A DNA stretch of 64,000 nucleotides from a virus. Both the position numbers and the translations under genes were made by a program. The notes under the pieces are model-generated. The model was not told the DNA's origin. It did no database searches and worked only from the letters and a program-made list of their open reading frames with translations. The stretch is from IMG/VR virus record IMGVR_UViG_3300005842_000010, positions 9,974-73,973 of that record. One strand, written 5' to 3'. Of the stretch, positions 1 to 64,000 are shown piece by piece (within the stretch, counting starts at the first letter, position 1; every line of letters begins with the position of its first letter).

Positions 1-57
1 CTCCACAATGAAGGCAATTCAGCATGTGCACCAATGGAATGATGAGAAGCTTCGGGT

Positions 58-516
58 TCACGCAATACTTTTACCTTCAACACCGCGCGCCAGCCGATCC
101 CGCGTTCTTTTTTGAAGCCACATGAGCGCATCCTCGCAATGGGTCAGCGCCACTGCATTTTCGCGACATCGGTATTGGCCTTCCTGAAATGAGCGAAGCC
201 TATCAATTACGATGGCCAGCAATGATTCCTGTGATATCCCATTCACTCCAGATTCCAAGACGGGTCCGTTTTGAAATGAAATCAGGGTTGTGCTGCCGAC
301 GCTCACGGAACCATCGGGCATCATTGATATTTTCGAACCGCTTGGGCCAGAGAGAATCTTCTCAAGTTCATCAATCGTCGGTCTTGGTCCTCGCCGGACT
401 TCTCCCCAAGAAATTTGGTATTGATGACAAGCTCCGCCCTGCCCCGGTTCGTCGAGCACGTCAATGTTCAGTGCATCGTTTAGTCCGTTGAGTTTATGAT
501 CGGTTAATGTTCTCAT
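58..516 (-). CDS. tad1: Tad1-like (Acb2/Tad1 family) anti-defence signalling-molecule sponge
   Basis: The motifs GGACHQYQI, ISFQNGP and LLAIVIDRLRSFQEGQYRCRENAVALTHCEDALMWLQKRTRDRLARGVEG follow the Tad1 pattern (GGAxHxYxI / FQxG / DRLxxFQxG..RENAxALTxxEEALMW..R..DR..R.V.G). There is an insertion of about 30 aa after HQYQI. Confidence 0.88.
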   Translation of the reverse strand: MRTLTDHKLNGLNDALNIDVLDEPGQGGACHQYQISWGEVRRGPRPTIDELEKILSGPSGSKISMMPDGSVSVGSTTLISFQNGPVLESGVNGISQESLLAIVIDRLRSFQEGQYRCRENAVALTHCEDALMWLQKRTRDRLARGVEGKSIA

Positions 517-1004
517 GTCTTTGCTTTCTTCGGCATCTTGGCACGTTTCACGACCGGCGGTTTGAACTCGGTCGGCGCGGGCGGCGCGGTTGACTGAGCG
601 GGTATCTCCGCGACTGTCGGAGTCGGCGGCGCGATTGGCTCATTAGGCGGAGGCGGGCTAGCCACCACAGCAGCGACGTCTCTTTGCGGGACGATCCGGG
701 TGTCGGTGTCCGAGCTCATTCCCCCTCTCGGGTTTAACTGCTCCCGCCAGGGCCGATTTAATTGCTGCCCGCCCAGTGCTTTTTTTTTCTCAACAAAATC
801 CCGGTTGAATTCTTCCTGAGTGATCTCGGTGATTCCTCCGCGACCCTCGGACATCATCTGTTCAAATTCACCATGGATGAACGGATTCTGAGTCGCGAAA
901 TAACCAACGCGATGATCTATTGTGGAAAAGACGACCTTCGCACCGTTGCTAAGCCAAATAGGAATTTCTGGACTAAACTTTTTGTAGCATTTCCAGTCAG
1001 CCAT
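513..1004 (-). CDS. Hypothetical protein with Pro/Lys-rich C-terminus (late operon)
   Basis: The ORF track gives 513..1058. The ATG at 1004 (MADWKCYKKF) avoids overlap with the upstream HNH gene, and the stop overlaps the Tad1 start. Confidence 0.65.
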   Translation of the reverse strand: MADWKCYKKFSPEIPIWLSNGAKVVFSTIDHRVGYFATQNPFIHGEFEQMMSEGRGGITEITQEEFNRDFVEKKKALGGQQLNRPWREQLNPRGGMSSDTDTRIVPQRDVAAVVASPPPPNEPIAPPTPTVAEIPAQSTAPPAPTEFKPPVVKRAKMPKKAKT

Positions 1005-1011
1005 TCGCCAT

Positions 1012-2019
1012 TTATGACACAGGCGCGACGGTTGGCAATGGGAAAGAGAGGCGGGCACCCTTCTTCAAATTTTGGACGGCCCACAGGGGTTGAAGGTTTT
1101 TGTATGAAAAACATTCTCGTTGCTGCGCCGGATCGCTCAAATCAAAAGAGCTAACAGGGCGCTTATGGTCAGCGTGCCAGCCATAGAAACCATATGTATC
1201 CCATGTCATTCCTGGCTGAAATTGAGATTCGATGTGGGCGCGCAATTCGGCGGTAGTGCAGCCTATCAGCTCCATGCTCTTTCCACACTTGGTCGCCCCG
1301 GACAGTAAACGACCGACCATCGTGCGAACGCTGGACAGCAGCCTCCAAAATGGATCTTTGGCTTTCTTGGCGCGGTATTTATTCCACGACGCTCGATCTG
1401 CTGCCTGGATTTCTTCCGGCGTGCGCTTCTTTCTTGGGCGGGCGAGAAGGCGTCGATATCGCTCCCTGTTTAGAATCCTCCACCTAGCACGGCGCTCAGG
1501 ATCTTGATTGTATCGCTTCCTGCGTTCTCGGTGCTTTTCACGATAAATTCTGTCGTAGGCAGCACGGGCTTCGACCATTTTACGATACTCAGATCCATCA
1601 CCAAGCTTCGCCGCAGCTTTTCTAGCTCGATGCCTTTCCCTTGTCCGAAATCGAAGTGTCTCTCTATGGCGTTCTCGATATCGTTTCTGGGCTGCGTCCG
1701 ACTGTTGTTTTATTATTTCCGGTGTGCGAGTTCCCTTTTTCCTCACCTCTTTAACTGTGAAGCCAAGACTTTCTCGGTACGCCTTATATTGACTGTTCTC
1801 TTTCGCCCTAACGATCTCTGGATTGTTAGTGCGCTGATTCTTTCTTCTTGCGCTGATTGCCGCGCGATTTTTGCGATACCACGCCTTTGACCATTCGTTG
1901 TGCTTTGCCCTTTGGCCTGCCTCCGAGTTTTCCGTTTCTTCTGGAGGCGATTTGCTTTGCTCTGCTATTGGACTGTCCTCCAAGCCTACCAAGGGTAACT
2001 GCATATTTGTGGATTGCAT
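1012..2019 (-). CDS. HNH-type homing endonuclease with long basic helical N-terminus
   Basis: The C-terminus LIGCTTAELRAHIESQFQPGMTWDTYG..WHADHKRPVSSFDL...FSYKNLQPLWAVQNLKKG is a familiar viral HNH-like signature. The N-terminus is R/K-rich. Confidence 0.85.
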   Translation of the reverse strand: MQSTNMQLPLVGLEDSPIAEQSKSPPEETENSEAGQRAKHNEWSKAWYRKNRAAISARRKNQRTNNPEIVRAKENSQYKAYRESLGFTVKEVRKKGTRTPEIIKQQSDAAQKRYRERHRETLRFRTRERHRARKAAAKLGDGSEYRKMVEARAAYDRIYREKHRERRKRYNQDPERRARWRILNRERYRRLLARPRKKRTPEEIQAADRASWNKYRAKKAKDPFWRLLSSVRTMVGRLLSGATKCGKSMELIGCTTAELRAHIESQFQPGMTWDTYGFYGWHADHKRPVSSFDLSDPAQQRECFSYKNLQPLWAVQNLKKGARLSFPLPTVAPVS

Positions 2020-2026
2020 TATTCAT
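1826..2026 (-). CDS. Small basic protein with LGRLGG...NGKLGGRPK motif, overlapping the 5' end of the HNH gene
   Basis: The 66-aa ORF carries AVTLGRLGGQSNSRAKQIASRRNGKLGGRPK, which resembles small basic phage DNA-binding peptides. Its ATG lies just downstream of a TTGACA box. Confidence 0.5.
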   Translation of the reverse strand: MNNAIHKYAVTLGRLGGQSNSRAKQIASRRNGKLGGRPKGKAQRMVKGVVSQKSRGNQRKKKESAH

Positions 2027-2031
2027 TTACA

Positions 2032-2060
2032 CAAATAACCCAAGCGGTAAGGATTGTCAA
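2032..2060 (-). promoter_or_regulatory. Candidate sigma70 promoter for the HNH/small basic ORF, probably leaderless
   Basis: Minus strand reads TTGACA (2060-2055), 17 nt, TATTTG (2037-2032), 5 nt, ATG (2026). The -10 box is an imperfect match. Confidence 0.45.
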
Positions 2061-2092
2061 AAGAAAAAGGGCCGCTTTTTAGGCGGCCCTTT
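2058..2092 (-). terminator. Rho-independent terminator after the major capsid gene
   Basis: Inverted repeat AAAGGGCCGC/GCGGCCCTTT (2066-2075 / 2083-2092), followed on the minus strand by TTCTTTT. Confidence 0.85.
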
Positions 2093-2109
2093 ATGATTTC
2101 TAAAATGAC

Positions 2110-4002
2110 TTAATACAAATTTCCGTAGGTTGGATTTTCGGTCTTACCAGTTACGATAGGCACAGCCTCATTCAAACCTTCCAGCCACCCACTATCAGAT
2201 GGGCAGCTTACTATTCCGGTTTGAGTTTGCGATACCAGTGATATGTCCTTCGTCACATTCGCCATCGTGCAAGCGAACGTAGGATCCAGTCTCGCCAACT
2301 CTTCGAGCTGGCCGAGCGTGCGCTGTTTCCGGTTGCTGGCGATCATGCCGGGATAGATCGAACCGCCACGAGGACCCGGCTTGCCGATATCCAGAGCGAG
2401 CAGGAACCGTCCGCTCGACTTGATGCCTTCGTAATCAGCCGCGCTCACGAGGTCATCAAAGAATTCGTGAGTGACGAGGTTGATCGTGACTCCGGACGGG
2501 AATTTCGGCTTGAACGAGCGCCAGCTAAACCCGAGGGCATTGCTGCCTTCGTCGATGACGATGCGGGCAATGTCGCCGAATTCCTGTCGGACGTAAGCGA
2601 CGAACGCGCTTTCCATGTTGGCCGCATAAACCGAGTCCGTGAACCAATCGATGGAATTGGCCATTTTACCCTGGCTCTTGCGCGAGCGATAGATGCGATA
2701 GTTCTCATCCAGCCACTCGTAGAAGTTGAGCGTGTTGTTTTGGAGGTCGCTCACCTGGCCGCAAGTGCGGAGCTGCTCGTAAACGCCAATCATGTTGGCT
2801 CGGTAAGCGACCACTTCGCCGCCAGTGCCGGGATCAGTGTTGGTTCCGGTAACCGTGAGGATCTGCTCAAGATTCTGCCATAGGGCCAAAGTCTGATTCG
2901 CGCTAATCGGTTTGCCGAAGAAGAAGCTCATCAGCCAACGGCGTTGAAACTCTTCCTCATCCTGGCGATTGCGCTCGGCAAGCGGGAGATCTCCGAACTG
3001 TTGGAAATACTTGTTGCTTTCCATCAGGCGAGCAAACACCTCTTTGTAAGTCGAGCTCACGCAGCGGGTTCGGCGCATGGTTTGCACCCAGTACGGCACG
3101 ACATGGCGAGGATCGAGCGTCGGCCGGTTCTGGCACCAGCTTTCAAAGTCGTTCACGTTATTGCCCATGGCGATGAGCAGGCCTGACGTCGGAGCCGAAT
3201 CAATAGGTGTGCTAGATCCTGAATTTTCGCTCGTTATTAGCACATCCACGTAGGACAAGTCGGCTGCTACTTCCGAGGCGAGCACCTTCCATACGCCACG
3301 GGTCGAGGCACCGTTCCCGGCACGGCCAAGAAGCAATACCCGGTCACGATCGAGGAACCATTGACGGTTCATGTCGAGGCCGTAGCGAGTTACAACCCGG
3401 ATCACCCGGTCACCAGCCGCTCCCAGTGCTTTATCGGCTGCTGTCAGCGGTCCAGTTACCAGTGCGGTATAGGCGCTATTGGCCTGGCCGGCTGTGATAG
3501 CCCAATAATCCTTGTTGATGATGCTGTCCTGGCGCGCTTTGACGAATGGATAAAGCAAGCCCGGCCCCCTGTCGATCTTCTCCATGTGCATCAGCGAACC
3601 AACGTCCTTCTGGGAACTCATCACCCAGTCGTACATACCGTTGATCTTGGTACCACAGGCAGCCATTTCGAATTGGGTCTGGAACCAGGCATCCATGTCA
3701 CCGAACAGCCCGTCGGGCCGAAACAGCGATTCAAGCTGGGCAGGTGTCAGGTGCGCTACGCTCGCCCGCGTGATGGTTCCGCACGTATCGTAGTTGTTGG
3801 CAACCACGACGTGGCAGGGAGTCTCTTGGAAGCGCGCGCTCGTGGAGGTGACGCCCATCAGGGCAAATACGAACGCCCCGCCGGCAATGGGTACCGCGTG
3901 GCTTAATATGCCCGGCAGCGCAAGCGCTACGAGGCCGGTGAGAATTAACACGCCCAGAATCAGGACGGTTAGCTTAAACGGGAAGGACCAGGTTTTTTTC
4001 AT
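2110..4002 (-). CDS. Putative major capsid protein with hydrophobic N-terminal leader
   Basis: The 630-aa gene follows the portal and scaffold-like genes and ends at a strong terminator. The first ~48 aa are a hydrophobic leader. The call is positional; the fold is not confirmed. Confidence 0.62.
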   Translation of the reverse strand: MKKTWSFPFKLTVLILGVLILTGLVALALPGILSHAVPIAGGAFVFALMGVTSTSARFQETPCHVVVANNYDTCGTITRASVAHLTPAQLESLFRPDGLFGDMDAWFQTQFEMAACGTKINGMYDWVMSSQKDVGSLMHMEKIDRGPGLLYPFVKARQDSIINKDYWAITAGQANSAYTALVTGPLTAADKALGAAGDRVIRVVTRYGLDMNRQWFLDRDRVLLLGRAGNGASTRGVWKVLASEVAADLSYVDVLITSENSGSSTPIDSAPTSGLLIAMGNNVNDFESWCQNRPTLDPRHVVPYWVQTMRRTRCVSSTYKEVFARLMESNKYFQQFGDLPLAERNRQDEEEFQRRWLMSFFFGKPISANQTLALWQNLEQILTVTGTNTDPGTGGEVVAYRANMIGVYEQLRTCGQVSDLQNNTLNFYEWLDENYRIYRSRKSQGKMANSIDWFTDSVYAANMESAFVAYVRQEFGDIARIVIDEGSNALGFSWRSFKPKFPSGVTINLVTHEFFDDLVSAADYEGIKSSGRFLLALDIGKPGPRGGSIYPGMIASNRKQRTLGQLEELARLDPTFACTMANVTKDISLVSQTQTGIVSCPSDSGWLEGLNEAVPIVTGKTENPTYGNLY

Positions 4003-4057
4003 GTGCTCTCATTCGTGCGCCGGCGGTAGTGCCGGTTTTCACTATGAGAGCCATTAT

Positions 4058-5587
4058 CTACTTCCAGAGGACGGCCACAGCCCCTTCACCGAAGCTTTTT
4101 GCAGGTCCGGCATCAGGTTTTCCACCAGTCAACATATCAGACCCACTCGAAAGCGATGGTGGGCGCGCCGGTTCCGTTGGCCGGGCTGCTGGTTCTGGCT
4201 GTGGCGCTGGCTGCGGTTCAGGCTCTGGTTGTCGCACATTTGGATCGGCAGCAGGCTTACCATTGCCATTTTTGACGTATTTCTTCTTCGCCAGGGTGTC
4301 GCGACGCGCAATTTCGCGCTTTGCCCTGTCGGTAATATCGCTCTGAATAATCTCTTTCAGATCGCTCGCCTGGAGACAAATGCGCGTAGCTTTGAGATCG
4401 TCAAGCTTTTGCTGTTTTTGTGCATCGGTGCCCGGACCATCATAAATCTGCCGTTTCATCCGCTGCATATCGGCTATCGAGGTGAATTGCTTGCCGTTAA
4501 TGATCTGTTCCTCGGCTGGGCCGTTGAGGATTTCGTTCTCAGTGGCGTTTGAATAACGGAGAATCGCGGCATGCGCCCACCGTCTATCGGCATCGTTCGG
4601 ATCATTGGGATCGTGCCGGTGTGGATTGATTTGATACCCGTCCAGCTCGTCAACCTTTTCCAGCTCAGTCCTGATGGCTACCAGCTCCGCGGCAGCAGTT
4701 TTTAGGATATCGCAGGCGACTGGATCTGTCTCATCCACCTTGCCGACTGCCTCATTGCTCAGGTCCGGGCGCCCGCCACTGTCACGCAGAAGCTTGCCGA
4801 GCGCAGGATCGACGGCATCCACCATCGTAACAACAGCCTGCTCCACTCGTGATTTGATGACCGGTGCCGCTCGCTCGAATGCCTTCTCTGCCTGCTGCTT
4901 CTGAATCATCGGCTGCATCCGCTTTTCCCACAGTTCCTCGGCGCGCATCTCGACCTTGGCCTCGTCCATCGCCGCTCTATCGATTGCTGGCGCGTTTGCC
5001 TCATACCACTTGGTATGCTCGGCGTTGTCCCAATCGAATGTTTCATCCGGATTCTTTTCAAGCCAGTCATCTTGATAGGCGTAGGCCTTTTTGGAGAAAG
5101 CGATAAACTTCTCTGGCATGTCGGCCATTTTCGGATCGTTAGCTGCCATGTAGCGCAGGATCTTGAGATCGCGAGCATCATCGGCCGTCAATTCAGGTCC
5201 ATCCGAAGGCGCAGGCGATGGCGGTGCCAGTCGATCGGCCACGGCATCAGCCGCAACCCTGGCCGTACGCTGAATAGTGTCCTCGAGGCTTACGCTGACT
5301 GGCCTCGGTGCCGGGGCGGGTTCTGGGGCTGGCGCGGGCGCGGGTCGCGTTGGTGCCGGAGCGGGAGCAGGTTCAACGACAACCGGAGGCTCTGCTGGAG
5401 CAATAGCTGCCGGCGGCGCTGCAGGCCTAACAGCAGGCCGCGTATCTTCTCCCCACAACGCGGAGACAGCGCTTTTGGCCAAATCTTTGAGCTGCTCCGG
5501 CGTTGGCGGCGGCTCATTGCTGGGCTCAGGTGTTGGAATCTGCGGTTTCACCGGTTCCGGTGCCGTCCTGTGAACGATTTCGATCAT
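4058..5587 (-). CDS. Putative capsid scaffolding protein
   Basis: 509 aa with Pro/Ala-rich disordered ends and an acidic helical core, located immediately upstream of the putative capsid gene. Confidence 0.5.
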   Translation of the reverse strand: MIEIVHRTAPEPVKPQIPTPEPSNEPPPTPEQLKDLAKSAVSALWGEDTRPAVRPAAPPAAIAPAEPPVVVEPAPAPAPTRPAPAPAPEPAPAPRPVSVSLEDTIQRTARVAADAVADRLAPPSPAPSDGPELTADDARDLKILRYMAANDPKMADMPEKFIAFSKKAYAYQDDWLEKNPDETFDWDNAEHTKWYEANAPAIDRAAMDEAKVEMRAEELWEKRMQPMIQKQQAEKAFERAAPVIKSRVEQAVVTMVDAVDPALGKLLRDSGGRPDLSNEAVGKVDETDPVACDILKTAAAELVAIRTELEKVDELDGYQINPHRHDPNDPNDADRRWAHAAILRYSNATENEILNGPAEEQIINGKQFTSIADMQRMKRQIYDGPGTDAQKQQKLDDLKATRICLQASDLKEIIQSDITDRAKREIARRDTLAKKKYVKNGNGKPAADPNVRQPEPEPQPAPQPEPAARPTEPARPPSLSSGSDMLTGGKPDAGPAKSFGEGAVAVLWK

Positions 5588-5882
5588 ATTGTTTTGTTGC
5601 GTAAACTGGCTTTAGTTCAGATGCCGTAAAACTGTACTTCTCACTGTGCTGCGCCATCAACTCGGCGACGTCTTTGTAGAAAATGGCCTTTCTCAAACAT
5701 TCCCGAGATTCATCGTGCTGCGTCTCATCACCCGCCCCCAGGTTGGCAGACTTTGCCAGAGATTCAGCCGCCAGATCAAGCAAGTGCTGGCGGTAAAGCA
5801 GGGCCGGGGTTTGGCGCAGCCATTCGCGGATTTGCCGCTGCTGCTCCACCGCCATTAGTTTCGGCAAGAGCTGTATCATCAA
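5526..5882 (-). CDS. Hypothetical helical protein overlapping the portal 3' end and scaffold 5' end
   Basis: The 118-aa ORF has a protein-like helical composition and overlaps both neighbours in other frames. Confidence 0.6.
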   Translation of the reverse strand: MMIQLLPKLMAVEQQRQIREWLRQTPALLYRQHLLDLAAESLAKSANLGAGDETQHDESRECLRKAIFYKDVAELMAQHSEKYSFTASELKPVYATKQYDRNRSQDGTGTGETADSNT

Positions 5883-8313
5883 GTGTTGGTAGATTATTTA
5901 CTTTGAAAAGGACATCAATCTCTCTCTGGGTTAGCACCGCCTGGGTTTGCAACGCCTTCGTCGCTTCGAGTAATGGAGTGATTTCCTTTTGCACTTCGCC
6001 GTGAACGATCTTCACGACCATCTCGACCATAGCCTGCAGCTCTTGCTGCTTCTCGGCCGCCTGCTGTTCCGGGCTGGTATTGGGTGCCACATTCCTAAAT
6101 TTGAAATCCTTTTCGATGCCGGCCAGCCGGCAAATGCGGTTCAGCCACTCGAGCGCCTGATCCGGGCCGATGGACTGCATCAGCATCGGCACACTAAGAG
6201 ATTGCTGCAAAATTAAGGCCATTGCCTGGGCGGCTTTCGCGTTGTCCTGACGATCGTTGCCGTCGCGCGTGCTGATAAGCGACCAAATCGGCATGGCCGA
6301 GAGGTGCTTTTTGTTCACTTTATAGAGGCGCCACTGGTCCTTGGGAACGATCAATTCCTCCTTTTTATGAGCGAGGAATCCCAAGTCGTTAAGCTGCTGC
6401 TGCGTCAGCGGAACGTCGCTCGGCAAGTGAACCCAGAAATCTTCGTCGCCGTATTGCATCAGCCCGATATAAAGCTGCCGCTTCCAGGCATCGCGGGCGA
6501 TATCAACCGGCGTGGCGGTAAATTGAAGCCTCGAGCTGGTGCTCTGTTCGATGTTTCGAACTTCATCCACTCTCAGCTCGTGCGAGGCTGCCTGGGCAAT
6601 CTCCTGGCTGCTCATCACCAGCACGCGCTCGAGTATCTCAAGAATCGTCCGGAGCACGTTCGACATTTCGGCCACGTTGCCTCGAGGGAAATTGAAGCTT
6701 TGAACCACGTCGGGAATGCCTCGGTTACCGACCTGCAGCTTGAGCGCTTTCTTGCTCGAATAGCCGAAGATGTTCAGGAACCGGTAAAACTTTTCGCCGA
6801 GGTTCCTGAGCTGATCGATTGTGTCACGCGCACCATGCCGCTGGTTCGGGTCACCAGTCATTAGCTGGTCCTCGTCGATAAAAGTCAGGTTGGCCAGATT
6901 CTGCTTACACGTCAGAATGATCTGCGTGAGCATGTTGCTGAAATGATCTTGGAACGGGAGGATCTCCAGGCTGAGGCTTGCATTCTTCGTGCGGCTCTCA
7001 TCGGCGTCGTAGCCGTAGTAGATGACGGGATCATACGGTACCGGCGCCGCGTAGAGGATAGTGCATCCATCCCCGGCCACCATGAATCGGAACCACACCG
7101 GACAATCATAATCGCCGAGTCCATTCTCCTTCGGGATCAGCCGCTCCCAATACTCTGTAATCAGCACGCCCTGGTCGTTGTAATCCGTGCCGTAGTACAG
7201 GCTGCCGATCGCCTTCTCACGATCAACCGACGGACTGCCCACTGAAAGCTCTGCGCCAAGCACCGCCCCCTGTGGCATCTTCCGCACAGGCATGCACGTC
7301 AATTGGCACCCGGAATAGACTGAGGTGAAAAACAACCGGTTATCTGCGATCAAATCCGTGCTGCCTAGCGCTATCCGGTCCTTGTTCCAGTAGTTTCCAC
7401 TCAAGATCTCGCGATAGCGAGCGATGCGCCAGTAGCCGGCAAACTCACATCCATAGCCGTAATTGAGCGTGAAGGGCGGGTGCGCCAGGTCGTAGAACAT
7501 GCGCGATGGATGAGGCAGGTGATAATCGATACCCTCACGATCAGTCACTTTGATTTCATCATTCAGGTTTGCCGGGGTGCCGTCATCCTTCTTATGCCCG
7601 AGCGCCACGTCGATTTCATCGGCATACTTGCGCTGATCTTCCCAGTGCCACTCGTGCTTTGGAAATTGCAGGCACATCGAGTAATGCAACATTTTCAGCA
7701 CAGCCTGCTTCGTCACGTCGAAATAACCGTACTGCGTTGAAATCACCTGGACGCGATCGGTAAGCGCCTTGCATTTCAAGTTGAGCACTGTCGTTTGATC
7801 AACTGGCTCGTATTTGAAAAAAGGGGTCAGGCGGCGATCGTTCATTATCTTCGCCCACCGGATCGTGACGTACGATCGTACGAGCGGAACAAACACGTTG
7901 AAGAACGTCGGGACATTGAGACACTTTTTTAGCTGCTGAGTTTTGGGATCCATGACCTCAGTGATCATGTTTGTCAGCCCCCAACTCTGGAACGCTTTGT
8001 AAACTGACTCATCATTCGGGTCTTGATCGGCCAGTTGCTGCAGGAGGGTTTGCGTCACCTGGCGGAATGGAGTTTCCCAAGCGGTATCGAGCGCATGATA
8101 AACCCGGTAGTCAGCGAAATTGCGCTGCATGCCCTCTTGAATGCGGGAGCGTATTCGATTGATCAGTCTGCCGCGTCGGGCCGCGAGAGCTAGCGGGATA
8201 TCTTGATTATTGACATCGCCTTCCGGAACGGCGAGCGGATCGATGCCAAGCCACTTCTCTAAGTTTTCTGGCGTGAGGCCATACTTCTTTAAGCAATTTA
8301 AGTCGGCTGACAT
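5776..8313 (-). CDS. Putative portal protein
   Basis: 845 aa, mostly helical, with a Q/A/M-rich C-terminal region typical of podovirus-type portals. It is the first large gene of the head operon. Confidence 0.65.
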   Translation of the reverse strand: MSADLNCLKKYGLTPENLEKWLGIDPLAVPEGDVNNQDIPLALAARRGRLINRIRSRIQEGMQRNFADYRVYHALDTAWETPFRQVTQTLLQQLADQDPNDESVYKAFQSWGLTNMITEVMDPKTQQLKKCLNVPTFFNVFVPLVRSYVTIRWAKIMNDRRLTPFFKYEPVDQTTVLNLKCKALTDRVQVISTQYGYFDVTKQAVLKMLHYSMCLQFPKHEWHWEDQRKYADEIDVALGHKKDDGTPANLNDEIKVTDREGIDYHLPHPSRMFYDLAHPPFTLNYGYGCEFAGYWRIARYREILSGNYWNKDRIALGSTDLIADNRLFFTSVYSGCQLTCMPVRKMPQGAVLGAELSVGSPSVDREKAIGSLYYGTDYNDQGVLITEYWERLIPKENGLGDYDCPVWFRFMVAGDGCTILYAAPVPYDPVIYYGYDADESRTKNASLSLEILPFQDHFSNMLTQIILTCKQNLANLTFIDEDQLMTGDPNQRHGARDTIDQLRNLGEKFYRFLNIFGYSSKKALKLQVGNRGIPDVVQSFNFPRGNVAEMSNVLRTILEILERVLVMSSQEIAQAASHELRVDEVRNIEQSTSSRLQFTATPVDIARDAWKRQLYIGLMQYGDEDFWVHLPSDVPLTQQQLNDLGFLAHKKEELIVPKDQWRLYKVNKKHLSAMPIWSLISTRDGNDRQDNAKAAQAMALILQQSLSVPMLMQSIGPDQALEWLNRICRLAGIEKDFKFRNVAPNTSPEQQAAEKQQELQAMVEMVVKIVHGEVQKEITPLLEATKALQTQAVLTQREIDVLFKVNNLPTLDDTALAETNGGGAAAANPRMAAPNPGPALPPALA

Positions 8314-8315
8314 AG

Positions 8316-8708
8316 CTATATGGCGCGCTCAAGGAGTGAGTGATCAACCATGTCCCCGATACGTTCACCGAGTTCGATGATTGGACGCTCTATCTTAGGA
8401 ATGAGCCTATTGTTCGACTCCATTACCCAATCATACATGCCGCGCGTTTTCCCCTCGAGTGCTCTCATATCAAACGACGCGTGGAAAAAGGCATCCATGT
8501 CATCAAACAGTCCGCTGGGTCTAAATAGCATCTCGAGCTGCGCTGGAGTTAGCTGCGCAATTGACGCTTGAGTGATACTTCCGCAATCTGGCGTAAATCC
8601 AGGCGGAGTTATTACCTTCCAAACTATTGGCTCAAACTTTGGAATGAAGATAAGCGGAGCTATCGCAAGGCTTAACTTCGTGAAAAATGAACGACGGCTC
8701 TGCATCAC
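8316..8708 (-). CDS. Mini-paralog of the capsid N-terminal region with twin-arginine-like leader
   Basis: Residues 42-98 match residues 74-130 of the 630-aa protein at 38/57 identity (manual alignment). The N-terminus is MMQSRRSFFTKL. Confidence 0.8.
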   Translation of the reverse strand: MMQSRRSFFTKLSLAIAPLIFIPKFEPIVWKVITPPGFTPDCGSITQASIAQLTPAQLEMLFRPSGLFDDMDAFFHASFDMRALEGKTRGMYDWVMESNNRLIPKIERPIIELGERIGDMVDHSLLERAI

Positions 8709-8998
8709 TTGCCCATCTCGCGACGTTGCTTGATCAGCTCGGCGGGAGTCCTGGCCTTTTTCTTCGGAGTGGGCTTCGGAGTCTCTTCACCTTCATCGCC
8801 GCCAGCCGCGTCCAGGCTCATCACATGAAACCGATGCTCAAGCGGAGGCGTTTGCGTGTCGCGCACCAAGCCGCCCATCGCCATCTTTTCATCGTCGGTG
8901 TCCTTTACCCGCTTCAGCTTGGCGCGCACGTAATCGCCGCCTTTCGCAACCACTGGATGATGCGCCGGAAGCCTAACCTCGCAAATCGGGTCTGACAT
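8705..8998 (-). CDS. Hypothetical protein, first gene of the head operon
   Basis: The ATG at 8998 (MSDPICEVRL) is preceded by AAGGGG and a TTGACA promoter. The stop overlaps the next start. Confidence 0.65.
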   Translation of the reverse strand: MSDPICEVRLPAHHPVVAKGGDYVRAKLKRVKDTDDEKMAMGGLVRDTQTPPLEHRFHVMSLDAAGGDEGEETPKPTPKKKARTPAELIKQRREMGK

Positions 8999-9005
8999 AT
9001 AGCCC

Positions 9006-9043
9006 CTTATGCGCCTTGCGTGCGGCACTGTCAACGGTAATCT
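9006..9043. promoter_or_regulatory. Overlapping divergent sigma70-like promoters (head operon / groES-terL)
   Basis: Minus strand: TTGACA (9034-9029), 17 nt, CATAAG (9011-9006), 7 nt, ATG 8998. Plus strand: TTGCGT (9016-9021), 16 nt, TAATCT (9038-9043), 6 nt, ATG 9050. Confidence 0.55.
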
Positions 9044-9049
9044 CAATAC

Positions 9050-9340
9050 ATGAACATAACCAAAGTATTAGGAGATCGCGTACTCATCGAACCTCTACCC
9101 GTCGAACAGGTCAGCGCCGGCGGAATAGAACTGCCTCAATCCGTCCGTGGAAAACAGTCTGTCGGCATCGTGCGGATGGTTGGCGAAGGCACTGGCGACC
9201 CATCCATGCGTGCGCTCATGGCCGAAATTGCAATCGGGCAGACTGTCAGGACAAATATCAATATGGGGAGCGTCGAGGTTACATTTAATGGCGCAGAGTG
9301 CCGGATTCACTCGGTTCGAGACGTTGAAATGATTCTGTGA
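9050..9340 (+). CDS. groES: Co-chaperonin GroES (Cpn10)
   Basis: 96 aa with LGDRVLIEP, mobile loop SAGGIELP, GIVRMVGEG and a C-terminal RDVEMIL, which together are the Cpn10 signature. Confidence 0.9.
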   Translation: MNITKVLGDRVLIEPLPVEQVSAGGIELPQSVRGKQSVGIVRMVGEGTGDPSMRALMAEIAIGQTVRTNINMGSVEVTFNGAECRIHSVRDVEMIL

Positions 9341-9349
9341 GTTGACATC

Positions 9350-10930
9350 ATGCAAGATATTCACGGCAATTGGATACCCGACTCGACTCCAAAGCAACTG
9401 GAGGTATTCAACGACAGATCCCATGTGCTTCTGGTCTCAGGGCCGCGGGCGACAGGCAAAACACGAGGCTGTTTGAATAAAATCGTTAGGCATTTGTGGG
9501 AAACGGATAGGGCTCGCTGCATTATGTTCGCCCGCACTAAGACGCTTGCGAAAGATGCCGGAACTTGGAGCGTGCTTCATCAAAACACGCTCCCCGAATG
9601 GATAAATGCAAACATCGGCCTACGCTATACCAGCTTCAACAATGGCATTCCTGGCGCAAAGGTTGATGGCACGACCAGAAGCCCCTACTTCAAAATAAGA
9701 AATCGGCACGGAAACGATTCTGAAATGTTTTTATTCAGCTTGGACAACGACGACGATGCTGAGACAAAAATGAAGAACCTCGAAGCCTCGATGTTTTATT
9801 TTAGTGAGCTGGATAATTTTGGCGACCGTCGGGTTTTAGTTGTCCCGCTGGCTGCCTTGCGTATTGGCACATTCGAAGAGCAGCAATGGATCGCCGATTG
9901 CAATCCGAGCGAAGAGGGCGAGCAAAGCTGGATCTACCAGATTTTTTTGAAGGAAAGATTGATGACGTTTGAGGATTTCAGCGCTCATCAAAAGCGATCC
10001 GATCTTCCGCCAATGACTGAGCAAGAGTTTAAGGATTTCTATGGCAATATGAACGTCATAGAGATGTTTCCGCAGGACAATTTATTCGCTGATCAGCGCC
10101 TTCTTTCAAATATAAAACTTTCTTGTGGCGCCGACGCCGGCCTCTACGCGCGCCACGTCGAGGGCAAGTGGGTATGGGGCGGCGGCGATGCCTCACGCCA
10201 TTTCCGCAGCTACTTCAAATCTCATCACATCATCGGCAAAGCTGATGGCCCAGAGGAAGACTGGGAAACGGCCGGGCTGACGGATGGCTGCTACGAGCTG
10301 GTCACCGGCTGGGACTTGGGCGAGGTGAACCATTCATTTCACATCATCGAAAAGACATTCCCGCGCACGCCGCTGTCCTTGGCCATGAAGATGAACATTC
10401 CATATTTCACGATCATCGACGAGCTGGTTCTGATAGGAAAAGAGGTTTCGCATGAAGAATTCGCGATGGCAGGCATGGAGATGATCGAAAAATTAGAGGA
10501 ACTCTACGGAAAAACTTTCAACCTCGAAGGGATAGCCTGGTCCGATCAGAGCGCCATCACGAATTACAGCTCCATCGCGGATACCTTCCCTTATCAGCTC
10601 GTGGCGGCCGCGACCGGTGATCGCATCGTCCTCCGCGGCGTTCCGAAGGCGCACCATTCAGTGTTCGAGCGCGTGCGCCTGGTGAAGCAGCTTCTTAGTC
10701 AAAACCGGCTGGCCGTGTCGGCGCACTGCGAGCATACCCTGGCGATGTTCCGTGATTTGAAGAAGGGGAAGGACAAAATCAATTTCATCGAGCGCGACAA
10801 AAACAAGCACAAGCATCCGTTTGATTCAATGTCGTACGCGCTGCTGATGGAATGCGCTGAAGAGATCCAGGCCAACGCCTCGACTCCGAACACCGTCAAG
10901 CGATCGCTTGGGCTCGTGCAGGTGGGGTGA
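9350..10930 (+). CDS. terL: Terminase large subunit
   Basis: Adenine-binding TPKQ, Walker A SGPRATGKT, Walker B-like YFSELD, coupling motif DCNP, nuclease GWDLG and the C-terminal HPFDSMSY. Confidence 0.9.
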   Translation: MQDIHGNWIPDSTPKQLEVFNDRSHVLLVSGPRATGKTRGCLNKIVRHLWETDRARCIMFARTKTLAKDAGTWSVLHQNTLPEWINANIGLRYTSFNNGIPGAKVDGTTRSPYFKIRNRHGNDSEMFLFSLDNDDDAETKMKNLEASMFYFSELDNFGDRRVLVVPLAALRIGTFEEQQWIADCNPSEEGEQSWIYQIFLKERLMTFEDFSAHQKRSDLPPMTEQEFKDFYGNMNVIEMFPQDNLFADQRLLSNIKLSCGADAGLYARHVEGKWVWGGGDASRHFRSYFKSHHIIGKADGPEEDWETAGLTDGCYELVTGWDLGEVNHSFHIIEKTFPRTPLSLAMKMNIPYFTIIDELVLIGKEVSHEEFAMAGMEMIEKLEELYGKTFNLEGIAWSDQSAITNYSSIADTFPYQLVAAATGDRIVLRGVPKAHHSVFERVRLVKQLLSQNRLAVSAHCEHTLAMFRDLKKGKDKINFIERDKNKHKHPFDSMSYALLMECAEEIQANASTPNTVKRSLGLVQVG

Positions 10931-11252
10931 TGCCGGCCATCAGCTTCGCCAGCATCTTGCGCTGCGCGACGGTAGCCCGGTCGAGGTAAGAAAGATTTCG
11001 ATGGCGCAGAAACCGGAGATGCTTCTTTGGCTGCAGGAGGTTCACACCACAGGCATGGCTGAAAGCTTCGATATCGGATAGCCTCAGCAACGACCAGCTC
11101 GCCATGTGGGAGATTTGAACTACCCGAACCCGTGAGAGCCCGCTCCTTTCACAAATCTCCTCTTCCGTCATCAACCGTAACCCATTACTCGAACGGGCCA
11201 GCAATCGGCAAAGCCTTGGAGGGATTCGATCAAATCTGGCCGTGTACGTCAT
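10896..11252 (-). CDS. HTH (XRE-like) DNA-binding protein
   Basis: MTEEEICERSGLSRVRVVQIS has helix-turn-helix patterning. The gene overlaps terL convergently. Confidence 0.55.
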   Translation of the reverse strand: MTYTARFDRIPPRLCRLLARSSNGLRLMTEEEICERSGLSRVRVVQISHMASWSLLRLSDIEAFSHACGVNLLQPKKHLRFLRHRNLSYLDRATVAQRKMLAKLMAGITPPARAQAIA

Positions 11253-12157
11253 AGTGGCGTAATTACCGTGTTCGTTATGGCAATCCGATGCTGTGACATG
11301 GTGTAAAATCCATAAGCCTTGGTTGGGTCCAGCTCGATCTTCATGGTGTACACCCCGTCACTCAGGCCGGTGATATCAAACCACATACAGGGTTGAACAT
11401 TGTACGCATCTCCCCATCCGGGCATGAGGTTGGGAGAATTGCAAGATCCGGGTTGTGGATCGGTGTTCCATCCCAGGTCCAGAACCTTACCAAAGTTGAT
11501 AACACACCACCCCATCTTTCGGCTTGTGACTTGGGCGGTATCCCCGATCAAAGTGAACTTGCTGAAGTTCGTCAGGTGAAAGTGATGATGGCATGGATCG
11601 TAAAAGTAGTAAGGCCCGCTCGGGCCATACCAGTAATTGGCATTGTTCGGATTCCATACCGTCACCGGGAAGCGCAACAGCTTGCGCGGGCCAGGTTCAG
11701 CGCACCCCTCGGCCACAGCACAATCATTGGTACCGAACGTCAAAGTTTCAATCCACGCCGCTGCCCAATAAACGTGAGTAGCGGCAACCCCAAACCGATC
11801 ATCATCCAGAATCGTGATCGTGTTAGTCGGTGGCTGTTCAATGCGATAGAAACAGTTGGGTTGAGTGATCGGGAATGACAAGAATGTATTGGTGACAGGA
11901 CTGACCAGAACCGTCCACGGCCCTGTGCTGTTCGTGCTGCACCAAACTGTGTATGCGCTTGAGTTTGTCCCTGGACTCCAACTCAGGGTTATCGTGCCAT
12001 TCGAGGCTGCGATGTTCGTGATCGAAAAGGTTGGGAGTGGAACGAAAGTGAGCCGCGCCGAAACCTTCATCGGCCTGCCAAGGCTCTCCACTTGCTCCTG
12101 GTGTTTGGGAGATCTGATGACTAGGCCCAGGACAGCCAGGGCCAGCAGTGTTCTCAC
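11249..12157 (-). CDS. Lysyl oxidase-family protein with signal peptide and small beta-sandwich domain
   Basis: LOX motifs occur in order: DCAVAEGC, RKLLRFPVTVWN, Cu site DPCHHHFH (H190/H192/H194), RKMGWC (K214), PGWGDAY (Y252) and CMWFDITGLSDGVYTMKIELDP. Confidence 0.85.
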   Translation of the reverse strand: MRTLLALAVLGLVIRSPKHQEQVESLGRPMKVSARLTFVPLPTFSITNIAASNGTITLSWSPGTNSSAYTVWCSTNSTGPWTVLVSPVTNTFLSFPITQPNCFYRIEQPPTNTITILDDDRFGVAATHVYWAAAWIETLTFGTNDCAVAEGCAEPGPRKLLRFPVTVWNPNNANYWYGPSGPYYFYDPCHHHFHLTNFSKFTLIGDTAQVTSRKMGWCVINFGKVLDLGWNTDPQPGSCNSPNLMPGWGDAYNVQPCMWFDITGLSDGVYTMKIELDPTKAYGFYTMSQHRIAITNTVITPL

Positions 12158-12158
12158 G

Positions 12159-13784
12159 CTACTTATTAACCTTCATTATAAACGCATCGCTGTTTCCGTA
12201 TGACGTGAGTGGAATGGTTCCGAACATGACAGGTGTTGGCTGTTGGTTCGGAGTGTGGCTTGGGCTAAAGAACCCACAAACGACTGGATTTCCACTCAGA
12301 TCACTGACCAATCCTTTGGCACTATCAACGCCCGTTCCCCCAACCTCAAGCGGCCAACCGTCCTGCAACACAAGCGAGTTGTTGTATTTGGCGACAAAAG
12401 CGTCGTATTGATTTTCTGGTGTTACAGGCATTGACCTTCCACTAAAGTCGTAAACACCACTGCTGCCCAAATAACAGGTCATATAAACCTCGTTTTGAGA
12501 TCCAAACATTACCGCCGTAGGGCCACACGCATTTACTGGATTCATGTAAGTCGCGGCCATGTAATGTCCGTCAATGGCGGAGTACTTGGCAAGGAACCCG
12601 CTTGCGTCGGATGCAGTGCCATTTACAGTTCCACCACCCAAATCAGTCCTTATTGAAAAATATCCCGCAACCGCAATCGTGCTGTATTGAGGATCAATGC
12701 CAATACAAAGCCCAACAGTTCCCTTAAGGGGGTAGCCGTGTGGAAACGACCACGAGGATGCACCATACGATCCGTCAGGTGCGATTTTGGCCACATACAT
12801 CCACTGCTGCTGGCCTCCCGACGTGTGTATAGCTGTCGATTCATCGCCAAGCTGCAAATAGCCAGTAAAATCGCCAGCGAGATAAATATTGTCCACAGAA
12901 TCGAGAACAATATATACATTCGGTGGTCCACCTCCAGATTGGTACATTCTCGACCACAAATGATTGCCGTCATGCGAATATGAGGCCAGCACTATTGATG
13001 GTCCTTGGTAAGCATTAGTAACGGGGCTTCCGGGATGGCCTGGAGTTCCAAAATTTAATGTGGGAGGAAGAGGACCAGGCGCGAATCTTCCACCAACGAT
13101 AACATTTCCGGCGCTGTTTATTTTAATCGTGGTAAAGGCATCGTTTGTTCCTGTTGGAATACCGAAACTATAGGACCAACGATGTACCCCAGTTGAGGTA
13201 TAGCTTGCGATCCATGCATGGCCACCAGGAAGATCACCCCCACCAAGATTTGCAGTTCCAGAAACTAGCCCGCAGAGATATATATTCCCACTGGAATCCA
13301 CCGCTATTGCGATGGGCTGTAGGTCTCCCGACGATCCGCCGTAACTTACGGACCATACATGATTCCCCTCGTTGTCGTACTTCACGATAAAAATAGCAGA
13401 CCTTCCTGTCGGCGATGTAAGGCCGGCTGCCGAAACCCCCGGCGTTCCAAAATTAGCCGTTCCCTTGAAATAGCCAGCCATGATAAATGAGCCGTCAGGG
13501 TTTCTGGCTATACAGGCTGCTGCATCATTTAACGAACCCCCGCCCTTTCGCGCCCACGCCACGCTTCCCGACGGCTGATTCACCGGGCTCACCGGTCCAG
13601 CGATCGTTGACGGGATCTCTTGAGCGGTAAGTGTAATTCCTCTTACGCGATAATAAGCGCCGTTCGGAATTGGGTTTGCGAAAACGTGGGCTGGCGATGA
13701 GAGATGCGCGCTACTGCGTGATAACGGGGAAAAATTATTGTTCAACGATTCTTCAGCAACGTAATAGTCAATGTTGTCGCTCAT
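12159..13784 (-). CDS. Beta-propeller (SBBP-repeat-like) protein, probably virion- or surface-associated
   Basis: Repeated blades of the type DxAxxIAxDxxGNIYxxGxF...FxAKYxxxGxxxW. The start is uncertain: the track gives 13850, and the gene may be joined to the upstream ORF by a +1 shift. Confidence 0.8.
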   Translation of the reverse strand: MSDNIDYYVAEESLNNNFSPLSRSSAHLSSPAHVFANPIPNGAYYRVRGITLTAQEIPSTIAGPVSPVNQPSGSVAWARKGGGSLNDAAACIARNPDGSFIMAGYFKGTANFGTPGVSAAGLTSPTGRSAIFIVKYDNEGNHVWSVSYGGSSGDLQPIAIAVDSSGNIYLCGLVSGTANLGGGDLPGGHAWIASYTSTGVHRWSYSFGIPTGTNDAFTTIKINSAGNVIVGGRFAPGPLPPTLNFGTPGHPGSPVTNAYQGPSIVLASYSHDGNHLWSRMYQSGGGPPNVYIVLDSVDNIYLAGDFTGYLQLGDESTAIHTSGGQQQWMYVAKIAPDGSYGASSWSFPHGYPLKGTVGLCIGIDPQYSTIAVAGYFSIRTDLGGGTVNGTASDASGFLAKYSAIDGHYMAATYMNPVNACGPTAVMFGSQNEVYMTCYLGSSGVYDFSGRSMPVTPENQYDAFVAKYNNSLVLQDGWPLEVGGTGVDSAKGLVSDLSGNPVVCGFFSPSHTPNQQPTPVMFGTIPLTSYGNSDAFIMKVNK

Positions 13785-13800
13785 AAAAATGGATTTAATC

Positions 13801-14259
13801 CTAAAACTCTGGTGGTGTCCATGAAAGATGAACTCCATCGGCTTGTACATCTGCCGTCAGCGGCATTGGCACCTGATCGTGGATACGAAAGTAGGCATCG
13901 TCGCCAAGCGCAGGCACCGAAATCGATCTGGCCATCGTCGAATTGCCGATCGCCTGCCACGGCGAACTCAGTGAATCCTTGCGCTCAACGACAAATGGGC
14001 CTGTGCCACCCTGCCAGGTAATCGTAATAATCCCACCAGCGACAGAAACCGATGCGACTGAAGCAGCTGGAGGCGCAGATGGGGCCGCGGCCAGTCTTTG
14101 CTTAGGTTGCACGACCTCTACAGAGATTCGAACCTTCCTTAAACTGTCAACGAACTCGGTGTCCTTCGGGCTTCGAAGCGTCCGTCTCCATCCAGGGGGC
14201 ATTGGCACAGCGGCCGCGACTGCGACAGACGAGGACAGAAATTTGCGTCGATTAAACAT
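13801..14259 (-). CDS. Twin-arginine-leader protein with beta-sandwich domain and C-terminal GVHLSW motif
   Basis: N-terminus MFNRRKFLSSSVAVAAA; domain IITITWQGG..FVVERKDSL..W...AYFRI; C-terminus LTADVQADGVHLSWTPPEF. Confidence 0.75.
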   Translation of the reverse strand: MFNRRKFLSSSVAVAAAVPMPPGWRRTLRSPKDTEFVDSLRKVRISVEVVQPKQRLAAAPSAPPAASVASVSVAGGIITITWQGGTGPFVVERKDSLSSPWQAIGNSTMARSISVPALGDDAYFRIHDQVPMPLTADVQADGVHLSWTPPEF

Positions 14260-14426
14260 CAGAGTCCGCCCTTGCGCGCGCGGAAGCGTTTGACGCGGGA
14301 TTTTCCCCAGGCTTCAAGAATATTAAGTGCTCGATTATCTGGATGCGTGATTAGCATGCGCTGAAGTTTTCGCATCCACACCTGCCGCTCCTCGCTCGCG
14401 CCTTTGTGTTCGGATTTCTTTGGCAT
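14259..14426 (-). CDS. Small basic hypothetical protein (55 aa, below ORF-track cutoff)
   Basis: Manual translation MPKKSEHKGASEERQVWMRKL...RFRARKGGL. Its TGA overlaps the next ATG. Confidence 0.55.
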   Translation of the reverse strand: MPKKSEHKGASEERQVWMRKLQRMLITHPDNRALNILEAWGKSRVKRFRARKGGL

Positions 14427-14427
14427 T

Positions 14428-14589
14428 TTAGTTGAATGGGTTGTGATGCCAAAATCCCAGGATGCCGATCAGGATTAAGATGACGAGGCGTGAGCCAGTT
14501 CCGGTCCACGCCCATTTTGGATCGTTGGGAACGAAACAGCCGAGCCCGCAGAGTAGAAGCAATATCCACCAAAAAACTTCGATTACCAT
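14428..14589 (-). CDS. Small two-TM membrane protein (53 aa)
   Basis: Manual translation MVIEVFWWILLLLCGLGCFVPNDPKWAWTGTGSRLVILILIGILGFWHHNPFN, with AAGGA upstream. Confidence 0.6.
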   Translation of the reverse strand: MVIEVFWWILLLLCGLGCFVPNDPKWAWTGTGSRLVILILIGILGFWHHNPFN

Positions 14590-14614
14590 AATTTTCCTTT
14601 TTTTGTTGACCGAG

Positions 14615-15382
14615 TTAATTTTCCACCCGTGTAATTATCCATCTGTCATCTGCCAGCCCGGGATTAGCGGCATAGTCGAACGGAATATAAAAAAAGCCCC
14701 CAAACGGTCCCCACGCCGCGCCGTATGAATTCTTGATCTTGAACAGCCGTTTAATTCGGTCGTAACCAACACACTTCACGGCATGACCTCCAATCGGTGA
14801 ACGCTCCGAGTCATCCGGCAACCGGAGTATTCCAGTGCTCTCCATCTCGGGAGTTTCAAAGAACCCAAAAACACTGAATCCAAAGACAAACGGACGTTTA
14901 ACCAGAGCAAGGCATTGCATCATCTCTGTCTCGCTCGGAGCAATGCGCCGGTACTCTAGGGCCTGGTTTTTCTCCGCAGTCAGGTAAGTATCGAACGGAG
15001 GCTGCTCTGTGAACTTGGAAATGTCGTAGGGCCAATCAATCTCAGGGCACACCCCTTGTTTCACAACTGACCTGATCGTATCGCGCAGCGAAGCCCCGGA
15101 GTCGTAGTCAACTGTTCCCTCAATATCTCGCGTGTTGTAGTACAGGAACAATCTTGACGGGGTGATGAAACTTAAGCCCTGGGCCTTGCGCTCGAAATCA
15201 AAAGCGGATGCCACGGAATTGGCTGTGCAACTGCCAAGTTGGCCTTGGTTGTAAACTGGAGGGCATTGCGCAGACAGGTCAACCACGTCCGGCAACACGG
15301 CATGAGGCATCGAGAAAACCCTATCTTGGATCTGGGGCAAATCCCTGACCCACCCGTAGCGTTTTATCTGTCGATGCTTCAT
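14615..15382 (-). CDS. Papain-family (C1A) cysteine peptidase
   Basis: YGWVRD N-terminal motif, NQGQLGSCTA (oxyanion Q and catalytic C), GGHAVKCVGYD (H) and KNSYG (N). Confidence 0.92.
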   Translation of the reverse strand: MKHRQIKRYGWVRDLPQIQDRVFSMPHAVLPDVVDLSAQCPPVYNQGQLGSCTANSVASAFDFERKAQGLSFITPSRLFLYYNTRDIEGTVDYDSGASLRDTIRSVVKQGVCPEIDWPYDISKFTEQPPFDTYLTAEKNQALEYRRIAPSETEMMQCLALVKRPFVFGFSVFGFFETPEMESTGILRLPDDSERSPIGGHAVKCVGYDRIKRLFKIKNSYGAAWGPFGGFFYIPFDYAANPGLADDRWIITRVEN

Positions 15383-15383
15383 T

Positions 15384-15497
15384 TCATTCCCAACTCGCTA
15401 AAGCCATGCTGACCATCAGGCCAGTAACAAATGCCACCGTACCCCAGAACAGGACTGCTGCGATCCTGAAAGCTGTGTCTATGAATTCATCTTTCAT
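15384..15497 (-). CDS. Small single-TM protein (37 aa)
   Basis: Manual translation MKDEFIDTAFRIAAVLFWGTVAFVTGLMVSMALASWE. The start overlaps the upstream stop. Confidence 0.45.
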   Translation of the reverse strand: MKDEFIDTAFRIAAVLFWGTVAFVTGLMVSMALASWE

Positions 15498-15760
15498 TTG
15501 GGAATTGGAGGCAGAGTAGTTGTCGAATCAGCAGCAGATTTTAGCCCTTCATACTCTACACTGCTGATAACCACGTTTCCATCCTCATTGATATACGGCG
15601 TCTGGTGCCTCGTGAAAGCCACGGCATGATTGGATGGTTGCGTGATGCGCTTGGCCACGGTCACGGTTGGCGGGGTTGACTTGAATGGCTGGAAAGCAAT
15701 CTGGATCTGGCAACCGCATAGCAGGAGTGGAATTAACAGCCAGAGAAGTCGAAGGTTCAT
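15494..15760 (-). CDS. Putative lipoprotein (o-spanin-like position)
   Basis: Signal peptide with lipobox LLLCGC, followed by a short Pro/Thr-rich region. Confidence 0.6.
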   Translation of the reverse strand: MNLRLLWLLIPLLLCGCQIQIAFQPFKSTPPTVTVAKRITQPSNHAVAFTRHQTPYINEDGNVVISSVEYEGLKSAADSTTTLPPIPK

Positions 15761-16404
15761 CTCGGACCCTTTAATTTCATCACGCCCTGGAGTTTAATAG
15801 TCGCAGCCGTCTTTTCATTCCCCGCCTGAGTCGTGATTTCCTGCAAAGCACCGACTATTGTTCCTGCGCGATAGTACTCACCAATCTGTGTCATGCCCTG
15901 AGAAAGCGGATAATCTGCCGAACTGAGTGTGATCATGTTCTCCTGAATCTGAACCAGCTTAGTTTTCCGGTTCGCATCCATGGTCGCTATCAAGGCGGTA
16001 GTGGACTGTTGAAGGAAGAAGTTTTTATCAACCGAAACCCTGCCTCCGGCCACGCCAGCCGAGATTGCCGCCAGGATTGATTTGGCGGCCTCGCCAGAAA
16101 TCAATGTTCCCGCCCCGCCCAGTCCTATAAGAGCCAAGTCCGTGATGGTGTCAAATGTTGCCCTACCTTGATACAGGCCGTTGATAAACTGATCGTAATT
16201 CAGATCAGTCAGGAATATCAGATCGTTCAAAACTTGATTGCGTTGAACTTCCGGCACCGGATCGTTCGGTATGCCACCGGGCTTGGCGTATTTTGCGATT
16301 AGGTTTGCTGCCAATGAATTTTCAAAGGCGACCTTCTTTGGTGATCCTTTAGGGACACCGGCGCAACCGCAAAGCACCACAAGAATTATCGGTAAAAGTT
16401 TCAT
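15757..16404 (-). CDS. Putative lipoprotein
   Basis: MKLLPIILVVLCGC lipobox and a helical body with Gly/Ala-rich hydrophobic segments. Confidence 0.7.
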   Translation of the reverse strand: MKLLPIILVVLCGCAGVPKGSPKKVAFENSLAANLIAKYAKPGGIPNDPVPEVQRNQVLNDLIFLTDLNYDQFINGLYQGRATFDTITDLALIGLGGAGTLISGEAAKSILAAISAGVAGGRVSVDKNFFLQQSTTALIATMDANRKTKLVQIQENMITLSSADYPLSQGMTQIGEYYRAGTIVGALQEITTQAGNEKTAATIKLQGVMKLKGPR

Positions 16405-16574
16405 GGTCCTATGAAATTCCTAATCTCGTTCGCCATAAACCACATTCCAGCGCGGTAGTGGACCTGAGCGCAGCCAGGATACGCTTTGTCCCACTCGTGC
16501 GCAGATCTGTCAGCCAGCTCCGCCTCTTTAGAGATATATTCCCTGAGCGCTTCAAATTTTTCCTCCGCTGTCAT
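16401..16574 (-). CDS. Small hypothetical protein (57 aa)
   Basis: Manual translation MTAEEKFEALREYISKEAEL...NEIRNFIGP. It abuts the upstream stop and its TGA overlaps the next ATG. Confidence 0.55.
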   Translation of the reverse strand: MTAEEKFEALREYISKEAELADRSAHEWDKAYPGCAQVHYRAGMWFMANEIRNFIGP

Positions 16575-17114
16575 TTAACGCAAATGCGGCGGCAGAGGCT
16601 TGGCCGCTTTTAACAAAGCGGGATTCCCTGGCGGCAAACCTGCCTGCATCCCATTGCATAAATCCTTTCCATAGAGCCGGATCTCAGTGTCATTCGTGCT
16701 GAGGCCGGAAACCACCACGTTGAGCAGCGAGAGGCTTCCATTGATAATCAGTCGAGCTGTAACGTTTGTTACATTTGCCGCCTCAAGCGCTTTGACGATT
16801 TCAGAAGGCGTAACGTTTGTTCCGTTTGCCACTGCGCATACCACCGGAACGGCAGCGCGGACATGCGGTGTGGCTTCGGGATGAGTCTCAAGGCCAATCT
16901 GCTCGCCGAGCGTGACAGCGGCAGTAAACGCCGCATGGCTCATTGCTGGGTTACCAGCACAACCCACGAACATCAGGCACACGCCGGCCAGGACTGCCGC
17001 GAGCGCTACAGTCAGCAGGCACAGCTTTTTCTGACGTTCAGCTTTTTCGGTTTCGAGCATCAGTTCATATCGGGTTCGGAGTTTGATGATGTTATTCATA
17101 AGCAGGGGTATCAT
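16575..17114 (-). CDS. Putative membrane-anchored lipoprotein
   Basis: Hydrophobic stretch ending MFVGCAG (lipobox-like). The true start may be internal. Confidence 0.6.
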   Translation of the reverse strand: MIPLLMNNIIKLRTRYELMLETEKAERQKKLCLLTVALAAVLAGVCLMFVGCAGNPAMSHAAFTAAVTLGEQIGLETHPEATPHVRAAVPVVCAVANGTNVTPSEIVKALEAANVTNVTARLIINGSLSLLNVVVSGLSTNDTEIRLYGKDLCNGMQAGLPPGNPALLKAAKPLPPHLR

Positions 17115-17317
17115 TTTGCCTCACCCTGCGCCTCTGGCTGGCGCGAGTCAACAGCTAATCGTAACCCGGACGAAACGAAGATATCCACCTCCCGGGCTGG
17201 CCGAACACAAATCCAGTTGCAACCTTCCACTCCGGCACCGACATAATGCTCCATCAACTCGGGTATTGTCCGGCCACAGTGCGGACAGAGTATCGCCTTA
17301 CTCTTTTGAGCCATCAA
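17111..17317 (-). CDS. Small CxxC protein
   Basis: 68 aa with CPHCG. It overlaps its neighbours in operon fashion. Confidence 0.45.
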   Translation of the reverse strand: MMAQKSKAILCPHCGRTIPELMEHYVGAGVEGCNWICVRPAREVDIFVSSGLRLAVDSRQPEAQGEAK

Positions 17318-17567
17318 ATTCCTTCTGAGCCTTTTTCAAAGCCAGATCATCTCCTGTTTGAGCGAGGGGAACGTTTCCGGCACCAGCAGCAGCCAAACCA
17401 TAGGTCACTGCCACCCCTTCGATGATATGGATCGTGGCGCGGATCTGCTGGGAATAAATCTGAAACCACACCTCGAATATCTCCAGGCCCGTTTTACAAA
17501 ACAGATAAGTCAACGCTGCATATCTGGTGTGTTTATTGGCCCATAATGCGGCAAAGACGTTCTTCAT
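17298..17567 (-). CDS. Putative holin-like membrane protein
   Basis: 89 aa with two hydrophobic segments and a charged C-terminus, located among lipoprotein and peptidase genes. Confidence 0.45.
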   Translation of the reverse strand: MKNVFAALWANKHTRYAALTYLFCKTGLEIFEVWFQIYSQQIRATIHIIEGVAVTYGLAAAGAGNVPLAQTGDDLALKKAQKEFDGSKE

Positions 17568-17896
17568 TTTTTAATAAAGAAAAAGAGTAGCCCGATACCT
17601 ACGCTGGCCGCAATAGCCCAGAGCACGATGGTGATGCTGCTTTTCCCTCCTCCGGCAGCAATTGCGTCTCGGACAGTATCGCGCCATTCATTGGCTCCGA
17701 CCTTGTATTCTTTCAAAGCTTGTTCAGTTTTCTCGCTGGCCTTTTCAGCAGACGCAAACGCGGCCTTGATAGCTTCTTTGTTTGCCGCGTTACGCTCATC
17801 CATGAGCTTCTCGAAAGCCAAACGAAGCTCCCGCTCAGCCTTGATTCGCTCAGCTATGACTTCGATTTTATGGCAGTTGGTTTCATCGTTGCTCAC
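17564..17896 (-). CDS. Coiled-coil protein with C-terminal TM (lysis-associated)
   Basis: Heptad-like charged helix followed by ITIVLWAIAASVGIGLLFFFIKK. Confidence 0.6.
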   Translation of the reverse strand: MSNDETNCHKIEVIAERIKAERELRLAFEKLMDERNAANKEAIKAAFASAEKASEKTEQALKEYKVGANEWRDTVRDAIAAGGGKSSITIVLWAIAASVGIGLLFFFIKK

Positions 17897-17951
17897 AAAT
17901 ACAAAACTACTTCGCCATCACCGGAAGTGCGAGAATGAAAAAATTTCCACA

Positions 17952-18677
17952 TTAGAAAGGCTTGAAACAGGCAGTCGGAGTGCCGATAGTAAACGTAATC
18001 GTGGCATATTCCCCGTTCTGCAAAAGCACCGTGTTCTGTCCGATGGTGGAAAAAATAGTTCCTCCGTTTATGCCGACTGTGCCCGTCACAGAAATTCCAT
18101 CAACATACACGACGCAATTAACCCCAAGCGTATTTGTCCAGTTTACCGGGCTTGCTCCGATAGTTATTGAAGTGCAGGCGACAAGATTGGAACGATAAGA
18201 AGCAAGGCCGTTAGTGGACGTGACAGCACCTTTGAAAATAGCGTTCGTGCTGAAAAGCCAAGTTCCAGTGGTTGATCTTGAGTAGTAAGTTTCCATTGCA
18301 CTGGCGACAGACGGATCGTTATTATTCCCATAACCAACCGTTGTCGATTGAGCCAGATACATCAATGCCTGAGCTAGAGAAAGCACGTAAGATGACCCTA
18401 CTTGGAATGTTGGCCTGCTTCCAGTGTAAAGAATCCCATCTGTGGCGGATGCGGTAAATCCATAGCTGGGTGAGTTAAAAGCTCCGCTTCCTAGCTTGAT
18501 TGTGGTGTTTGTGAATATTGGGGTATATCCGTTTGTCACCACCCCCACTGGAAGGTTGGCCAGTCCGATGGAGCCTACGGTATCAGTCCCGCCAATCACT
18601 TGCCTGATTCCGTCTGCGGCATAGACGCCGAGAACGATGAGGCAACCAAGGGCGAGGATTAGAAGGGATTTGATCAT
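17952..18677 (-). CDS. Putative fibre/decoration protein with signal-peptide-like leader
   Basis: Leader MIKSLLILALGCLIVLGVYA, then ADGIRQVIGGTDTV and a T/G/N-rich beta body. Confidence 0.6.
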   Translation of the reverse strand: MIKSLLILALGCLIVLGVYAADGIRQVIGGTDTVGSIGLANLPVGVVTNGYTPIFTNTTIKLGSGAFNSPSYGFTASATDGILYTGSRPTFQVGSSYVLSLAQALMYLAQSTTVGYGNNNDPSVASAMETYYSRSTTGTWLFSTNAIFKGAVTSTNGLASYRSNLVACTSITIGASPVNWTNTLGVNCVVYVDGISVTGTVGINGGTIFSTIGQNTVLLQNGEYATITFTIGTPTACFKPF

Positions 18678-19099
18678 GGGAAAACCAGTATTTCAACGGG
18701 TGCGTTAATCAAAAGGTCATTCCCAAGGCCATCTCCATCAAAACTAATTTGCACAGTAAGAACATCTGAGCTAGTGCGCTGAATTGTTGCCTTGGCGAAG
18801 TTGTTTGCCGGACCACTATATTGAATCGTGGCCCATGTTTTGTTGGTCGTAAAAGCTCCCGTTAATGTAGCTGTATAATTTCCAGGGGCGCCGTACCCCC
18901 AAACAATAGCTCCAATTCCGTTAGCCATAACTGTCGCTACTGGAGCCGCTGTTCCGGTTTGTGTTAGGGTTGCGCGATAAGATTTTACAACCGTATCGGT
19001 CCCGCCCACGACTTGGCGCACGCCATCAACTGCGTTCAACCCCAATCCAATTAGCGAACTGACACAGACTATTGCGATTAAGGTGATGAAGTTTTTCAT
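18674..19099 (-). CDS. Putative fibre/decoration protein with signal-peptide-like leader
   Basis: Leader MKNFITLIAIVCVSSLIGLGLNA, then VDGVRQVVGGTDTV, a motif shared with the downstream gene. Confidence 0.6.
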   Translation of the reverse strand: MKNFITLIAIVCVSSLIGLGLNAVDGVRQVVGGTDTVVKSYRATLTQTGTAAPVATVMANGIGAIVWGYGAPGNYTATLTGAFTTNKTWATIQYSGPANNFAKATIQRTSSDVLTVQISFDGDGLGNDLLINAPVEILVFP

Positions 19100-19209
19100 A
19101 ATGGCATTGTAACGTGACCCCATTCCTGATAAAGAATAGACGGCGAACGGACGGTTCTGGCCGTCTCGATCGCCTGAACACGGTCAACCTTGAAAAGAAA
19201 GGTCGAACA

Positions 19210-19737
19210 ATGTCTGAACAGATAATCGCAGAAGTGGAGGAATGGCGTCCAGTAAAAGGTTTTGAGGGATATTTCGTTAGCAACCTCGGAAGGATTAAAA
19301 GCTCTCCAAGAAGAACTCACAGGAAAGAAATTATACTCAAGGCATCTGGTAAAAGATATTTGCACGTCAGCCTGTACCGGAATGGTGTCGCCATTAATTG
19401 TGATGTCTACTTGGTTGTTCTTAAAGCATTTCTTGAAAAGGACGACCCAGAAAGAGATTGGGGGAACCACAAGGATGGAAACAAAAAGAATAACAGATTG
19501 GAAAATCTTGAATGGAGCACTCCATCTGAAAATACCAACCATGCTCATCATGTGCTTGGCTATAAGCGGTGCGGAGAGCAATGCGCTTATTCGACATTTA
19601 CAACGGCGCAAATAATTGAAATGAGGAAGGATTTCCGGGCTGGAGTAAGCACTGGAGAAATAGCCAAGAGGCTTGGAAGGAACAGGACTACTATATACGC
19701 TATTTGCTATAGAAAGAATTGGAAACATATTCATTAA
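19210..19737 (+). CDS. NUMOD4-HNH homing endonuclease
   Basis: EEWRPVKGFEGYFVSNLGRIKS (NUMOD4) plus NHKDGNKKNNRLENLEW (HNH) and a C-terminal HTH. It lies antisense to the structural operon. Confidence 0.9.
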   Translation: MSEQIIAEVEEWRPVKGFEGYFVSNLGRIKSSPRRTHRKEIILKASGKRYLHVSLYRNGVAINCDVYLVVLKAFLEKDDPERDWGNHKDGNKKNNRLENLEWSTPSENTNHAHHVLGYKRCGEQCAYSTFTTAQIIEMRKDFRAGVSTGEIAKRLGRNRTTIYAICYRKNWKHIH

Positions 19738-22700
19738 GGCCATGTAACCACGCAGACGCTATCGGAATCTAATTCCAACCGCAGCCCAATAAGCCGAGAT
19801 GTTGTAGCTTGTATTGCTGAGGTGACAGAAGTTAGTTGAACCGAAACTGTCGTGCTGCTTACTGAGGTACTCCATGAGTTCACCACCGTTGCTGTAGTTC
19901 CCGGAATAGTAGAAATTAGTGATGCCTGAGAATTTGTCGCGGTCACTGTCCCGGACAGGTTTTTTGCGCTGATGGATATATCTTCTCGGCACGAGGTCAG
20001 ATCGCTCCCGCTCTTAATTTCAGTTGTTGCTGATAGTTTTGCTCCAAAACAAGTAAGTGAAGTTGGCAACGTTATTGATACAACCGTCGTCGCAGAATTT
20101 GTAGTGAAAGTTTTAACCCCGCCTTGAACAATCTGTCGATTCACCACATTCCCAGTTCCATTGTCAGTTGAGAGAGCGATCTGATTCGTTGCGACCTGTA
20201 AGCTCGGCTGAACATTCCAGCCTACATTAAATGAGTTGGCTGTGTTGTTTGTGAATAATTTTCCATAGGCAAAACTGAAACCACCAGCCGCTTCATTTCT
20301 GATACTTTCTCCGAAAGTAACCGCACACTGTCCTGTTGCGGTTAGCCAGCCGAAAACATTGGAAGAAACGCCGTGAACAAATGCCCCGTTTCCATGTGCC
20401 CAAATGGTGCCTATTCCGTTAGCATAGCCCGAAGCCGATCCACCTTTCTGAACATTTTGACCGGCAACAAGGTCACCAACTTTAATAACAGAATTGCTTT
20501 CTGCCTGTCCCCACGCTGTCGTTCCGTTTCCATAGGTGATAATCATACCATTGGTGCCGCCTATGTATCCCCTAGCCATAGACCCAGGCCCGTATGACTC
20601 AATAAGCCCACCATTCTCTGCATCTCCGTACGCCATGGTTCCAATATCGTGCGCAATGATTACACCGCCATTAGCCACACCAAATGCCAAGGTTCCACTT
20701 GCGTTAGCGGTTATATTGGCAGATCCGTTCAAAACCGCCTGACCAAATCCGAACGAACCAAATCCAGATGATAGAATACTGCCGCCATTAGAGGCACGGC
20801 CTGCCGCTATCGCCCCTTGGAGTGATGAGGTAATGGTCCCGCCAGTTATGGCGTCACCAAAAGCAAATGTTCCAGGTTGAGATGCCAGAATTGTGCTGCC
20901 TGAGGCATTGGCATGGCCCCACGCCATCGCGCCTAACTCTGATGTTTTTATGGTTCCTGCCGCCTGAGCCTGCCCTCCAGCCAGCGATCCTTCACCGTCA
21001 GCGTAAATCAAACTGCTCGCACCAGATGCAGATCCGAGTGCGAAAGAACCGACAGCATCCGCTAACATTATCGCGGTGGCATTAGTCTGACCCGCAACAA
21101 AGGTTCCAACTGCGCCAGCCGAGAATTTAGCCACCTCTTTTGTTGCTGGGTTGCTGTACATGATACCGCCCTCTGGAACATTTGTTACCCAGAAATTATT
21201 GGCAGTGGAAGAAACGCTACTCACATAGTTGCTTAACCCACCACCATTGGCCGGGCTAAATCTAATCACAGTACTGCTCGCGGCAGGCACCGACACCGTG
21301 AACGAATTGGTGTATGAGCCAAGCAGCGCATTGGTCCAAACTTCAGTCACCACCGCTGGATAATTACTGGCGAAATTAAGTTGGCCCCAGTTGACCGTGA
21401 GATTTGTTGCCGCGCTCGGATCTTCATTACTGAAGAACACCGCAACATCACCGCCAATCAATGGTCGATAACAAATCTGGTTTGTCGGGCCAAAGTTGAT
21501 AACTTTGAACCCGCTGTTGGCCCCGCGCAACTGATCCTGCCAAACTGAGATTTGACCAGCGTTCGTGACGGTTAGTCGAAATGAGGTGTTGGTGAGCACC
21601 CCGCCGCTCGCGCTACGTATCCATTCATCACCACCAGTGATGGCCATGACACTCAGCAGATCCTTGCAGTCAGCATAGTTCCATGAACCGTCATATAGAA
21701 GATTATCGGTTTGAGGTATCCAATGAATTGTGCCCGCTTCCCAATTAGTGAGAGAATGGATGGATGATCGAAGTGCTCCGATGGCCAGTCTCAAGACTCC
21801 TGAACTTCCTGGTTCGTTTACGACCACCCCAGACTCCAGGGCCACACCGTTTGCCTCTCTCTGAAATGACACTGGGAATGGAGGGTAAAACCAAAGATAA
21901 TTCAGGATCAGTCCATGGGTCCGGTTTGTGTAGTAGTGAAACCAATCCGAACTCGCCGATACTCCGGGATACGCTAGTGACCCAGGCCATGTCGCAGATC
22001 CTCCATATCCGCGCATTAGCTGTTGGGCAGAACCAGGTGTGCCGGCAAAGGCCGTTGTCGTGTCCTGAAATGTAACCCCACCAACACCCCACTGGTAAAA
22101 CGTGGTGATGTCCAAATGCTTCGAGCTTGGCGTAACCATAGGCTGCATCAGACCACCTCCAGGGATTCCGTTCGGGCCATTGGGATACATCCAAAATGTT
22201 GCGCCGGTGAACGCATCCACATCAAACTCAGTGTTGTTCGTCTGAACCGGGCGAGTGTCTCCGTAGAGCGTTAACCAACCCTCGAAATAATTTGTGCCAA
22301 GATAGTAGAATAAATTGGTTCGGCTCACCGTCTGCATCGGCCATGAATTGGTATTCCAGGCGAGCACACCGTTGGCATCACGGTGGTTGGTTAGGAAGTA
22401 ATTCTCGATACCGAATGCCCGGATGAAATCGTAGTTTGTCAATGTGCCGTAGCCATACGCAAAGAAGTTGCTGATGGCCACCCGCATAGTGGCCTCGCTG
22501 GTCACACCGTTCACCCCGGACGCTATAATGAAAGCCGGGTTTCGCTGGTTCGAGTTAATGTCATTCCCGGGAAGGTCTTTCATGCCCGAGGCAGATCCAC
22601 CGTTCAAATCGTTATACCACGAAAAGCTATAACCATCCTCCGTCTTGCTCATGTTACTGTACGTGCGGCCTATCGGCTCGCGTCCTGCGTCATAGTTATT

Positions 22701-23213
22701 CCATCCGAGCGTGAGCAAGTAGCCTTCATGATTATGAAAAAATAGACCCATGGTGGACGGCCAACTATACCGCGCCCCAATCCCAGCAAATGCTGATACG
22801 TCCGGGTATGGAGAGGAAAGACCTTCACCGAATCCGAGCTTATCTCCACCGCCTTGATCGATTAACAGTTTTGAGTTGATGAGAACCTCGCCGGGATACT
22901 TGTTGCTGATCGATGAGGCGGCCGCCTGATTCGTTTTCCAAAAATCATTTGTTGAGCTGACTTGGAAAATTATGTTACTGAGCCCGGTCCCATTCGTGTT
23001 GATAGAGAGAGAAAGGCCATTGCTCAAAAAAGAGTTCGTGTCGAACTGGCTGAATGCTGGGAATTTATTTGTTTTAACGCCAACAAAAAATGGCGACGGG
23101 AAATTCGTACTGAAGTCAGTTGTTAAAAGCGACCTGTAATCAACAAACCCAGCTCCGAGGCATCCAGTGGCCGAAAGGAGTGAAATAATAATCAGTTTTA
23201 GCTTGTTGCTCAT
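19734..23213 (-). CDS. Large fibre/receptor-binding protein: signal peptide, degenerate GH27 (melibiase)-like domain, YadA-head-like repeats
   Basis: GH27-like segments RDANGVLAWNTNSWP, HLDITTFYQWGVGGVTFQD and TNAGQISVWQD...RPLIGGDVAVFFSN...VPAASSTVIRF, followed by small-residue repeats of the GxxAxAxG type. Confidence 0.7.
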   Translation of the reverse strand: MSNKLKLIIISLLSATGCLGAGFVDYRSLLTTDFSTNFPSPFFVGVKTNKFPAFSQFDTNSFLSNGLSLSINTNGTGLSNIIFQVSSTNDFWKTNQAAASSISNKYPGEVLINSKLLIDQGGGDKLGFGEGLSSPYPDVSAFAGIGARYSWPSTMGLFFHNHEGYLLTLGWNNYDAGREPIGRTYSNMSKTEDGYSFSWYNDLNGGSASGMKDLPGNDINSNQRNPAFIIASGVNGVTSEATMRVAISNFFAYGYGTLTNYDFIRAFGIENYFLTNHRDANGVLAWNTNSWPMQTVSRTNLFYYLGTNYFEGWLTLYGDTRPVQTNNTEFDVDAFTGATFWMYPNGPNGIPGGGLMQPMVTPSSKHLDITTFYQWGVGGVTFQDTTTAFAGTPGSAQQLMRGYGGSATWPGSLAYPGVSASSDWFHYYTNRTHGLILNYLWFYPPFPVSFQREANGVALESGVVVNEPGSSGVLRLAIGALRSSIHSLTNWEAGTIHWIPQTDNLLYDGSWNYADCKDLLSVMAITGGDEWIRSASGGVLTNTSFRLTVTNAGQISVWQDQLRGANSGFKVINFGPTNQICYRPLIGGDVAVFFSNEDPSAATNLTVNWGQLNFASNYPAVVTEVWTNALLGSYTNSFTVSVPAASSTVIRFSPANGGGLSNYVSSVSSTANNFWVTNVPEGGIMYSNPATKEVAKFSAGAVGTFVAGQTNATAIMLADAVGSFALGSASGASSLIYADGEGSLAGGQAQAAGTIKTSELGAMAWGHANASGSTILASQPGTFAFGDAITGGTITSSLQGAIAAGRASNGGSILSSGFGSFGFGQAVLNGSANITANASGTLAFGVANGGVIIAHDIGTMAYGDAENGGLIESYGPGSMARGYIGGTNGMIITYGNGTTAWGQAESNSVIKVGDLVAGQNVQKGGSASGYANGIGTIWAHGNGAFVHGVSSNVFGWLTATGQCAVTFGESIRNEAAGGFSFAYGKLFTNNTANSFNVGWNVQPSLQVATNQIALSTDNGTGNVVNRQIVQGGVKTFTTNSATTVVSITLPTSLTCFGAKLSATTEIKSGSDLTSCREDISISAKNLSGTVTATNSQASLISTIPGTTATVVNSWSTSVSSTTVSVQLTSVTSAIQATTSRLIGLRLELDSDSVCVVTWP

Positions 23214-23296
23214 ACGGTTTATTGGATAGATAAGAAGGCTCCCGCGTCACCTGCGAAGCGACGGGGAGCAAAGACACAATCAAACATTACTTGATT

Positions 23297-23803
23297 ATGG
23301 CAAGACCACACATTGCACAAGACCCCACGCTTCCTCAAGGATTTTCCATCACGTTTAGAGAACGATTTTGGTCCAAGGTGACCATAGGTGATGGGTGTTG
23401 GATTTGGACTGGAAGGCCGATGACGAACGGGTACGGATCCATCGAAATCGGTGGAAGAGGATACCGAAAGGAAACGTCGCACAGAGCCTCTTGGATCTTG
23501 CATCATGGCCAAATCCCCGACGGGCTTTGGGTTCTTCACAATTGTGATGTTCGGCTTTGTGTAAGACCAGATCACCTTTTTCTCGGAACTCAAACCGATA
23601 ATAATAAGGATGCCGCGAACAAGGGGCGAGTAGCTCAAGGTGTAGGCCATTACGCGCACAAACTTACAGAAGATGACGTGAAGGACGTACGAAATCGGCA
23701 TATTCCTTACGTTGTAACATGCCGCATGCTTGCTGCCGAAAAAGGCGTAACGCCAGCCGCTATAAGCGCCATAATAATTCGAAGAAATTGGAAGCGATGT
23801 TAG
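23297..23803 (+). CDS. HNH homing endonuclease
   Basis: RFWSKV..GCWIWTG..GYG..SHRASW..VLHNCDVRLCVRPDHLFLGTQTDN. It lies antisense to the structural operon. Confidence 0.92.
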   Translation: MARPHIAQDPTLPQGFSITFRERFWSKVTIGDGCWIWTGRPMTNGYGSIEIGGRGYRKETSHRASWILHHGQIPDGLWVLHNCDVRLCVRPDHLFLGTQTDNNKDAANKGRVAQGVGHYAHKLTEDDVKDVRNRHIPYVVTCRMLAAEKGVTPAAISAIIIRRNWKRC

Positions 23804-24147
23804 GTCCATACACCTTCACTCCAGATCCAAGTTTCGAATGGTGCATCAAGATCCATCGCGATCGCCACGCTGGCAGTCGGAGTAAATGGCGGTGCGCCCT
23901 GTGCGTAATGTCCGGAAAAGACCTGCGTGCTACCTCCGCCACCAAAAACTGTCCACGTTCCGTTTTGGAACTGGTAGCCTATTTCAGTGAGTGAATCGAT
24001 GTAAACATCTCCCTCGCCCGCATCCGTGCTTGTCGGCACACCTTCACCAAAAGTCACACAGCCGCAACGCGGCACGACGTATTTCGGACCTTGCGCAGGT
24101 GGCACATACGGATCTGCCACAATCCCCCAAGTACCAAGCTCGTTCAT
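23800..24147 (-). CDS. Small putative virion protein with GDVYID fibre module
   Basis: Contains GEGVPTSTDAGEGDVYIDSLTEIGYQFQNGTW. Confidence 0.6.
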   Translation of the reverse strand: MNELGTWGIVADPYVPPAQGPKYVVPRCGCVTFGEGVPTSTDAGEGDVYIDSLTEIGYQFQNGTWTVFGGGGSTQVFSGHYAQGAPPFTPTASVAIAMDLDAPFETWIWSEGVWT

Positions 24148-24238
24148 AGTGAGCGCACTTTGCGCCCATCAGTCGGCATTGCAAGCTTTTTCCTACCGGC
24201 GGGAGGATGGGAATTTTGGAAACACTGCCGGTGGTGTA

Positions 24239-25024
24239 CTACACCCAGGAAAGATGCACACCGTCAACCTGGCTCGATGCTGTCAGCACGTACGGCTTTT
24301 TGACTGTCACTACGTTCCAATCGACTTCCCATTTTTTGCTATCCAAATTCGAATGAAACAGAATGATCAACCGATAATTGAAGATATGATCTGGGGCGTC
24401 AGTGTCAGTGTATGTGGCCAATAACGACGGGGCGACTAAAGGATAATGCGTTGGATAAAGACCTAGCCCTTGCAGAACAACAGGAGCCGGTGTTTGATTT
24501 AGGAGCGTCGTCCAGGCTGCATCTGGTGCCATAGTGGAATATGCCACCTCGGACGGAAAACCATCAGCAGGCCCATCACCGGTTGCGGACTGCGGCGTAG
24601 CCCTTGTTGTGGTCGATCTTTGAAGGATGACTTGATCAATTATTATATGACTTGGAGGACTTCCCGTGGGCTCTCCGTACCCTGGCATCAGATTCAACTG
24701 CGGCCACGTCCAGGTGAGAACAGTTGGGCCATAATCTGGAGGACCGGGGTTTGTGGCGCTCAATAAGTAGCCACGCGAACTCAGAATCCCGCCGAAAAAT
24801 ATAGGATCTTGCTCCGCGATATCCACATCATCACCACTGCTGGGAATAAACAACCGCTGAAACCCTTGCCTTTTGAACGCCCATCCCGCAGCACTTTTAG
24901 CGTAAAGTTTTCCTGTCGTTGGATCGGTCGCCAAATCTCCATCACGCCCAACTCTGAGATCCGGAATGCCGCGCGTGCCGAAAACGCTTCGAATGCCGCC
25001 AGCAGGGGATGGAGGAAAATTCAT
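24239..25024 (-). CDS. Putative virion protein with N-terminal DGD module and C-terminal GVHLSW motif
   Basis: N-terminal VGRDGDLATDPTTGKLYAKSAAGW and C-terminal LTASSQVDGVHLSWV. Confidence 0.65.
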   Translation of the reverse strand: MNFPPSPAGGIRSVFGTRGIPDLRVGRDGDLATDPTTGKLYAKSAAGWAFKRQGFQRLFIPSSGDDVDIAEQDPIFFGGILSSRGYLLSATNPGPPDYGPTVLTWTWPQLNLMPGYGEPTGSPPSHIIIDQVILQRSTTTRATPQSATGDGPADGFPSEVAYSTMAPDAAWTTLLNQTPAPVVLQGLGLYPTHYPLVAPSLLATYTDTDAPDHIFNYRLIILFHSNLDSKKWEVDWNVVTVKKPYVLTASSQVDGVHLSWV

Positions 25025-25200
25025 ACTTCAGTGCCAGTGCCCAGGAACAACCAGCCATCCACAGATTTGATGTAGAGCGAGCCCTCGTCTGGGTCCACGG
25101 CCAGATCACCATCAGCGCCAACATTCTGCGGGGGTTGACCAACGGTGCCAAGAACGGCGTTAACTCCGTATCTTGGATCAGGAGGATAATTGACGTTCAT
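25021..25200 (-). CDS. 59-aa single-module paralog of the downstream gene's N-terminus
   Basis: Manual translation MNVNYPPDPRYGVNAVLGTVGQPPQNVGADGDLAVDPDEGSLYIKSVDGWLFLGTGTEV. Its TGA overlaps the next ATG. Confidence 0.7.
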   Translation of the reverse strand: MNVNYPPDPRYGVNAVLGTVGQPPQNVGADGDLAVDPDEGSLYIKSVDGWLFLGTGTEV

Positions 25201-25208
25201 TTTCGCAA

Positions 25209-25742
25209 CTATGCTCCGTTCGTCTTACTTGGCAACTCTTTTTTTGCTTCGTGGACGTGCACTTGTTGGGCAGCTATCACTGTCCCGGTGCCAAATCCCT
25301 GATTCAGTGGCCGATCAACCTCATCGGGTCGGCCAGTCGGAGCGGCCGCCTTTTCCAGCTCGAGCGCCAGATGTTGCGTGTTTGTCATCGTTTGGGTAAG
25401 CCCACTAATTTCGTGAGCCAGCCCGCGGATCATCGAAACCCGAGCCTTGGCGCCCCTGGCCTGCTCTTTTGCCAGCCGATCGATCAGAATTCGAATCGTG
25501 TCCTCGAGGCGCTCTTGTGAAATCAACACCCGGCCGCGCTGTGTCCGGAGGATGCCGAGCCCGCGAGCGTAAATCCCGAGCTGCGCAAGACTCCTCACCT
25601 GATCCTGGCGCAAGTTTGAAACACCTGTCAGATTGCGCAGGATTCCGACTGCAGCCTCGTCGTCTAAAATGCGCTCATCTATCCCGACGTCCATTATCGG
25701 CATCGGCTCGTCCATTTTTTGAAGCTTATTGTCCATCGCCAT
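25209..25742 (-). CDS. Hypothetical helical protein (weak small-terminase candidate)
   Basis: Helical body with a terminal beta-strand-like VIAAQQVHVHE. No firm motif. Confidence 0.4.
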   Translation of the reverse strand: MAMDNKLQKMDEPMPIMDVGIDERILDDEAAVGILRNLTGVSNLRQDQVRSLAQLGIYARGLGILRTQRGRVLISQERLEDTIRILIDRLAKEQARGAKARVSMIRGLAHEISGLTQTMTNTQHLALELEKAAAPTGRPDEVDRPLNQGFGTGTVIAAQQVHVHEAKKELPSKTNGA

Positions 25743-26097
25743 TTATTTCTTTTGACCATCCGCCCAAGTCGCGCTCACGAAGCCAGCAGGTCGCGTATTT
25801 GTCTCGAGCGAGTTCGTCCATTTGGCAAAAACAGCCGGCCTCTGGCATTTCGCGATCAAGCGGACTTCCGCATGTCCTCAAGCCCCATCGTCGGAAAAAG
25901 ATAGGACAGTCCTCGCAGGTTAGCAATCGCCGCTGGTAAACCGAATCGCTCACTTCCTCGCTGGGTGGAAAAAACCACGTATGGATTGCCCAGGACCCTT
26001 TGCGCCACGTCTTGAGAGAAAATACATTGCTGCCCAGCGCGCCAACCACAATCGCCGCAGCATGCCTAAGTTTGTGCTGGAATGAACGCTTCACCAT
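25726..26097 (-). CDS. Cys-rich hypothetical protein
   Basis: CEDC...CGS...GCFC...C pattern; overlaps its operon neighbours. Confidence 0.55.
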   Translation of the reverse strand: MVKRSFQHKLRHAAAIVVGALGSNVFSLKTWRKGSWAIHTWFFPPSEEVSDSVYQRRLLTCEDCPIFFRRWGLRTCGSPLDREMPEAGCFCQMDELARDKYATCWLRERDLGGWSKEINGDGQ

Positions 26098-27097
26098 TTG
26101 GACTCGTTCCTGCTTGGTTAAATTTTCCGGTTACTGGATCTCTAAGAATGAACCGCCTGGCCTTTTGCAACGCTTCCGGCCATCGCCTACGTCGCTTCAT
26201 CGCCCGCATTTTGTAGGCCTTCACAATCTGTATTCTGCCAAGCGCTTGCTTCTTCTCGAGCTGCTTTTGCCGTTCCGCCTGGGGTATCTTTGGCTGAGGC
26301 GGTACCAGTTTCGACCTTACAAATCTCCCTTTTACCTTCTCGGGAGGCATCCGAAGTTTTGAATAGATCATGTAATCCCGATGAAGTCGTCTTGACGCTT
26401 CCCTTACTCGCTTTATCCAGGCGCGGTACCGTAGCGCATAGCCATGGTCGCCGAGCATCTCTATCCGATCAGCCTCGGCACGCCGCGCAATACGTGTCCA
26501 AGTCGGGCAAATCTCCAACTCGATCCCGCGCATGCACGCCGTTCCGTCCCATGCCAGGAGTTTGAAAGCGCTGTACTTGTGCAGCAATTTCATCTCCCTG
26601 GATACTTCGTGCCAATTACGCCGGAACGGGCTCGGGTGCAGCTTGAAGAAATACAAATCGATCGGCGTCTCTTTGTTGATGAGGTGCCAAAGGAAAGCGT
26701 TGCAGAACTGATTCAGCCAGTATTCGAGCTCTGCCTCACTCCGCCCCACCCCGTTGAGATACATCAGGCTCAGAAACTCATTTCTCTCGGCTCGGCTCTT
26801 TCGCTTAATCCCTATTTTGATCCGGCGCCGGCGCTCCCACACGAATTGATCCTCAGGCTCTGCTGTGATGTCTTTCACGCGCTGGCCGATGCGTCGGAGT
26901 TGGCCGAAGGAAATCTTCAGCCCGTCGTTTGCAATCTTTGGAAGTGTCCCCAGACGGCTACTGAGCGCCGCCTGTTGAAACGGTGTCAGCGCCATCGCAC
27001 GCCAGATATGCGCGATTGCTCCGTGCTTCTCTACCCAGAACGGGATCGCCCAGGTCACCGGAGAGGTTCCGGTCACTGTCCACAATTCCTTTTCCAT
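26066..27097 (-). CDS. Basic hypothetical protein
   Basis: 343-aa R/K-rich ORF, the first gene on this strand next to the divergent promoter region. Confidence 0.6.
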   Translation of the reverse strand: MEKELWTVTGTSPVTWAIPFWVEKHGAIAHIWRAMALTPFQQAALSSRLGTLPKIANDGLKISFGQLRRIGQRVKDITAEPEDQFVWERRRRIKIGIKRKSRAERNEFLSLMYLNGVGRSEAELEYWLNQFCNAFLWHLINKETPIDLYFFKLHPSPFRRNWHEVSREMKLLHKYSAFKLLAWDGTACMRGIELEICPTWTRIARRAEADRIEMLGDHGYALRYRAWIKRVREASRRLHRDYMIYSKLRMPPEKVKGRFVRSKLVPPQPKIPQAERQKQLEKKQALGRIQIVKAYKMRAMKRRRRWPEALQKARRFILRDPVTGKFNQAGTSPNGEAFIPAQT

Positions 27098-27126
27098 CTA
27101 TTTTGAGATTATCACGCGAAAAATCT

Positions 27127-27154
27127 TTGACAACCTCGGGCTTTGTAGCACAAT
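27127..27154 (+). promoter_or_regulatory. Sigma70-like promoter of the recombination operon
   Basis: TTGACA (27127-27132), 16 nt, CACAAT (27149-27154). Confidence 0.6.
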
Positions 27155-27157
27155 GCA

Positions 27158-27177
27158 ATCACGATGAACGTTGCAAC
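27158..27177 (+). repeat. 20-nt element ATCACGATGAACGTTGCAAC, copy 1
   Basis: Identical to 35812-35831; both copies lie just downstream of a TTGACA promoter. Confidence 0.85.
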
Positions 27178-27202
27178 GCAGGAATAATTCCACTTCCCAC
27201 TT

Positions 27203-27994
27203 ATGAAAGACAAACCGCAAGACGCAGAAATTGTACACGAACACGCCGTAGCTCGAATTGACTCCGACAAACCCGTCCTCAGCGTAGCTGGCATGATGCA
27301 GGCAGTCATAGACAAAGGAATAAGTGCTGAAAATGTCGGGGTGATGGAGAAGTTAGTTGGACTCTTCGAGCGCATGGAGGCCAAGAAATCAGAGCAGCTC
27401 TTTAACGAGGCCTTCGTTTCACTTCAAAAGGAGATGCCTCGGATCCAAGCCAAACAGGCTGTCCCGAACAACGACGGCACGACGCGATACGTCTTTGCAC
27501 CTTATGAATCGATTATGGAACAGGTTCAGCCGTTTCTCGTGAAGCACGGATTCACTGTTTCGTTCTCCACTCGTTTCGACGGGCCGCGCATTGTCAAAAT
27601 CTGCACCCTGCGGCACTCGGCGGGCCATTCCGTCTCAAACGAATTTGCGGCCAGGATTGGCGCGGGCCCGCCCAAGGCCAGTGAGGCTCAGGCAGACGGA
27701 GCGGCCGGGACCTATGCCAAGCGCTTTGCGCTGTGCGATGCTCTCAATATCGTCGTCGAAGCAGATAGTGATGCCAGGGCGGAAGGAGGCCCGGTCTCTA
27801 ATTCGCTGGCCGTGGCGTTGCGTAAGCGCGTTCTCCAAACTGGAAGCGATGAAAAAGCCTTTTTGCGTTATGCCAAATCCCCAGTGTCCGACAACGCAAC
27901 CGAGGCTGAAATCGTAGCCGCTTACCAGAACATACCAAGCGGAATGTATGACGCTCTTGATCAGAATCTACAAAGAAAGGAAAAAGTGAAGTGA
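27203..27994 (+). CDS. erf: ERF-family single-strand annealing protein
   Basis: FNEAFVSLQKEMP..YVFAPYESIM..PFLVKHG..TLRHSAGH..GAAGTYAKRFALCDALNI. Confidence 0.85.
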   Translation: MKDKPQDAEIVHEHAVARIDSDKPVLSVAGMMQAVIDKGISAENVGVMEKLVGLFERMEAKKSEQLFNEAFVSLQKEMPRIQAKQAVPNNDGTTRYVFAPYESIMEQVQPFLVKHGFTVSFSTRFDGPRIVKICTLRHSAGHSVSNEFAARIGAGPPKASEAQADGAAGTYAKRFALCDALNIVVEADSDARAEGGPVSNSLAVALRKRVLQTGSDEKAFLRYAKSPVSDNATEAEIVAAYQNIPSGMYDALDQNLQRKEKVK

Positions 27995-28443
27995 ATTGTG
28001 CAATTTCAAAGTGGTCCCCGGTTCACGTTCGGCTTTCGTCAAAAACCACCAAAAGCCCGAATGGATGCTGGATTTGGGGCGGTAAAACAAATCCAAACGG
28101 CTACGGAATAATGCAAATCAATAAGACCCAAGTTGGGGTTCATGTTGTGGCGTTCGAATTGGCAAATGGAAAGCTAGGGCCGGGCAAAATTGTCTGCCAC
28201 TCGTGCGACGTTAGGAACTGCGTCAATCCAGATCATTTATTTTCTGGAACGCACGCAGATAACATGGCCGATATGGTGCGCAAGAACAGGACAGCACCTC
28301 CAGGAAAGAAGCTTTGCCCATCATCGGCCATGGAGATACGCAGGTCAAATCTTTCTGCCAAGCAAATATCAAAATTATTCAACATCACAACTCAACACGC
28401 ACTGCAAGTAAAGAAAGGAATAGCATGGGCCGCAATTGTTTGA
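27991..28443 (+). CDS. HNH homing endonuclease
   Basis: GCWIWGG..NGYG..HVVAFE..VCHSCDVRNCVNPDHLFSGTHADN. Confidence 0.9.
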   Translation: MNCAISKWSPVHVRLSSKTTKSPNGCWIWGGKTNPNGYGIMQINKTQVGVHVVAFELANGKLGPGKIVCHSCDVRNCVNPDHLFSGTHADNMADMVRKNRTAPPGKKLCPSSAMEIRRSNLSAKQISKLFNITTQHALQVKKGIAWAAIV

Positions 28444-29030
28444 TCTACGACATCGAAATCATCAAGGCAGTGCCAGATCGCAAGTTTCCAAGGGAAGATG
28501 GCATCGAATACTGCTCGGGCTGGGAAGATCACGCCAACATGGGAATCTCAGTAATCGGCTGCTACGATTACTCCGACGGGCGATATCGCGTTTTTTGCAA
28601 GGACAACTTCGTAGATTTCGTGCTGCTATGTCACGACAAACAGCTTGTGTCATTCAATGGAATCGGATTCGACAATCGCGTGCTCAAGGCGTGCGGCGTA
28701 ACGGATTTGATGGAAGGCACCAAGGATGAGAAGCATTACGACATTCTGCGCGAGTTGTGGGTAGCTGACGGGCTCGGGCCTGATTTTGTTTACCCATCAC
28801 ACATCGGATTCGGATTGGATGCCGTTGGATCGGCCAACTTCGGACAACGCAAGACCGGACATGGCGCGCTCGCTCCGGTGGATTGGCAGCGTGGTAAAAT
28901 CGGTTCAGTAATCGACTACTGCCTGAATGACATCGCGATGACCAAGCGCTGCTTTGACCGAATCAGAGCCGCCGGCGGATTGCGCGATCCTCGCGACCCA
29001 TCACGATTCATTCAAATGCGAACGCCATGA
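28425..29030 (+). CDS. DnaQ/RNase H-like 3'-5' exonuclease
   Basis: ExoI YDIE, ExoII SFNGIGFD and ExoIII YCLND. The ATG at 28425 follows AAAGGAA. Confidence 0.85.
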   Translation: MGRNCLIYDIEIIKAVPDRKFPREDGIEYCSGWEDHANMGISVIGCYDYSDGRYRVFCKDNFVDFVLLCHDKQLVSFNGIGFDNRVLKACGVTDLMEGTKDEKHYDILRELWVADGLGPDFVYPSHIGFGLDAVGSANFGQRKTGHGALAPVDWQRGKIGSVIDYCLNDIAMTKRCFDRIRAAGGLRDPRDPSRFIQMRTP

Positions 29031-29722
29031 AACGATTCGACTGCGTACAAGGCTCGGCAGAATGGTTGAGCCTCAGATCGTGTATTCCCACCGCCTCAGA
29101 GTTCGATAACATCATCAGTCCAACTTTCGAGATCAGGAAAGGGCAAACCCCGGCAACTTATCTTTCACAAAAGCTGGCCGAAATCTGGCTTGGTGGCCCA
29201 CTGCTCTCGTTCGGCGCATGGGCCACCGATCAGGGCACCATACTGCAGGACGAGGCGATACCATGGTTTGAATTCGAGTATGGATGCAAGGTTGATCGCG
29301 TCGGGTTCATTACAAACGATGCCGGAACTGTTGGCTGCTCACCTGACGGACTGCTAGACGCCGAGACCGGGCTCGAAATTAAATGTTTACAGCCCGTGCA
29401 TCATGTTTCCGTTCTCTTGAACGGCGAACTCCCAAAAGACTTCTCGGCCCAGGTTCACGGGAGCATGTACGTCACCGGTTTTCCGAAATGGAAACTCTGC
29501 TGTTACCGGCGCCGATTTCCTCCGTTGATTATCACTGTCCATCGCGATGAGGAGATCATTTCCAAAATCGATGAGGCTGTGGTGCTGTTCCTCGACAAGC
29601 TAAAGCGCAGTATGGATTACCTGATCGAACTGAACGGCGGAGAGCCTCCGCGTAAACCCGAGCAATCTCCGGGCAAAGTCAAATTCTCCTGGGAGAGCGA
29701 TCCTGATGACGTCCCCCATTAA
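29027..29722 (+). CDS. YqaJ/lambda-exonuclease-family nuclease
   Basis: QGSAEWLSLR..TASEF..GCSPDGL..GLEIKC..QVHGSM. Confidence 0.9.
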   Translation: MKRFDCVQGSAEWLSLRSCIPTASEFDNIISPTFEIRKGQTPATYLSQKLAEIWLGGPLLSFGAWATDQGTILQDEAIPWFEFEYGCKVDRVGFITNDAGTVGCSPDGLLDAETGLEIKCLQPVHHVSVLLNGELPKDFSAQVHGSMYVTGFPKWKLCCYRRRFPPLIITVHRDEEIISKIDEAVVLFLDKLKRSMDYLIELNGGEPPRKPEQSPGKVKFSWESDPDDVPH

Positions 29723-29764
29723 ATCCCAAAACTAAAACTAAACGCACACAAATAACTAAAACGT

Positions 29765-30049
29765 ATGATCGAAAAGACACACGCCTTTCGTGTAGGCGAT
29801 TTAACCTTCGGCACTCTAATTGAGGCCCAGGAGCACGAAATCACTTGCATCATCTCGGCTGTTCCTGGTTGGAACGACAAAGAGCAGCAGAAGCAGGTCG
29901 CGTCGGTAATCGTCGCGGCAAGCGTAAAAATCGTGGACGTTCTAAAAACTGGTCCACGCAGTCATGTGCGTGCTCGCAAGATAAACGGCGGAACTCGCAA
30001 GGCCCGAGCGCCTAAACCAGTTGTCGAATCTGGAAAGGTGGCGGCATGA
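29765..30049 (+). CDS. Hypothetical protein
   Basis: 94-aa ORF within the operon; its stop overlaps the next ATG. Confidence 0.6.
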   Translation: MIEKTHAFRVGDLTFGTLIEAQEHEITCIISAVPGWNDKEQQKQVASVIVAASVKIVDVLKTGPRSHVRARKINGGTRKARAPKPVVESGKVAA

Positions 30050-31404
30050 AGATCCTCTCGCTTTCCTCGGAAAATATAAAACGTTTAAGTTGTATCGAGT
30101 TAACCCTCGGCGACAAAGGCAATCTCGTCATCGTCTCCGGAAACAACGAACAAGGAAAATCGTCGCTTTTAGATTCGATTGAGATGACTTTGCATGGTGG
30201 CGCGAGCATCCCGCCCAAACCCGTTCGTCGGGGCCAAGACAAGGCAACAGTCGAAATGACTCTCGGCAACATCGGTTTGCCTGAGTTGACGGTTAAGCGC
30301 GTCATCACGGCGACCGGCGGCGGCTCTTTGGTCGTCACGAACAAGGACGGCACGCGCATGAGCTCGCCCCAGTCGGTTCTTGATGCGCTCGTCGGCAAGC
30401 TTAGCTTCGATCCGCTCGCATTCGCGAAGATGAAGCCGGCGGAGCGTTCGGAAACCATCCGCCAACTGCTCGGGTTGAATTTCACCCAACAAGACAAAGA
30501 TCACGAAGCACTGTTCAACCAGCGCACTGAGGTAAATCGTCGCGTGAAGGCGAAACAGGCGATGCTGGCTTCCAATCCGCGCCACCAGGGCGTTCCGAAA
30601 GAGGAACAATCCACGGCTGTAATCCTGGCAGAGCAGGAGAAGGCGACAAAAGTGAATAATGCCAACGATCAGGTTCGTAGGCGCGTTTCTGAGTTGAAAA
30701 TCGCATCCCAACATCATGCGAACATGGCAAAGGACCATAAGTCCGCCATTGAACAGACAGCCGTTGAGATTGCACGACTCAAGGAAAAGCTAAATCGCCA
30801 GAATGAGGCATTCGATATGTGCGTGACAAATGCCGAGAAGGAACTTGAGGCTTCGAAAACCGCGCAGGCTGAGGCTGACGCCTTAATCGACATTGACACC
30901 TCAGTTTTTCGCACGCTCATCAATGAGGCTGAGGCTACCAATTCCAAGATCCGAAAAAACAAGGAGATCGACAAAATCGAGTCCGAATTCAAAGAGGCTT
31001 CGAAAGAGGCGGACTCTCTCACGCGCAAGCTGGATGCAATCGATCGTTTCAAACGTGATGCCATCGCGGCCGCCAATTTCCCCGTGCCAGGCATGGGCCT
31101 CGGCTATGCTGGCGAGGTGTTGATCGACGGGCTTCCGTTCGAGCAGGCCTCCACGAAGGGCCAGCTCATGGCCTCGCTCGCGATGGGTGCCGCGCTCAAT
31201 CCGAAGCTGCGCGTGATGCTTGTCCGGAGCGGGAACGATCTGGACGATAAGGCTCTCGTCGTCCTGGCTGACTGGGCCAAGGACAAAGATTATCAAATCT
31301 GGTTGGAAAAAATTCATGGCGGAGGTAAGGCTGCGATTATCATAGAAGACGGGCACGCAGTTGAGCCTGTTATCGAACAAACGCCAGAGTTAATCCCGCA
31401 GTAA
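30046..31404 (+). CDS. SMC/Rad50-like ABC ATPase with coiled coil
   Basis: ENIKRL, Walker A GNNEQGKSS, a long coiled coil, signature-like ASTKGQ and degenerate Walker B/D-loop VRSGNDLD. Confidence 0.85.
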   Translation: MKILSLSSENIKRLSCIELTLGDKGNLVIVSGNNEQGKSSLLDSIEMTLHGGASIPPKPVRRGQDKATVEMTLGNIGLPELTVKRVITATGGGSLVVTNKDGTRMSSPQSVLDALVGKLSFDPLAFAKMKPAERSETIRQLLGLNFTQQDKDHEALFNQRTEVNRRVKAKQAMLASNPRHQGVPKEEQSTAVILAEQEKATKVNNANDQVRRRVSELKIASQHHANMAKDHKSAIEQTAVEIARLKEKLNRQNEAFDMCVTNAEKELEASKTAQAEADALIDIDTSVFRTLINEAEATNSKIRKNKEIDKIESEFKEASKEADSLTRKLDAIDRFKRDAIAAANFPVPGMGLGYAGEVLIDGLPFEQASTKGQLMASLAMGAALNPKLRVMLVRSGNDLDDKALVVLADWAKDKDYQIWLEKIHGGGKAAIIIEDGHAVEPVIEQTPELIPQ

Positions 31405-31428
31405 ACCCAAAACGAAAAGGAATCAAAA

Positions 31429-31707
31429 ATGGCAAAAATCCCATGGAACAAAGTCAAAGAACTCGCACTCGAACTCTCAGGCAACCTCTGGGACGATCAG
31501 GAAAAGGAAATTCGACGCATCGTTGAAGCTGCTCCGGCTGACGAAAAGCAAATCGTCGTCTCTTTCGCCCACACCATTGACTGCAATGGCGACTCCCCAA
31601 CGATTAAGACCAAAGTATCGTTTTCTGAGAAATTCAGCGAGACCGCGACAGGTTCAGTTGACGATCCCGCGCAAATGACTCTCGAAGAGGCTGGAAAGAA
31701 AGCCTGA
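31429..31707 (+). CDS. Hypothetical acidic protein
   Basis: 92-aa ORF with AAAGGA upstream. Confidence 0.65.
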   Translation: MAKIPWNKVKELALELSGNLWDDQEKEIRRIVEAAPADEKQIVVSFAHTIDCNGDSPTIKTKVSFSEKFSETATGSVDDPAQMTLEEAGKKA

Positions 31708-31709
31708 TT

Positions 31710-32276
31710 TTGAGCGACAAACCGAAGTTTCCGCGAGACCAGGCCATGAGCGTAGCAAATGCGCTCGTGGCCTTGCTCCGTCCGTACGTCACTCAGATCG
31801 AGATTGCTGGAAGCCTGCGCCGCGGCAAGCCAGAAGTCTCAGACATCGAGATCCTTTTTGTGCCGGCCACACAAACCTCGCCCGACGGACTTTTCGACAC
31901 ACTCACCGTTGATCTGGCCGACGCCTACATCGAATCGCTCTATAAAAGCGGCTTGATCGGCAAGCGGTTCAATTCCGCCGGCTACATCGCCGCCTGGGGA
32001 CCTAAGAACAAGCTCGGAATCCATATTCCGAGCGGCATCCCAGTAGATTTCTTCGCGACAACAGCCGACAACTGGGCCGTCAGCCTCGTGATTCGCACCG
32101 GTTCACTCGAGACGAATCTCAAACTTACTACCGGCGCACACAAGATGGGCCGCAGCCTTCACGCGTACGGTTCGGGCGTATCAATTCATGCGACGGGTGA
32201 GCAAATTAAATGCAACAGTGAGGAAGATGTATTTCGGTGTTGCAATGTTCCATATTTACCACCAGAATTACGCTAA
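31710..32276 (+). CDS. polX: Minimal family X DNA polymerase (palm and thumb only)
   Basis: IAGSLRRGKPEVSDIE, VDFF, RTGS and SEEDVF...YLPPELR. No 8-kDa, fingers or PHP domains. Confidence 0.85.
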   Translation: MSDKPKFPRDQAMSVANALVALLRPYVTQIEIAGSLRRGKPEVSDIEILFVPATQTSPDGLFDTLTVDLADAYIESLYKSGLIGKRFNSAGYIAAWGPKNKLGIHIPSGIPVDFFATTADNWAVSLVIRTGSLETNLKLTTGAHKMGRSLHAYGSGVSIHATGEQIKCNSEEDVFRCCNVPYLPPELR

Positions 32277-32920
32277 TGAAGCCCGTTAAATCAAGGTATG
32301 GCATGATGCTGGTTCTTCGCATTTTTACTGTTAATGGGGAGAGGTGGTGCGCCTGTTGCTGTGATTGCGGAACCGAGAAAAGCGTAAGGTTGAGTGACCT
32401 TCGAACGCAAAGAATAGTTTCCTGTGGGTGTTATGGTAGGAAAAGGAGACATGAAAGAACTCGAACTCATGGGTATGCCGGATCTGGAAAATCCCGAACA
32501 ACCGAATATCGCAGTTGGGCGATGATGAAGTCGAGGTGTTCAAACAAAAAGCTCAATACATGGAAGCACTACGGTGGACGTGGAATAAAGGTTTGTGATC
32601 GATGGATGAGATTTGAAAACTTCATCTCAGATATGGGGCCAAAACCCAGCCAGAAACATTGTATCGAAAGAAAGAATAACGACGGCGATTACACTCCAGA
32701 CAATTGCCGGTGGGCTACAATGTTGGAACAGTCACATAACACACGCCGCACACTTACTATCGATCACTGTGGCAGGACAATGACTGTCGCTGAATGGGCC
32801 AGGGAAACTGGAATCACAGTCCGAACTTTATATGACCGATATCACAAGGGGCTCCCATTATTCTCGAAATTAAACCTTTGCACCACCAGGTCACCAAGGA
32901 ATATCCAAATTTGCAAATAG
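32276..32920 (+). CDS. HNH-type homing endonuclease (YGGRGI family)
   Basis: CCCDCG..SCGC..YRSWAMMKSRC..YGGRGIKVCDRW..IERKNNDGDYTPDNCRWAT. Confidence 0.88.
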   Translation: MKPVKSRYGMMLVLRIFTVNGERWCACCCDCGTEKSVRLSDLRTQRIVSCGCYGRKRRHERTRTHGYAGSGKSRTTEYRSWAMMKSRCSNKKLNTWKHYGGRGIKVCDRWMRFENFISDMGPKPSQKHCIERKNNDGDYTPDNCRWATMLEQSHNTRRTLTIDHCGRTMTVAEWARETGITVRTLYDRYHKGLPLFSKLNLCTTRSPRNIQICK

Positions 32921-32933
32921 TTTGAAATAACCT

Positions 32934-32961
32934 TTGACGCCTCTCGCAGTCGTGGTAAAAC
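32934..32961 (+). promoter_or_regulatory. Sigma70-like promoter of the replication operon
   Basis: TTGACG (32934-32939), 16 nt, TAAAAC (32956-32961), with a TG extension. Confidence 0.55.
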
Positions 32962-33006
32962 ACCCTAGCGGATTGAAACACCGCTAAAACTATGTCACAC
33001 TCTTTT

Positions 33007-33090
33007 GGCCTGCCGCTGAACGTGCGCGAATGCGTAGCGGCCTGGTTCTCCACCTGGCTTTGTTTCAGCGGGAGGCGGCGGGCCTTTTCT
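33007..33090 (+). promoter_or_regulatory. Structured leader/attenuator upstream of the initiator gene
   Basis: GGCCTGCCGC (33007-16) pairs with GCGGCGGGCC (33075-84), followed by TTTT. The alternative pairing is CCGCTGAA (33013-20) with TTCAGCGG (33064-71). Confidence 0.5.
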
Positions 33091-33100
33091 CTTCCCAACA

Positions 33101-33793
33101 ATGAGCATCCGGATAATGTCGCAGGTATGGTCTGACTCAACAATTACCAAACAAGGTGAGCTGTTGGTAATGCTCGCTATAGCAGACTTCGCAAACGATC
33201 AAGGTGAGGCTTGGCCATCTGTTTCAAAACTGGCCGAAAAATCACGGTTAAGCGAGCGTGGAGTCCAATACATTCTATCTAAACTAAAGTCGTCCAGGCA
33301 TTTATCTATTGAAGTAGGAGGTTCAGGACCGAAAGATTCTAGCTTATATCGGGTAAGGGTGAAAGATTTGCACCCTAATCTCACTAAGGGTGAAAACTGT
33401 GACACGCTAAGGGTGCAATCTGAGGCGGTTAAGGGTGCAAACGGCGACAAAAAAGGGTGCAAAAGCTTTGCACCCGATCCGTCAGTACCCGTACAAGAGA
33501 TCCGTCATAAAGATCCACCACTGGATTTGTCCGTGGAATTTCCTCCTGGATTTCCAAAGTCTGATAAAGAAGCACAGGCTTCGGCGTGTACTATCGGATG
33601 CCCTGCTGATTTTGTTTCGGCAACGTGGAACCATGCAGCGGGAAGGGGTGGTAGGGATAGTAAAGACGTTCCGATCAGGTCATGGAGACACCATCTTCAA
33701 GCGGCCTGGCAATTTCAGCGCGGGAGGGACGGTGCGGGAAAAACTCCAGAAAAAAACCAACTTCAGGAAAGAATTGAGGTTAAAAGCCTATGA
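33101..33793 (+). CDS. Phage replication initiator (N-terminal wHTH)
   Basis: MSIRIMSQVW..LVMLAIADFANDQGEAWPSVSKLAEKSRLSERGVQ. It contains iterons and lies upstream of DnaC. Confidence 0.88.
   Translation: MSIRIMSQVWSDSTITKQGELLVMLAIADFANDQGEAWPSVSKLAEKSRLSERGVQYILSKLKSSRHLSIEVGGSGPKDSSLYRVRVKDLHPNLTKGENCDTLRVQSEAVKGANGDKKGCKSFAPDPSVPVQEIRHKDPPLDLSVEFPPGFPKSDKEAQASACTIGCPADFVSATWNHAAGRGGRDSKDVPIRSWRHHLQAAWQFQRGRDGAGKTPEKNQLQERIEVKSL
33354..33475. repeat. Iterons (replication origin)
   Basis: Five direct copies of AAGGGTG(A/C)AA (near 33355, 33386, 33409, 33431 and 33453) and two inverted TTGCACCC (33368, 33468) inside the initiator gene. Confidence 0.85.
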
Positions 33794-34428
33794 CGGAAGA
33801 GTTTCAAGAGCGAGAATTCAAAATTAAGACCATTTCAAACGAAGAGTATGATCGCAGGGAGGCTGAGAGAAAAGCAATAGACGATAAGTTTGAAATTGAC
33901 GAAATCCGAAGGAAATGGAACTGCCCACTGAGACAGGTTTCTTGTAAGCCGATAGCATCAGGAGAATGGGGAGAAAAGCTTGAAGTTCTAAAATCAAAGC
34001 TTGGGACTGGAATGATCGTTGCGCTTACCGGCGGAAGAGGCAATGGAAAGACACAGCTCGGAGTAGAGATTATGAAGATAGTCTCAGCCTCCTTAGAGAA
34101 GTGTTATTTTTTCACCGCTACCGAGTTCTTCATGCTGATAAAATCGACCTATAAGAATGATGCAACTAGAAATGAGGCTCAGATATTGAGCGATCTTCGA
34201 AAATTCAAACTGCTGGTGATTGATGAAATCGGGAAAAGATCAGAAAGCCAGTGGGAAAATAACCTTCTATTTGAATTGATAAATAAACGGTACGGCGACA
34301 TGACGGACACTCTCATAATCGACAACCGGCAAAAAACTGACTTCATTGCGACTATTGGGCCGTCTCTCGCGAGCAGAATTAGCGAGACTGGAGGTATCAT
34401 TGAATGCGGATGGGCATCTTTTCGATGA
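33790..34428 (+). CDS. DnaC/IstB-like helicase-loader ATPase
   Basis: Walker A GGRGNGKT, Walker B LLVIDEIG, LINKRY and SRI. Confidence 0.9.
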   Translation: MTEEFQEREFKIKTISNEEYDRREAERKAIDDKFEIDEIRRKWNCPLRQVSCKPIASGEWGEKLEVLKSKLGTGMIVALTGGRGNGKTQLGVEIMKIVSASLEKCYFFTATEFFMLIKSTYKNDATRNEAQILSDLRKFKLLVIDEIGKRSESQWENNLLFELINKRYGDMTDTLIIDNRQKTDFIATIGPSLASRISETGGIIECGWASFR

Positions 34429-34680
34429 ACGCTCCACTATTCGAATCCAGGCCCAGGTTCAAAGGGTGTCCGCCTATTTGCCTTAAAGAAAACCTGGCCG
34501 TCGTTCGAAACCGAGGCTGCGGCTCATCGCTGGCGTACCGCTCCGAAAGATGGGAACCCGCTATACGAGCCTAATTCGATTACTAAAATGTGGCGGTGTG
34601 AAACTTGCCGGTGCTGGCACTTTTTAACTAAGCCTCGACCTCCTGCTGGCGCGACATCTGGAAGTTCAAGAACCCGATAA
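34425..34680 (+). pseudogene. Small Zn-ribbon-like gene interrupted by a +1 frame discontinuity
   Basis: The ATG at 34425 (ATGA overlap) reads MNAPLFESRPRFKGCPPICLK. The +1 frame, which has no start codon, continues KTWPSFETEAAAHRWR...WRCETCRCWHFLT to TAA 34680. Confidence 0.45.
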
Positions 34681-34684
34681 CTGT

Positions 34685-35059
34685 ATGAAGATAATTGGCC
34701 TTACACTCACTCCAAACCTTCAGTCCATTGAGGCTGCTTTTGGAGATTTATTTCATTCAATTCTTTGGTTCAGAACAGCCGACCGGGAAGCGACTGGGGT
34801 TGACGATGGTTATGTCTGTGAAGTGCTGTCAAAACAAAACCCTGACATGGTGCTGGCTTTTGGAAGAATAGTTTTTGATGTCGTTTCAAGGCACGGCGTG
34901 ATGACGATGCAGGGGCCATCACTAACCGCGCTTAACGCTGACGAGTTATTGAGAGGGTTCGCTGATAATGTCAGGTCTGCAATCAATCGCGGGATTCCAA
35001 AAGAAGAATTAAGGGTGATGGGATACGGACCCGTCGGACAAATGGAGATGGAACCATGA
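34685..35059 (+). CDS. Hypothetical protein
   Basis: 124-aa ORF within the operon. Confidence 0.6.
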   Translation: MKIIGLTLTPNLQSIEAAFGDLFHSILWFRTADREATGVDDGYVCEVLSKQNPDMVLAFGRIVFDVVSRHGVMTMQGPSLTALNADELLRGFADNVRSAINRGIPKEELRVMGYGPVGQMEMEP

Positions 35060-35214
35060 AAGAGATTCTCTTCAAGGAATGGATGACCGCGCAAGCTAAA
35101 CACTTCGGAATTTCATGGCATGGAGCCTATTGCAAGTGGAGAAAAGGCCAAATAAAAAGCCCGCCGATGAGAAAAGTAAACAGCCGAGTTATTTGGGTTA
35201 AAGTAGAAAACTAA
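35056..35214 (+). CDS. Small basic putative DNA-binding protein (52 aa)
   Basis: Manual translation MKEILFKEWMTAQAKHFGISWHGAYCKWRKG...VIWVKVEN, with an ATGA overlap. Confidence 0.55.
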   Translation: MKEILFKEWMTAQAKHFGISWHGAYCKWRKGQIKSPPMRKVNSRVIWVKVEN

Positions 35215-35215
35215 A

Positions 35216-35245
35216 AACGCCCGCCCTCTTTCGAGAGCGGGCGTT
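35216..35245. terminator. Hairpin terminator between convergent genes
   Basis: AACGCCCGC...GCGGGCGTT inverted repeat, with a T-run on the minus strand. Confidence 0.7.
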
Positions 35246-35259
35246 GAGGGGAGAGTTAA

Positions 35260-35763
35260 TTAAACCGTGGGCTTGTTCGTCGGAGTGCCGACGGTGATGC
35301 CGAGGTTCTTCGCGTTCTCGCCGGCAACAGTCAGCTCGATCGTTTCCTGCAAGTCCTCGACGCCTTCGCCGAGATCCGCGTCCGCGTCCACAAGGAACAC
35401 AGTTACGCCAGGTTCGTCAGAGGAGATCAGATCGGCGGACAGCCCGTCTGCGGCTGGAACGACCGTTGAAGTTCCACTGATAACGCTCCACACGGGAACG
35501 CCGTCGAGTTTGGCAGGTTTGCCTGAGTCTGTTTTTGGAGTGAGGGTCACATTGACCTGTTGTGCGTTTGTAATTTTTGCTGCTACCATGGTATTTACTT
35601 TCTTTTTTTGGATTACGAGGCCGAATGCTACGTCGAAATGGCCTCTTGGTTTACTGCATTCTGGCTTTAGCTCGCCTATAGACCGAGCCACAGCCAAAAG
35701 TCCTTCTCGGATCGCGCAGGCGATCTCGTCGTGCTGATGCGGCTTGCTCATGGGCATCAACAT
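35260..35763 (-). CDS. Ig-like beta-sandwich protein (isolated, moron-like)
   Basis: The C-terminal ~110 aa are beta-rich (QVNVTLTP..DGVPVWSV..ELTVAG). It is a single antisense gene with its own terminator. Confidence 0.65.
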   Translation of the reverse strand: MLMPMSKPHQHDEIACAIREGLLAVARSIGELKPECSKPRGHFDVAFGLVIQKKKVNTMVAAKITNAQQVNVTLTPKTDSGKPAKLDGVPVWSVISGTSTVVPAADGLSADLISSDEPGVTVFLVDADADLGEGVEDLQETIELTVAGENAKNLGITVGTPTNKPTV

Positions 35764-35778
35764 TACACCCGATCACCC

Positions 35779-35807
35779 TTGACAGCTATCAATTATTCAA
35801 TTACAGG
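35779..35807 (+). promoter_or_regulatory. Sigma70-like promoter
   Basis: TTGACA (35779-84), 17 nt, TACAGG; the -10 box is imperfect. Confidence 0.45.
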
Positions 35808-35811
35808 TTTC

Positions 35812-35831
35812 ATCACGATGAACGTTGCAAC
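35812..35831 (+). repeat. 20-nt element ATCACGATGAACGTTGCAAC, copy 2
   Basis: Identical to 27158-27177; it contains the ATG of the downstream gene. Confidence 0.85.
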
Positions 35832-36111
35832 TGGTATGACACGTCAAAGGGCCACGGAACTACTTCCAGTAATTCAAGCTTTTGCTAGAGGAGAATCTGT
35901 TCAGGTGTCGATTTCATTCCCACCATCCGATTGGGAAGATTACGACGGAAATTGCGCAGATTTTCAAAATGAAAATTGGATTTGGAGGATCAAGCCAAAG
36001 CCTCGCGAGTGGTGGATAGATGAACAAGGCGTGGCTAGGCACTATAAAGAAGACGCCATCCGCAATAGTGGAAAGTTTAGACCGATCCATGTGGTGGAAG
36101 TGTTCGATTGA
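35818..36111 (+). CDS. Phage hypothetical protein
   Basis: ELLPVIQAFARGESVQ...W.D...WRIKPKPREWW, a pattern common in phage early genes. Confidence 0.7.
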   Translation: MNVATGMTRQRATELLPVIQAFARGESVQVSISFPPSDWEDYDGNCADFQNENWIWRIKPKPREWWIDEQGVARHYKEDAIRNSGKFRPIHVVEVFD

Positions 36112-36650
36112 TAAAAAGCAAAATGACACAAGAACTGTTAGCTAAGAATATAATTTTGTTGCTCAAAGGCATTTGTTGGCATAACGACGCTCGATCCACC
36201 TGGGATCCGTTCGACGGCCGGCTGCGCATTACGTTCTCACCTCACCCAGGCGATCTCCGATTTCTCATGGGCGAGGGCGGGCGCTGCATCAAAGGCCTGC
36301 AGCACGTCGCCGCAGAGATTGGCCGGCGCAATGACTACTCAGTCAGCATCAGTCTTATGCAAGCGTATCAAGGCAATGCCGAGAAGGAAGATCGCCGGTT
36401 CGAACAGAACGTCACTTTCGATCACGACGAGATCGTCCGAATCGCCAGTGGTTTGCTGGCCTCAGCGCTGGGGCGCCAGGTTGATTTGAAAGTGATTCGG
36501 AAAAACGATAGGCTCGATCTCAAGACTGAGGTTTTGACCGTTCAAGAGGACCGCGTAATCACCGCGCTCAATGAACCGCTTTACGCCTACGGTTTTCGCC
36601 AAGGCTGCATCATCAAGCTTTCAACACTCAACTCCACAGTCGTAGTATGA
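36108..36650 (+). CDS. KH-domain (KhpA-like) RNA-binding protein
   Basis: HPGDLRFLMGEGGRCIKGLQHV resembles the KH GxxG loop and the KhpA DxGxxIGKxG motif. A second similar-sized domain follows. Confidence 0.6.
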   Translation: MIKSKMTQELLAKNIILLLKGICWHNDARSTWDPFDGRLRITFSPHPGDLRFLMGEGGRCIKGLQHVAAEIGRRNDYSVSISLMQAYQGNAEKEDRRFEQNVTFDHDEIVRIASGLLASALGRQVDLKVIRKNDRLDLKTEVLTVQEDRVITALNEPLYAYGFRQGCIIKLSTLNSTVVV

Positions 36651-36973
36651 GCGAAGAAAAACGAATCCGTCCAGTGATAATCCTTCCAGAAAACATGATG
36701 AGCAAAAAGGATATTGCTCAACTTCGAAGGAACATGCTTTGCGTTGTCGAGTGCAAAGACCCTTCCATGGTGCGTTTTTGCGAGCCGCCGCCGAATGGGT
36801 ATTCGGAGCAGGAGAAGGCCGCGATCCAGTTGTGTAGGCACGTTATGACTCAACATTCCGACGTGAGCTGGACAAAGCGGCAACTTGCTGAACGGTTGGC
36901 TGATTTCTTCATTAGCGGATCGCCGCTTCAAGCACCGGCGCGGGTGCCATCCGTTCCAACGACAAAGAAATGA
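36647..36973 (+). CDS. Hypothetical protein
   Basis: 108-aa ORF with start/stop overlaps at both ends. Confidence 0.6.
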   Translation: MSEEKRIRPVIILPENMMSKKDIAQLRRNMLCVVECKDPSMVRFCEPPPNGYSEQEKAAIQLCRHVMTQHSDVSWTKRQLAERLADFFISGSPLQAPARVPSVPTTKK

Positions 36974-37374
36974 CCGAGGATGAACTCTCCATCTCCATGC
37001 GGGCAAATGGAATGCTTCCAGACGGAAAAGGAGGCTGGTTCAAACCAAAACGAAAACAAACCTCGACCGGAACTGATATTCAGCGCGGAAGTGGATGGAA
37101 GGTTGCCGAGCTGGAACGAGCTATTAGGCATGGAACACTGGTCGCGGCATCAGCTAAAAAAGGCGCTCCAAGAAACGTTCTTGTCCGGGTTACGTCAGTC
37201 CGGAGGTTCCTGCTCGATGACGATAATCTTTGCGAAAAGTTCCATGTCGATTGCTGCCGATACGCTGCAATCATTCATGGAGACAGCCCGGCTACGACGC
37301 GAATTGAAGTTGCTCAAGTTAAAGCTGGGCCTGACAAAAGAGAGTACGTCAAAATCGAAATCTACCAGTTATAA
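36970..37374 (+). CDS. rusA: RusA-like Holliday junction resolvase, catalytic C-terminal half
   Basis: VLVRVTSVRRFLLDDDNLCEKFHVDCCRYAAIIHGDS...YVKIEI fits the RusA DxDN..K...D...D pattern. Confidence 0.7.
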   Translation: MTEDELSISMRANGMLPDGKGGWFKPKRKQTSTGTDIQRGSGWKVAELERAIRHGTLVAASAKKGAPRNVLVRVTSVRRFLLDDDNLCEKFHVDCCRYAAIIHGDSPATTRIEVAQVKAGPDKREYVKIEIYQL

Positions 37375-37402
37375 AGCGCCACCAGGCGATCCGCCTTTCT
37401 AA
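36980..37402 (+). CDS. Overlapping-frame ORF resembling the RusA N-terminal half
   Basis: LIFSAEVDGRLPSWNELLGMEHWSRHQLKKALQETF resembles the beta1-PSxN-helix start of phage RusA proteins. It is nested over the previous ORF. Confidence 0.5.
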   Translation: MNSPSPCGQMECFQTEKEAGSNQNENKPRPELIFSAEVDGRLPSWNELLGMEHWSRHQLKKALQETFLSGLRQSGGSCSMTIIFAKSSMSIAADTLQSFMETARLRRELKLLKLKLGLTKESTSKSKSTSYKAPPGDPPF

Positions 37403-37403
37403 A

Positions 37404-37637
37404 ATGACTATCTCAGACGAAGAACAAAAATCCATTGAGCAAAACGTTTCTAAGCTGATGGAACACTACGATTCGGTTAGGATCTTTGTCACACGACACG
37501 ACGGTGAGAAGGACACAACCGAATCTTTTCACACCGGCGGCGGAAACTTTTACGCGCAGCTTGGGCAGGTTCGTGAATGGCTCGTTGTTCAAGATAGGCT
37601 CGCTCAAAGGCATGCCGACGAAGAGGAGGAAGATTAA
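37404..37637 (+). CDS. Small acidic hypothetical protein
   Basis: 77 aa (VSKLMEHYDSVRIFVT...GNFYAQLGQVREW). Confidence 0.65.
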   Translation: MTISDEEQKSIEQNVSKLMEHYDSVRIFVTRHDGEKDTTESFHTGGGNFYAQLGQVREWLVVQDRLAQRHADEEEED

Positions 37638-37638
37638 A

Positions 37639-38157
37639 ATGGAATTCTACAGAAGCCAGATGGCTGAACCGAAGGGGCCGCGTGTGTCCAGTGGTAAGGA
37701 CTCCCGACAGACGTACGAAACTCCAAAAGATTTCCTCGATGCCGTCGTTCGAGACTGGTGCCACGGCGAGGCGTTCTCCTGGGACCTGGCCGCGAGCGCG
37801 GAAAACTCCAAAGCGCCGCAGTTCATTAGTTCCGGACAGAACTCTCTACTTTATAACTGGAGATCGTTAAACGGTTTACTTTGGCTCAACTGTCCATTCA
37901 ACTTCATCACCCCCTGGGCCAAGAAGTGCGCTGAGGAATCAGCTTACGGCGCGCGTATCGCGATGCTCGTGCCTGCCTCAGTCGATGCCAACTGGTGGGC
38001 GCAGTATGTGCACAAGAAGGCGGCTGTGCGCTTCGTTTCGCCGCGGATCTCGTTCGACGGTGTAGCGCCGTATCCGAAAGCGATTTCACTGCTGTTGTAC
38101 GGCGATTGGATGATTCCCAATTTCGAATGGTACGAGCCGTGGAGGTGGAAAAAGTGA
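37639..38157 (+). CDS. Phage Dam-like DNA N6-adenine methyltransferase
   Basis: YETP..WDLAASAENSKA..WLNCPF (motif IV variant)..PWAKK..LVPASVDANWW. Confidence 0.8.
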   Translation: MEFYRSQMAEPKGPRVSSGKDSRQTYETPKDFLDAVVRDWCHGEAFSWDLAASAENSKAPQFISSGQNSLLYNWRSLNGLLWLNCPFNFITPWAKKCAEESAYGARIAMLVPASVDANWWAQYVHKKAAVRFVSPRISFDGVAPYPKAISLLLYGDWMIPNFEWYEPWRWKK

Positions 38158-38159
38158 AT

Positions 38160-38420
38160 ATGGGAATTAAGCTGTCAATTAAACATAGGGCATGGGACAT
38201 ACTCAAATCTCGCGGTGAAATGAGAGGTTCGGATCTGGGCTGGGAATTGTGGGGAGAAACCACAGATTGCGCCAATCGTGGAACGGGCTCTCACAGACAC
38301 AATAAATTCTGCCGTGCAGCCGGTAAAATTTTGAGGCACCTGGAAAAACAAGGTCGAGTTATTAGTGTTCCAAGAAAAAGGCACACAGTGTGGAGAGCGG
38401 TTGGAAATAATCCGCCATGA
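38160..38420 (+). CDS. Winged-helix-like basic protein
   Basis: AWDILKSRGEMRGSDLGWELW...AGKILRHLEKQGRV. Confidence 0.6.
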   Translation: MGIKLSIKHRAWDILKSRGEMRGSDLGWELWGETTDCANRGTGSHRHNKFCRAAGKILRHLEKQGRVISVPRKRHTVWRAVGNNPP

Positions 38421-38614
38421 GCGCCGCCGGCAAACTTCACAATTGCGAGTGCGGCAAACCGCGCACGTACTCGTACGCCTTCGATGCGTTCTACTGCGAG
38501 GCTTGCGATCAGTTCTTGGACAAAGTGTGTGAAAATAGAATCTGCATCTTCTGCAAGGGCAGGAAAGAAAAGCCCAGCCAAAACAATTTGTGCAAGGCGA
38601 AAGGACAGAGGTGA
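38417..38614 (+). CDS. Small Cys-rich (Zn-binding) protein
   Basis: CECG..DAFYCEACD..C..C.FC. Confidence 0.65.
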   Translation: MSAAGKLHNCECGKPRTYSYAFDAFYCEACDQFLDKVCENRICIFCKGRKEKPSQNNLCKAKGQR

Positions 38615-38802
38615 AACTGGATCACATCGAGATTACTAACTGGTTCGAACCCGGCCACGAGTACTGGAAATCCGTGCAGGCCAAGCCATCCGAGCCGCTC
38701 ATCCAGGCGACTATCTCAATGACTCTCTCTTGGAACGAATACCACGAGCTTATCAAGCGGGACGAAGAGAAGATTAAGTTCGTCGAGAAATTGCCGGAAT
38801 GA
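38611..38802 (+). CDS. Hypothetical protein
   Basis: A GTG start overlaps the upstream stop. Confidence 0.5.
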   Translation: MKLDHIEITNWFEPGHEYWKSVQAKPSEPLIQATISMTLSWNEYHELIKRDEEKIKFVEKLPE

Positions 38803-39000
38803 ACCTCGCCTTATGGGACCGCAGCACGAATCTGATTACGCTCCCGGATGGTACAAGAGCCGGAACAAGTTTCGGCGTAAAAGCCCGAACCGGTTTCACT
38901 GGCAATGGTCGCGCTTCAGTCGCAGGACGCACGATCACCTCGTTCATTGCCTGGAGTTGTCGCGCAGGTGCCCGTCGAGGCCGGGGCGAGGAAAGGTTGC

Positions 39001-39192
39001 ATGACCTGTTACGCAGTCCAATACGAAGACGGAATCTGGCGCGGCAAGGTTGTCGATAACGACGGAACCGCACTGGCAGTAATCGGTTCTCAGGACGGAT
39101 CTTTGAACCGGGACGATGCTGACAGGGCGGCAAGAGAAGTAGCTGGTAGCCTTCGTTTCAATCTGGATTCGTTCGTTAGGAAGTTCTCCTGA
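39001..39192 (+). CDS. Hypothetical protein
   Basis: ATG at 39001 with GAGGAAAGG upstream. Confidence 0.55.
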   Translation: MTCYAVQYEDGIWRGKVVDNDGTALAVIGSQDGSLNRDDADRAAREVAGSLRFNLDSFVRKFS

Positions 39193-39329
39193 TAAAAATA
39201 ATCTATTGACAGGATCGGGGGAGATGTGCGAAAAGTGCGCAATGATGTTATCGACCATCAGTGAATCGCCCGTTCTGGGCGGGGGAGCCCGACTCCCGTC
39301 GATACCGTCCAGAACAGGCGATTTTGATT

Positions 39330-39401
39330 TGCGGAGTAGAGCATCGGTAGCTCGCTTGGCTCATAACCATGAGGTAGCAGGTTCGATTCCTGCCTCCGCT
39401 A
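39330..39401 (+). tRNA. tRNA-Met (CAT), initiator-like
   Basis: Cloverleaf: acceptor GCGGAG/CTCCGC with unpaired T1:T72, D stem GAGC/GCTC (A11:U24), anticodon loop CTCATAA and T arm GCAGG-TTCGATT-CCTGC. No CCA is encoded. Confidence 0.92.
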
Positions 39402-39735
39402 TCCCTTTCTTCGGGTCGAAGCCTAACGGTTATCTTGAACGTACTCCGTCGGGCACTCTCTTATCCGAAGATTTCTGCTCTCCCGCAGTGGTCGATGCAC
39501 CACGGAGCCCGAGTGATATCCCGGGAACACCAGAACGATCGTTTAGCCGATCGGAGAGCACCAATTTTTATGAGACCTCCGGGTCTGGATCACTGCAAAT
39601 CCTGGGGTTAGCGGCCTGTCACCGCGCCGTCGGGAGGACACAGCCAGATGCCAACCACCGTACGGGGGAAGACCGGGACGACAGCCCGGTGAGGTCTCGC
39701 CCTTTTCAAGAAATTCCCATAACTGAGCCGAGGCT

Positions 39736-40128
39736 ATGCAGACGAACTACTTCAAAATCTGGCGTTCAAGAAACATCGACGATGCCGCAAGAGAGAGACA
39801 CGCCAGAAAAGCGTGGGCCTACAGGCAACGAGTTAGGGCTGAGGTTATTGCGTCAATGGGTGGAAAGTGTGTCAAATGTGGATTTTCAGACCCAAGGGCG
39901 CTTCAAATCGATCACATCCATGGCGGAGGCTCCCAGGAAGAACAGGGCGGAAGCCGTTATGCTTTATTTGCCAGGCTGTCAAAACATCCAGATCCTATTA
40001 AGTTTCAATTGCTTTGCGCGAATTGTAACACCATTAAGCGAGAAGAAAACGGAGAACAGACAAAGTGCAGAAAATACCAGGCACCAGACATTGCGCCAAT
40101 GTGGGAGCCAGCCGTGTTTGATTTTTAA
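39736..40128 (+). CDS. HNH endonuclease
   Basis: MGGKCVKCG..LQIDHIHGGG..QLLCANCN. Confidence 0.85.
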   Translation: MQTNYFKIWRSRNIDDAARERHARKAWAYRQRVRAEVIASMGGKCVKCGFSDPRALQIDHIHGGGSQEEQGGSRYALFARLSKHPDPIKFQLLCANCNTIKREENGEQTKCRKYQAPDIAPMWEPAVFDF

Positions 40129-40446
40129 TGGCACCGACAGGGATATTGCCAGCGACACTTTCGGTCGCGCGCTGATTCTCGCGCGGCCCAGGCGAAGCTC
40201 ACCGACAGATATGGCCTGCCGGGTCTTCGCCTTCAATTTACGGCTGCAACAACGTGACTCGGAGCGCGTTAGCCCTGCTGGTGGTTCACCGTTTCCACTC
40301 AACCGCGCCGCCGTAAACTGTTCTATGCTGATGGCGCTAAAGCGGGCATCCGATTTCAACGCAAGCGTATCCGCAAGGATTAGGGGCAGTTGCTACCCAC
40401 GGGTGAAGCCTCCTTTGATAAATGCAACCGCTTGCGCCAATTTTCC

Positions 40447-40815
40447 ATGAACCAGCAAAAACAGTTCAAAGTGCTTAGTCAAAAGCTTTTAGAACTGGGA
40501 TTTGCGTCATACAAAGAATATCTTCTTTCACCTCACTGGTCCGCACTCAGAAGGCGATTTTTCAATAAACACCGATCGCCGCCCTGTTCCGGCTGTTGGA
40601 AAACGACCGTTCCGCTTCAACTCCATCACAGAAATTACAACCGAATCGGCCGGGAAAGGTTGTCAGACCTTGTTGCGCTCTGCGGTAATTGCCATCGTAA
40701 AACTCACGATTTTTGCCGCGCCAACACTCAATATGATTTTCATTCAGCCCATCGCCAATCACGACGCTGGGCGGGTTCTTTGACAGCAGGACAAATCAGC
40801 AAGGGCGCTACTTAG
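40447..40815 (+). CDS. HNH endonuclease
   Basis: YKEYLLSPHW..CSGC..LQLHHRNY..GRERLSDLVALCGNCH. Confidence 0.85.
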   Translation: MNQQKQFKVLSQKLLELGFASYKEYLLSPHWSALRRRFFNKHRSPPCSGCWKTTVPLQLHHRNYNRIGRERLSDLVALCGNCHRKTHDFCRANTQYDFHSAHRQSRRWAGSLTAGQISKGAT

Positions 40816-41244
40816 AAGGTAGTGCCAGCAGCAGCCACGGCACCCCGGAGCGGGGCGTGGCCTGAGTCTAAAACCTCACGTTTGGGAGGAATGCCCGCTG
40901 CCCTCTGTGCCAGTGACGTTCTGGGAACTATGCCTCAATCTGACCAGCCGTCCCGCCGGCAAGCTTACAAGCCCATCGGCGACAAGCGCACAGCCAAAAG
41001 ACCTGTAAGCACAGTGAAGATTGCCCCGAAAGGTGCACCGTTCCATGGTTGCTTGCGACGGAACCATTCACTGCCACGGCGACCTAACCAGCCGCACATC
41101 CTGCCCGCAAAGCTGTCATCGATCATCAAACAGTCTGACGACACCGGGGACGACAATCCCGGGAATGTCTTGGAAACAATCAGGCTGAAAACCCATCAAG
41201 GGCCACTACAAACCTTGATTGGGATGCTTCATGTCCACACTCAA

Positions 41245-41260
41245 TGTTCCACGTGGAACT
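41245..41260. promoter_or_regulatory. parS: parS-type palindrome (ParB/Spo0J binding site)
   Basis: TGTTCCACGTGGAACT matches the bacterial chromosomal parS palindrome TGTTCCACGTGGAACA at 15/16 positions and lies in non-coding DNA. Confidence 0.65.
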
Positions 41261-41741
41261 TTCACCCTCAAAGGCGCCAGCAAAAGAGGTTCTCGAAAAA
41301 CACCCTCAAATCCCGGCAAAAAATTTCTGGCGGCCTATCACATTTTCAGCCACGTCCAGAGCATCATCTGAAAAACTTTGAGTCCAGCAGAAGCGTATAC
41401 GACACCCGCGCCGACCCATACCCCCGTACACCGGCATGACGGCGGGCCGGCAGCGTCCAAAAGGGCCGAACCCGAGGTCGGAACCAGGTGATTCTCGAAA
41501 ACTGGCCTTGCAAACGACTGCAAATCAGGCTTGTTTCACTATCTGGGAAGGAGAGTACGCTATTTTTCGATACCTAAGCGTTTCACTTAGGATTAGGCAT
41601 GTTGAAACCGATTACAAACGGCATTCACGTTTTCTTGCTCGGTTCACCATACTTGGCACGTTTCTTGAATTGTCTGGGGTGAATGCGGGAGGTTGGCGTC
41701 CGTACTTTCCGGGCGCGGCGGTCGTCCCCGAAAGCCAAAGG

Positions 41742-41770
41742 TTGACAGTCAGGCGGTGACGCTGTATACT
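41742..41770 (+). promoter_or_regulatory. Near-consensus sigma70 promoter
   Basis: TTGACA, 17 nt, TATACT. Confidence 0.85.
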
Positions 41771-41776
41771 GGCGCC

Positions 41777-41841
41777 TCATAGATTCAGGTGTGTTTAGGG
41801 CAGTGCGAGCCGGGTGGATTTCCCATCCGGCTCGCTGCTTT
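41777..41841 (+). ncRNA. Candidate ~65-nt small RNA
   Basis: A strong promoter is followed after about 25 nt by a long GC hairpin (41800-41838) and TTT, with no ORF. The TSS is estimated. Confidence 0.5.
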
Positions 41842-42272
41842 GCGGGGTGGCGGCGGCGAGCGTCGGACTCAACGTCCCGTCTATGCGCTCGGCTGATTCC
41901 GATGCGTCCTGGGGCATTCTAGCGCGGTGGTTTGTTCTCGAAATTGGCATTTGGGCATGAAAAGGCCCCGATTGGCTGTCTCGGGGTTGTTTTGAGGGGT
42001 TGTTCTAACGCCCGCAACAAGGGCAGGGACGCTTTGGTTTTGGTGGTTCCATAAATCCGTTTTTGTCGGGGCAGTCCCGAGATCCAATGACGGTGGCTCC
42101 CATTGCTCGACATTCCTCAAACAACGTTTCGCAGATTGGCGCAGTCAGTCCCTTTGCGTTCATTCCAGTTATTGCGTCAATGAGGTCCTGGGCTTCGTTG
42201 GTATATCCAAACGCTCCGCCCGCGCCAAGGTGATTGTCCCGAGCGCGAGCCCGAGCCAGATGGTGAGCAGGT

Positions 42273-42665
42273 TCATGGCTTCACAAGCGTTGCAGTCACC
42301 TCGTAGTTGCCCTCGATGTGCACCAGGCGATAACCCTGGGAGAGTTTGCCGGCGAGGTAAGGCGCCAAGTTGTTCGTGCCCGTGAGCTGGTAAGGGCTCG
42401 GCAGGGCAGGGTTCTCGTAACCGTCGATGAGGCGCGACTGATCCACGTTCTGGATCTCGTACCCGCCCCAGTTGTAGGTATTGGGGAGTGGTGTGCCGTC
42501 ATCGCTGGTATATTTCCACGTCCAATAGAACGGGACGGCGTGCACAATGATGACATCGACTGCGCCAGGCGGTGGCGGTTGAGGTTTGTGCTGTTCGGGC
42601 TGGTTTACGGCCGCCACTGCGACGAGTGACGCCACTGCTAAGGTTAGGATTACATGCGTTTTCAT
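42273..42665 (-). CDS. Secreted/membrane protein with signal peptide
   Basis: Leader MKTHVILTLAVASLVAVAA, a Pro linker and a compact C-terminal domain. Confidence 0.65.
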   Translation of the reverse strand: MKTHVILTLAVASLVAVAAVNQPEQHKPQPPPPGAVDVIIVHAVPFYWTWKYTSDDGTPLPNTYNWGGYEIQNVDQSRLIDGYENPALPSPYQLTGTNNLAPYLAGKLSQGYRLVHIEGNYEVTATLVKP

Positions 42666-42670
42666 AGGAT

Positions 42671-42874
42671 TTACTTAGTTTTTATGGGTGTTTGATTGCA
42701 AGCGGCCTCGAATGACCCCTTGCCTTTGAGATAGTTTGCCTCGGCGCGCGCCTGCCGCTCTTCGCGGCCGTATTCGTCACGCAGCGCAATGTAAATTTCC
42801 GACCAGCTAACGCGCTTGGCCGCTTTCTTGGCGTCCTCGAGGTTGCCGTTGATGTAGTTTTCGATGCAGTTCAT
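42671..42874 (-). CDS. Early hypothetical protein
   Basis: 67 aa (IENYINGNLEDAKK). Confidence 0.65.
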   Translation of the reverse strand: MNCIENYINGNLEDAKKAAKRVSWSEIYIALRDEYGREERQARAEANYLKGKGSFEAACNQTPIKTK

Positions 42875-43092
42875 AGTGCCTGTTCCTCCTCTTCGTAAGA
42901 GGTCGTTTCCTCGCGGTAGTGCATCATGCCCCGCTCTGTCTCGATCTCAATCTTCTGCCCGTGCCTATCGCACCAGTGAGCCAGATACAACCGTCCAGGC
43001 ACAGCGATGATCGCTTCGGCCTCTGCGCCATCAATGCACTCCATCGTGGCAGCATTGCGGATGGTTAATGTGTGAAACGTTTCGTATCCCAT
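42871..43092 (-). CDS. Early hypothetical protein
   Basis: ATG at 43092 with GAGGA upstream; the stop overlaps the next ATG. Confidence 0.55.
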   Translation of the reverse strand: MGYETFHTLTIRNAATMECIDGAEAEAIIAVPGRLYLAHWCDRHGQKIEIETERGMMHYREETTSYEEEEQAL

Positions 43093-43220
43093 AAGTGTTT
43101 TCCTCAAAGCCGCCGCCCCGCGCGGTGATGCTCACAAGCTGAGGTAGCGAGTGAATTTCGCGCGAGAACGGCGGCCAAACCGTTGGTGTTTATTGTATGT
43201 CGCATCACTGACATGCGAGC

Positions 43221-43248
43221 AATTTAGCAGAGTGGAAAGCTCTGTCAA
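43221..43248 (-). promoter_or_regulatory. Sigma70-like leftward promoter
   Basis: TTGACA (43248-43243), 16 nt, TAAATT (43226-43221). Confidence 0.7.
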
Positions 43249-43318
43249 TTACTTTCTGCAAAATAATTCACATAATTTACTTGCATTCCTTTTTGGCGTG
43301 TGAGATTGTGCGGGCGCA

Positions 43319-43537
43319 ATGCCAATTACCAAAACAAAGAATCTCACAAGTGCGGAGCTGGCAAAGATGGTTGCGGCCCTCAAGCCAGGCGGTTCATTTA
43401 CCGTCACGAATAAAACCGAGCGCGGAGTTGCAAGCGCCATTGCAAAGAATCTCCGAAACGTTGGCGCGATAGATTATATCGTGGCCAGTCGGGAGAATGA
43501 GGCGGGAGAATTTGTCTTTTTTATTGTTCCGTCATGA
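43319..43537 (+). CDS. Small putative DNA-binding protein
   Basis: 72 aa; first gene of the rightward operon at a divergent control region. Confidence 0.55.
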   Translation: MPITKTKNLTSAELAKMVAALKPGGSFTVTNKTERGVASAIAKNLRNVGAIDYIVASRENEAGEFVFFIVPS

Positions 43538-43911
43538 TCATCGTTTATCCAGAAACCAAGGCGGAAATGGTCCGATGCAATGCTCTTGTGTCTCAGGCTG
43601 TGAAAAATGGGGTGCTCGTACGCCCAAAGAAATGCACAGCTTGTAATAAAGGACGAAGAAAGATTTTTGGCCACCACCGAGATTATTACAAACCGCTTGA
43701 AGTGGTGTGGATTTGTGCAAAGTGCCACTGCAAGGAGCACAGAGAAAGTAACCACACCCCGTTCATAACGATTTATCCCGAGAATTGGCGCAAACTCAAA
43801 AGGTTTGCGCGACTAGACCCGCTCAAACGCAGCATCGATGAGTTAGTAAACCTCATTATTGCCAACTGGGACGGGAGTTTATTCAGCAACAAACCCCAGG
43901 CGAAAGCCTGA
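43534..43911 (+). CDS. HNH-like endonuclease with putative C-terminal ribbon-helix-helix
   Basis: AVKNGVLVRPKKCTAC..GHHRDYYKPLEVVWICAKCH, then FITIYPENWRKLKRFA...SIDELVNLII. Confidence 0.7.
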   Translation: MIIVYPETKAEMVRCNALVSQAVKNGVLVRPKKCTACNKGRRKIFGHHRDYYKPLEVVWICAKCHCKEHRESNHTPFITIYPENWRKLKRFARLDPLKRSIDELVNLIIANWDGSLFSNKPQAKA

Positions 43912-43932
43912 TCAACCAAAACGGATCGTACG

Positions 43933-44544
43933 ATGCAAACACAAGACCCTATCAACTTAGAAATTCTGCGAGTCAGAATGGACGCCTTCAACGCAGTCAC
44001 CGGCCCGAGAGTCGGTGACTTTCTGGAACTACCGCGGCCAGATCCGCGGTGCCCGACACATACGCGCCTTACTCACGACTGGGGCGATACGCTTCAAACC
44101 GGCGGGTGCGGTGGCTCGTATTATCTCCAAGGCCGCTGCTTGAGTTACTCCGGCGGGCTGGACCCTGGACTTTCGGTTGTCGATCTGGTTCCGACACCAG
44201 AATTGAAAACGGGGAGCGTCTGGTTCTTCGATAGGGATATTTCCGGCGCTGGGCGTGGCGTTTATTTCAACGTGCCCATGCGCGTTTTCAAACCACGCCC
44301 GGGCGCTAATCTCGACGGCGTTGAGGAAGTGAAGTGTCCTTTCTGGGTTTCATTTCTGGATGAGGAACGGCACAAGCATACGTGCGGCTACTGGTTCACC
44401 ATCACAAAGAACGCGATGGCTCATACCGCTTTTCGATTACGCTCCGAACTGGACGAATGGCTGAAACGTGAAAAGCTGCACCTGCAACGCGACCTTGTTA
44501 CTCCCGGCAGTGCTCGGCTTGACTGGGGGTGCGCATGCCAATAA
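43933..44544 (+). CDS. Conserved mobile-element hypothetical protein
   Basis: GPRVGDF..HDWGDTLQT..GSYYL..YSGGLDPG..GSVWFF is a pattern I recognise from phage/ICE early genes. Function unknown. Confidence 0.65.
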   Translation: MQTQDPINLEILRVRMDAFNAVTGPRVGDFLELPRPDPRCPTHTRLTHDWGDTLQTGGCGGSYYLQGRCLSYSGGLDPGLSVVDLVPTPELKTGSVWFFDRDISGAGRGVYFNVPMRVFKPRPGANLDGVEEVKCPFWVSFLDEERHKHTCGYWFTITKNAMAHTAFRLRSELDEWLKREKLHLQRDLVTPGSARLDWGCACQ

Positions 44545-44867
44545 CTAATCAGACCACTTGGGATGGATGGGTTGCAAACAATACCGATCCCTACGGGAAA
44601 TGTTGTATTGATGTCGCAAGAGAAGTGATGCGACTGCTTGACGAGCGGAGTGAGTTCGATCCAGACAGCTTAATCACGGAAGCCGATCGTAAGATTGATT
44701 GCGGTGGAATAACTGGCTTTATGGCTGGCTGTGTCGCGCAGATGGTGACGAAATGCCATTCAAGGGGCGAAGAGTTCCGTGAAAAATGGAATAAGTCCTA
44801 CTGTAGCGATTCCAAAACTGGCGTGGTCAATCCTGCAATCATCACCATCGGAGTTAAACAACCATGA
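44535..44867 (+). CDS. Conserved phage hypothetical protein
   Basis: NNTDPYGKCC..GITGFMAGCVAQ..GEEFREKWN. Confidence 0.7.
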   Translation: MPITNQTTWDGWVANNTDPYGKCCIDVAREVMRLLDERSEFDPDSLITEADRKIDCGGITGFMAGCVAQMVTKCHSRGEEFREKWNKSYCSDSKTGVVNPAIITIGVKQP

Positions 44868-45061
44868 ACGCTACCCAAACCGAGATCCACGCCAGCAATG
44901 AAGCGCTGGTTGCGGTTCAAACGATTCGACGCACGTTGATCGTACGCGATGTCGTCCGAGAGAGACAGGAAACCCAGGCACGCGGCATTCGTTGCGCGCT
45001 GCATCTGATTAAGTTTAACCGCGTCACTGAGGCTGTGCGCGTGCTGGAGAGCATAGGATGA
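44864..45061 (+). CDS. Hypothetical protein
   Basis: 65 aa with ATGA overlaps. Confidence 0.5.
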   Translation: MNATQTEIHASNEALVAVQTIRRTLIVRDVVRERQETQARGIRCALHLIKFNRVTEAVRVLESIG

Positions 45062-45255
45062 AAGTATTCGCCTCCACCATCCAGCGGGCGCTACACGAGG
45101 CTATAAAAACGGCTGCGTATTACGATCCAAAGATTGAGTCGCCTTGCTCACAATCCAAGCCAGTAATAAAAATGCGCCTCAAGTCAAATGTGAGCGTTGG
45201 CCGTGCCCTTATTCGCCTGATTCCATTGGTTAGAAGCGATTACAAAAATAAATGA
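45058..45255 (+). CDS. Hypothetical protein
   Basis: 65 aa with an ATGA overlap. Confidence 0.5.
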   Translation: MKVFASTIQRALHEAIKTAAYYDPKIESPCSQSKPVIKMRLKSNVSVGRALIRLIPLVRSDYKNK

Positions 45256-45316
45256 AGAAAGTTTGCGAAAGTGAAAGCGGTTCGCTGGATACAAGCGGTG
45301 TTCTTATACAACCCCT

Positions 45317-46132
45317 ATGATTTTACCTGCTTCGTTCGCTTATTTACCGCCGCATGGCCAATTTTGCAGCGATGCCTTTTGGCAGAATCTCAGAGACAAT
45401 CCGCCACGTCACAAAATGATTTTGTATTCCGATGACGACTGGGGGAAGGACGTCATTCGCATAAAGTCACCGGAGTTTCTAAAGGGCGCCACGTTCGACG
45501 ATGGCCCGCACAGGGGTAAACCTAACCCCTTTGCAATTCACAATGCCTTGTTCCTCGCTGGGCTCAAGATGTGCAAGGAGCACGGAGCTACGCATGCTTG
45601 CTACGTCGAACAGGATTGCCGGGTAGGGCGACCAGGCTGGGATGATGTGATCTTCGATGAGTATTTCAACCTGGGGCGACCGTGCATAGTCGCCGGCACT
45701 TGCTCAGTTTACAATCCGGCCAGCCCTGGCATCGACGGGCTACGCCGATTCTACAAGCACTTCAGCACACCACCGAAGCACGGTATTCCTACTGCGGCAT
45801 TCGGCTGGCTCGGAGCCTCAACGCTCGGACCGAGCTGCATCGTGCCCAATGGCGCGCTGGCTGTTTATGACATGGCCTGGATTACGGGCATGTTCGATGT
45901 CGAAAGACAGGCGGACATGGCCACACAGAATACGGCTTACGACCTCGCTATCGGGACCAAGATCTGGGATTTGTTTTCCGAAGACGCGTACGATGTTATC
46001 GGCAGCCTCGGCTCGATCTACTCCGGCTACGCAAACATCGTGACGAGCGAAGAGGTCCGCCGCGAGCTACTGACTAGCGGCAAGGTGGTGGCCTACCATC
46101 AGGAAAAGACAAACTATATCCCAAAGCCATGA
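45317..46132 (+). CDS. Putative GT-A-fold glycosyltransferase-like protein
   Basis: Beta-strand plus acidic motif ACYVEQDCRV, NGALAVYD and AYDL, suggestive of nucleotide-diphospho-sugar transferases. Confidence 0.45.
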   Translation: MILPASFAYLPPHGQFCSDAFWQNLRDNPPRHKMILYSDDDWGKDVIRIKSPEFLKGATFDDGPHRGKPNPFAIHNALFLAGLKMCKEHGATHACYVEQDCRVGRPGWDDVIFDEYFNLGRPCIVAGTCSVYNPASPGIDGLRRFYKHFSTPPKHGIPTAAFGWLGASTLGPSCIVPNGALAVYDMAWITGMFDVERQADMATQNTAYDLAIGTKIWDLFSEDAYDVIGSLGSIYSGYANIVTSEEVRRELLTSGKVVAYHQEKTNYIPKP

Positions 46133-46335
46133 ACGTCGATCATTTACAACTTTGGAAAAGCGAAACCGGCATAACGTTTCGCGCCTACATTGCTGTCAAA
46201 GCGATGGCTGGATTACTTGCAAACCCGCATTGTCCGCGCGTTGACGGTGATCGTAGCGCAATCAACGGTCCTGTTGTTGCCGAGATCTCCGTGAAGCTCG
46301 CGGATCAACTCATTGCCGAACTTGAAAAGCAATGA
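46129..46335 (+). CDS. Small conserved phage protein
   Basis: TFRAYIAVKAMAGLLAN...LADQLIAELEK. Confidence 0.7.
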   Translation: MNVDHLQLWKSETGITFRAYIAVKAMAGLLANPHCPRVDGDRSAINGPVVAEISVKLADQLIAELEKQ

Positions 46336-46664
46336 ACGACCAAGAGTTAAACTACCAAACAGAGCGGGCCTCGAAGTATCGCGAATTGTCCAAGGTGCGT
46401 AATGAGATTTACGCAGCCATAAAAACCATAACCGCCGAGGACAAAACCGGACCATGCGGCCAAGGTCCCTTCACAGGAAACGCCAGCGAGTCAAGACAGG
46501 TCGCATACATGCGGATAGGATTCTCCTGTACGCGCGGAGGTGCCGATCCAGTCGAAATATACATTGCGGATCTTCACATTGAGGCATGGGATCTTGGGCG
46601 TGCGCTGGAAAGCATGTTGAGAGCTGCCCTTGTTCCGGTTAACGAGGCGATTGAGAAGCTATGA
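46332..46664 (+). CDS. Hypothetical protein
   Basis: 110 aa with ATGA overlaps. Confidence 0.6.
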   Translation: MNDQELNYQTERASKYRELSKVRNEIYAAIKTITAEDKTGPCGQGPFTGNASESRQVAYMRIGFSCTRGGADPVEIYIADLHIEAWDLGRALESMLRAALVPVNEAIEKL

Positions 46665-47560
46665 AAGCCAAGGACGCATTCGCCCAGTTCCTAAAAGTGC
46701 GGCAATCGATCTGCACGCAAACCACCCTCGACATCTATCGGTGGATGCTGGTTGATTTTTTCAAGCACATTGACCCAAAGACGCTCGTGACCGAGATCGA
46801 TCAGGGAATGATCGCTGGCTGGATTCAGAAGCTCCGCGAGGACGGTATCAATCCGAACACCATTCGCAAAAAGCTGGGCATCCTGGGTGTATTCTTTGGC
46901 TGGTGCCGTAACAGTGACCTGCTCGACGTGCAGAGCGATCCGCTTGTGGGCGTGCCAGTTGTCCGAAAGGCGGACACTCAGAAAGTGCCGTTCACCTGGG
47001 AACAGTTCCAGGCTGTGCTCACGTTCGCAAAAGCCAACCGCACGCGCCGTAGCTATGATTGGGAACACATTTGCACGCTCGCCTGGCATACCGGACTGCG
47101 ATTGTCCGATTGCTGCTGCCTCCAATGGTCGCAAGTTGACTTTATCAGTGACGTGATAATGGCCCGTCCCAAAAAGCTCGAATTCAAACGGCAAGAGCTG
47201 GTGATCCCGATGCACCCAGATCTGCGAGCCCACTTATTGACGAGGTATAGCGCACGCACAAACGAGGAATGGGTTACGCCCGAGTTGAGGATTGTTTACT
47301 TGTCCCGTGCGTACAACATAAAGAAAGCCTTTCGGGCACTCTGCGATAAGCTGGGGTATCGGCAGTACAGCATGCACTCATTTCGCCACGGGTTCATAAC
47401 TCGCCTACTTAATGCGGGAGCGAGCGCAGAAGTGGTTAGGCAAATGACAGGCCAGTCTTTGGCAACATTGTCCACCTATGCCCACATTTCAGTTGATGCT
47501 AAAAGAGCAGCTCTTGAAATGGCCGATCAGCCATCACAATCCAAACGTATCACCGCATGA
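46661..47560 (+). CDS. Tyrosine recombinase (XerC-like size, no arm-binding domain)
   Basis: TGLRLSD (R), PKK (K), HSFRHGF (HxxR) and MTGQS...STYAH (Y; the usual His is replaced by Gln). Confidence 0.9.
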   Translation: MKAKDAFAQFLKVRQSICTQTTLDIYRWMLVDFFKHIDPKTLVTEIDQGMIAGWIQKLREDGINPNTIRKKLGILGVFFGWCRNSDLLDVQSDPLVGVPVVRKADTQKVPFTWEQFQAVLTFAKANRTRRSYDWEHICTLAWHTGLRLSDCCCLQWSQVDFISDVIMARPKKLEFKRQELVIPMHPDLRAHLLTRYSARTNEEWVTPELRIVYLSRAYNIKKAFRALCDKLGYRQYSMHSFRHGFITRLLNAGASAEVVRQMTGQSLATLSTYAHISVDAKRAALEMADQPSQSKRITA

Positions 47561-48270
47561 AAAGTGATGGTTTAACCAATCGCGTGAGATCTTATCGGAA
47601 GCATAGAGTAAGAATTCTTTACGAATTGGCCCAAAAAAGAAAAGCGAATCTCGAAAAAGCTCGCATGCGAGATCGGGCCTACTATCAGAAGCACAAGGCG
47701 AAAGACAATGCTGCCTGCGCTCGTTATTTAGAAAAACATAGGGAAGAAATCAACGCCAGGAAGCGACGCCATTATAAAGCGAATAGGGATCGTATTTTGG
47801 CCGAACATGCCGCGAAGTGGCGCAAAGATATTGAAGCGTCACGAAAAAAGGCTCGCGAACAAAATCAGAAGCATAAGATTAAAAACAATGCGAGAGGGCG
47901 CGAGAAATACCGGAACAATCGGGAATATCACATTGGGCGTGTTAAGGCGTATTTTCAAAACCATCCCGAGGTAGCGCAAGCATTAAGGGCGAAGAGGCGC
48001 GCAAGAAAGATTGGCTCTGTAATAAACCCGGATGCTGTATTGCAGTACGAGAAATCGATCAGAGCAAAAAAATCAGCCGTTTGCTACTGGTGTAAGGGGC
48101 GATTTCCGATCTCCGAGATTCACATTGATCATATTGTTGCCTTAGCCCTTGGAGGCCCGCACGCCCTATCAAATTTGTGCGTTAGTTGTGAGACGTGCAA
48201 TTTGAAGAAAAACGCAAAACCGCTAAGCACATGGGCGCCGTTACTTTCAGAGCCCACATTGCCACTTTAA
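47557..48270 (+). CDS. HNH endonuclease with long basic N-terminus
   Basis: CYWC..IHIDHIVALALGGPHALSNLCVSCETCNLKK. Confidence 0.9.
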   Translation: MKSDGLTNRVRSYRKHRVRILYELAQKRKANLEKARMRDRAYYQKHKAKDNAACARYLEKHREEINARKRRHYKANRDRILAEHAAKWRKDIEASRKKAREQNQKHKIKNNARGREKYRNNREYHIGRVKAYFQNHPEVAQALRAKRRARKIGSVINPDAVLQYEKSIRAKKSAVCYWCKGRFPISEIHIDHIVALALGGPHALSNLCVSCETCNLKKNAKPLSTWAPLLSEPTLPL

Positions 48271-48275
48271 TTTTT

Positions 48276-48944
48276 ATGCCCACGATATACGGCTACCATG
48301 CCGACGTTCCCGATCTGGTTCGAATGGACGAGTTAAAGTTAGTAACCCTCTTTCGTCATCGATGGGAGGACGCTGGCTGGACTCCTTTTATTCTCAATGA
48401 ATGGATCGCTATGAAGCATCCATATTTTGAAGAATACAATCGGGCGATATCAGCGCTGCCTTCAGTTAATCCAGACGGTTACGAAAGGGCCTGTTGGATG
48501 CGCCACCTAGCCCTCGCCCAGGTTGGCGGAGGATACATGGCCGATACCGATCTTATCCATTACCCTGTAAAGGAAGAAATCACACTCGCCGAAATGGAAG
48601 CGCCTCGCTTACAAATGTTCGACTTGCATACGCCATCACTGATCTACGCCAGCAAAGAGGTTGCCGAGAAGCTTTGCCGCGAGTTCGCTAGTGGAAAATG
48701 GGGCAAGCGTGATATCGGCGGCCGTGAGCATTATTCCGACATGTACGCCCTGGAGGATCTGGGCGCTATCGAGAATGATGGCACCATGGCTGATCCAGAG
48801 CGCTACTTGATCGAACATCACGATCTTGTGCGCAACTACGGCACCGAGGGATGGGAAACGGCGCCGTTCGTGCACTACTCGAAAGATGCGATGGCGCGAG
48901 CCGACAAGCTGCCCAAGTGGAGGCACATTCCGAAGCTGAGATAA
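48276..48944 (+). CDS. Putative DxD glycosyltransferase-like protein
   Basis: NPDGYERACWMRHLALAQVGGGYMADTD resembles the R..AL...GG.Y.D.D motif of GT32/OCH1-like transferases. Confidence 0.55.
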   Translation: MPTIYGYHADVPDLVRMDELKLVTLFRHRWEDAGWTPFILNEWIAMKHPYFEEYNRAISALPSVNPDGYERACWMRHLALAQVGGGYMADTDLIHYPVKEEITLAEMEAPRLQMFDLHTPSLIYASKEVAEKLCREFASGKWGKRDIGGREHYSDMYALEDLGAIENDGTMADPERYLIEHHDLVRNYGTEGWETAPFVHYSKDAMARADKLPKWRHIPKLR

Positions 48945-49002
48945 CAATGCGCTAATTATTCCCCATATAGCCGCATGGGAGCGCAGAGATGGCGGCCAGT
49001 AT

Positions 49003-49212
49003 ATGCGAAAGAAAAATCATGCACCGTCAGTCAGAATCACAATCACGGTCCCGACGCAAGTTCGAGATTATCTCGGACAACTCGTCAGCATCGGGCTTCA
49101 TGGCTCAACCGTGGCCGATGTTGCCGCGCAACTCATCTTCGAGCAGCTTCGTGTTGATCTAAAACATCGCCGCGTGAAACTGATTGAACAATCCGCACCG
49201 AGAGAGGAATGA
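49003..49212 (+). CDS. Ribbon-helix-helix-like regulator
   Basis: VRITITVPTQVRDYLGQLVSIGLHGSTVADVAAQLI. Confidence 0.65.
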   Translation: MRKKNHAPSVRITITVPTQVRDYLGQLVSIGLHGSTVADVAAQLIFEQLRVDLKHRRVKLIEQSAPREE

Positions 49213-49523
49213 GCACTCCAATCGAAATGCTTTCCCATGACGGTCGCAAGATCCCGATCTCGCACTGTCCAACCTGCAAATATCCAATGGACTGCGGAAC
49301 GTCCACAAACGGGCCGGAAACTAAACGTCCTGGTCCTGGTGACTTCTCGCTTTGCCTGAGATGTGGCGAGGTTCTTATTTACGATGCTGAAATGCGGCTT
49401 GTCATTCCTACGGTTCAAAACCTGCTTGATCTCGGAGAATCGAATCGCACATGGCTGGAGTACGTTCAGTTGAAAATTAGGAGAGAGAGGCCGCTCGCAG
49501 GCAAACCGGAACCGATTGAATGA
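49209..49523 (+). CDS. Zn-ribbon protein
   Basis: CPTC...PGPGDFSLCLRCG. Confidence 0.7.
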   Translation: MSTPIEMLSHDGRKIPISHCPTCKYPMDCGTSTNGPETKRPGPGDFSLCLRCGEVLIYDAEMRLVIPTVQNLLDLGESNRTWLEYVQLKIRRERPLAGKPEPIE

Positions 49524-50299
49524 AAACCCTCATGCTCGTAATTACGCACCCGGAGGCACAGGCGACCTTGCTCCAAAACGCCGCGACGTGGGCCGTGGCA
49601 AATTGCGACGTTTACGGTGTAGAGCACGAGGACCGCCCGCCGATGCAGTGGCCGGCGGAAACAAAGAGCGTGCTGCGTATCGGAACAGGGCTCGCACGCG
49701 CGTACGGTCCGGGCAATCCGCTTCTCACAAGATTCCTAAAAGTGTTCAAGTGGTGCGCCAGTAATGCGGAGGCGCTCGACTACAACGTTTTTTGTATTTC
49801 TGAGGCTGATGTTATTTTTGTTCGCCCAGTGCCAGAATGGCCGATGCTTCCACTTGGAACGCGGGCAGGCGGTAAGAGTGAAGGGTTTCTTGGAAGCAGT
49901 TACTTTCATCCGCCATGGCTAATTTCATGGGAAGATATGTGCGCCATCGTTCGATACAGCGAGCGATTACTGAGTGTCGGCTTGGATGAGCGCGGGTTTC
50001 CAGATCGGTTCATTGGACTGCTTTCAGATTTGTATCCAGACGTTGGGTTTCAGGACTCTGGCAACTACTCCCAGAACACGCTCGATCAGCCGCACTACAT
50101 GGCCGAAGCGATTGCGGCAGTGAAGCGACCTACAACATGGGCTTGTCATGGTTGCAAAACAAAATCTCAATACGATGCGTTGATTGAAGCTTTGGCACCG
50201 ATGACTTTAACAACAACCGGAAAGTGCAAGGCATGCGGAACGACTATCAGCCCGCATGTTGAGTTTTGCCTTAACTGCACGGGAGAAAACGAGCGATGA
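49520..50299 (+). CDS. Putative glycosyltransferase-like protein
   Basis: FCISEADVIF acidic motif, YFHPPW and FPDRFIG. Confidence 0.45.
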   Translation: MKTLMLVITHPEAQATLLQNAATWAVANCDVYGVEHEDRPPMQWPAETKSVLRIGTGLARAYGPGNPLLTRFLKVFKWCASNAEALDYNVFCISEADVIFVRPVPEWPMLPLGTRAGGKSEGFLGSSYFHPPWLISWEDMCAIVRYSERLLSVGLDERGFPDRFIGLLSDLYPDVGFQDSGNYSQNTLDQPHYMAEAIAAVKRPTTWACHGCKTKSQYDALIEALAPMTLTTTGKCKACGTTISPHVEFCLNCTGENER

Positions 50300-50506
50300 T
50301 TATTTGGGTAATATACAATCGTCCAGAAGATTTTCCGGATCACTTTGTCGTGCGACGGCAAGAATGCGAAGGAGGAAAAACCTCTTACGGAATGGCTCAC
50401 ACGTTTAATACCCTGGCGGATGCCCGCGCTCATGTACCCCCCTGGTTATTTTTGCGTTGCCCGCTCTCCCGAAGATGTTCCGTGCATTGTAGAAACGTGG
50501 ATATGA
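50296..50506 (+). pseudogene. Small conserved phage gene with an extra C that fuses it to the downstream gene
   Basis: MIIWVIYNRPEDFPDHFVVRR...ARAHVP continues naturally as PGYFCVARSPEDVPCIVETWI-stop in the +1 frame after the C6 run at 50437-42. That stop overlaps ATG 50503. Confidence 0.6.
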
Positions 50507-51372
50507 AGAAATTGCTAGTGAGTTACTCAAATTGCCAAGGTTCTGGAATTTGTCATTTTCTCAAGCGAACACCCCTCGCCGACGAGTTCGAGTGGACTCA
50601 TTGGAACAATTACCAACTGATCCTGCTCGAACAGGATCGCGCCGCGTGCTTCGAGTCGCTTAAGGCTGCGGACGTAGTTTTGTTTCAGCCCACCAGCGAT
50701 CTCCACTGCATCGACGGGTTCACAATTCCTGACTCAGACACACTGTTTGCGAGTTTGCTGCGACCGAACGCGATCAAGATCAGCTATTGCTACCAATTCA
50801 ATCATGGCTTCTTCCCCATCGTTCGCCTCGGCCCCGGCTTCGATGGTTGGGTGACGAGCGAGCAGGTTCGTCAGCTCGTGAAACATAATCATCCATGGAT
50901 CAACTTTGAAACCGATCGCCCAACGTTCAGCCTGCTGCATCCTCAAAACGTTTCCTTCGACTGCGCTCGCCGCTTTTGTGAAAATTTAGCTGAGCAGTCT
51001 CGCCGTGAGCAATCAGTTGATATTCGTATGACCGATTTCATCCTGGCTAATTTCCAGACACGGCGGCTTTTCCTCACGCAGAATCATCCTTCGAGTGTGA
51101 TGTTCGCTGAATTGGCGCGGCGAATTATATCCTATCTAGTCGAACCATTTGGTCTTTGGGGCATGGTGCGGCCTTACGAAAAGGACAGCCCGTCGATAGA
51201 GGAACGCATCGCGCCAATTCAGTGGACCGACATCAACGAGTCCAACCTCCCCGGCATGCTGCCCGTTCACCCTGCTGTGGTTAGGGAATTGAATCTCAAA
51301 TACCCAGCGGACACCGATTGCAGCGTCTATCGCACGTGGCTCGAACAAATGATCTCGGAGGCGGCGCAATGA
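50503..51372 (+). CDS. WcbI-like polysaccharide-biosynthesis protein (putative acetyltransferase)
   Basis: N-terminal YSNCQ, ADVVLFQP and RLFLTQNHP motifs typical of WcbI-family proteins. Confidence 0.65.
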   Translation: MKKLLVSYSNCQGSGICHFLKRTPLADEFEWTHWNNYQLILLEQDRAACFESLKAADVVLFQPTSDLHCIDGFTIPDSDTLFASLLRPNAIKISYCYQFNHGFFPIVRLGPGFDGWVTSEQVRQLVKHNHPWINFETDRPTFSLLHPQNVSFDCARRFCENLAEQSRREQSVDIRMTDFILANFQTRRLFLTQNHPSSVMFAELARRIISYLVEPFGLWGMVRPYEKDSPSIEERIAPIQWTDINESNLPGMLPVHPAVVRELNLKYPADTDCSVYRTWLEQMISEAAQ

Positions 51373-51605
51373 CTGTGCGTTTTTGGAAGAAGGGCTCGCG
51401 AAAGGACGTGAAAGACCGAATGCTTTGCAAGCGTGAATTAAACTTCATCCCGTCAAATGGTGACCAGGTGTTTATTGATACTGATAACTTCAAAGGAACA
51501 ACTCTAGTTGCCCATCGCACCTTTTCGTTTCGAGAGATTCCATTCAGCACATCGTCTGCTGCACAAAATCACGATACCGTGGACATTTACCTTTCACTTG
51601 TATGA
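51369..51605 (+). CDS. Hypothetical protein
   Basis: ATGA overlap with the upstream stop. Confidence 0.55.
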   Translation: MTVRFWKKGSRKDVKDRMLCKRELNFIPSNGDQVFIDTDNFKGTTLVAHRTFSFREIPFSTSSAAQNHDTVDIYLSLV

Positions 51606-52042
51606 GCGAGATCCATCACCAGGGCGGAGCGCCCGAGCCTGAGTCAGTCAAAGCTCTCTCACGGAAGCTTGCCGCTCTCAACAATGGCGACCTGTCAGAT
51701 CCTGAGAAAGTGCTCAAGATCTACGGCGATTTCCGCTGGAATCTGAAAAAGGCTTCGATGATCGGCGATGTTACCTATCGCGACATCGACGTGATGCTCG
51801 ACGCCGTGATCAAGCGGATCGAGAAGCAGATCAAAAACGAAACGGTCCGGGCGGCCGCGCTTCTGAAATTCACCCAGGCGAAAACCAAGCTGTCTGAGTT
51901 CATGGAGGATGAGGATATGCGTGCGACAATATGTCACATCCATGAATTACCTTTTTTCCTTTGTCCGTGCCCCAAAGACCCATTACCGGAGAAGCCCGGG
52001 CCCTCGCCGGACCCTGGGGACTCGGGCAGCGCCAAGCCTTAA
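51602..52042 (+). CDS. Hypothetical helical protein
   Basis: 146 aa; overlaps the giant gene's 3' end convergently. Confidence 0.6.
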   Translation: MSEIHHQGGAPEPESVKALSRKLAALNNGDLSDPEKVLKIYGDFRWNLKKASMIGDVTYRDIDVMLDAVIKRIEKQIKNETVRAAALLKFTQAKTKLSEFMEDEDMRATICHIHELPFFLCPCPKDPLPEKPGPSPDPGDSGSAKP

Positions 52043-55000
52043 CCCGCGCCCTACACGCAACGTCGGTCCCCGACGGCCAGTTCCCACCCGCGGACGCCTC
52101 GGCGCCAGGGTTCGGCGACCTGAAAGCGCTTGGCTGCGCGGGGAAAACGTTCTAGGACGAGTTGACCCACCATATCCACCCACCCCAGCCGATCCGGCTT
52201 GCGTAGCGCCCTGGCGCGCCTCACCGCTGGCGGCTGTGGCGCGAGACGGAGTATCCACTCCGATATCTGACAAAGCCTGCTTATTAGCCCGTTTGTAGGC
52301 TGACTGAGCCTCTTTGGCTGTGGCTTCCGGACCAAGATCGGCTAATTCCTGCTTGAGATATTGCCCACGAGCCACTGTGTAGCTCTGCAACTCCTTATCA
52401 GTCATCGGCCTAAACTTGCCGTCGATGGCATAGCCACGGTTAGGATCGATGGAAGGCGGGCGCCAGCCGTTGGCGAAGAGCGCCTGGTAAGCCGCCGCGC
52501 CTTCCCGGGCCTTATCGTTAATCGGCACGAGGTTATTGCCGCCGGTAAGGATTTCCGTCACTCGCTGAACGGCGTTACCGCTACCGACCGGATCGCCAAG
52601 GAAGTTGACCTGAGCCGACCCGCTGGACTTGAGCGGCATGAAATAGTCCCAAACCGAGGCTGTTCGGGTATCCAGCACCACACCGTTTGCCATCCTTAGA
52701 ACCTCCTGTATTCCAGGCTGGTACGGAGACAGCGCGCTGGCTATTGATGAAATGGACTTCTCTACATGAAATGTACCCTGCTCCGAGAACGCGCTAAGCA
52801 ATCCGGAGATAGTTCTGCCGCTGGTTAATGCCCGCCAAGCTGCACTCATGGCCGCGGCAAGATAATCACCAGTGCTTCGCTCACGTATCTTTCCGGGTTC
52901 AATCCCAAGCTTTTCAGCCTCGGCATTCAGCTTGTCCTGGGCCTTCTTCTCATTGGCGCCGAGGTCGTGAATTGCCGCGCCAGCGCTCAGCCCTGGCGCA
53001 AACATGGCCGCCCAACCGACATTCAGGCTCAATCGGATATGTTTGCCGTCTCCGGTAGGGATATCCACCTGCCCAGGCTTCCAGCCCATACGGTCCCACA
53101 GTTGCCGTTCTTCTTTGTCCTTCGGCCAAGCTAGGCGAACGATAATGAATCCGGCGGCAACCAATAGATACATTGCAATTTGCCCAAGTATTCCAATGCC
53201 AGCCTCGACTTTGCGCTGTTTGCGCTGCTCGGGATACTTGTAGAACGGGGATCCTCCCTTAGCTATGCCATCTTCACCAAGCTCTCGCTCGTCAACACCG
53301 AACCAGCCGGGCTTGAATCCGAGCCCAACCCAAGTCAGCTTGCGATTGAGCATGATCCCGATGGCGTTGCCAAATCGCGTCATGGCCGTTATGCCGATAC
53401 CGATCGGCAACCCAGCTATACCTGCACCTGAAATGTTGCGCCCCAACTTTGAGACATCGCGCATAATGCTTGCTGCTGTGCCACCAACCCCGCCCTCTTC
53501 GCGCTCATTCCAGGCGTTCGTTTCGAGCATGAACATGTTGCGATTCCGGTAATCGTCAGCATCCATCCCAATCGTTCTCATGCGCTCGTATGCTTTGGCC
53601 TCCGCAATCCTCCAGGCGGCATGACTAACGGCCCGCTTGGTCGTTTCCTTGCCAGCCCCTTCAAGGAATAGCTTCGCCATCTCTGTCGCCAATACCGCTT
53701 CGAGCTTCGGGTCTCCAACGACGAAATCCGCCTTTGCTTCCGCCTCTAACTCAGTCATTCCATTGGCGCGCATTGCACGCACGACCTGTTGATGCATCTC
53801 TTGATGAACCAGCGGCACGCCCTGAAACTGATCGAGTGATTGGGCAATCACGTAGCCAATCTTGTGAAATGTCGCAAACTTGAGCAGAAAGGCTTTTGCG
53901 TGCTCACCCTTGGCGTCGAGTTCATCCGCCCGCTGCATCATTTTGTCATAGATGCTTACCCGTTGCATGATCGCAGCGACGTTCCGGCCCTGATTGGCGC
54001 CGGTAACCACCGCGCCAGCGGCACTCAACGCACCACGAAGCGCTTTAGCTCGCGCCTTGTAGGCTGCACCTATGGAAACCGACAGGTCTTTCCAGACGGC
54101 CCCAACGTCAGATCGGTTCCTCGTGCCAGCCGCTACTGCCTGTTCGTGCAGCATCAGCGTATGGGCAATGGCTGACGTTGGGGTATAAGTTGTCATCTGG
54201 GTAATGACGACATCGATAAATTGCCGTGTGGCAAACCCAGGTTTCGCTAGAAAATTAGCTGAAATGTAATCCCCGATCGCGCTGGTGATGTTCTCCCGGC
54301 CCGCCCGGGTGCGGATCGTGTACGGCTTCATGAACCGCGATAACGAGGTTTCGATCTCCTTACGTAGCCGCATCTGCTCATCCGCGAGTCCGGCCGACTT
54401 CAGCCGAAGCATCTCTTCCTGCTGCTCAACGGTCTTGCCTGCCGCCTCTTCGGGGGTGAGCTTGCTAATCTCGTCAAGCTTGTCCGCCCAGCGCTTTACC
54501 TGCTGCAGTTGCTCATCTGTCGGTATCTTCCAGCCGGGCTCGATCCTGGCCATCTCGCGCAAGACGTTCCACGGTTTGCCTTCTCCCCCACGAATAAGCT
54601 CAATGATCTTGCTACCTATGCGCGTGCCCGGGCCCCACCGCTTGCGCATCGTCGGAGCGTGCTTTTTAAGCGCGTCCTCGAGAGCCTTGCGCAGTTTATC
54701 AACCTCTTCCTGGGTTTCCCTCGCTCCACCGCCGGCGGTTCCTTGTGCTTTGCGCAACCTCTCAATTTCAGCGCGGGCTTTTTCTAATTCATCCAATACA
54801 CGCCGCATAGCATCTCCACCGAGGGCCTGCGACCAGATTTTACCCAGCTCAGCATCGATATTCCGCCCACTCGTGATTGCGTCATCGCGCACGCCCATGA
54901 GCGCGCGGAGGGCCAGGCCGCGGGCGCTGGCATCGCTCTGCACTGCCGACCATAACTCCACCCGGATCCATGGCTGCATCTCGGCCATGGCGCTTTTGCT

Positions 55001-58000
55001 GGCTGGCATCTCGAAATTCTGCCGGATGCTGTTGATGATAGCGCCCAGGTCCTGGCGCGCCTTGCCCGGCTCGCTCTTAGCCAACTCTTCCTTGTACCGG
55101 CGCAGCAACGCCTCGCCGTCGGGTGTCGTATCTCGCCCTTGTGGCGTCATCACCCAGACTGGAAACTCCTGGCCGTTCTGCTCAACGATTTGCTCAGTGC
55201 TCGGGATACCAACGGAATCTAGAATGTCCTTTGCCAACTTGTGGCCGGCGGCCGGATCAAGTTGCTCTCGGCCCAGGACGTAGTATTCAGCACCGAGGAC
55301 CATCGTCGGTATACGATGTTGCTCTGCCGCCTCGTCGAGCATTCGATCCATCTCTTCTTTCTGCTCGTCTGCCGAAAGAGAATATTTCGTCTCGCCTGGC
55401 GTTGATGTCCCATCTCTCTGTCGCTTGGCAAACTTGAGCACCGCATCAGCCAGCGCCTCGCGCGCGCGCCTTAAGTCGCTAAAATACTGTTCGGCCCCAT
55501 ACTTTCTCAAACCAACCACGAGCCTTTTGAAGAAATCGCTAACTATTCTGGCGAACCGAGAGAATAGCGACGGCTCTTTTTCGTAAAGCCGATTCCAGAA
55601 TGCCGGGTCGATGAAGCTGTCGCCAAGAAGATCGGCGTTTAAGTTCTCTCTGGCTAATGCCTCATCTGGTAATTCCATCTTCGCCCGACCGTAAGAACTT
55701 CGCATCAGCGTCCAATACTTTATGAATCCAGCTTGCAAGGGATCAAGCACAGCGGCGAGTTCTTCATAAAGCGCTGGGTCCGACCTCGCGATCTCGTGCG
55801 TCAGCTCGTGGCCAACGACACTAAGCCATGGTTGTTTGGATTCGGCGTTGACGAACAGGACTCCGGGGATTTCTTTTTGCACGAATCCGTTAATTCCCGG
55901 CCCTGGAGATGTGATAAAAGCAATCTGGACTCCCAGAATCTGTTCAAGGGCTTCCCGGATATTTCCAGCCACCTGTTGGTCAGTACTAGGATTAAGTCCC
56001 GCGCCTGGCGGCTCGACTTCTCGAATAGGCTGATCAGGTCCTCCTCGCTGAGGAGATGGAGGGCGAAGTCGAGAGAGTAACTGAACGGCGGCGCTTCTAC
56101 GTTTATCCACGACCCGTCTATCTTCAGGCTGTAGCAATGGCTCTCTGGCTCCGGGAACTTCTTCCTTTCCAGCACTTCCAGCATCGTCAATGCTGGCTTG
56201 TCTGTATCGTTCATTTGTTCTTTCTAATTCAGCCACCGAAATTGGATTGGCTGGTTCAAATCTTCCTTCGAGAATGTTGTCGAGAAACTCCTTCTGATTC
56301 GGTCGCAGCTTTAGTGCGCGCTTGATAGCGTCTATAACCTGAGAAATGATCGCTTTAACTTTAGCCCAGAATCCCTCGACAGTTGAGCCAACCTTTTTCT
56401 GGTAGTGGTTGCTCATGGTGTGCACGAAGTACTCTTCGGCTGATGAAATCGGGTAAAGCATCGAACGCAGCGCAAGCGGGTAACCGCGTGACAGGAAATC
56501 ATCTCCGCCCACTGTGGGATTATCTCTTATATCAGTTAAGGCGGTAACGGTCTCAGGTTTTCCAGCTTCTTGCGCTTCTTTGATTAGGACGTCTGCTGTG
56601 GCAACTCTTTGGCGATCAAATTCCACCTTCATTTCCTCTGGCATGATTGGCCATAGGAGGCCGTGAGATAATTCGTGCGGTCCCGTAATTGGATCGGCGC
56701 TTCTAGCAATTGATATGATGGTTTGTATTCCACTTCCCCGCTCGGTCGTTCCTTGGAAGTCGCCATCCAAATGATCTGTCACGATGAGCTTTATATCCGG
56801 AGCGAGTGCCATAACCGGCTCGCTCAGAAACGCGGCCATGAGCTTTTCGGTTTGCTCCGGTAATCCCATGTGTGGGAGTAAGGCGCTTAGCTCTGCATGC
56901 GATCGCGCCTGGTAAGTCGGCAGTGATTCCGTGAGCTCCGCCGGTGGCTCGGTCGCGAGACTGCCTTGCTTTCGCAGCACTTCGACGATGGGTTTGTAAC
57001 GAATAACCTTTGCCATCACCGCTTCTGCGTTGTCGCCAGTCGGGATGAAGTAGCGCATCTGATAAGCGATTCGTTCCATGAGCACGCCATTACGCTTCAA
57101 CTCTTCTTGATGGGTGTAATCCGGTCCGGTGATTTCAATCCTGTCCTCGCCGCTCACGTAACGCCTGGAAATCTTCCATCCGTTGGAAAGGTTGAGCACG
57201 GCTGCATCTTCAAGGACCGCATCGACCGCCTGGGCGGGCGTCATATCGATCTTGCCTTCCAGCCCGAAATTCTTTTCCAACTCGGGCACGTAATCAGCAG
57301 GCATCAAAACGCCAAGATGTCTTTTTCCGGTATCCTCCTGGGCGCGAGCAATCCGGCTGATGCCGGGGATACGATCCCACACCGGCAAAATGGTCCCGGT
57401 AACGAGGTGGACGCGCGACACGTACGTCTTTGGCGCAGCATCGAAAGCTTTTCGCCAGATGTCTTCGGCCTTTTCCGCATTAACCATTTCGAATTTGTCG
57501 CTTTCGATTTGGTCGGTAGTCATGTAGGCACGTGTGCTTTTGACGTTTGTGCCCAGGCGATACTCTTCAGTCCTTCCGTCCGAGAGTGCCCGCGTGCGAA
57601 CAGGGTCCAACTTCCAGACCACACCGCTGCGTTTGTTGACGGTAAACTCAACACCTTTCTCTTCTGCCCAGGCTGGGTTCCACTTTGTTAGAATCGTCGG
57701 GTGCGTCTGGTCAAGCGCCACCAACTTTGTTTTCGCGCCAGTGTCCGGATCGGTATAAAGCGTTTCGTCTTTCGCGAGCTTCGTGGATTGTGCCGTCAGC
57801 GTCTCCATGCCAGCGTCGAGCGTCCCGTTTGTTTTGTGCCATTCGATAACGGCATCGAGTTGTGCGCTGAACCGTTTGAAAACCTTGTCCTGCATGTCGA
57901 GGTTAAGGCTCAGTAAACGATTCAGGAATTGCCCGATCTGGATATTCTCGCCGATGAATTGCCCGTCCTTATTGTAAAGTTCCAGCCCTGTCTGGGCAGA

Positions 58001-61000
58001 GAAGTCCGCTGGCTTAATCTCATCGAATTGATTGTTGGCCATCCCGCGCAGGAACGATCTCAGAGACTCACGCGCATACGTGCTTTCCAGATTGTCGCGA
58101 GCGTCGAACACGCCCTGGCTGGTTGTCTGCCGCTGGCCCTTGGTGAGCGCGCCGAGCTGCTCAATGCGTCGGGCAATCGTGGAAACAAAGCGCTTATGCC
58201 CTGGCACGTCCGTCGAAATCAGGATGAAATTCGGTGGCTGCTTCTGATTGCTGCGATGACTTCGGCCCAATCCCTGGATGGCGTTATCCGCCCGCCAGCC
58301 TGGTTGCGCTACGATATGATCCCGCGTGTCCTGATTCTTGAAATTCCTGTCAGCGTGATAGCTGGCGCCGGTACCGCCAGCATCCGAGAAACCCAAGATC
58401 CGTTTCTTCCGATCGTTGAACGCTGTGCGATCTGCGATGTTTGATTGCTGGTTTCGGTTTTCGACAACCTTTTTCCTGCCTTCAGGCGTATCCTTGGTGA
58501 CCACTCTTCGAGAGCGCCCGGTCACCTCGGCGACATTCTTCTCTCCAAACGTTTCGATCAATTCATCGAGCGCACCCATCGGCACTCGGATCGAGGCCAG
58601 CTTATCCTTGAGATCCTCGCGCATGGCCACCGCTTCCTTGCTCTGAACTCGGTTGCCCTCCGAATCCACAACCGGCCGGGATCTGGTGGTGCCGTTGTCG
58701 TCAGTGTATTCCTCGTATTGATCGACTGGAAAAGCATTGTCGATGTACTGGATTAGTGATTCACGCGGAGTTATATCGAGCGTCTCAAGATCGGGTGTCT
58801 CTTCTTCCTCGCCAGCCTTTGACAGCGCTCGCTCCATCTGCGCCTCATTCGTGTTGACGAGCTGCACGACGACTGAATGCCCCGCGTCAATACTGGATTT
58901 GGTCCTGCTCAGGAGTGTTGGCATCTGCAAACTTGTTAGCAGTTGGTTGAAGAACCGTTGATGAGCACCCCAGAAAGCGCTACGCGCGGCAGATTTCGCC
59001 TGTCCGTTTTTGTCGGCTCCAGTGAGGCCGAGGGCTGCATTCATGTTTCGCAGCACGATTTGCCAGGCACCGGCCAGCGCATCATACATTTCTCGCTGCT
59101 TATCGGTGAGCTTATGCTCTAGCCGCTCGTACGTGACCCCATCGAAACTCAGATTGCGCGAGACATACATTCCCATCGCTTTCAAATCTTTGGCGACGAT
59201 CTCCATCGCGCCCATGCCTTTTGAACCGATCTCGGAAATGAAAGCGTCACGATTCGGAAAAGGCGTGCCCTCTCCCCAAAGCCCGAGCGCTTCAGCGTAG
59301 GCCAGGTTGCTAACCTCAGTGGCACCAGTGGCGCTCACGTACACCTTGCGCGCTTTCGGGAACGCCGCTTGGAGTTGTATGCCCATCAAAGCTTGCTCGC
59401 TGGCTTTCTTTTTTCCGCGCGCCCCCTTGGTTTCGACCGCGTTAGCCATCTTGTGGCTTTCGTCCATGATAATGACGCCATCGAAATCTTTGCCGAGCCA
59501 CTCGACGAGCTGCTTCATTCGCGCTTCACTGCGAATCAAGCTGTACGTGCTGAACAGGACGCCATCGACGGAGGGGATCGGGTTATCCACCTTTTGGCCG
59601 GCTGGGCCAGTTTGAAGTTTAATCTTACCATGTCGGATGAGCACGTCTTTAGTCCAGCCGATGCCGTCCATGTCGCGTTGCGCGTCGAAAAACAACTTTC
59701 CATCAGCCGTTAGCCATACGTGCCTCTTTCGGCCCTGGTTCCAATTGTCCCAAATGATTGCCGAATTGGTCCTACCTTTTCCTACCCCTGTTCCGTCTCC
59801 GATGAAAAATCCACGACGGCGACCATCAGGCAATTCTCGACCGTGCGCAGCGCCAGCCAACATCACCGCTTCGAACTGCGGGCCACTCAACGCGCCGGTT
59901 GTCAGGATGGTGGACGGGAGGGACGGCTTATACTTCGTCTCAGGATATGGCACGCTCGACATCGCCGCGCTTTGCGACAGCGCCGTCGGATGATCTTTGG
60001 CACCTTTGATGTTGATTTGCGGTTTGTAGTTCTCGAATACCGCGCCCACCTCCATGTCTTTGGCCTTGGCCTCTTCGGCTGCCTCGACACTCAGGTCTTG
60101 TCCCAGTACGGCACCCTCTCCTGCGCGTGCAGGTTCAGCACTTGGAGCAGGCTGTCCCCCGCTTGGTACGGATCCTTTTCCTTCAAGAAGTCTTTCGCTA
60201 ACCGGTCCTGTTCCTCCGGTAACTCTGGGGCCGGTGCCAGCAGACACTCTAACTGTTGTTGCGGGGGCTTTGCTTGGAGGTTCCCCAGCCACTGCTCTAG
60301 GCGTCCCGGGTTCTCCACCTGCGGGTTTGGCTGGTTTAGCCTCCACTCCGCTAGTTGGAACAGGTGGAGCTGGCTCGGGTCCGGGGGCTGCTTCGCCACC
60401 GCCAGTAACTTCGCCGCCTGCTGGTTCAATGGGTGCTGGTTCAGCGCTTCGAGCTGTTGGTTCTCGTTCATTTCGTATTCCTTCCAGTAACGGTATTAAA
60501 TCCTCGATCTTTTTGACGGAAGCTGTCTGCCAGCTTTGATTCAATTGATTGGCAGGCGGAAGCTCGCCAGCTTTCGGTTTGTCGATGATAACAATCTGAT
60601 TACCGAAGCTCGTGCCGTATTTTTTGTATTCGTCTCCGCTGATGTGGACGTTGGCGCGAACGTTGTACTTGCTGGAAATCATCTTCCACCAGGCTTTGAA
60701 CGTCGCCCGATCGGCCGCCATGCCTTCACCCACGATGGCCACGAGCCGCCCTCCTGGCTGCAATCTTCCCAGCGCTTGCTCAAGGTGCGCGGTGGCAAAC
60801 TCGGTTGATTTCTTGCCCTTCATCGTCGCGCTCACGCTGAAAGGCGGATTCATTATCACGACGGTTGGGCGTACGCTGTCGGGTAAGATGTTGTCCAACT
60901 GCTCGGCGTTCTCGTGGTAGATCGGTTCGAAACCCATCTGTTCGAGAATCTTTGCACGTCGATCACTCAACTCATTGACGACTACTTTCGCACCGGTATT

Positions 61001-64000
61001 TTTGGCGAACACAGCCAGTCCGCCAATGCCAGCACTCGGCTCAAGCACTACATCACCTGGCCCGATGTTGGCCACCCAGGCAACGGTGAAGCCCAACGGT
61101 GGAGGCGTGGAGAATTGCTGTAGCTGGTCTTGCTCGACGTCGCGCTTGGTATGGGTTGGGAGTCTCGAAACCAATCCCTTTAGTCCGTTGATGGCATTGA
61201 TCGCATTCGGGACTTGGATCCTCGGATCGTAGCTTTGAGGGTGACGCCAGATGTATAGGTTAACTCCCATCTCCATCGCGTCGTATGCGTCTTTGGCTGT
61301 GTATCCACCCTCCGCCTGGCTCTTTCCGTAAGCGGCATCAGCAATCCTGAAAAGCTCGTCCGATTTGAATGGCTCGTTTGTCGCGATCTTTCCAGCCACC
61401 CATGTTGCTATTGCTTCTTGAGGGCGCGCGAATGCTGGCGGTGTTTCTTTAGGAGCCGCTCCTTCTCCAGATACTTCTCCCTGAGCACCCGCAACCGCTC
61501 CTTCTGTTCCGGGCTTAACTTCCGTCCCTGTTGTCGCTGGTTCGGTTTTGGCATGTTTGGGGGCCTCGAAAGAAGTCTTACCTTGTTCAATGGATTGCTT
61601 GGCCAGATCGACAACCTGATTTCGGTACGCCTGGGACGCTTTCATCGTCTCCGCCTGATTGGCAAATCCGAAAGCATCTGCGACACGCTTCAGGTCTTGA
61701 GTTAAAGCCTTGGCGGCATCCGGTCCTTTTCCTTGCAGCTTTCCGAATCGTGAGTGTAGCGCAAACAGGTCGGTGTGAACCTTATCAGGGAATACCACCT
61801 GAATACCCTCATCTTGAATTTGGATTCTTCGAATGCGCTCCGGTGTTGGCTTGCTCACCGTTTCAAAATCCGTTCCAGTCCTGTCGCCGATTGAGATAGC
61901 CGTACCGCCTTCTTTGGTCGGAATCAATCCAACCGGCTCACTAACGCGGATCCCTTTCTCGGTATAGGACCGCACGCCACGCTCATCCTCGAACACTGGA
62001 TTACCGCTCGCGTTTACTCCGATCTCTTTCCATTTGGTTTCCGTTTTTGTGGTCTTTTCGGGTTTAGTTGCCTGCCTCTTCGCGATCACCTCCGCCTCCG
62101 GTTCAATCCCAATCGTGTCACCCGGGCTCGCGACCTTCGTTGCCGCATCGAGGACCTTTGGTAGATTCGGCTCATCCGTCAGCACGCCATGCTTCTCAGT
62201 ACCGTCCGGCGCGCGCACGACCACCGCGCCGATCTCTGTGCCTGGTGCGGGCTTGGCCGGGATGCCGTAGCCGAGCAGTTCGCCGATGGTGCCTTTCTCA
62301 ACCGCCATCTTAATGCGGCTGGGCGTAATCACTTTCGGGTTGTAGATGAACGTGCCATTACCAGGGACGGGCAGCTTCTTGAGTCCGAACACAGCCGGGA
62401 TTTCGGGAACAACCTCGCCCTCGGTTATTTGAACCACATTGCGTTTGCCCTCATTGATCATCGCGATCTGCGCCGCGATGGTCTCGGGCTTCTCGGGGAT
62501 TGTGGCGGTTGAGGCATCGTAAATAACTTTTCCGCTCCCATCGTAAACCTTCGCAATATCCTCAAGTCCGAGCTTACCCTGTCTTCGTTTATCTCCAGGG
62601 TCATCCGTTATCGTGCCAACCTTATCCATCGTCGTTGGCTTATACTCAATGAGAACGGATTTTTCTTTTCCCTCTCTTCGGGAATAAGCCTCTGCGCTTT
62701 GGCGATCGAGAGTTGCCCATGTTAATCCATGTGAAGAAAACTCAGATTGGGGAGTCTCACCACGCTGGATCGCTTCCCATTGGCTCAGTGTTGTTCCGCG
62801 AAATAAGGTTGGCGCTACCGGAGCGACCGCCGCCGTTTCGACTTGTGCGGACGGAGTGACCTCGGGCGGTTTCCCCGCTGGACTCGGAATGCGATCGCCA
62901 GGTTTTGCTTGTTCGACCGTTTTCCCGACCGGGACAGTTCCCGAAGGTTGGCCTCGAACGCGGCCCGACTCGACGATTGGATTAGCGGCATAATTTTCCT
63001 CCAGTGCTTTGTTGATTCTACCGACGTCCACGGACGTCTTTTCGGTTGACGGCTCGAATCCGAGATAATTCCTCCAAAACTCGCTGGCGATGATCGGTTC
63101 CTCGGTGGTGCGAGTCATGCCCCTGCGGTAAGGTTGGTTGCTTTGGAGTTCTTTATCGATGAAATCGATCAGCGCATGTTCCTGGGGTGTTGCGGTTGGT
63201 GCTTCTGGCGGGCGCCCAGCATCTTTCGCGGCCTGCGCCTCGGTGACGTCCTGATTCACGCGAGATTTGATCTCCCGCAGATCCTCAGCGCTAAAGTCCT
63301 CCGTGATGCGCTTCGTTAGCAGGCTGCGCACCAGTGGAGATTCCTTCACGATGCCCGGGCCTGCGCCATGCTTTAGCGCCTTCACCCCGAAGTAGGCACC
63401 GAGGCCGGCACCCACAAGAGCCTCGGTTGCCGTCGTCACGTCGCCCTGATCAACCGCTGTCACCAGCGTCTTGGCCTGCGCTGGAAGACTCAGCAGCATG
63501 TCCGCGCCGAACCCGAGCGAGATCAACCGCCCAGCCAACGGAATGCCCGATGCCGCGCCAGCACCGATAGCGAATGGAGGGATAGCCTCTGCAAGCCCAG
63601 CAACCGCATGCTGTGCTCCAGCAGCAACCTTTGCAGCAAATGGTGCTGCCGCGTCCTCTTCACTGGTGGACGTGCTTTGGAAGCTGCGACCGGTCTCGGG
63701 ATCGACCCCGGGCAGCAACGTCCGCACGTTACCGCTCGCAATGTCGCCAGGGGTGAGCCTCGGGAAGGCGCGATTCTTTGGTGTGATGGATTCGAGCTTC
63801 TGGCCGATGCTCAGTAGCCCGCGACGAACCGGGCCAAGGCCTCGGCTCAGCGTGGCCTCGCCCTCGCGCCTGGGCTCTGCTGGCTCTGGCAAGTCAGGTT
63901 GCGGGCCTGCCGGGTCGTAAACCTTGATCCCGCCCAGGTCCGATAAGTCTGCCGCAGCCACCTTCGTCCCGCCCAAATCTGACAAATCTAGCGATGGATC
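51983..64000 (-). CDS. Giant DarB-like polyvalent protein (N6-MTase, strawberry-notch helicase, HExxH domains), 5'-truncated
   Basis: At least 4000 aa; the frame stays open to the window edge. Motifs: LFRGT..WAT (ART-like, ~aa 394), LEPSAGIGGL and NPPF (~aa 1046), GDGTGVGKGR, MDESH, QGLGRSHRSNQ, HELSH (~2437) and HELTH (~2726). Confidence 0.92.
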   Translation of the reverse strand, partial: DPSLDLSDLGGTKVAAADLSDLGGIKVYDPAGPQPDLPEPAEPRREGEATLSRGLGPVRRGLLSIGQKLESITPKNRAFPRLTPGDIASGNVRTLLPGVDPETGRSFQSTSTSEEDAAAPFAAKVAAGAQHAVAGLAEAIPPFAIGAGAASGIPLAGRLISLGFGADMLLSLPAQAKTLVTAVDQGDVTTATEALVGAGLGAYFGVKALKHGAGPGIVKESPLVRSLLTKRITEDFSAEDLREIKSRVNQDVTEAQAAKDAGRPPEAPTATPQEHALIDFIDKELQSNQPYRRGMTRTTEEPIIASEFWRNYLGFEPSTEKTSVDVGRINKALEENYAANPIVESGRVRGQPSGTVPVGKTVEQAKPGDRIPSPAGKPPEVTPSAQVETAAVAPVAPTLFRGTTLSQWEAIQRGETPQSEFSSHGLTWATLDRQSAEAYSRREGKEKSVLIEYKPTTMDKVGTITDDPGDKRRQGKLGLEDIAKVYDGSGKVIYDASTATIPEKPETIAAQIAMINEGKRNVVQITEGEVVPEIPAVFGLKKLPVPGNGTFIYNPKVITPSRIKMAVEKGTIGELLGYGIPAKPAPGTEIGAVVVRAPDGTEKHGVLTDEPNLPKVLDAATKVASPGDTIGIEPEAEVIAKRQATKPEKTTKTETKWKEIGVNASGNPVFEDERGVRSYTEKGIRVSEPVGLIPTKEGGTAISIGDRTGTDFETVSKPTPERIRRIQIQDEGIQVVFPDKVHTDLFALHSRFGKLQGKGPDAAKALTQDLKRVADAFGFANQAETMKASQAYRNQVVDLAKQSIEQGKTSFEAPKHAKTEPATTGTEVKPGTEGAVAGAQGEVSGEGAAPKETPPAFARPQEAIATWVAGKIATNEPFKSDELFRIADAAYGKSQAEGGYTAKDAYDAMEMGVNLYIWRHPQSYDPRIQVPNAINAINGLKGLVSRLPTHTKRDVEQDQLQQFSTPPPLGFTVAWVANIGPGDVVLEPSAGIGGLAVFAKNTGAKVVVNELSDRRAKILEQMGFEPIYHENAEQLDNILPDSVRPTVVIMNPPFSVSATMKGKKSTEFATAHLEQALGRLQPGGRLVAIVGEGMAADRATFKAWWKMISSKYNVRANVHISGDEYKKYGTSFGNQIVIIDKPKAGELPPANQLNQSWQTASVKKIEDLIPLLEGIRNEREPTARSAEPAPIEPAGGEVTGGGEAAPGPEPAPPVPTSGVEAKPAKPAGGEPGTPRAVAGEPPSKAPATTVRVSAGTGPRVTGGTGPVSERLLEGKGSVPSGGQPAPSAEPARAGEGAVLGQDLSVEAAEEAKAKDMEVGAVFENYKPQINIKGAKDHPTALSQSAAMSSVPYPETKYKPSLPSTILTTGALSGPQFEAVMLAGAAHGRELPDGRRRGFFIGDGTGVGKGRTNSAIIWDNWNQGRKRHVWLTADGKLFFDAQRDMDGIGWTKDVLIRHGKIKLQTGPAGQKVDNPIPSVDGVLFSTYSLIRSEARMKQLVEWLGKDFDGVIIMDESHKMANAVETKGARGKKKASEQALMGIQLQAAFPKARKVYVSATGATEVSNLAYAEALGLWGEGTPFPNRDAFISEIGSKGMGAMEIVAKDLKAMGMYVSRNLSFDGVTYERLEHKLTDKQREMYDALAGAWQIVLRNMNAALGLTGADKNGQAKSAARSAFWGAHQRFFNQLLTSLQMPTLLSRTKSSIDAGHSVVVQLVNTNEAQMERALSKAGEEEETPDLETLDITPRESLIQYIDNAFPVDQYEEYTDDNGTTRSRPVVDSEGNRVQSKEAVAMREDLKDKLASIRVPMGALDELIETFGEKNVAEVTGRSRRVVTKDTPEGRKKVVENRNQQSNIADRTAFNDRKKRILGFSDAGGTGASYHADRNFKNQDTRDHIVAQPGWRADNAIQGLGRSHRSNQKQPPNFILISTDVPGHKRFVSTIARRIEQLGALTKGQRQTTSQGVFDARDNLESTYARESLRSFLRGMANNQFDEIKPADFSAQTGLELYNKDGQFIGENIQIGQFLNRLLSLNLDMQDKVFKRFSAQLDAVIEWHKTNGTLDAGMETLTAQSTKLAKDETLYTDPDTGAKTKLVALDQTHPTILTKWNPAWAEEKGVEFTVNKRSGVVWKLDPVRTRALSDGRTEEYRLGTNVKSTRAYMTTDQIESDKFEMVNAEKAEDIWRKAFDAAPKTYVSRVHLVTGTILPVWDRIPGISRIARAQEDTGKRHLGVLMPADYVPELEKNFGLEGKIDMTPAQAVDAVLEDAAVLNLSNGWKISRRYVSGEDRIEITGPDYTHQEELKRNGVLMERIAYQMRYFIPTGDNAEAVMAKVIRYKPIVEVLRKQGSLATEPPAELTESLPTYQARSHAELSALLPHMGLPEQTEKLMAAFLSEPVMALAPDIKLIVTDHLDGDFQGTTERGSGIQTIISIARSADPITGPHELSHGLLWPIMPEEMKVEFDRQRVATADVLIKEAQEAGKPETVTALTDIRDNPTVGGDDFLSRGYPLALRSMLYPISSAEEYFVHTMSNHYQKKVGSTVEGFWAKVKAIISQVIDAIKRALKLRPNQKEFLDNILEGRFEPANPISVAELERTNERYRQASIDDAGSAGKEEVPGAREPLLQPEDRRVVDKRRSAAVQLLSRLRPPSPQRGGPDQPIREVEPPGAGLNPSTDQQVAGNIREALEQILGVQIAFITSPGPGINGFVQKEIPGVLFVNAESKQPWLSVVGHELTHEIARSDPALYEELAAVLDPLQAGFIKYWTLMRSSYGRAKMELPDEALARENLNADLLGDSFIDPAFWNRLYEKEPSLFSRFARIVSDFFKRLVVGLRKYGAEQYFSDLRRAREALADAVLKFAKRQRDGTSTPGETKYSLSADEQKEEMDRMLDEAAEQHRIPTMVLGAEYYVLGREQLDPAAGHKLAKDILDSVGIPSTEQIVEQNGQEFPVWVMTPQGRDTTPDGEALLRRYKEELAKSEPGKARQDLGAIINSIRQNFEMPASKSAMAEMQPWIRVELWSAVQSDASARGLALRALMGVRDDAITSGRNIDAELGKIWSQALGGDAMRRVLDELEKARAEIERLRKAQGTAGGGARETQEEVDKLRKALEDALKKHAPTMRKRWGPGTRIGSKIIELIRGGEGKPWNVLREMARIEPGWKIPTDEQLQQVKRWADKLDEISKLTPEEAAGKTVEQQEEMLRLKSAGLADEQMRLRKEIETSLSRFMKPYTIRTRAGRENITSAIGDYISANFLAKPGFATRQFIDVVITQMTTYTPTSAIAHTLMLHEQAVAAGTRNRSDVGAVWKDLSVSIGAAYKARAKALRGALSAAGAVVTGANQGRNVAAIMQRVSIYDKMMQRADELDAKGEHAKAFLLKFATFHKIGYVIAQSLDQFQGVPLVHQEMHQQVVRAMRANGMTELEAEAKADFVVGDPKLEAVLATEMAKLFLEGAGKETTKRAVSHAAWRIAEAKAYERMRTIGMDADDYRNRNMFMLETNAWNEREEGGVGGTAASIMRDVSKLGRNISGAGIAGLPIGIGITAMTRFGNAIGIMLNRKLTWVGLGFKPGWFGVDERELGEDGIAKGGSPFYKYPEQRKQRKVEAGIGILGQIAMYLLVAAGFIIVRLAWPKDKEERQLWDRMGWKPGQVDIPTGDGKHIRLSLNVGWAAMFAPGLSAGAAIHDLGANEKKAQDKLNAEAEKLGIEPGKIRERSTGDYLAAAMSAAWRALTSGRTISGLLSAFSEQGTFHVEKSISSIASALSPYQPGIQEVLRMANGVVLDTRTASVWDYFMPLKSSGSAQVNFLGDPVGSGNAVQRVTEILTGGNNLVPINDKAREGAAAYQALFANGWRPPSIDPNRGYAIDGKFRPMTDKELQSYTVARGQYLKQELADLGPEATAKEAQSAYKRANKQALSDIGVDTPSRATAASGEARQGATQAGSAGVGGYGGSTRPRTFSPRSQALSGRRTLAPRRPRVGTGRRGPTLRVGRGLRLGAARVPRVRRGPGLLR
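55801..56214 (-). CDS. Candidate overprinted ORF in the +1 frame of a giant-gene linker
   Basis: 137 aa. The first ~75 aa look globular while the main frame is low-complexity. The SD is weak. Confidence 0.35.
   Translation of the reverse strand: MNDTDKPALTMLEVLERKKFPEPESHCYSLKIDGSWINVEAPPFSYSLDFALHLLSEEDLISLFEKSSRQARDLILVLTNRWLEISGKPLNRFWESRLLLSHLQGRELTDSCKKKSPESCSSTPNPNNHGLVSLATS
60091..60471 (-). CDS. Candidate overprinted helical protein in the +1 frame of the MTase-helicase linker
   Basis: 126-aa amphipathic helical ORF with AAGGA upstream of the ATG. It spans the P/A/G linker of the main frame. Confidence 0.55.
   Translation of the reverse strand: MNENQQLEALNQHPLNQQAAKLLAVAKQPPDPSQLHLFQLAEWRLNQPNPQVENPGRLEQWLGNLQAKPPQQQLECLLAPAPELPEEQDRLAKDFLKEKDPYQAGDSLLQVLNLHAQERVPYWDKT
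61408..61554 (-). CDS. Candidate overprinted small basic ORF in the +1 frame
   Basis: MPKPNQRQQGRKLSPEQKERLRVLREKYLEKERLLKK..., with GAGG upstream. Confidence 0.3.
   Translation of the reverse strand: MPKPNQRQQGRKLSPEQKERLRVLREKYLEKERLLKKHRQHSRALKKQ
62815..62991 (-). CDS. Overprinted small basic phage protein (MPLxxSxS..AF..N...K..KQ..AIA family)
   Basis: Manual translation MPLIQSSSRAAFEANLRELSRSGKRSNKQNLAIAFRVQRG... (58 aa), with GGAGG, 6 nt, ATG. Confidence 0.65.
   Translation of the reverse strand: MPLIQSSSRAAFEANLRELSRSGKRSNKQNLAIAFRVQRGNRPRSLRPHKSKRRRSLR

Follow-up and report, generated by a model that had tools for sequence, protein, structure and literature searches.

A small optional gene lies directly 5' of the portal gene in a soil phage, and it encodes a leader followed by a copy of the N-terminal arm of the capsid protein. 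Comparison of sequences supports well the view that it is an accessory, moron-like gene that combines an export-type leader, a copy of the capsid arm maintained by selection, and a conserved 25-aa tail. The window, as we call the whole stretch of 64,000 nucleotides that was analysed, is part of a 79,434-base IMG/VR virus record, and the genome-wide searches covered ~79 kb. The features that concern us here are the following.

2110..4002, minus strand: major capsid protein gene, a 630-aa ORF with a predicted HK97 fold; the copied block is at nt 3613-3783.
4058..5587, minus strand: putative scaffolding protein gene, 509 aa, Pro/Ala/Glu-rich, between the portal and capsid genes.
5776..8313, minus strand: portal gene, with a weak SU10_portal match; its position between terminase and scaffold is conserved in ~70 related loci.
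8316..8705, minus strand: mini-protein gene, from the ORF list and the DNA; 129 aa from ATG 8705.
8319..8414, minus strand: C-terminal tail of the mini-protein, ~32 aa; the last 25 aa are best conserved against the ortholog P0122 (19/25).
8415..8585, minus strand: payload block of the mini-protein, a diverged copy of capsid aa 74-130 of the N-terminal arm.
8595..8705, minus strand: leader of the mini-protein, ~aa 1-37, with SRRSFF, a short hydrophobic stretch and a conserved PLIFIPKFEP..WK.
8705..9046, minus strand: p113 gene, with orthologs in L006, L008, L009, L011, L012 and L014.

A characteristic of the mini-protein gene is its tight fit between its neighbours. The ORF list has it at 8316..8708 on the minus strand, which is where the first-pass annotation had put it, with a GTG start at 8708 and a length of 130 aa. 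One codon inside the GTG is ATG 8705, which shares one base with the TGA stop of p113 (TGATG), and because of this overlap the likely product has 129 aa. At the other end, the stop TAG occupies 8316-8318 and the portal ATG 8313 begins 2 nt further on, so the gene is indeed upstream of the portal, as annotated. Translation of the mini-protein is likely coupled to both neighbours, p113 and portal. Because the gene is part of the late head operon and its start and stop overlap or adjoin those of its neighbours, the mini-protein is probably made alongside the head proteins. On the minus strand between 5500 and 9500, no sigma-70-like promoter or intrinsic-terminator-like site was found, in a scan that covered this one promoter type. 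The GC3 of the mini-protein gene is 0.52 versus 0.66-0.68 in the p113, portal, and capsid genes. No family is assigned to the mini-protein by Pfam, PHROGs, NCBIfam or PADLOC; in PADLOC-DB 2.0 (2023), which need not include assembly blockers, the mini-protein, P0122, P0138, P0130, and P0142 were unmatched at E up to 1.

The gene is present in more than one record. An identical mini-protein is recorded on 6 contigs from several sources, and a 99.9% identical DNA copy of the gene lies on an independent metagenome contig (L173). The identity between L173 and the window is 99.9% over 7833-8905, and L173:1-489 is without any match to the window; this mismatch is due either to recombination with a breakpoint within p113 or to chimeric assembly. 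As for p113 itself, comparison of orthologs indicates that its true start is probably ATG 8998. The protein carries an LPAHHPAV-like motif and is always encoded directly 5' of the portal gene in relatives; it has no family match in Pfam, PHROGs or PADLOC.

The identity of the copied protein rests on structure prediction. The 630-aa protein has >360 homologs, none of them with a family name, and searches of Pfam and PHROGs with it are blank. An AF2 model built on 24 homologs matched phage capsids and encapsulins exclusively. The Foldseek matches include VP1 (9in6, E 2.6e-8), crAss001 (7qoh), P1, and SU10, and VIA-align gave Z 11.7 for VP1 and 10-11 for crAss001. According to this model, ORF 2110-4002 is an HK97-fold major capsid protein, and the name 'capsid' that it was first given is correct. 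The first confident core strand of the model starts at ~aa 166, and residues 51-162 are low-confidence helices; most solved capsids align from ~model residue 104-120 on, which is ~residue 20-50 of those chains. From the start of the core strand together with the starts of these alignments, aa 74-130, which the mini-protein copies, belong to the N-terminal arm.

The capsid ORF has a further peculiarity at its N-terminus. Its aa 1-50 (3853-4002, minus strand) resemble one or two transmembrane helices and precede the conserved start of the capsid family (..TSTSxRFQETPC). Many homologs carry an open, hydrophobic, and poorly conserved extension here, others begin at the conserved motif, and the extension of P0049 is hydrophilic. 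A membrane-like N-terminus is odd on a major capsid protein.

In ~70 related loci, the head module is ordered as large terminase (on the divergent strand), GroES-like, p113, portal, scaffold-like, and capsid genes. The scaffold candidate holds the same position in relatives at an identity of 20-44%; it has no family match in Pfam or PHROGs, and thus its name derives from position and composition. The GroES/Cpn10-like co-chaperonin gene (9050-9340, plus strand; Pfam E 1e-10) lies between p113 and the large terminase and has orthologs in L011 and L014. It recalls gp31 of T4, which is needed for folding the T4 capsid protein. The ORF that closely follows the capsid gene (1012-2019, minus strand) encodes a basic protein of 335 aa, the C-terminus of which is HNH / endonuclease VII-like; this ORF overlaps the next one by 47 bases, and its location varies among relatives, as for a mobile nuclease. 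In one related locus (L065:6149-7909), the capsid gene seems split, with an N-terminal match at 6149-6346, aa 273-608 at 6878-7909, and no match between; this may be due to an intervening element or a broken gene.

The payload block is homologous to the capsid arm. BLASTP of the mini-protein against the 630-aa ORF gives 38/57 identities, ungapped, with E 4e-25, and exactly reproduces the identity to capsid aa 74-130 that had been counted in the first-pass annotation. A profile-profile comparison (hhalign) aligns mini-protein aa 24-101 with capsid aa 58-138 at a probability of 99.7% and E 2e-26. At the nucleotide level, 109/171 bases are identical between 8415-8585 and 3613-3783, and these are the only two copies of the arm block in the whole genome. 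The payload retains the first-helix motif (around LTPAQLE..LFRP) and GMYDW; the former is family-wide and is the most conserved portion of the capsid arm. As the homology is confined to capsid aa 58-138 and the HK97 core (spine helix, P and A domains) is missing, the mini-protein cannot be a shell subunit.

The leader and the tail are foreign to the capsid protein. The match to the capsid profile ends at mini-protein aa 101 with none in the tail, and the idea that the tail continues the capsid homology was rejected for this reason. A search for a source of the leader or the tail elsewhere in the 79-kb genome returned chance-level matches only. The two ends of the protein thus differ from the capsid, as had been noticed at first sight, and neither has a second copy in that genome.

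How old is the copy? Over the 57 codons shared by the mini-protein and capsid genes, identities at positions 1, 2, and 3 are 45, 42, and 22 of 57. The pS between the blocks is 0.80, at which synonymous sites are saturated, and dN is 0.29; this comparison of the paralogs, a dN/dS-type check that had been suggested earlier, indicates that the duplication is not recent. The mini-protein copy is changed at 5/14 family-invariant and 4/15 nearly invariant capsid residues, and the fraction changed is similar at variable sites; it is no longer evolving as a capsid protein. Recent origin from the resident capsid gene was considered and rejected, as the arm copy of the window is about as distant from the resident capsid as from many others of the clade (59-68%). 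Integrity of the ORF was likewise rejected as a strong argument for selection, because the probability of finding no stop is ~0.2 under neutral substitution to the observed divergence.

The decisive evidence comes from relatives, first of all an ortholog. An exhaustive search of 1.84 billion protein representatives brought up P0122, a 138-aa protein (E 5e-38, ~60% identity) that aligns over the full length with all indels in-frame. The identity between P0122 and the mini-protein is 26/41 in the leader, 34/57 in the block, and 19/25 in the last 25 aa of the tail. Both proteins have the same derived changes at capsid-invariant positions (EG for CG-T, MES for MSS), and they therefore descend from one small gene that had already diverged. 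A word-indexed protein search with the mini-protein found nothing beyond the mini-protein itself, scans of viral contigs for P0122 and P0125 had no match, and a scan of metagenomes returned just the identical copy of the mini-protein and capsid genes. It is well supported by these alignments that the mini-protein is an old, diverged, yet selected copy and not a decaying remnant.

The mini-protein and P0122 belong to a wider group. Distant small proteins of 83-134 aa (P0125, P0130, P0137, P0139, P0142, and P0144) consist of a leader, which has RRxF[FL] at its start and then a stretch that is short and hydrophobic, and the same arm block. What they preserve of the block is chiefly the LTPxQL..LFxP first-helix motif and [ML]YD[WF]. 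Within the block, each of them is nearer to the capsid consensus than to other small proteins, and their arm blocks are old copies rather than new duplications. P0125 and P0142 are found on contigs of 66,004 and 77,506 bases, as are the capsids P0069 and P0049, respectively; this suggests, but does not prove, that they come from phages of the same capsid family.

The leader can also be found without the arm block. Leaders of the same subtype as that of the window (RRxFF, hydrophobic stretch, PLIFIPKFEP, WK) are joined to unrelated remainders in P0138, P0143, L084/L085 (an ORF of 88 aa), L171 (85 aa), and L199 (69 aa). An alignment of leaders from unrelated phages has the invariant columns R4, R5, F7, L11, P17, F20, P22, K23, F24, E25, P26, W29, and K30, and the shared pattern is RRxFF, a hydrophobic stretch, P-x-[IV]-F-[IL]-P-K-F-E-P, and W-K. 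The genomic location is variable as well. In L084, which has a lambda-like head module, the leader gene is flanked by the genes of the small and the large terminase, and in L083 and L027 family members are far from head genes.

In an unrelated and complete 56-kb phage (G001), one of these remainders turns out to be a self-copy. A protein of 544 aa is encoded 9 kb from P0138 and has a large family of its own; residues 41-97 of P0138 copy its aa 5-61 at 47% identity. The AF2 model of the 544-aa protein matches only phage capsids (N4 9e99, E 5e-6; P22; cyanophage A4), and by this model it is an HK97-fold capsid protein. No sequence relation is seen between it and the capsid family of the window. 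The small gene occurs in 1/80 loci of this second capsid family, and that record is L083. Taken together, the window and G001 show one leader fused to copies of the N-arm of the phage's own capsid protein, in capsid families that are unrelated to each other. The existence of a modular family, in which a conserved leader is combined with a piece of the phage's own virion protein, is well supported by the sequences compared. There is a counter-case: an ORF of 85 aa with one arginine (SRSFF) at L171:9998-10255, in the complete 76,955-base phage G004. No second copy of its payload was detected in the complete genome, and thus not every leader protein is a self-copy. In the literature, no published description was found of a gene family that combines such a leader with a copy of the capsid arm.

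These relatives bear on one alternative, namely that the gene is a non-functional leftover of partial duplication or recombination of the capsid gene, kept open by chance or for translational coupling to the portal. It would agree with the absence from relatives, with a GC3 lower than in the flanking genes, with the loss of invariant capsid residues evenly across conserved and variable sites, and with an ORF integrity that by itself is not significant. Nevertheless, a leftover is highly improbable: the ortholog P0122 is full length, conserves leader and tail, and has no indel that breaks the frame, the leader is common to other phage families, several distant relatives share the same architecture, and protein identity is still 67% where synonymous sites are saturated. 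The first-pass annotation had reasoned that absence or degeneration in relatives, with dN/dS near 1, would mark a recent duplication remnant. The absence from most relatives is borne out, but the gene is not a recent remnant. Its other suggestion, selective retention in keeping with a conserved interaction surface, gains support from the ortholog, from the distant relatives of the same architecture, and from the concentration of differences at third codon positions.

Residues 3-10 of the mini-protein (S-R-R-S-F-F-T-K) fit the S/T-R-R-x-F-L-K-like Tat consensus. A twin-arginine leader had been annotated, which is right at the level of the motif: the window has SRRSFF, and nearly all small-protein relatives keep the motif. 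The form RRxF[FL] is retained in P0122, P0130, P0137, P0138, P0139, P0142, P0143, P0144, L084, L027, and L199. The Tat models TIGR01409 and PF10518, which are very short and insensitive, do not match the leader of the window. With TIGR01409 (cut-off 16.7), P0130 scores above the cut-off at 19.3 and P0137 reaches 14.2; with PF10518 (cut-off 22.7), the matches of L199, L084, and P0130 are all far below threshold. The leader of the window has no AxA site, as its hydrophobic stretch continues into I-P-K-F-E-P, and a membrane anchor would normally be longer than this stretch. Only the P0137/L027 leader subtype has an AxA-like site, which follows its hydrophobic stretch. Because there is no model score, no AxA site, and an extra conserved segment, we call the leader 'export-type' and regard it as a putative Tat signal. 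The possibility that it is the diverged hydrophobic N-terminal extension of the capsid ORF was rejected, since the same leader heads unrelated payloads.

If the leader were a working Tat signal, either cleaved or serving as an anchor, the arm copy would be displayed in the periplasm. There it could cause superinfection exclusion by acting on incoming phages, for instance through binding of ejected internal proteins whose usual contact is the inside of the capsid, or it could act on an envelope target. The conservation of RRxF[FL] in nearly all family members is in line with such export, and so are the score of P0130 above the TIGR01409 cut-off, the sub-threshold PF10518 matches of L199, L084, and P0130, and the AxA-like site of some relatives (P0137 type). 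We consider it unlikely, however, given that the leader of the window has neither an AxA site nor an HMM match, that L171 has a single arginine, that the gene belongs to a late head operon and is without a promoter-like site of its own whereas exclusion genes are usually elsewhere, and that no periplasmic partner of the capsid arm is known.

The distribution of the gene among relatives shows how dispensable it is. Of 80 related viral loci (capsid identity 29-73%), none has another copy of the arm block less than 10 kb from its capsid gene, and a profile of the small-protein family run over related loci yielded only a weak, highly diverged candidate in L027/L029. In L006, L008, L009, L011, and L014, the stop of the p113 ortholog touches or overlaps the start of portal and the two genes are direct neighbours, and in L002-L005 the gap between terminase and portal is smaller than the 390-base mini-protein gene. 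From the adjacency of p113 and portal in relatives it follows that the mini-protein gene was inserted precisely where p113 and portal meet. By this comparison of loci, the gene is accessory and not a core part of the head. The candidate in L027 (15914-16198) and L029 (13711-13995) is an ORF of 94 aa; its leader contains RRSFF and is of the 'APEIAF' subtype, and its C-terminus carries MFDFL. The gene that directly follows it encodes an 811-aa VWA-domain protein, the capsid gene of this related phage lies ~4 kb before it, and the ORF may be a very diverged family member.

A role in the phage's own assembly has to be weighed against this distribution. The mini-protein could be a non-essential helper, such as a membrane-anchored nucleator, a portal-vertex adaptor or a capsid-size modulator, that docks on capsid protein or scaffold via the arm copy. 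The latter two roles had been put forward in the first-pass annotation, and the position directly before the portal gene, the tight translational coupling, and the conserved tail speak for such a helper. Yet the gene is absent from 80/80 related loci that have the same portal-scaffold-capsid module, members in other phages are placed differently (L084 between terminase subunits, L083/L027 far from head genes), and 5/14 capsid-invariant residues are lost, which makes such a helper very unlikely. A portal-vertex adaptor or another core assembly role in particular does not hold up well, as none of the 80 loci has a copy and p113 abuts portal in five. An export-type leader also fits poorly with an adaptor in the virion.

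The best explanation, which we put forward tentatively and hold to be somewhat less than evenly probable, is that the mini-protein is a leader-directed mimic of the capsid arm that tethers or blocks capsid building blocks and serves conflict between phages. It would work in the following steps. The leader would direct the mini-protein to the inner membrane or to the Tat receptor. The arm copy would then fill the site, on the scaffold or on an adjacent capsid subunit, that normally takes up a capsid N-arm; that it could occupy this receiving site is suggested by the kept first-helix motif and GMYDW. In HK97-fold capsids, the N-arm touches neighbouring subunits and, in several systems, the scaffold. 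Once the site is occupied, capsid building blocks would be tethered, capped or blocked. The gene would thereby act in conflict, for example by interfering with the assembly of related co-infecting phages, and not in assembly of its own head; a role in conflict is favoured over that of a necessary head part because the gene is optional and sporadic. Since the copied motif is the most conserved in the arm and the scaffold is poorly conserved (20-44%), the likeliest partner would be a conserved surface of the capsid protein itself.

There are arguments against the arm mimic. If export were real, the arm copy would be in the periplasm and separated from capsid assembly. A protein of this kind that is made late, alongside the phage's own capsid protein, would bring a risk of self-poisoning, and self-immunity is unaccounted for. 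The lack of a Tat model score and of an AxA site in the leader, the leader protein of G004 that is no self-copy, and the empty PADLOC search also weigh against it. Moreover, with 5/14 invariant and 4/15 nearly invariant residues lost, the arm copy may no longer fit the capsid site.

The partner of the arm copy could also be a host protein. Capsid proteins are common triggers of abortive-infection systems, and the mini-protein might be a decoy that binds a sensor of unassembled capsid N-arms and holds it untriggered at the membrane. This is quite unlikely. Late co-expression with the capsid gene, the presence of the most conserved arm motif in the payload, and an accessory, sporadic distribution that resembles counter-defence genes all point in its direction, but a sensor is neither known nor present in the neighbourhood, a faithful mimic should set the sensor off rather than blunt it, and the strong conservation of the leader is left unexplained.

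The arm mimic can be extended from the single gene to the family. In this broader and rather doubtful reading, a modular 'self-mimic' family would combine the leader with short copied pieces of the phages' own capsid or other virion proteins, joined independently in lineages that are unrelated, and would exploit contact motifs conserved in the virion proteins of kin to sabotage, sort or hide capsid building blocks. Such proteins would amount, again doubtfully, to kin-targeted interference with assembly or to a decoy, of an undescribed form. If true, phages turn fragments of their own structural proteins into tools, with a shared leader placed on whichever capsid arm the lineage uses, and these tools would be a new class among the ways in which phages compete with each other or evade sensing by the host. 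A piece that is copied and kept would also be a sequence-based pointer to a critical contact surface of the capsid. The question raised is why an export-type signal is present on the mimic of a cytoplasmic assembly element.

The mini-protein can be compared with several known systems. Its payload is homologous to the pre-core segment (aa 58-138) of an HK97 capsid N-arm, for which the nearest solved examples are VP1 (9in6), crAss001 (7qof/7qoh), and SU10 (7z45). In contrast to a capsid N-arm, it is altered at 5/14 invariant residues and is flanked by a foreign leader and tail. Its N-terminus is similar to a Tat signal peptide in having S-R-R-x-F-F followed by a short, mildly hydrophobic stretch, and one distant relative is above the TIGR01409 cut-off. 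It differs from ordinary Tat signals in that it is unscored by the Tat models, lacks an AxA cleavage site, and extends into PLIFIPKFEP..WK, which they do not have. Uncleaved Tat signal anchors do exist, for example in Rieske proteins.

In tailed phages, additional genes known as morons are found among the conserved late genes, between which they were inserted. The mini-protein gene resembles them in its placement between genes that are adjacent in relatives, in a composition unlike that of its flanks, and in its sporadic distribution. It differs from a moron in that the scan for sigma-70-like promoters and intrinsic terminators showed no site of its own, and in that its translation is likely coupled to both neighbours. 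A mimic of a head-assembly element is known from the satellite SaPI1, in which CpmB imitates the scaffold and competes with the helper scaffold for a site on the capsid protein. By description, CpmB and the mini-protein are alike as small proteins that copy a short interaction segment of head assembly and could compete for a binding site. CpmB, however, mimics the C-terminus of the scaffold, is encoded by a satellite, and has no export-type leader, whereas the mini-protein copies the capsid arm and is encoded by a phage.

The proposed role has a parallel in the tail assembly blocker Tab, with which a Pseudomonas prophage prevents its competitors from assembling virions (Patel et al. 2024, PMC10884400). 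Tab acts on tail assembly via the tape measure protein, is expressed constitutively from the prophage, and is paired with an anti-Tab (PMC10884400). No similarity between the mini-protein and Tab was found with PADLOC. Tab thus differs in its tail target, in constitutive prophage expression, and in having an anti-Tab partner, and it is not described as a self-copy (PMC10884400). What Tab would have in common with the mini-protein is that an accessory phage protein blocks the virion assembly of rivals, which is the role proposed here.

Follow-up and report, generated by a model that had tools for sequence, protein, structure and literature searches.

A viral RusA-type Holliday-junction resolvase probably made as two chains from nested reading frames

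Programmed -1 frameshifting is known from dnaX, the IS3-family orfA/orfB pair and the tail chaperones G/GT, and in phages a recombination/replication module is the customary neighbourhood of rusA. The RusA resolvase of E. coli (PDB 1q8r, 2h8c, 2h8e; PF05866; PHROGs 34, 1682) has catalytic residues D70, D72, N73, K76 and D91, whose roles have been described, and a turn with S13 and N15 that has been placed on DNA (PMC1636454). In the alpha/beta C5 methyltransferase M.EcoHK31I, the beta chain is read from a different frame, lying entirely within the alpha gene, and the two chains must associate (PMC2836561).

The locus compared here with these systems lies in a window of 64,000 nucleotides (the whole stretch of DNA that was analysed), itself part of a 79 kb virus record that is 76% complete. 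A sequencing-run look-up found the window sequence in rhizosphere metagenomes, and no RNA run was present among the listed sequencing runs holding it. Re-reading of the sequence confirmed the two overlapping open reading frames (ORFs) of the original prediction, which share 395 nt, and the motifs, slippery heptamer and 6-bp stem were all where it had placed them. The features are as follows.

36647-36973, plus strand: upstream ORF, 108 aa; its stop overlaps the ATG of A and it ends 7 nt 5' of the ATG of B
36970-37374, plus strand: ORF A (chain A), 134 aa; low-confidence leader of about 66 aa, then strand 2, helix 2 and strands 3-4
36980-37402, plus strand: ORF B (chain B), 140 aa, +1 frame relative to A, alternative ATG at 37007; RusA strand 1, PSWN and helix 1, followed after a loop by a long additional basic helix whose bases also encode the catalytic domain of A
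37106-37117, plus strand, frame B: P-S-W-N, equivalent of the DNA-contacting turn P12-S13-N14-N15 of E. coli RusA
37139-37198, plus strand, frame B: helix 1, with F67 at 37178 and the invariant L71 at 37190
37156-37162, plus strand: A AAA AAG heptamer, encoding Leu-Lys-Lys of helix 1; judged incidental
37169-37174/37178-37183, plus strand: CAAGAA/TTCTTG stem, present; judged incidental
37216-37284, plus strand, frame A: catalytic residues D83 (37216), D85 (37222), N86, K90 (37237), D94 and D105 (37282)
37250-37340, plus strand, frame B: second helix of B, A/D-T-L..Y/F-L followed by a K/R-rich part; no counterpart in intact RusA

At this locus the RusA protomer is not encoded as a single polypeptide, its halves being in different frames. 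We built an intact-RusA profile from 11 intact single-frame relatives (127 positions), which matched E. coli RusA 1q8r at E 9e-4. Against it the A profile aligned at positions 58-126 (prob 98.7, E 1.9e-16) and the B profile at positions 8-47 (hhalign, prob 86.9, E 4.2e-6), so that in these alignments the two together tile an intact RusA. This tiling supported the assignment of both halves to RusA, with the LPSWN/HW helix in frame 36980 and VRVTS..DDDNL..K..D..D in frame 36970. Among the A cores of 58 homologues, 17 matched phrog_34 and 6 matched phrog_1682, and the B chains of 3 homologues matched phrog_1682 weakly (best E 0.021). Pfam and PHROG scans of the window's own A and B gave no significant match, and the A core matched nothing in a PDB sequence search. 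Modelled alone, A formed a core of three strands and one helix, whose best fold match among 48,161 chains was a modest one to 1q8r 44-117 (Z 5.5, rmsd 4.9, 72 aligned). Foldseek returned nothing at E <= 0.001, and RusA had the highest probabilities (0.90-0.92).

The catalytic residues of chain A (D83, D85, N86, K90, D94 and D105) were invariant in alignment A1. We take D94 to be the equivalent of RusA D80. For the others, profile alignments gave the correspondences D83=D70, D85=D72, N86=N73, K90=K76 and D105=D91 (PMC1636454). The spacer between the Asn and the Lys is shorter in A than in intact RusA, with the K76 equivalent shifted by one residue. The D91 equivalent was 94-100% conserved. Where RusA has its arginine-rich loop, R78 and R80 were conserved at 98% and 89%, and the residue before the first Asp (the R69 position) was L/I, as it likewise is in the intact relatives used for the profile. 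The D90 position was G in 42%, S in 18% and D in 18% of the window's clade, and many divergent members have DD. Judged by these residues, A and B together should work like RusA.

The N-terminal strand, PSxN turn and helix 1 of RusA were all located in frame B. The PSWN residues were conserved at 98% (P), 100% (S), 100% (W) and 100% (N) across 59 homologues, and the motif precedes the catalytic Asp by 39 codons in 58 loci, the remaining one having LSWN there. L71 of helix 1 was found in 59/59 and F67 in 54/59. The second helix of B was also conserved (T in 56/59, L in 52/59, Y/F in 50/59), at places where neighbouring silent sites stand at about 50:50, and it is interrupted by stops in some relatives. 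One locus (L106, on a contig of about 2730 nt) has a stop in this helix, +11 codons, and is the sole such member of the window's clade.

The set of 59 homologous loci was drawn from viral, metagenome and genome contigs and kept at <85% identity, with a median nucleotide identity of 60%. Expected counts of open frames came from a null in which the protein of one frame was kept, its codons were redrawn, and the other frame was then scored. Counted over related loci, which are not independent trials, B was open across the catalytic domain of A in 58/59 (2.1-9.1 expected) and A was open on the 5' side of the putative slip site in 58/58 (11.8-16.6 expected); the +2 frame, as a control, was open in 7/58 (8.4-15.9 expected). 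The most variable codon position was the wobble of B in the 5' part and the wobble of A in the 3' part, and both wobbles were equally constrained where helix 1 of B overlaps strand 2 of A. Because L71 of B is invariant, the frame A codon there ends in T in 59/59. By these measures the dual coding is real and far beyond chance, and saturated silent sites argue against shared descent alone as the cause of the open frames. The overlap of A and B bears out the estimate of about 400 dual-coding nucleotides, and frame 36980, on whose conservation in homologues the original prediction had been made to depend, is conserved.

Motifs split between two frames usually mean a sequencing error or a recent frameshift, in this case in an ordinary rusA gene. 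Such an origin is scarcely credible for this locus, since contigs from other runs contained no indel in the stretch (run X3 may be the source of the window DNA) and the nested layout was observed in 94 non-redundant loci, of which the first 59 make up the divergent set above.

The original prediction had instead favoured a programmed -1 frameshift from frame 36980 into frame 36970 at A AAA AAG, stimulated by the stem and giving one fused RusA. In bacteria this heptamer is a strong site of slippage; it is present in the window, and the two frames do stand at -1 to each other. As a recoding signal it fared poorly, with A_AAA_AAG at the window's site in 3/59 homologues and any X XXY YYZ in 14/59, at dispersed positions. 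Over the whole interval from PSxN to strand 2, A AAA AAG occurred in 10/94 loci and any heptamer in 15/94. Likewise the hairpin lies 6 nt 3' of the heptamer as described, yet as a stimulator it stood at chance level: the stem was no more stable than shuffles in the window (z 0.11), no conserved 3' structure was found over the 59 homologues (mean z 0.0; 3/59 below -2), and at least 5 of the 6 pairs were kept in 15/59.

The geometry of the two halves also counts against a fusion. In the window family the motif Ser and the catalytic Asn lie 39 codons apart, vs 50-60 in intact RusA-like genes, and the last turns of helix 1 are encoded by bases that strand 2 of frame A (37177-37203) also uses. Since helix 1 runs to about 37198 and strand 2 starts from about 37177, a -1 fusion would lose about 20 residues; joined at 37162, it would be missing the linker and the latter half of helix 1, with F67 and the invariant L71 among the residues lost. 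It appears from the sequence that no shift site could preserve both helix 1 and strand 2. In addition, A is open upstream of the site, and B stays open for 60 codons past it in 58/59 homologues and is under selection there. We therefore consider the programmed shift very improbable. A shift at the conserved TTC TTG was also considered and rejected, as just 69% of homologues have TTT for the -1 codon (the window has GTT) and helix 1 would still be cut. Like the known -1 frameshift systems, the locus combines A AAA AAG with a downstream frame at -1 to the upstream one. Those systems, however, conserve their slip site and can dispense with a start in the second frame, whereas here the site is not conserved, each frame has its own ATG and both are open.

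Both chains appear to have their own starts. Walking upstream from strand 1, B reached an ATG before a stop in 86/93 loci vs 44.8 expected under a synonymous null; an ATG in frame C in 3/94 makes an unfair control, as frame C is richer in stops. An ATG for A was present in 80/94 loci. The commonest distances from the ATG of A to that of B were 7 and 10 nt (23/78), and the ATG of A touched a stop codon in 50/78, a count taken without a null. In the window the ATG of A overlaps the upstream TGA (ATGA) and the ATG of B follows 10 nt later, which makes the upstream ORF a candidate source of coupled initiation for both chains. An FPNAS motif in the A leader was found in 21 loci; its variation in frame A is silent, suggesting translation of the leader. 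In another locus (L130:556-562), TTGAATG behind GGAGG offers possible starts for A (TTG) and B (ATG) 4 nt apart at one Shine-Dalgarno site. At the inspected homologous loci, gene callers list only B, that is, one frame.

Assembly of the two chains was examined by modelling. The complex of the A core with B scored 0.72 vs 0.02 for the best control, a mark reached by 58/80 solved pairs and by 2/110 mismatched pairs. Model runs shared at least 88% of contacts, and the partner pLDDT was 75. In the model the tightest contacts join B 5-15 with A 62-68, and the first strand of B, a segment that formed no strand when B was modelled alone, pairs with the last strand of A. Helix 1 and the second helix of B (residues 64-73 of the modelled part) also contact A, and F67 and L71 fall within the modelled interface. 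The four-stranded sheet and two helices of RusA were thereby recovered in the model, from three strands of A and one of B. Because halves of a split gene tend to pass in that way, the score may reflect likeness to solved RusA, as a fit to the RusA fold and not as binding in the cell. Together with dual selection and two starts, the modelled complex supports the second option of the original prediction, that both frames are translated and the two chains assemble.

Both chains could also be made without forming one enzyme, A acting alone or with another partner and B being a DNA-binding or regulatory protein descended from RusA, such as an inhibitor of A. The long basic helix of B is foreign to RusA, A has a leader of its own of 60-70 aa, and the binding of A to B is modelled only, all of which would fit such a division. 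The leader, however, has no conserved strand or helix to replace the N-terminal half; it aligned with nothing in the intact RusA profile and was modelled at low confidence (pLDDT 50-67). Furthermore, the S and N that contact DNA in intact RusA are precisely those retained by B, and the two frames occurred together at fixed spacing in all split loci examined, so we think two separate proteins quite unlikely. A RusA fold might instead be assembled with some other activity, as a nickase, a branched-DNA nuclease or a non-cutting junction binder, with the extra helix of B for example taking the place of the second protomer. The modelled contact of that helix with A and the replacement of D90 by G/S in most members of the window's clade lean this way, while the D70, D72, N73, K76 and D91 equivalents are invariant or nearly so and relatives without the extra helix keep the same layout; we regard a changed activity as unlikely.

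The reading we prefer, and consider likely, is that the nested frames of the locus encode two chains, each with its own initiation, which together form a RusA-type Holliday-junction resolvase. Of these, chain B would give strand 1, the PSxN DNA-contacting turn and helix 1, and chain A would give strand 2, the catalytic helix and the last strands; with strand 1 of B paired to the last strand of A and helix 1 packed on the A sheet, one RusA protomer would be rebuilt. Two such A:B units would then dimerise like RusA (A2B2) and presumably cut junctions in phage recombination or replication. Ribosomes finishing the upstream gene may re-initiate at either ATG, 10 nt apart, and so make both chains from one message. 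The extra basic helix of B would brace A and may bind DNA, and is probably dispensable in some lineages.

The B profile matched 315 clusters at 50% identity (E <= 0.001), and the catalytic motif was absent from these matches among those listed (P0067-P0225). Genome matches were to Verrucomicrobium spp., Verrucomicrobiota MAGs and one Ca. Taylorbacteria MAG. The nested layout is retained by divergent members whose motifs read PSLN and DPDNL. It is also seen in a second deep subfamily, marked by the catalytic helix 'RDAIA', where the spacing is 41-42 or 58. B ends right after helix 1 in L143, L146, L183 and L251/L253/L265, and in the last three (spacing 46) it stops where strand 2 of A begins, leaving a bare N-terminal half. 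Spacing was 43 in L207, and in L133/L155/L189 the start of A lies inside the first strand of B. The spacing-58 group is the only one where a shift could give a full-length protein, yet both ATGs are present and A is open throughout. Five loci with nested halves (L277, L278, L283-L285) have spacing 58 as in intact genes and are candidates for an early or re-expanded state. The DNA patterns used bias which subfamilies were sampled, so the proportion of split to intact genes among these loci should not be read as an estimate.

A quick tree built from concatenated N- and C-terminal halves (33 rows, 110 columns, leaving out intact L204, L250, L252, L255, L266 and L274, and with no order or direction claimed) rejected placing the split genes on one side of a branch (p-AU 0.002). 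Taken at face value, this non-monophyly means repeated origin or re-fusion. More tentatively, the nested two-chain layout could be a recurrent evolutionary state of RusA, reached by repeated origin or lost by re-fusion, with spacing passing from 58 through 46, 43 and 41 to 39 codons; at 39, helix 1 and strand 2 would share bases, a new overprinted helix would join the complex and the starts would lie 7-10 nt apart off one upstream stop. We hold this history to be possible but doubtful.

Around the RusA locus, Erf-like, exonuclease, initiator and DnaC-like genes were found on the 5' side and a Dam methylase on the 3' side. No second match to the A catalytic core was found in the genome record (76% complete), and a tblastn search of annotated phages gave no match to A or B, with no cultured representative found. 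Several other ORFs in the window were also recorded. Directly upstream, an ORF at 36108-36650 (plus strand, 180 aa) has a GxxG-like MGEGGR stretch, which we assume to resemble a KhpA-like KH RNA-binding domain, and had no Pfam or PHROG match. An ORF at 31710-32276 (plus strand, 188 aa) with AGSLRR..D.E motifs, which presumably resemble the nucleotidyltransferase domain of X-family polymerases, had no PHROG match. A minus-strand ORF at 35260-35763 (167 aa, beta-rich-looking) lies inside the plus-strand operon and is wholly overlapped by a plus-strand ORF at 35267-35737 (156 codons), and opposite-strand overlapping ORFs were seen at 26066-27097 (minus strand, 343 aa) and 26444-27106 (plus strand, 220 aa). 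A 414-codon open frame at 39206-40450 (plus strand) encloses a 130-aa HNH endonuclease gene at 39736-40128, which is read on that strand in a different frame, and a 4000-codon ORF occupies 51983-63985 (minus strand). A 630-nt contig of run X3 joins 36632 and 37402 across 426 other letters, a weak join with 30 letters on its short side, and is possibly from a related phage without the 36647 ORF and the RusA pair.

If the preferred reading, two separately initiated chains forming one resolvase, is true, the locus would be a natural split nuclease with both halves written on the same bases, a layout known from M.EcoHK31I, with none found for resolvases. Literature searches, which miss most subscription papers, gave nothing relevant on a split, overlapping or frameshifted RusA. 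The more than 300 clusters would provide a deep alignment for overlapping-gene constraint and for transitions between one-chain and two-chain enzymes. With one-frame gene calls and no Pfam or PHROG match for the window's chains, such phages would appear to be without a resolvase or to have a truncated one. A small two-part junction nuclease would also be simple to assay and could find use as a conditional tool.

Compared with E. coli RusA, the window pair has the same fold elements and PSxN turn, equivalents of D70/D72/N73/K76/D91 and an apparent basic loop before the active site, and it is likewise located in a phage recombination/replication module. E. coli RusA is one chain that forms a homodimer, whereas the window's protomer would be divided between two nested-frame chains; the pair also lacks the linker between helix 1 and strand 2, does not keep the D90 and R69 positions, and has a long leader on A and an extra basic helix on B. 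As in M.EcoHK31I, complementary parts of one fold lie in two frames of the same DNA, each with its own start. Association of the chains is needed for activity in M.EcoHK31I (PMC2836561), while that of A and B is modelled only. M.EcoHK31I belongs to an unrelated enzyme family, and its nested chain supplies one internal motif (IX); unlike that chain, the nested B would supply the N-terminal third of the fold, and helix 1 and strand 2, both core elements, are encoded by shared bases.
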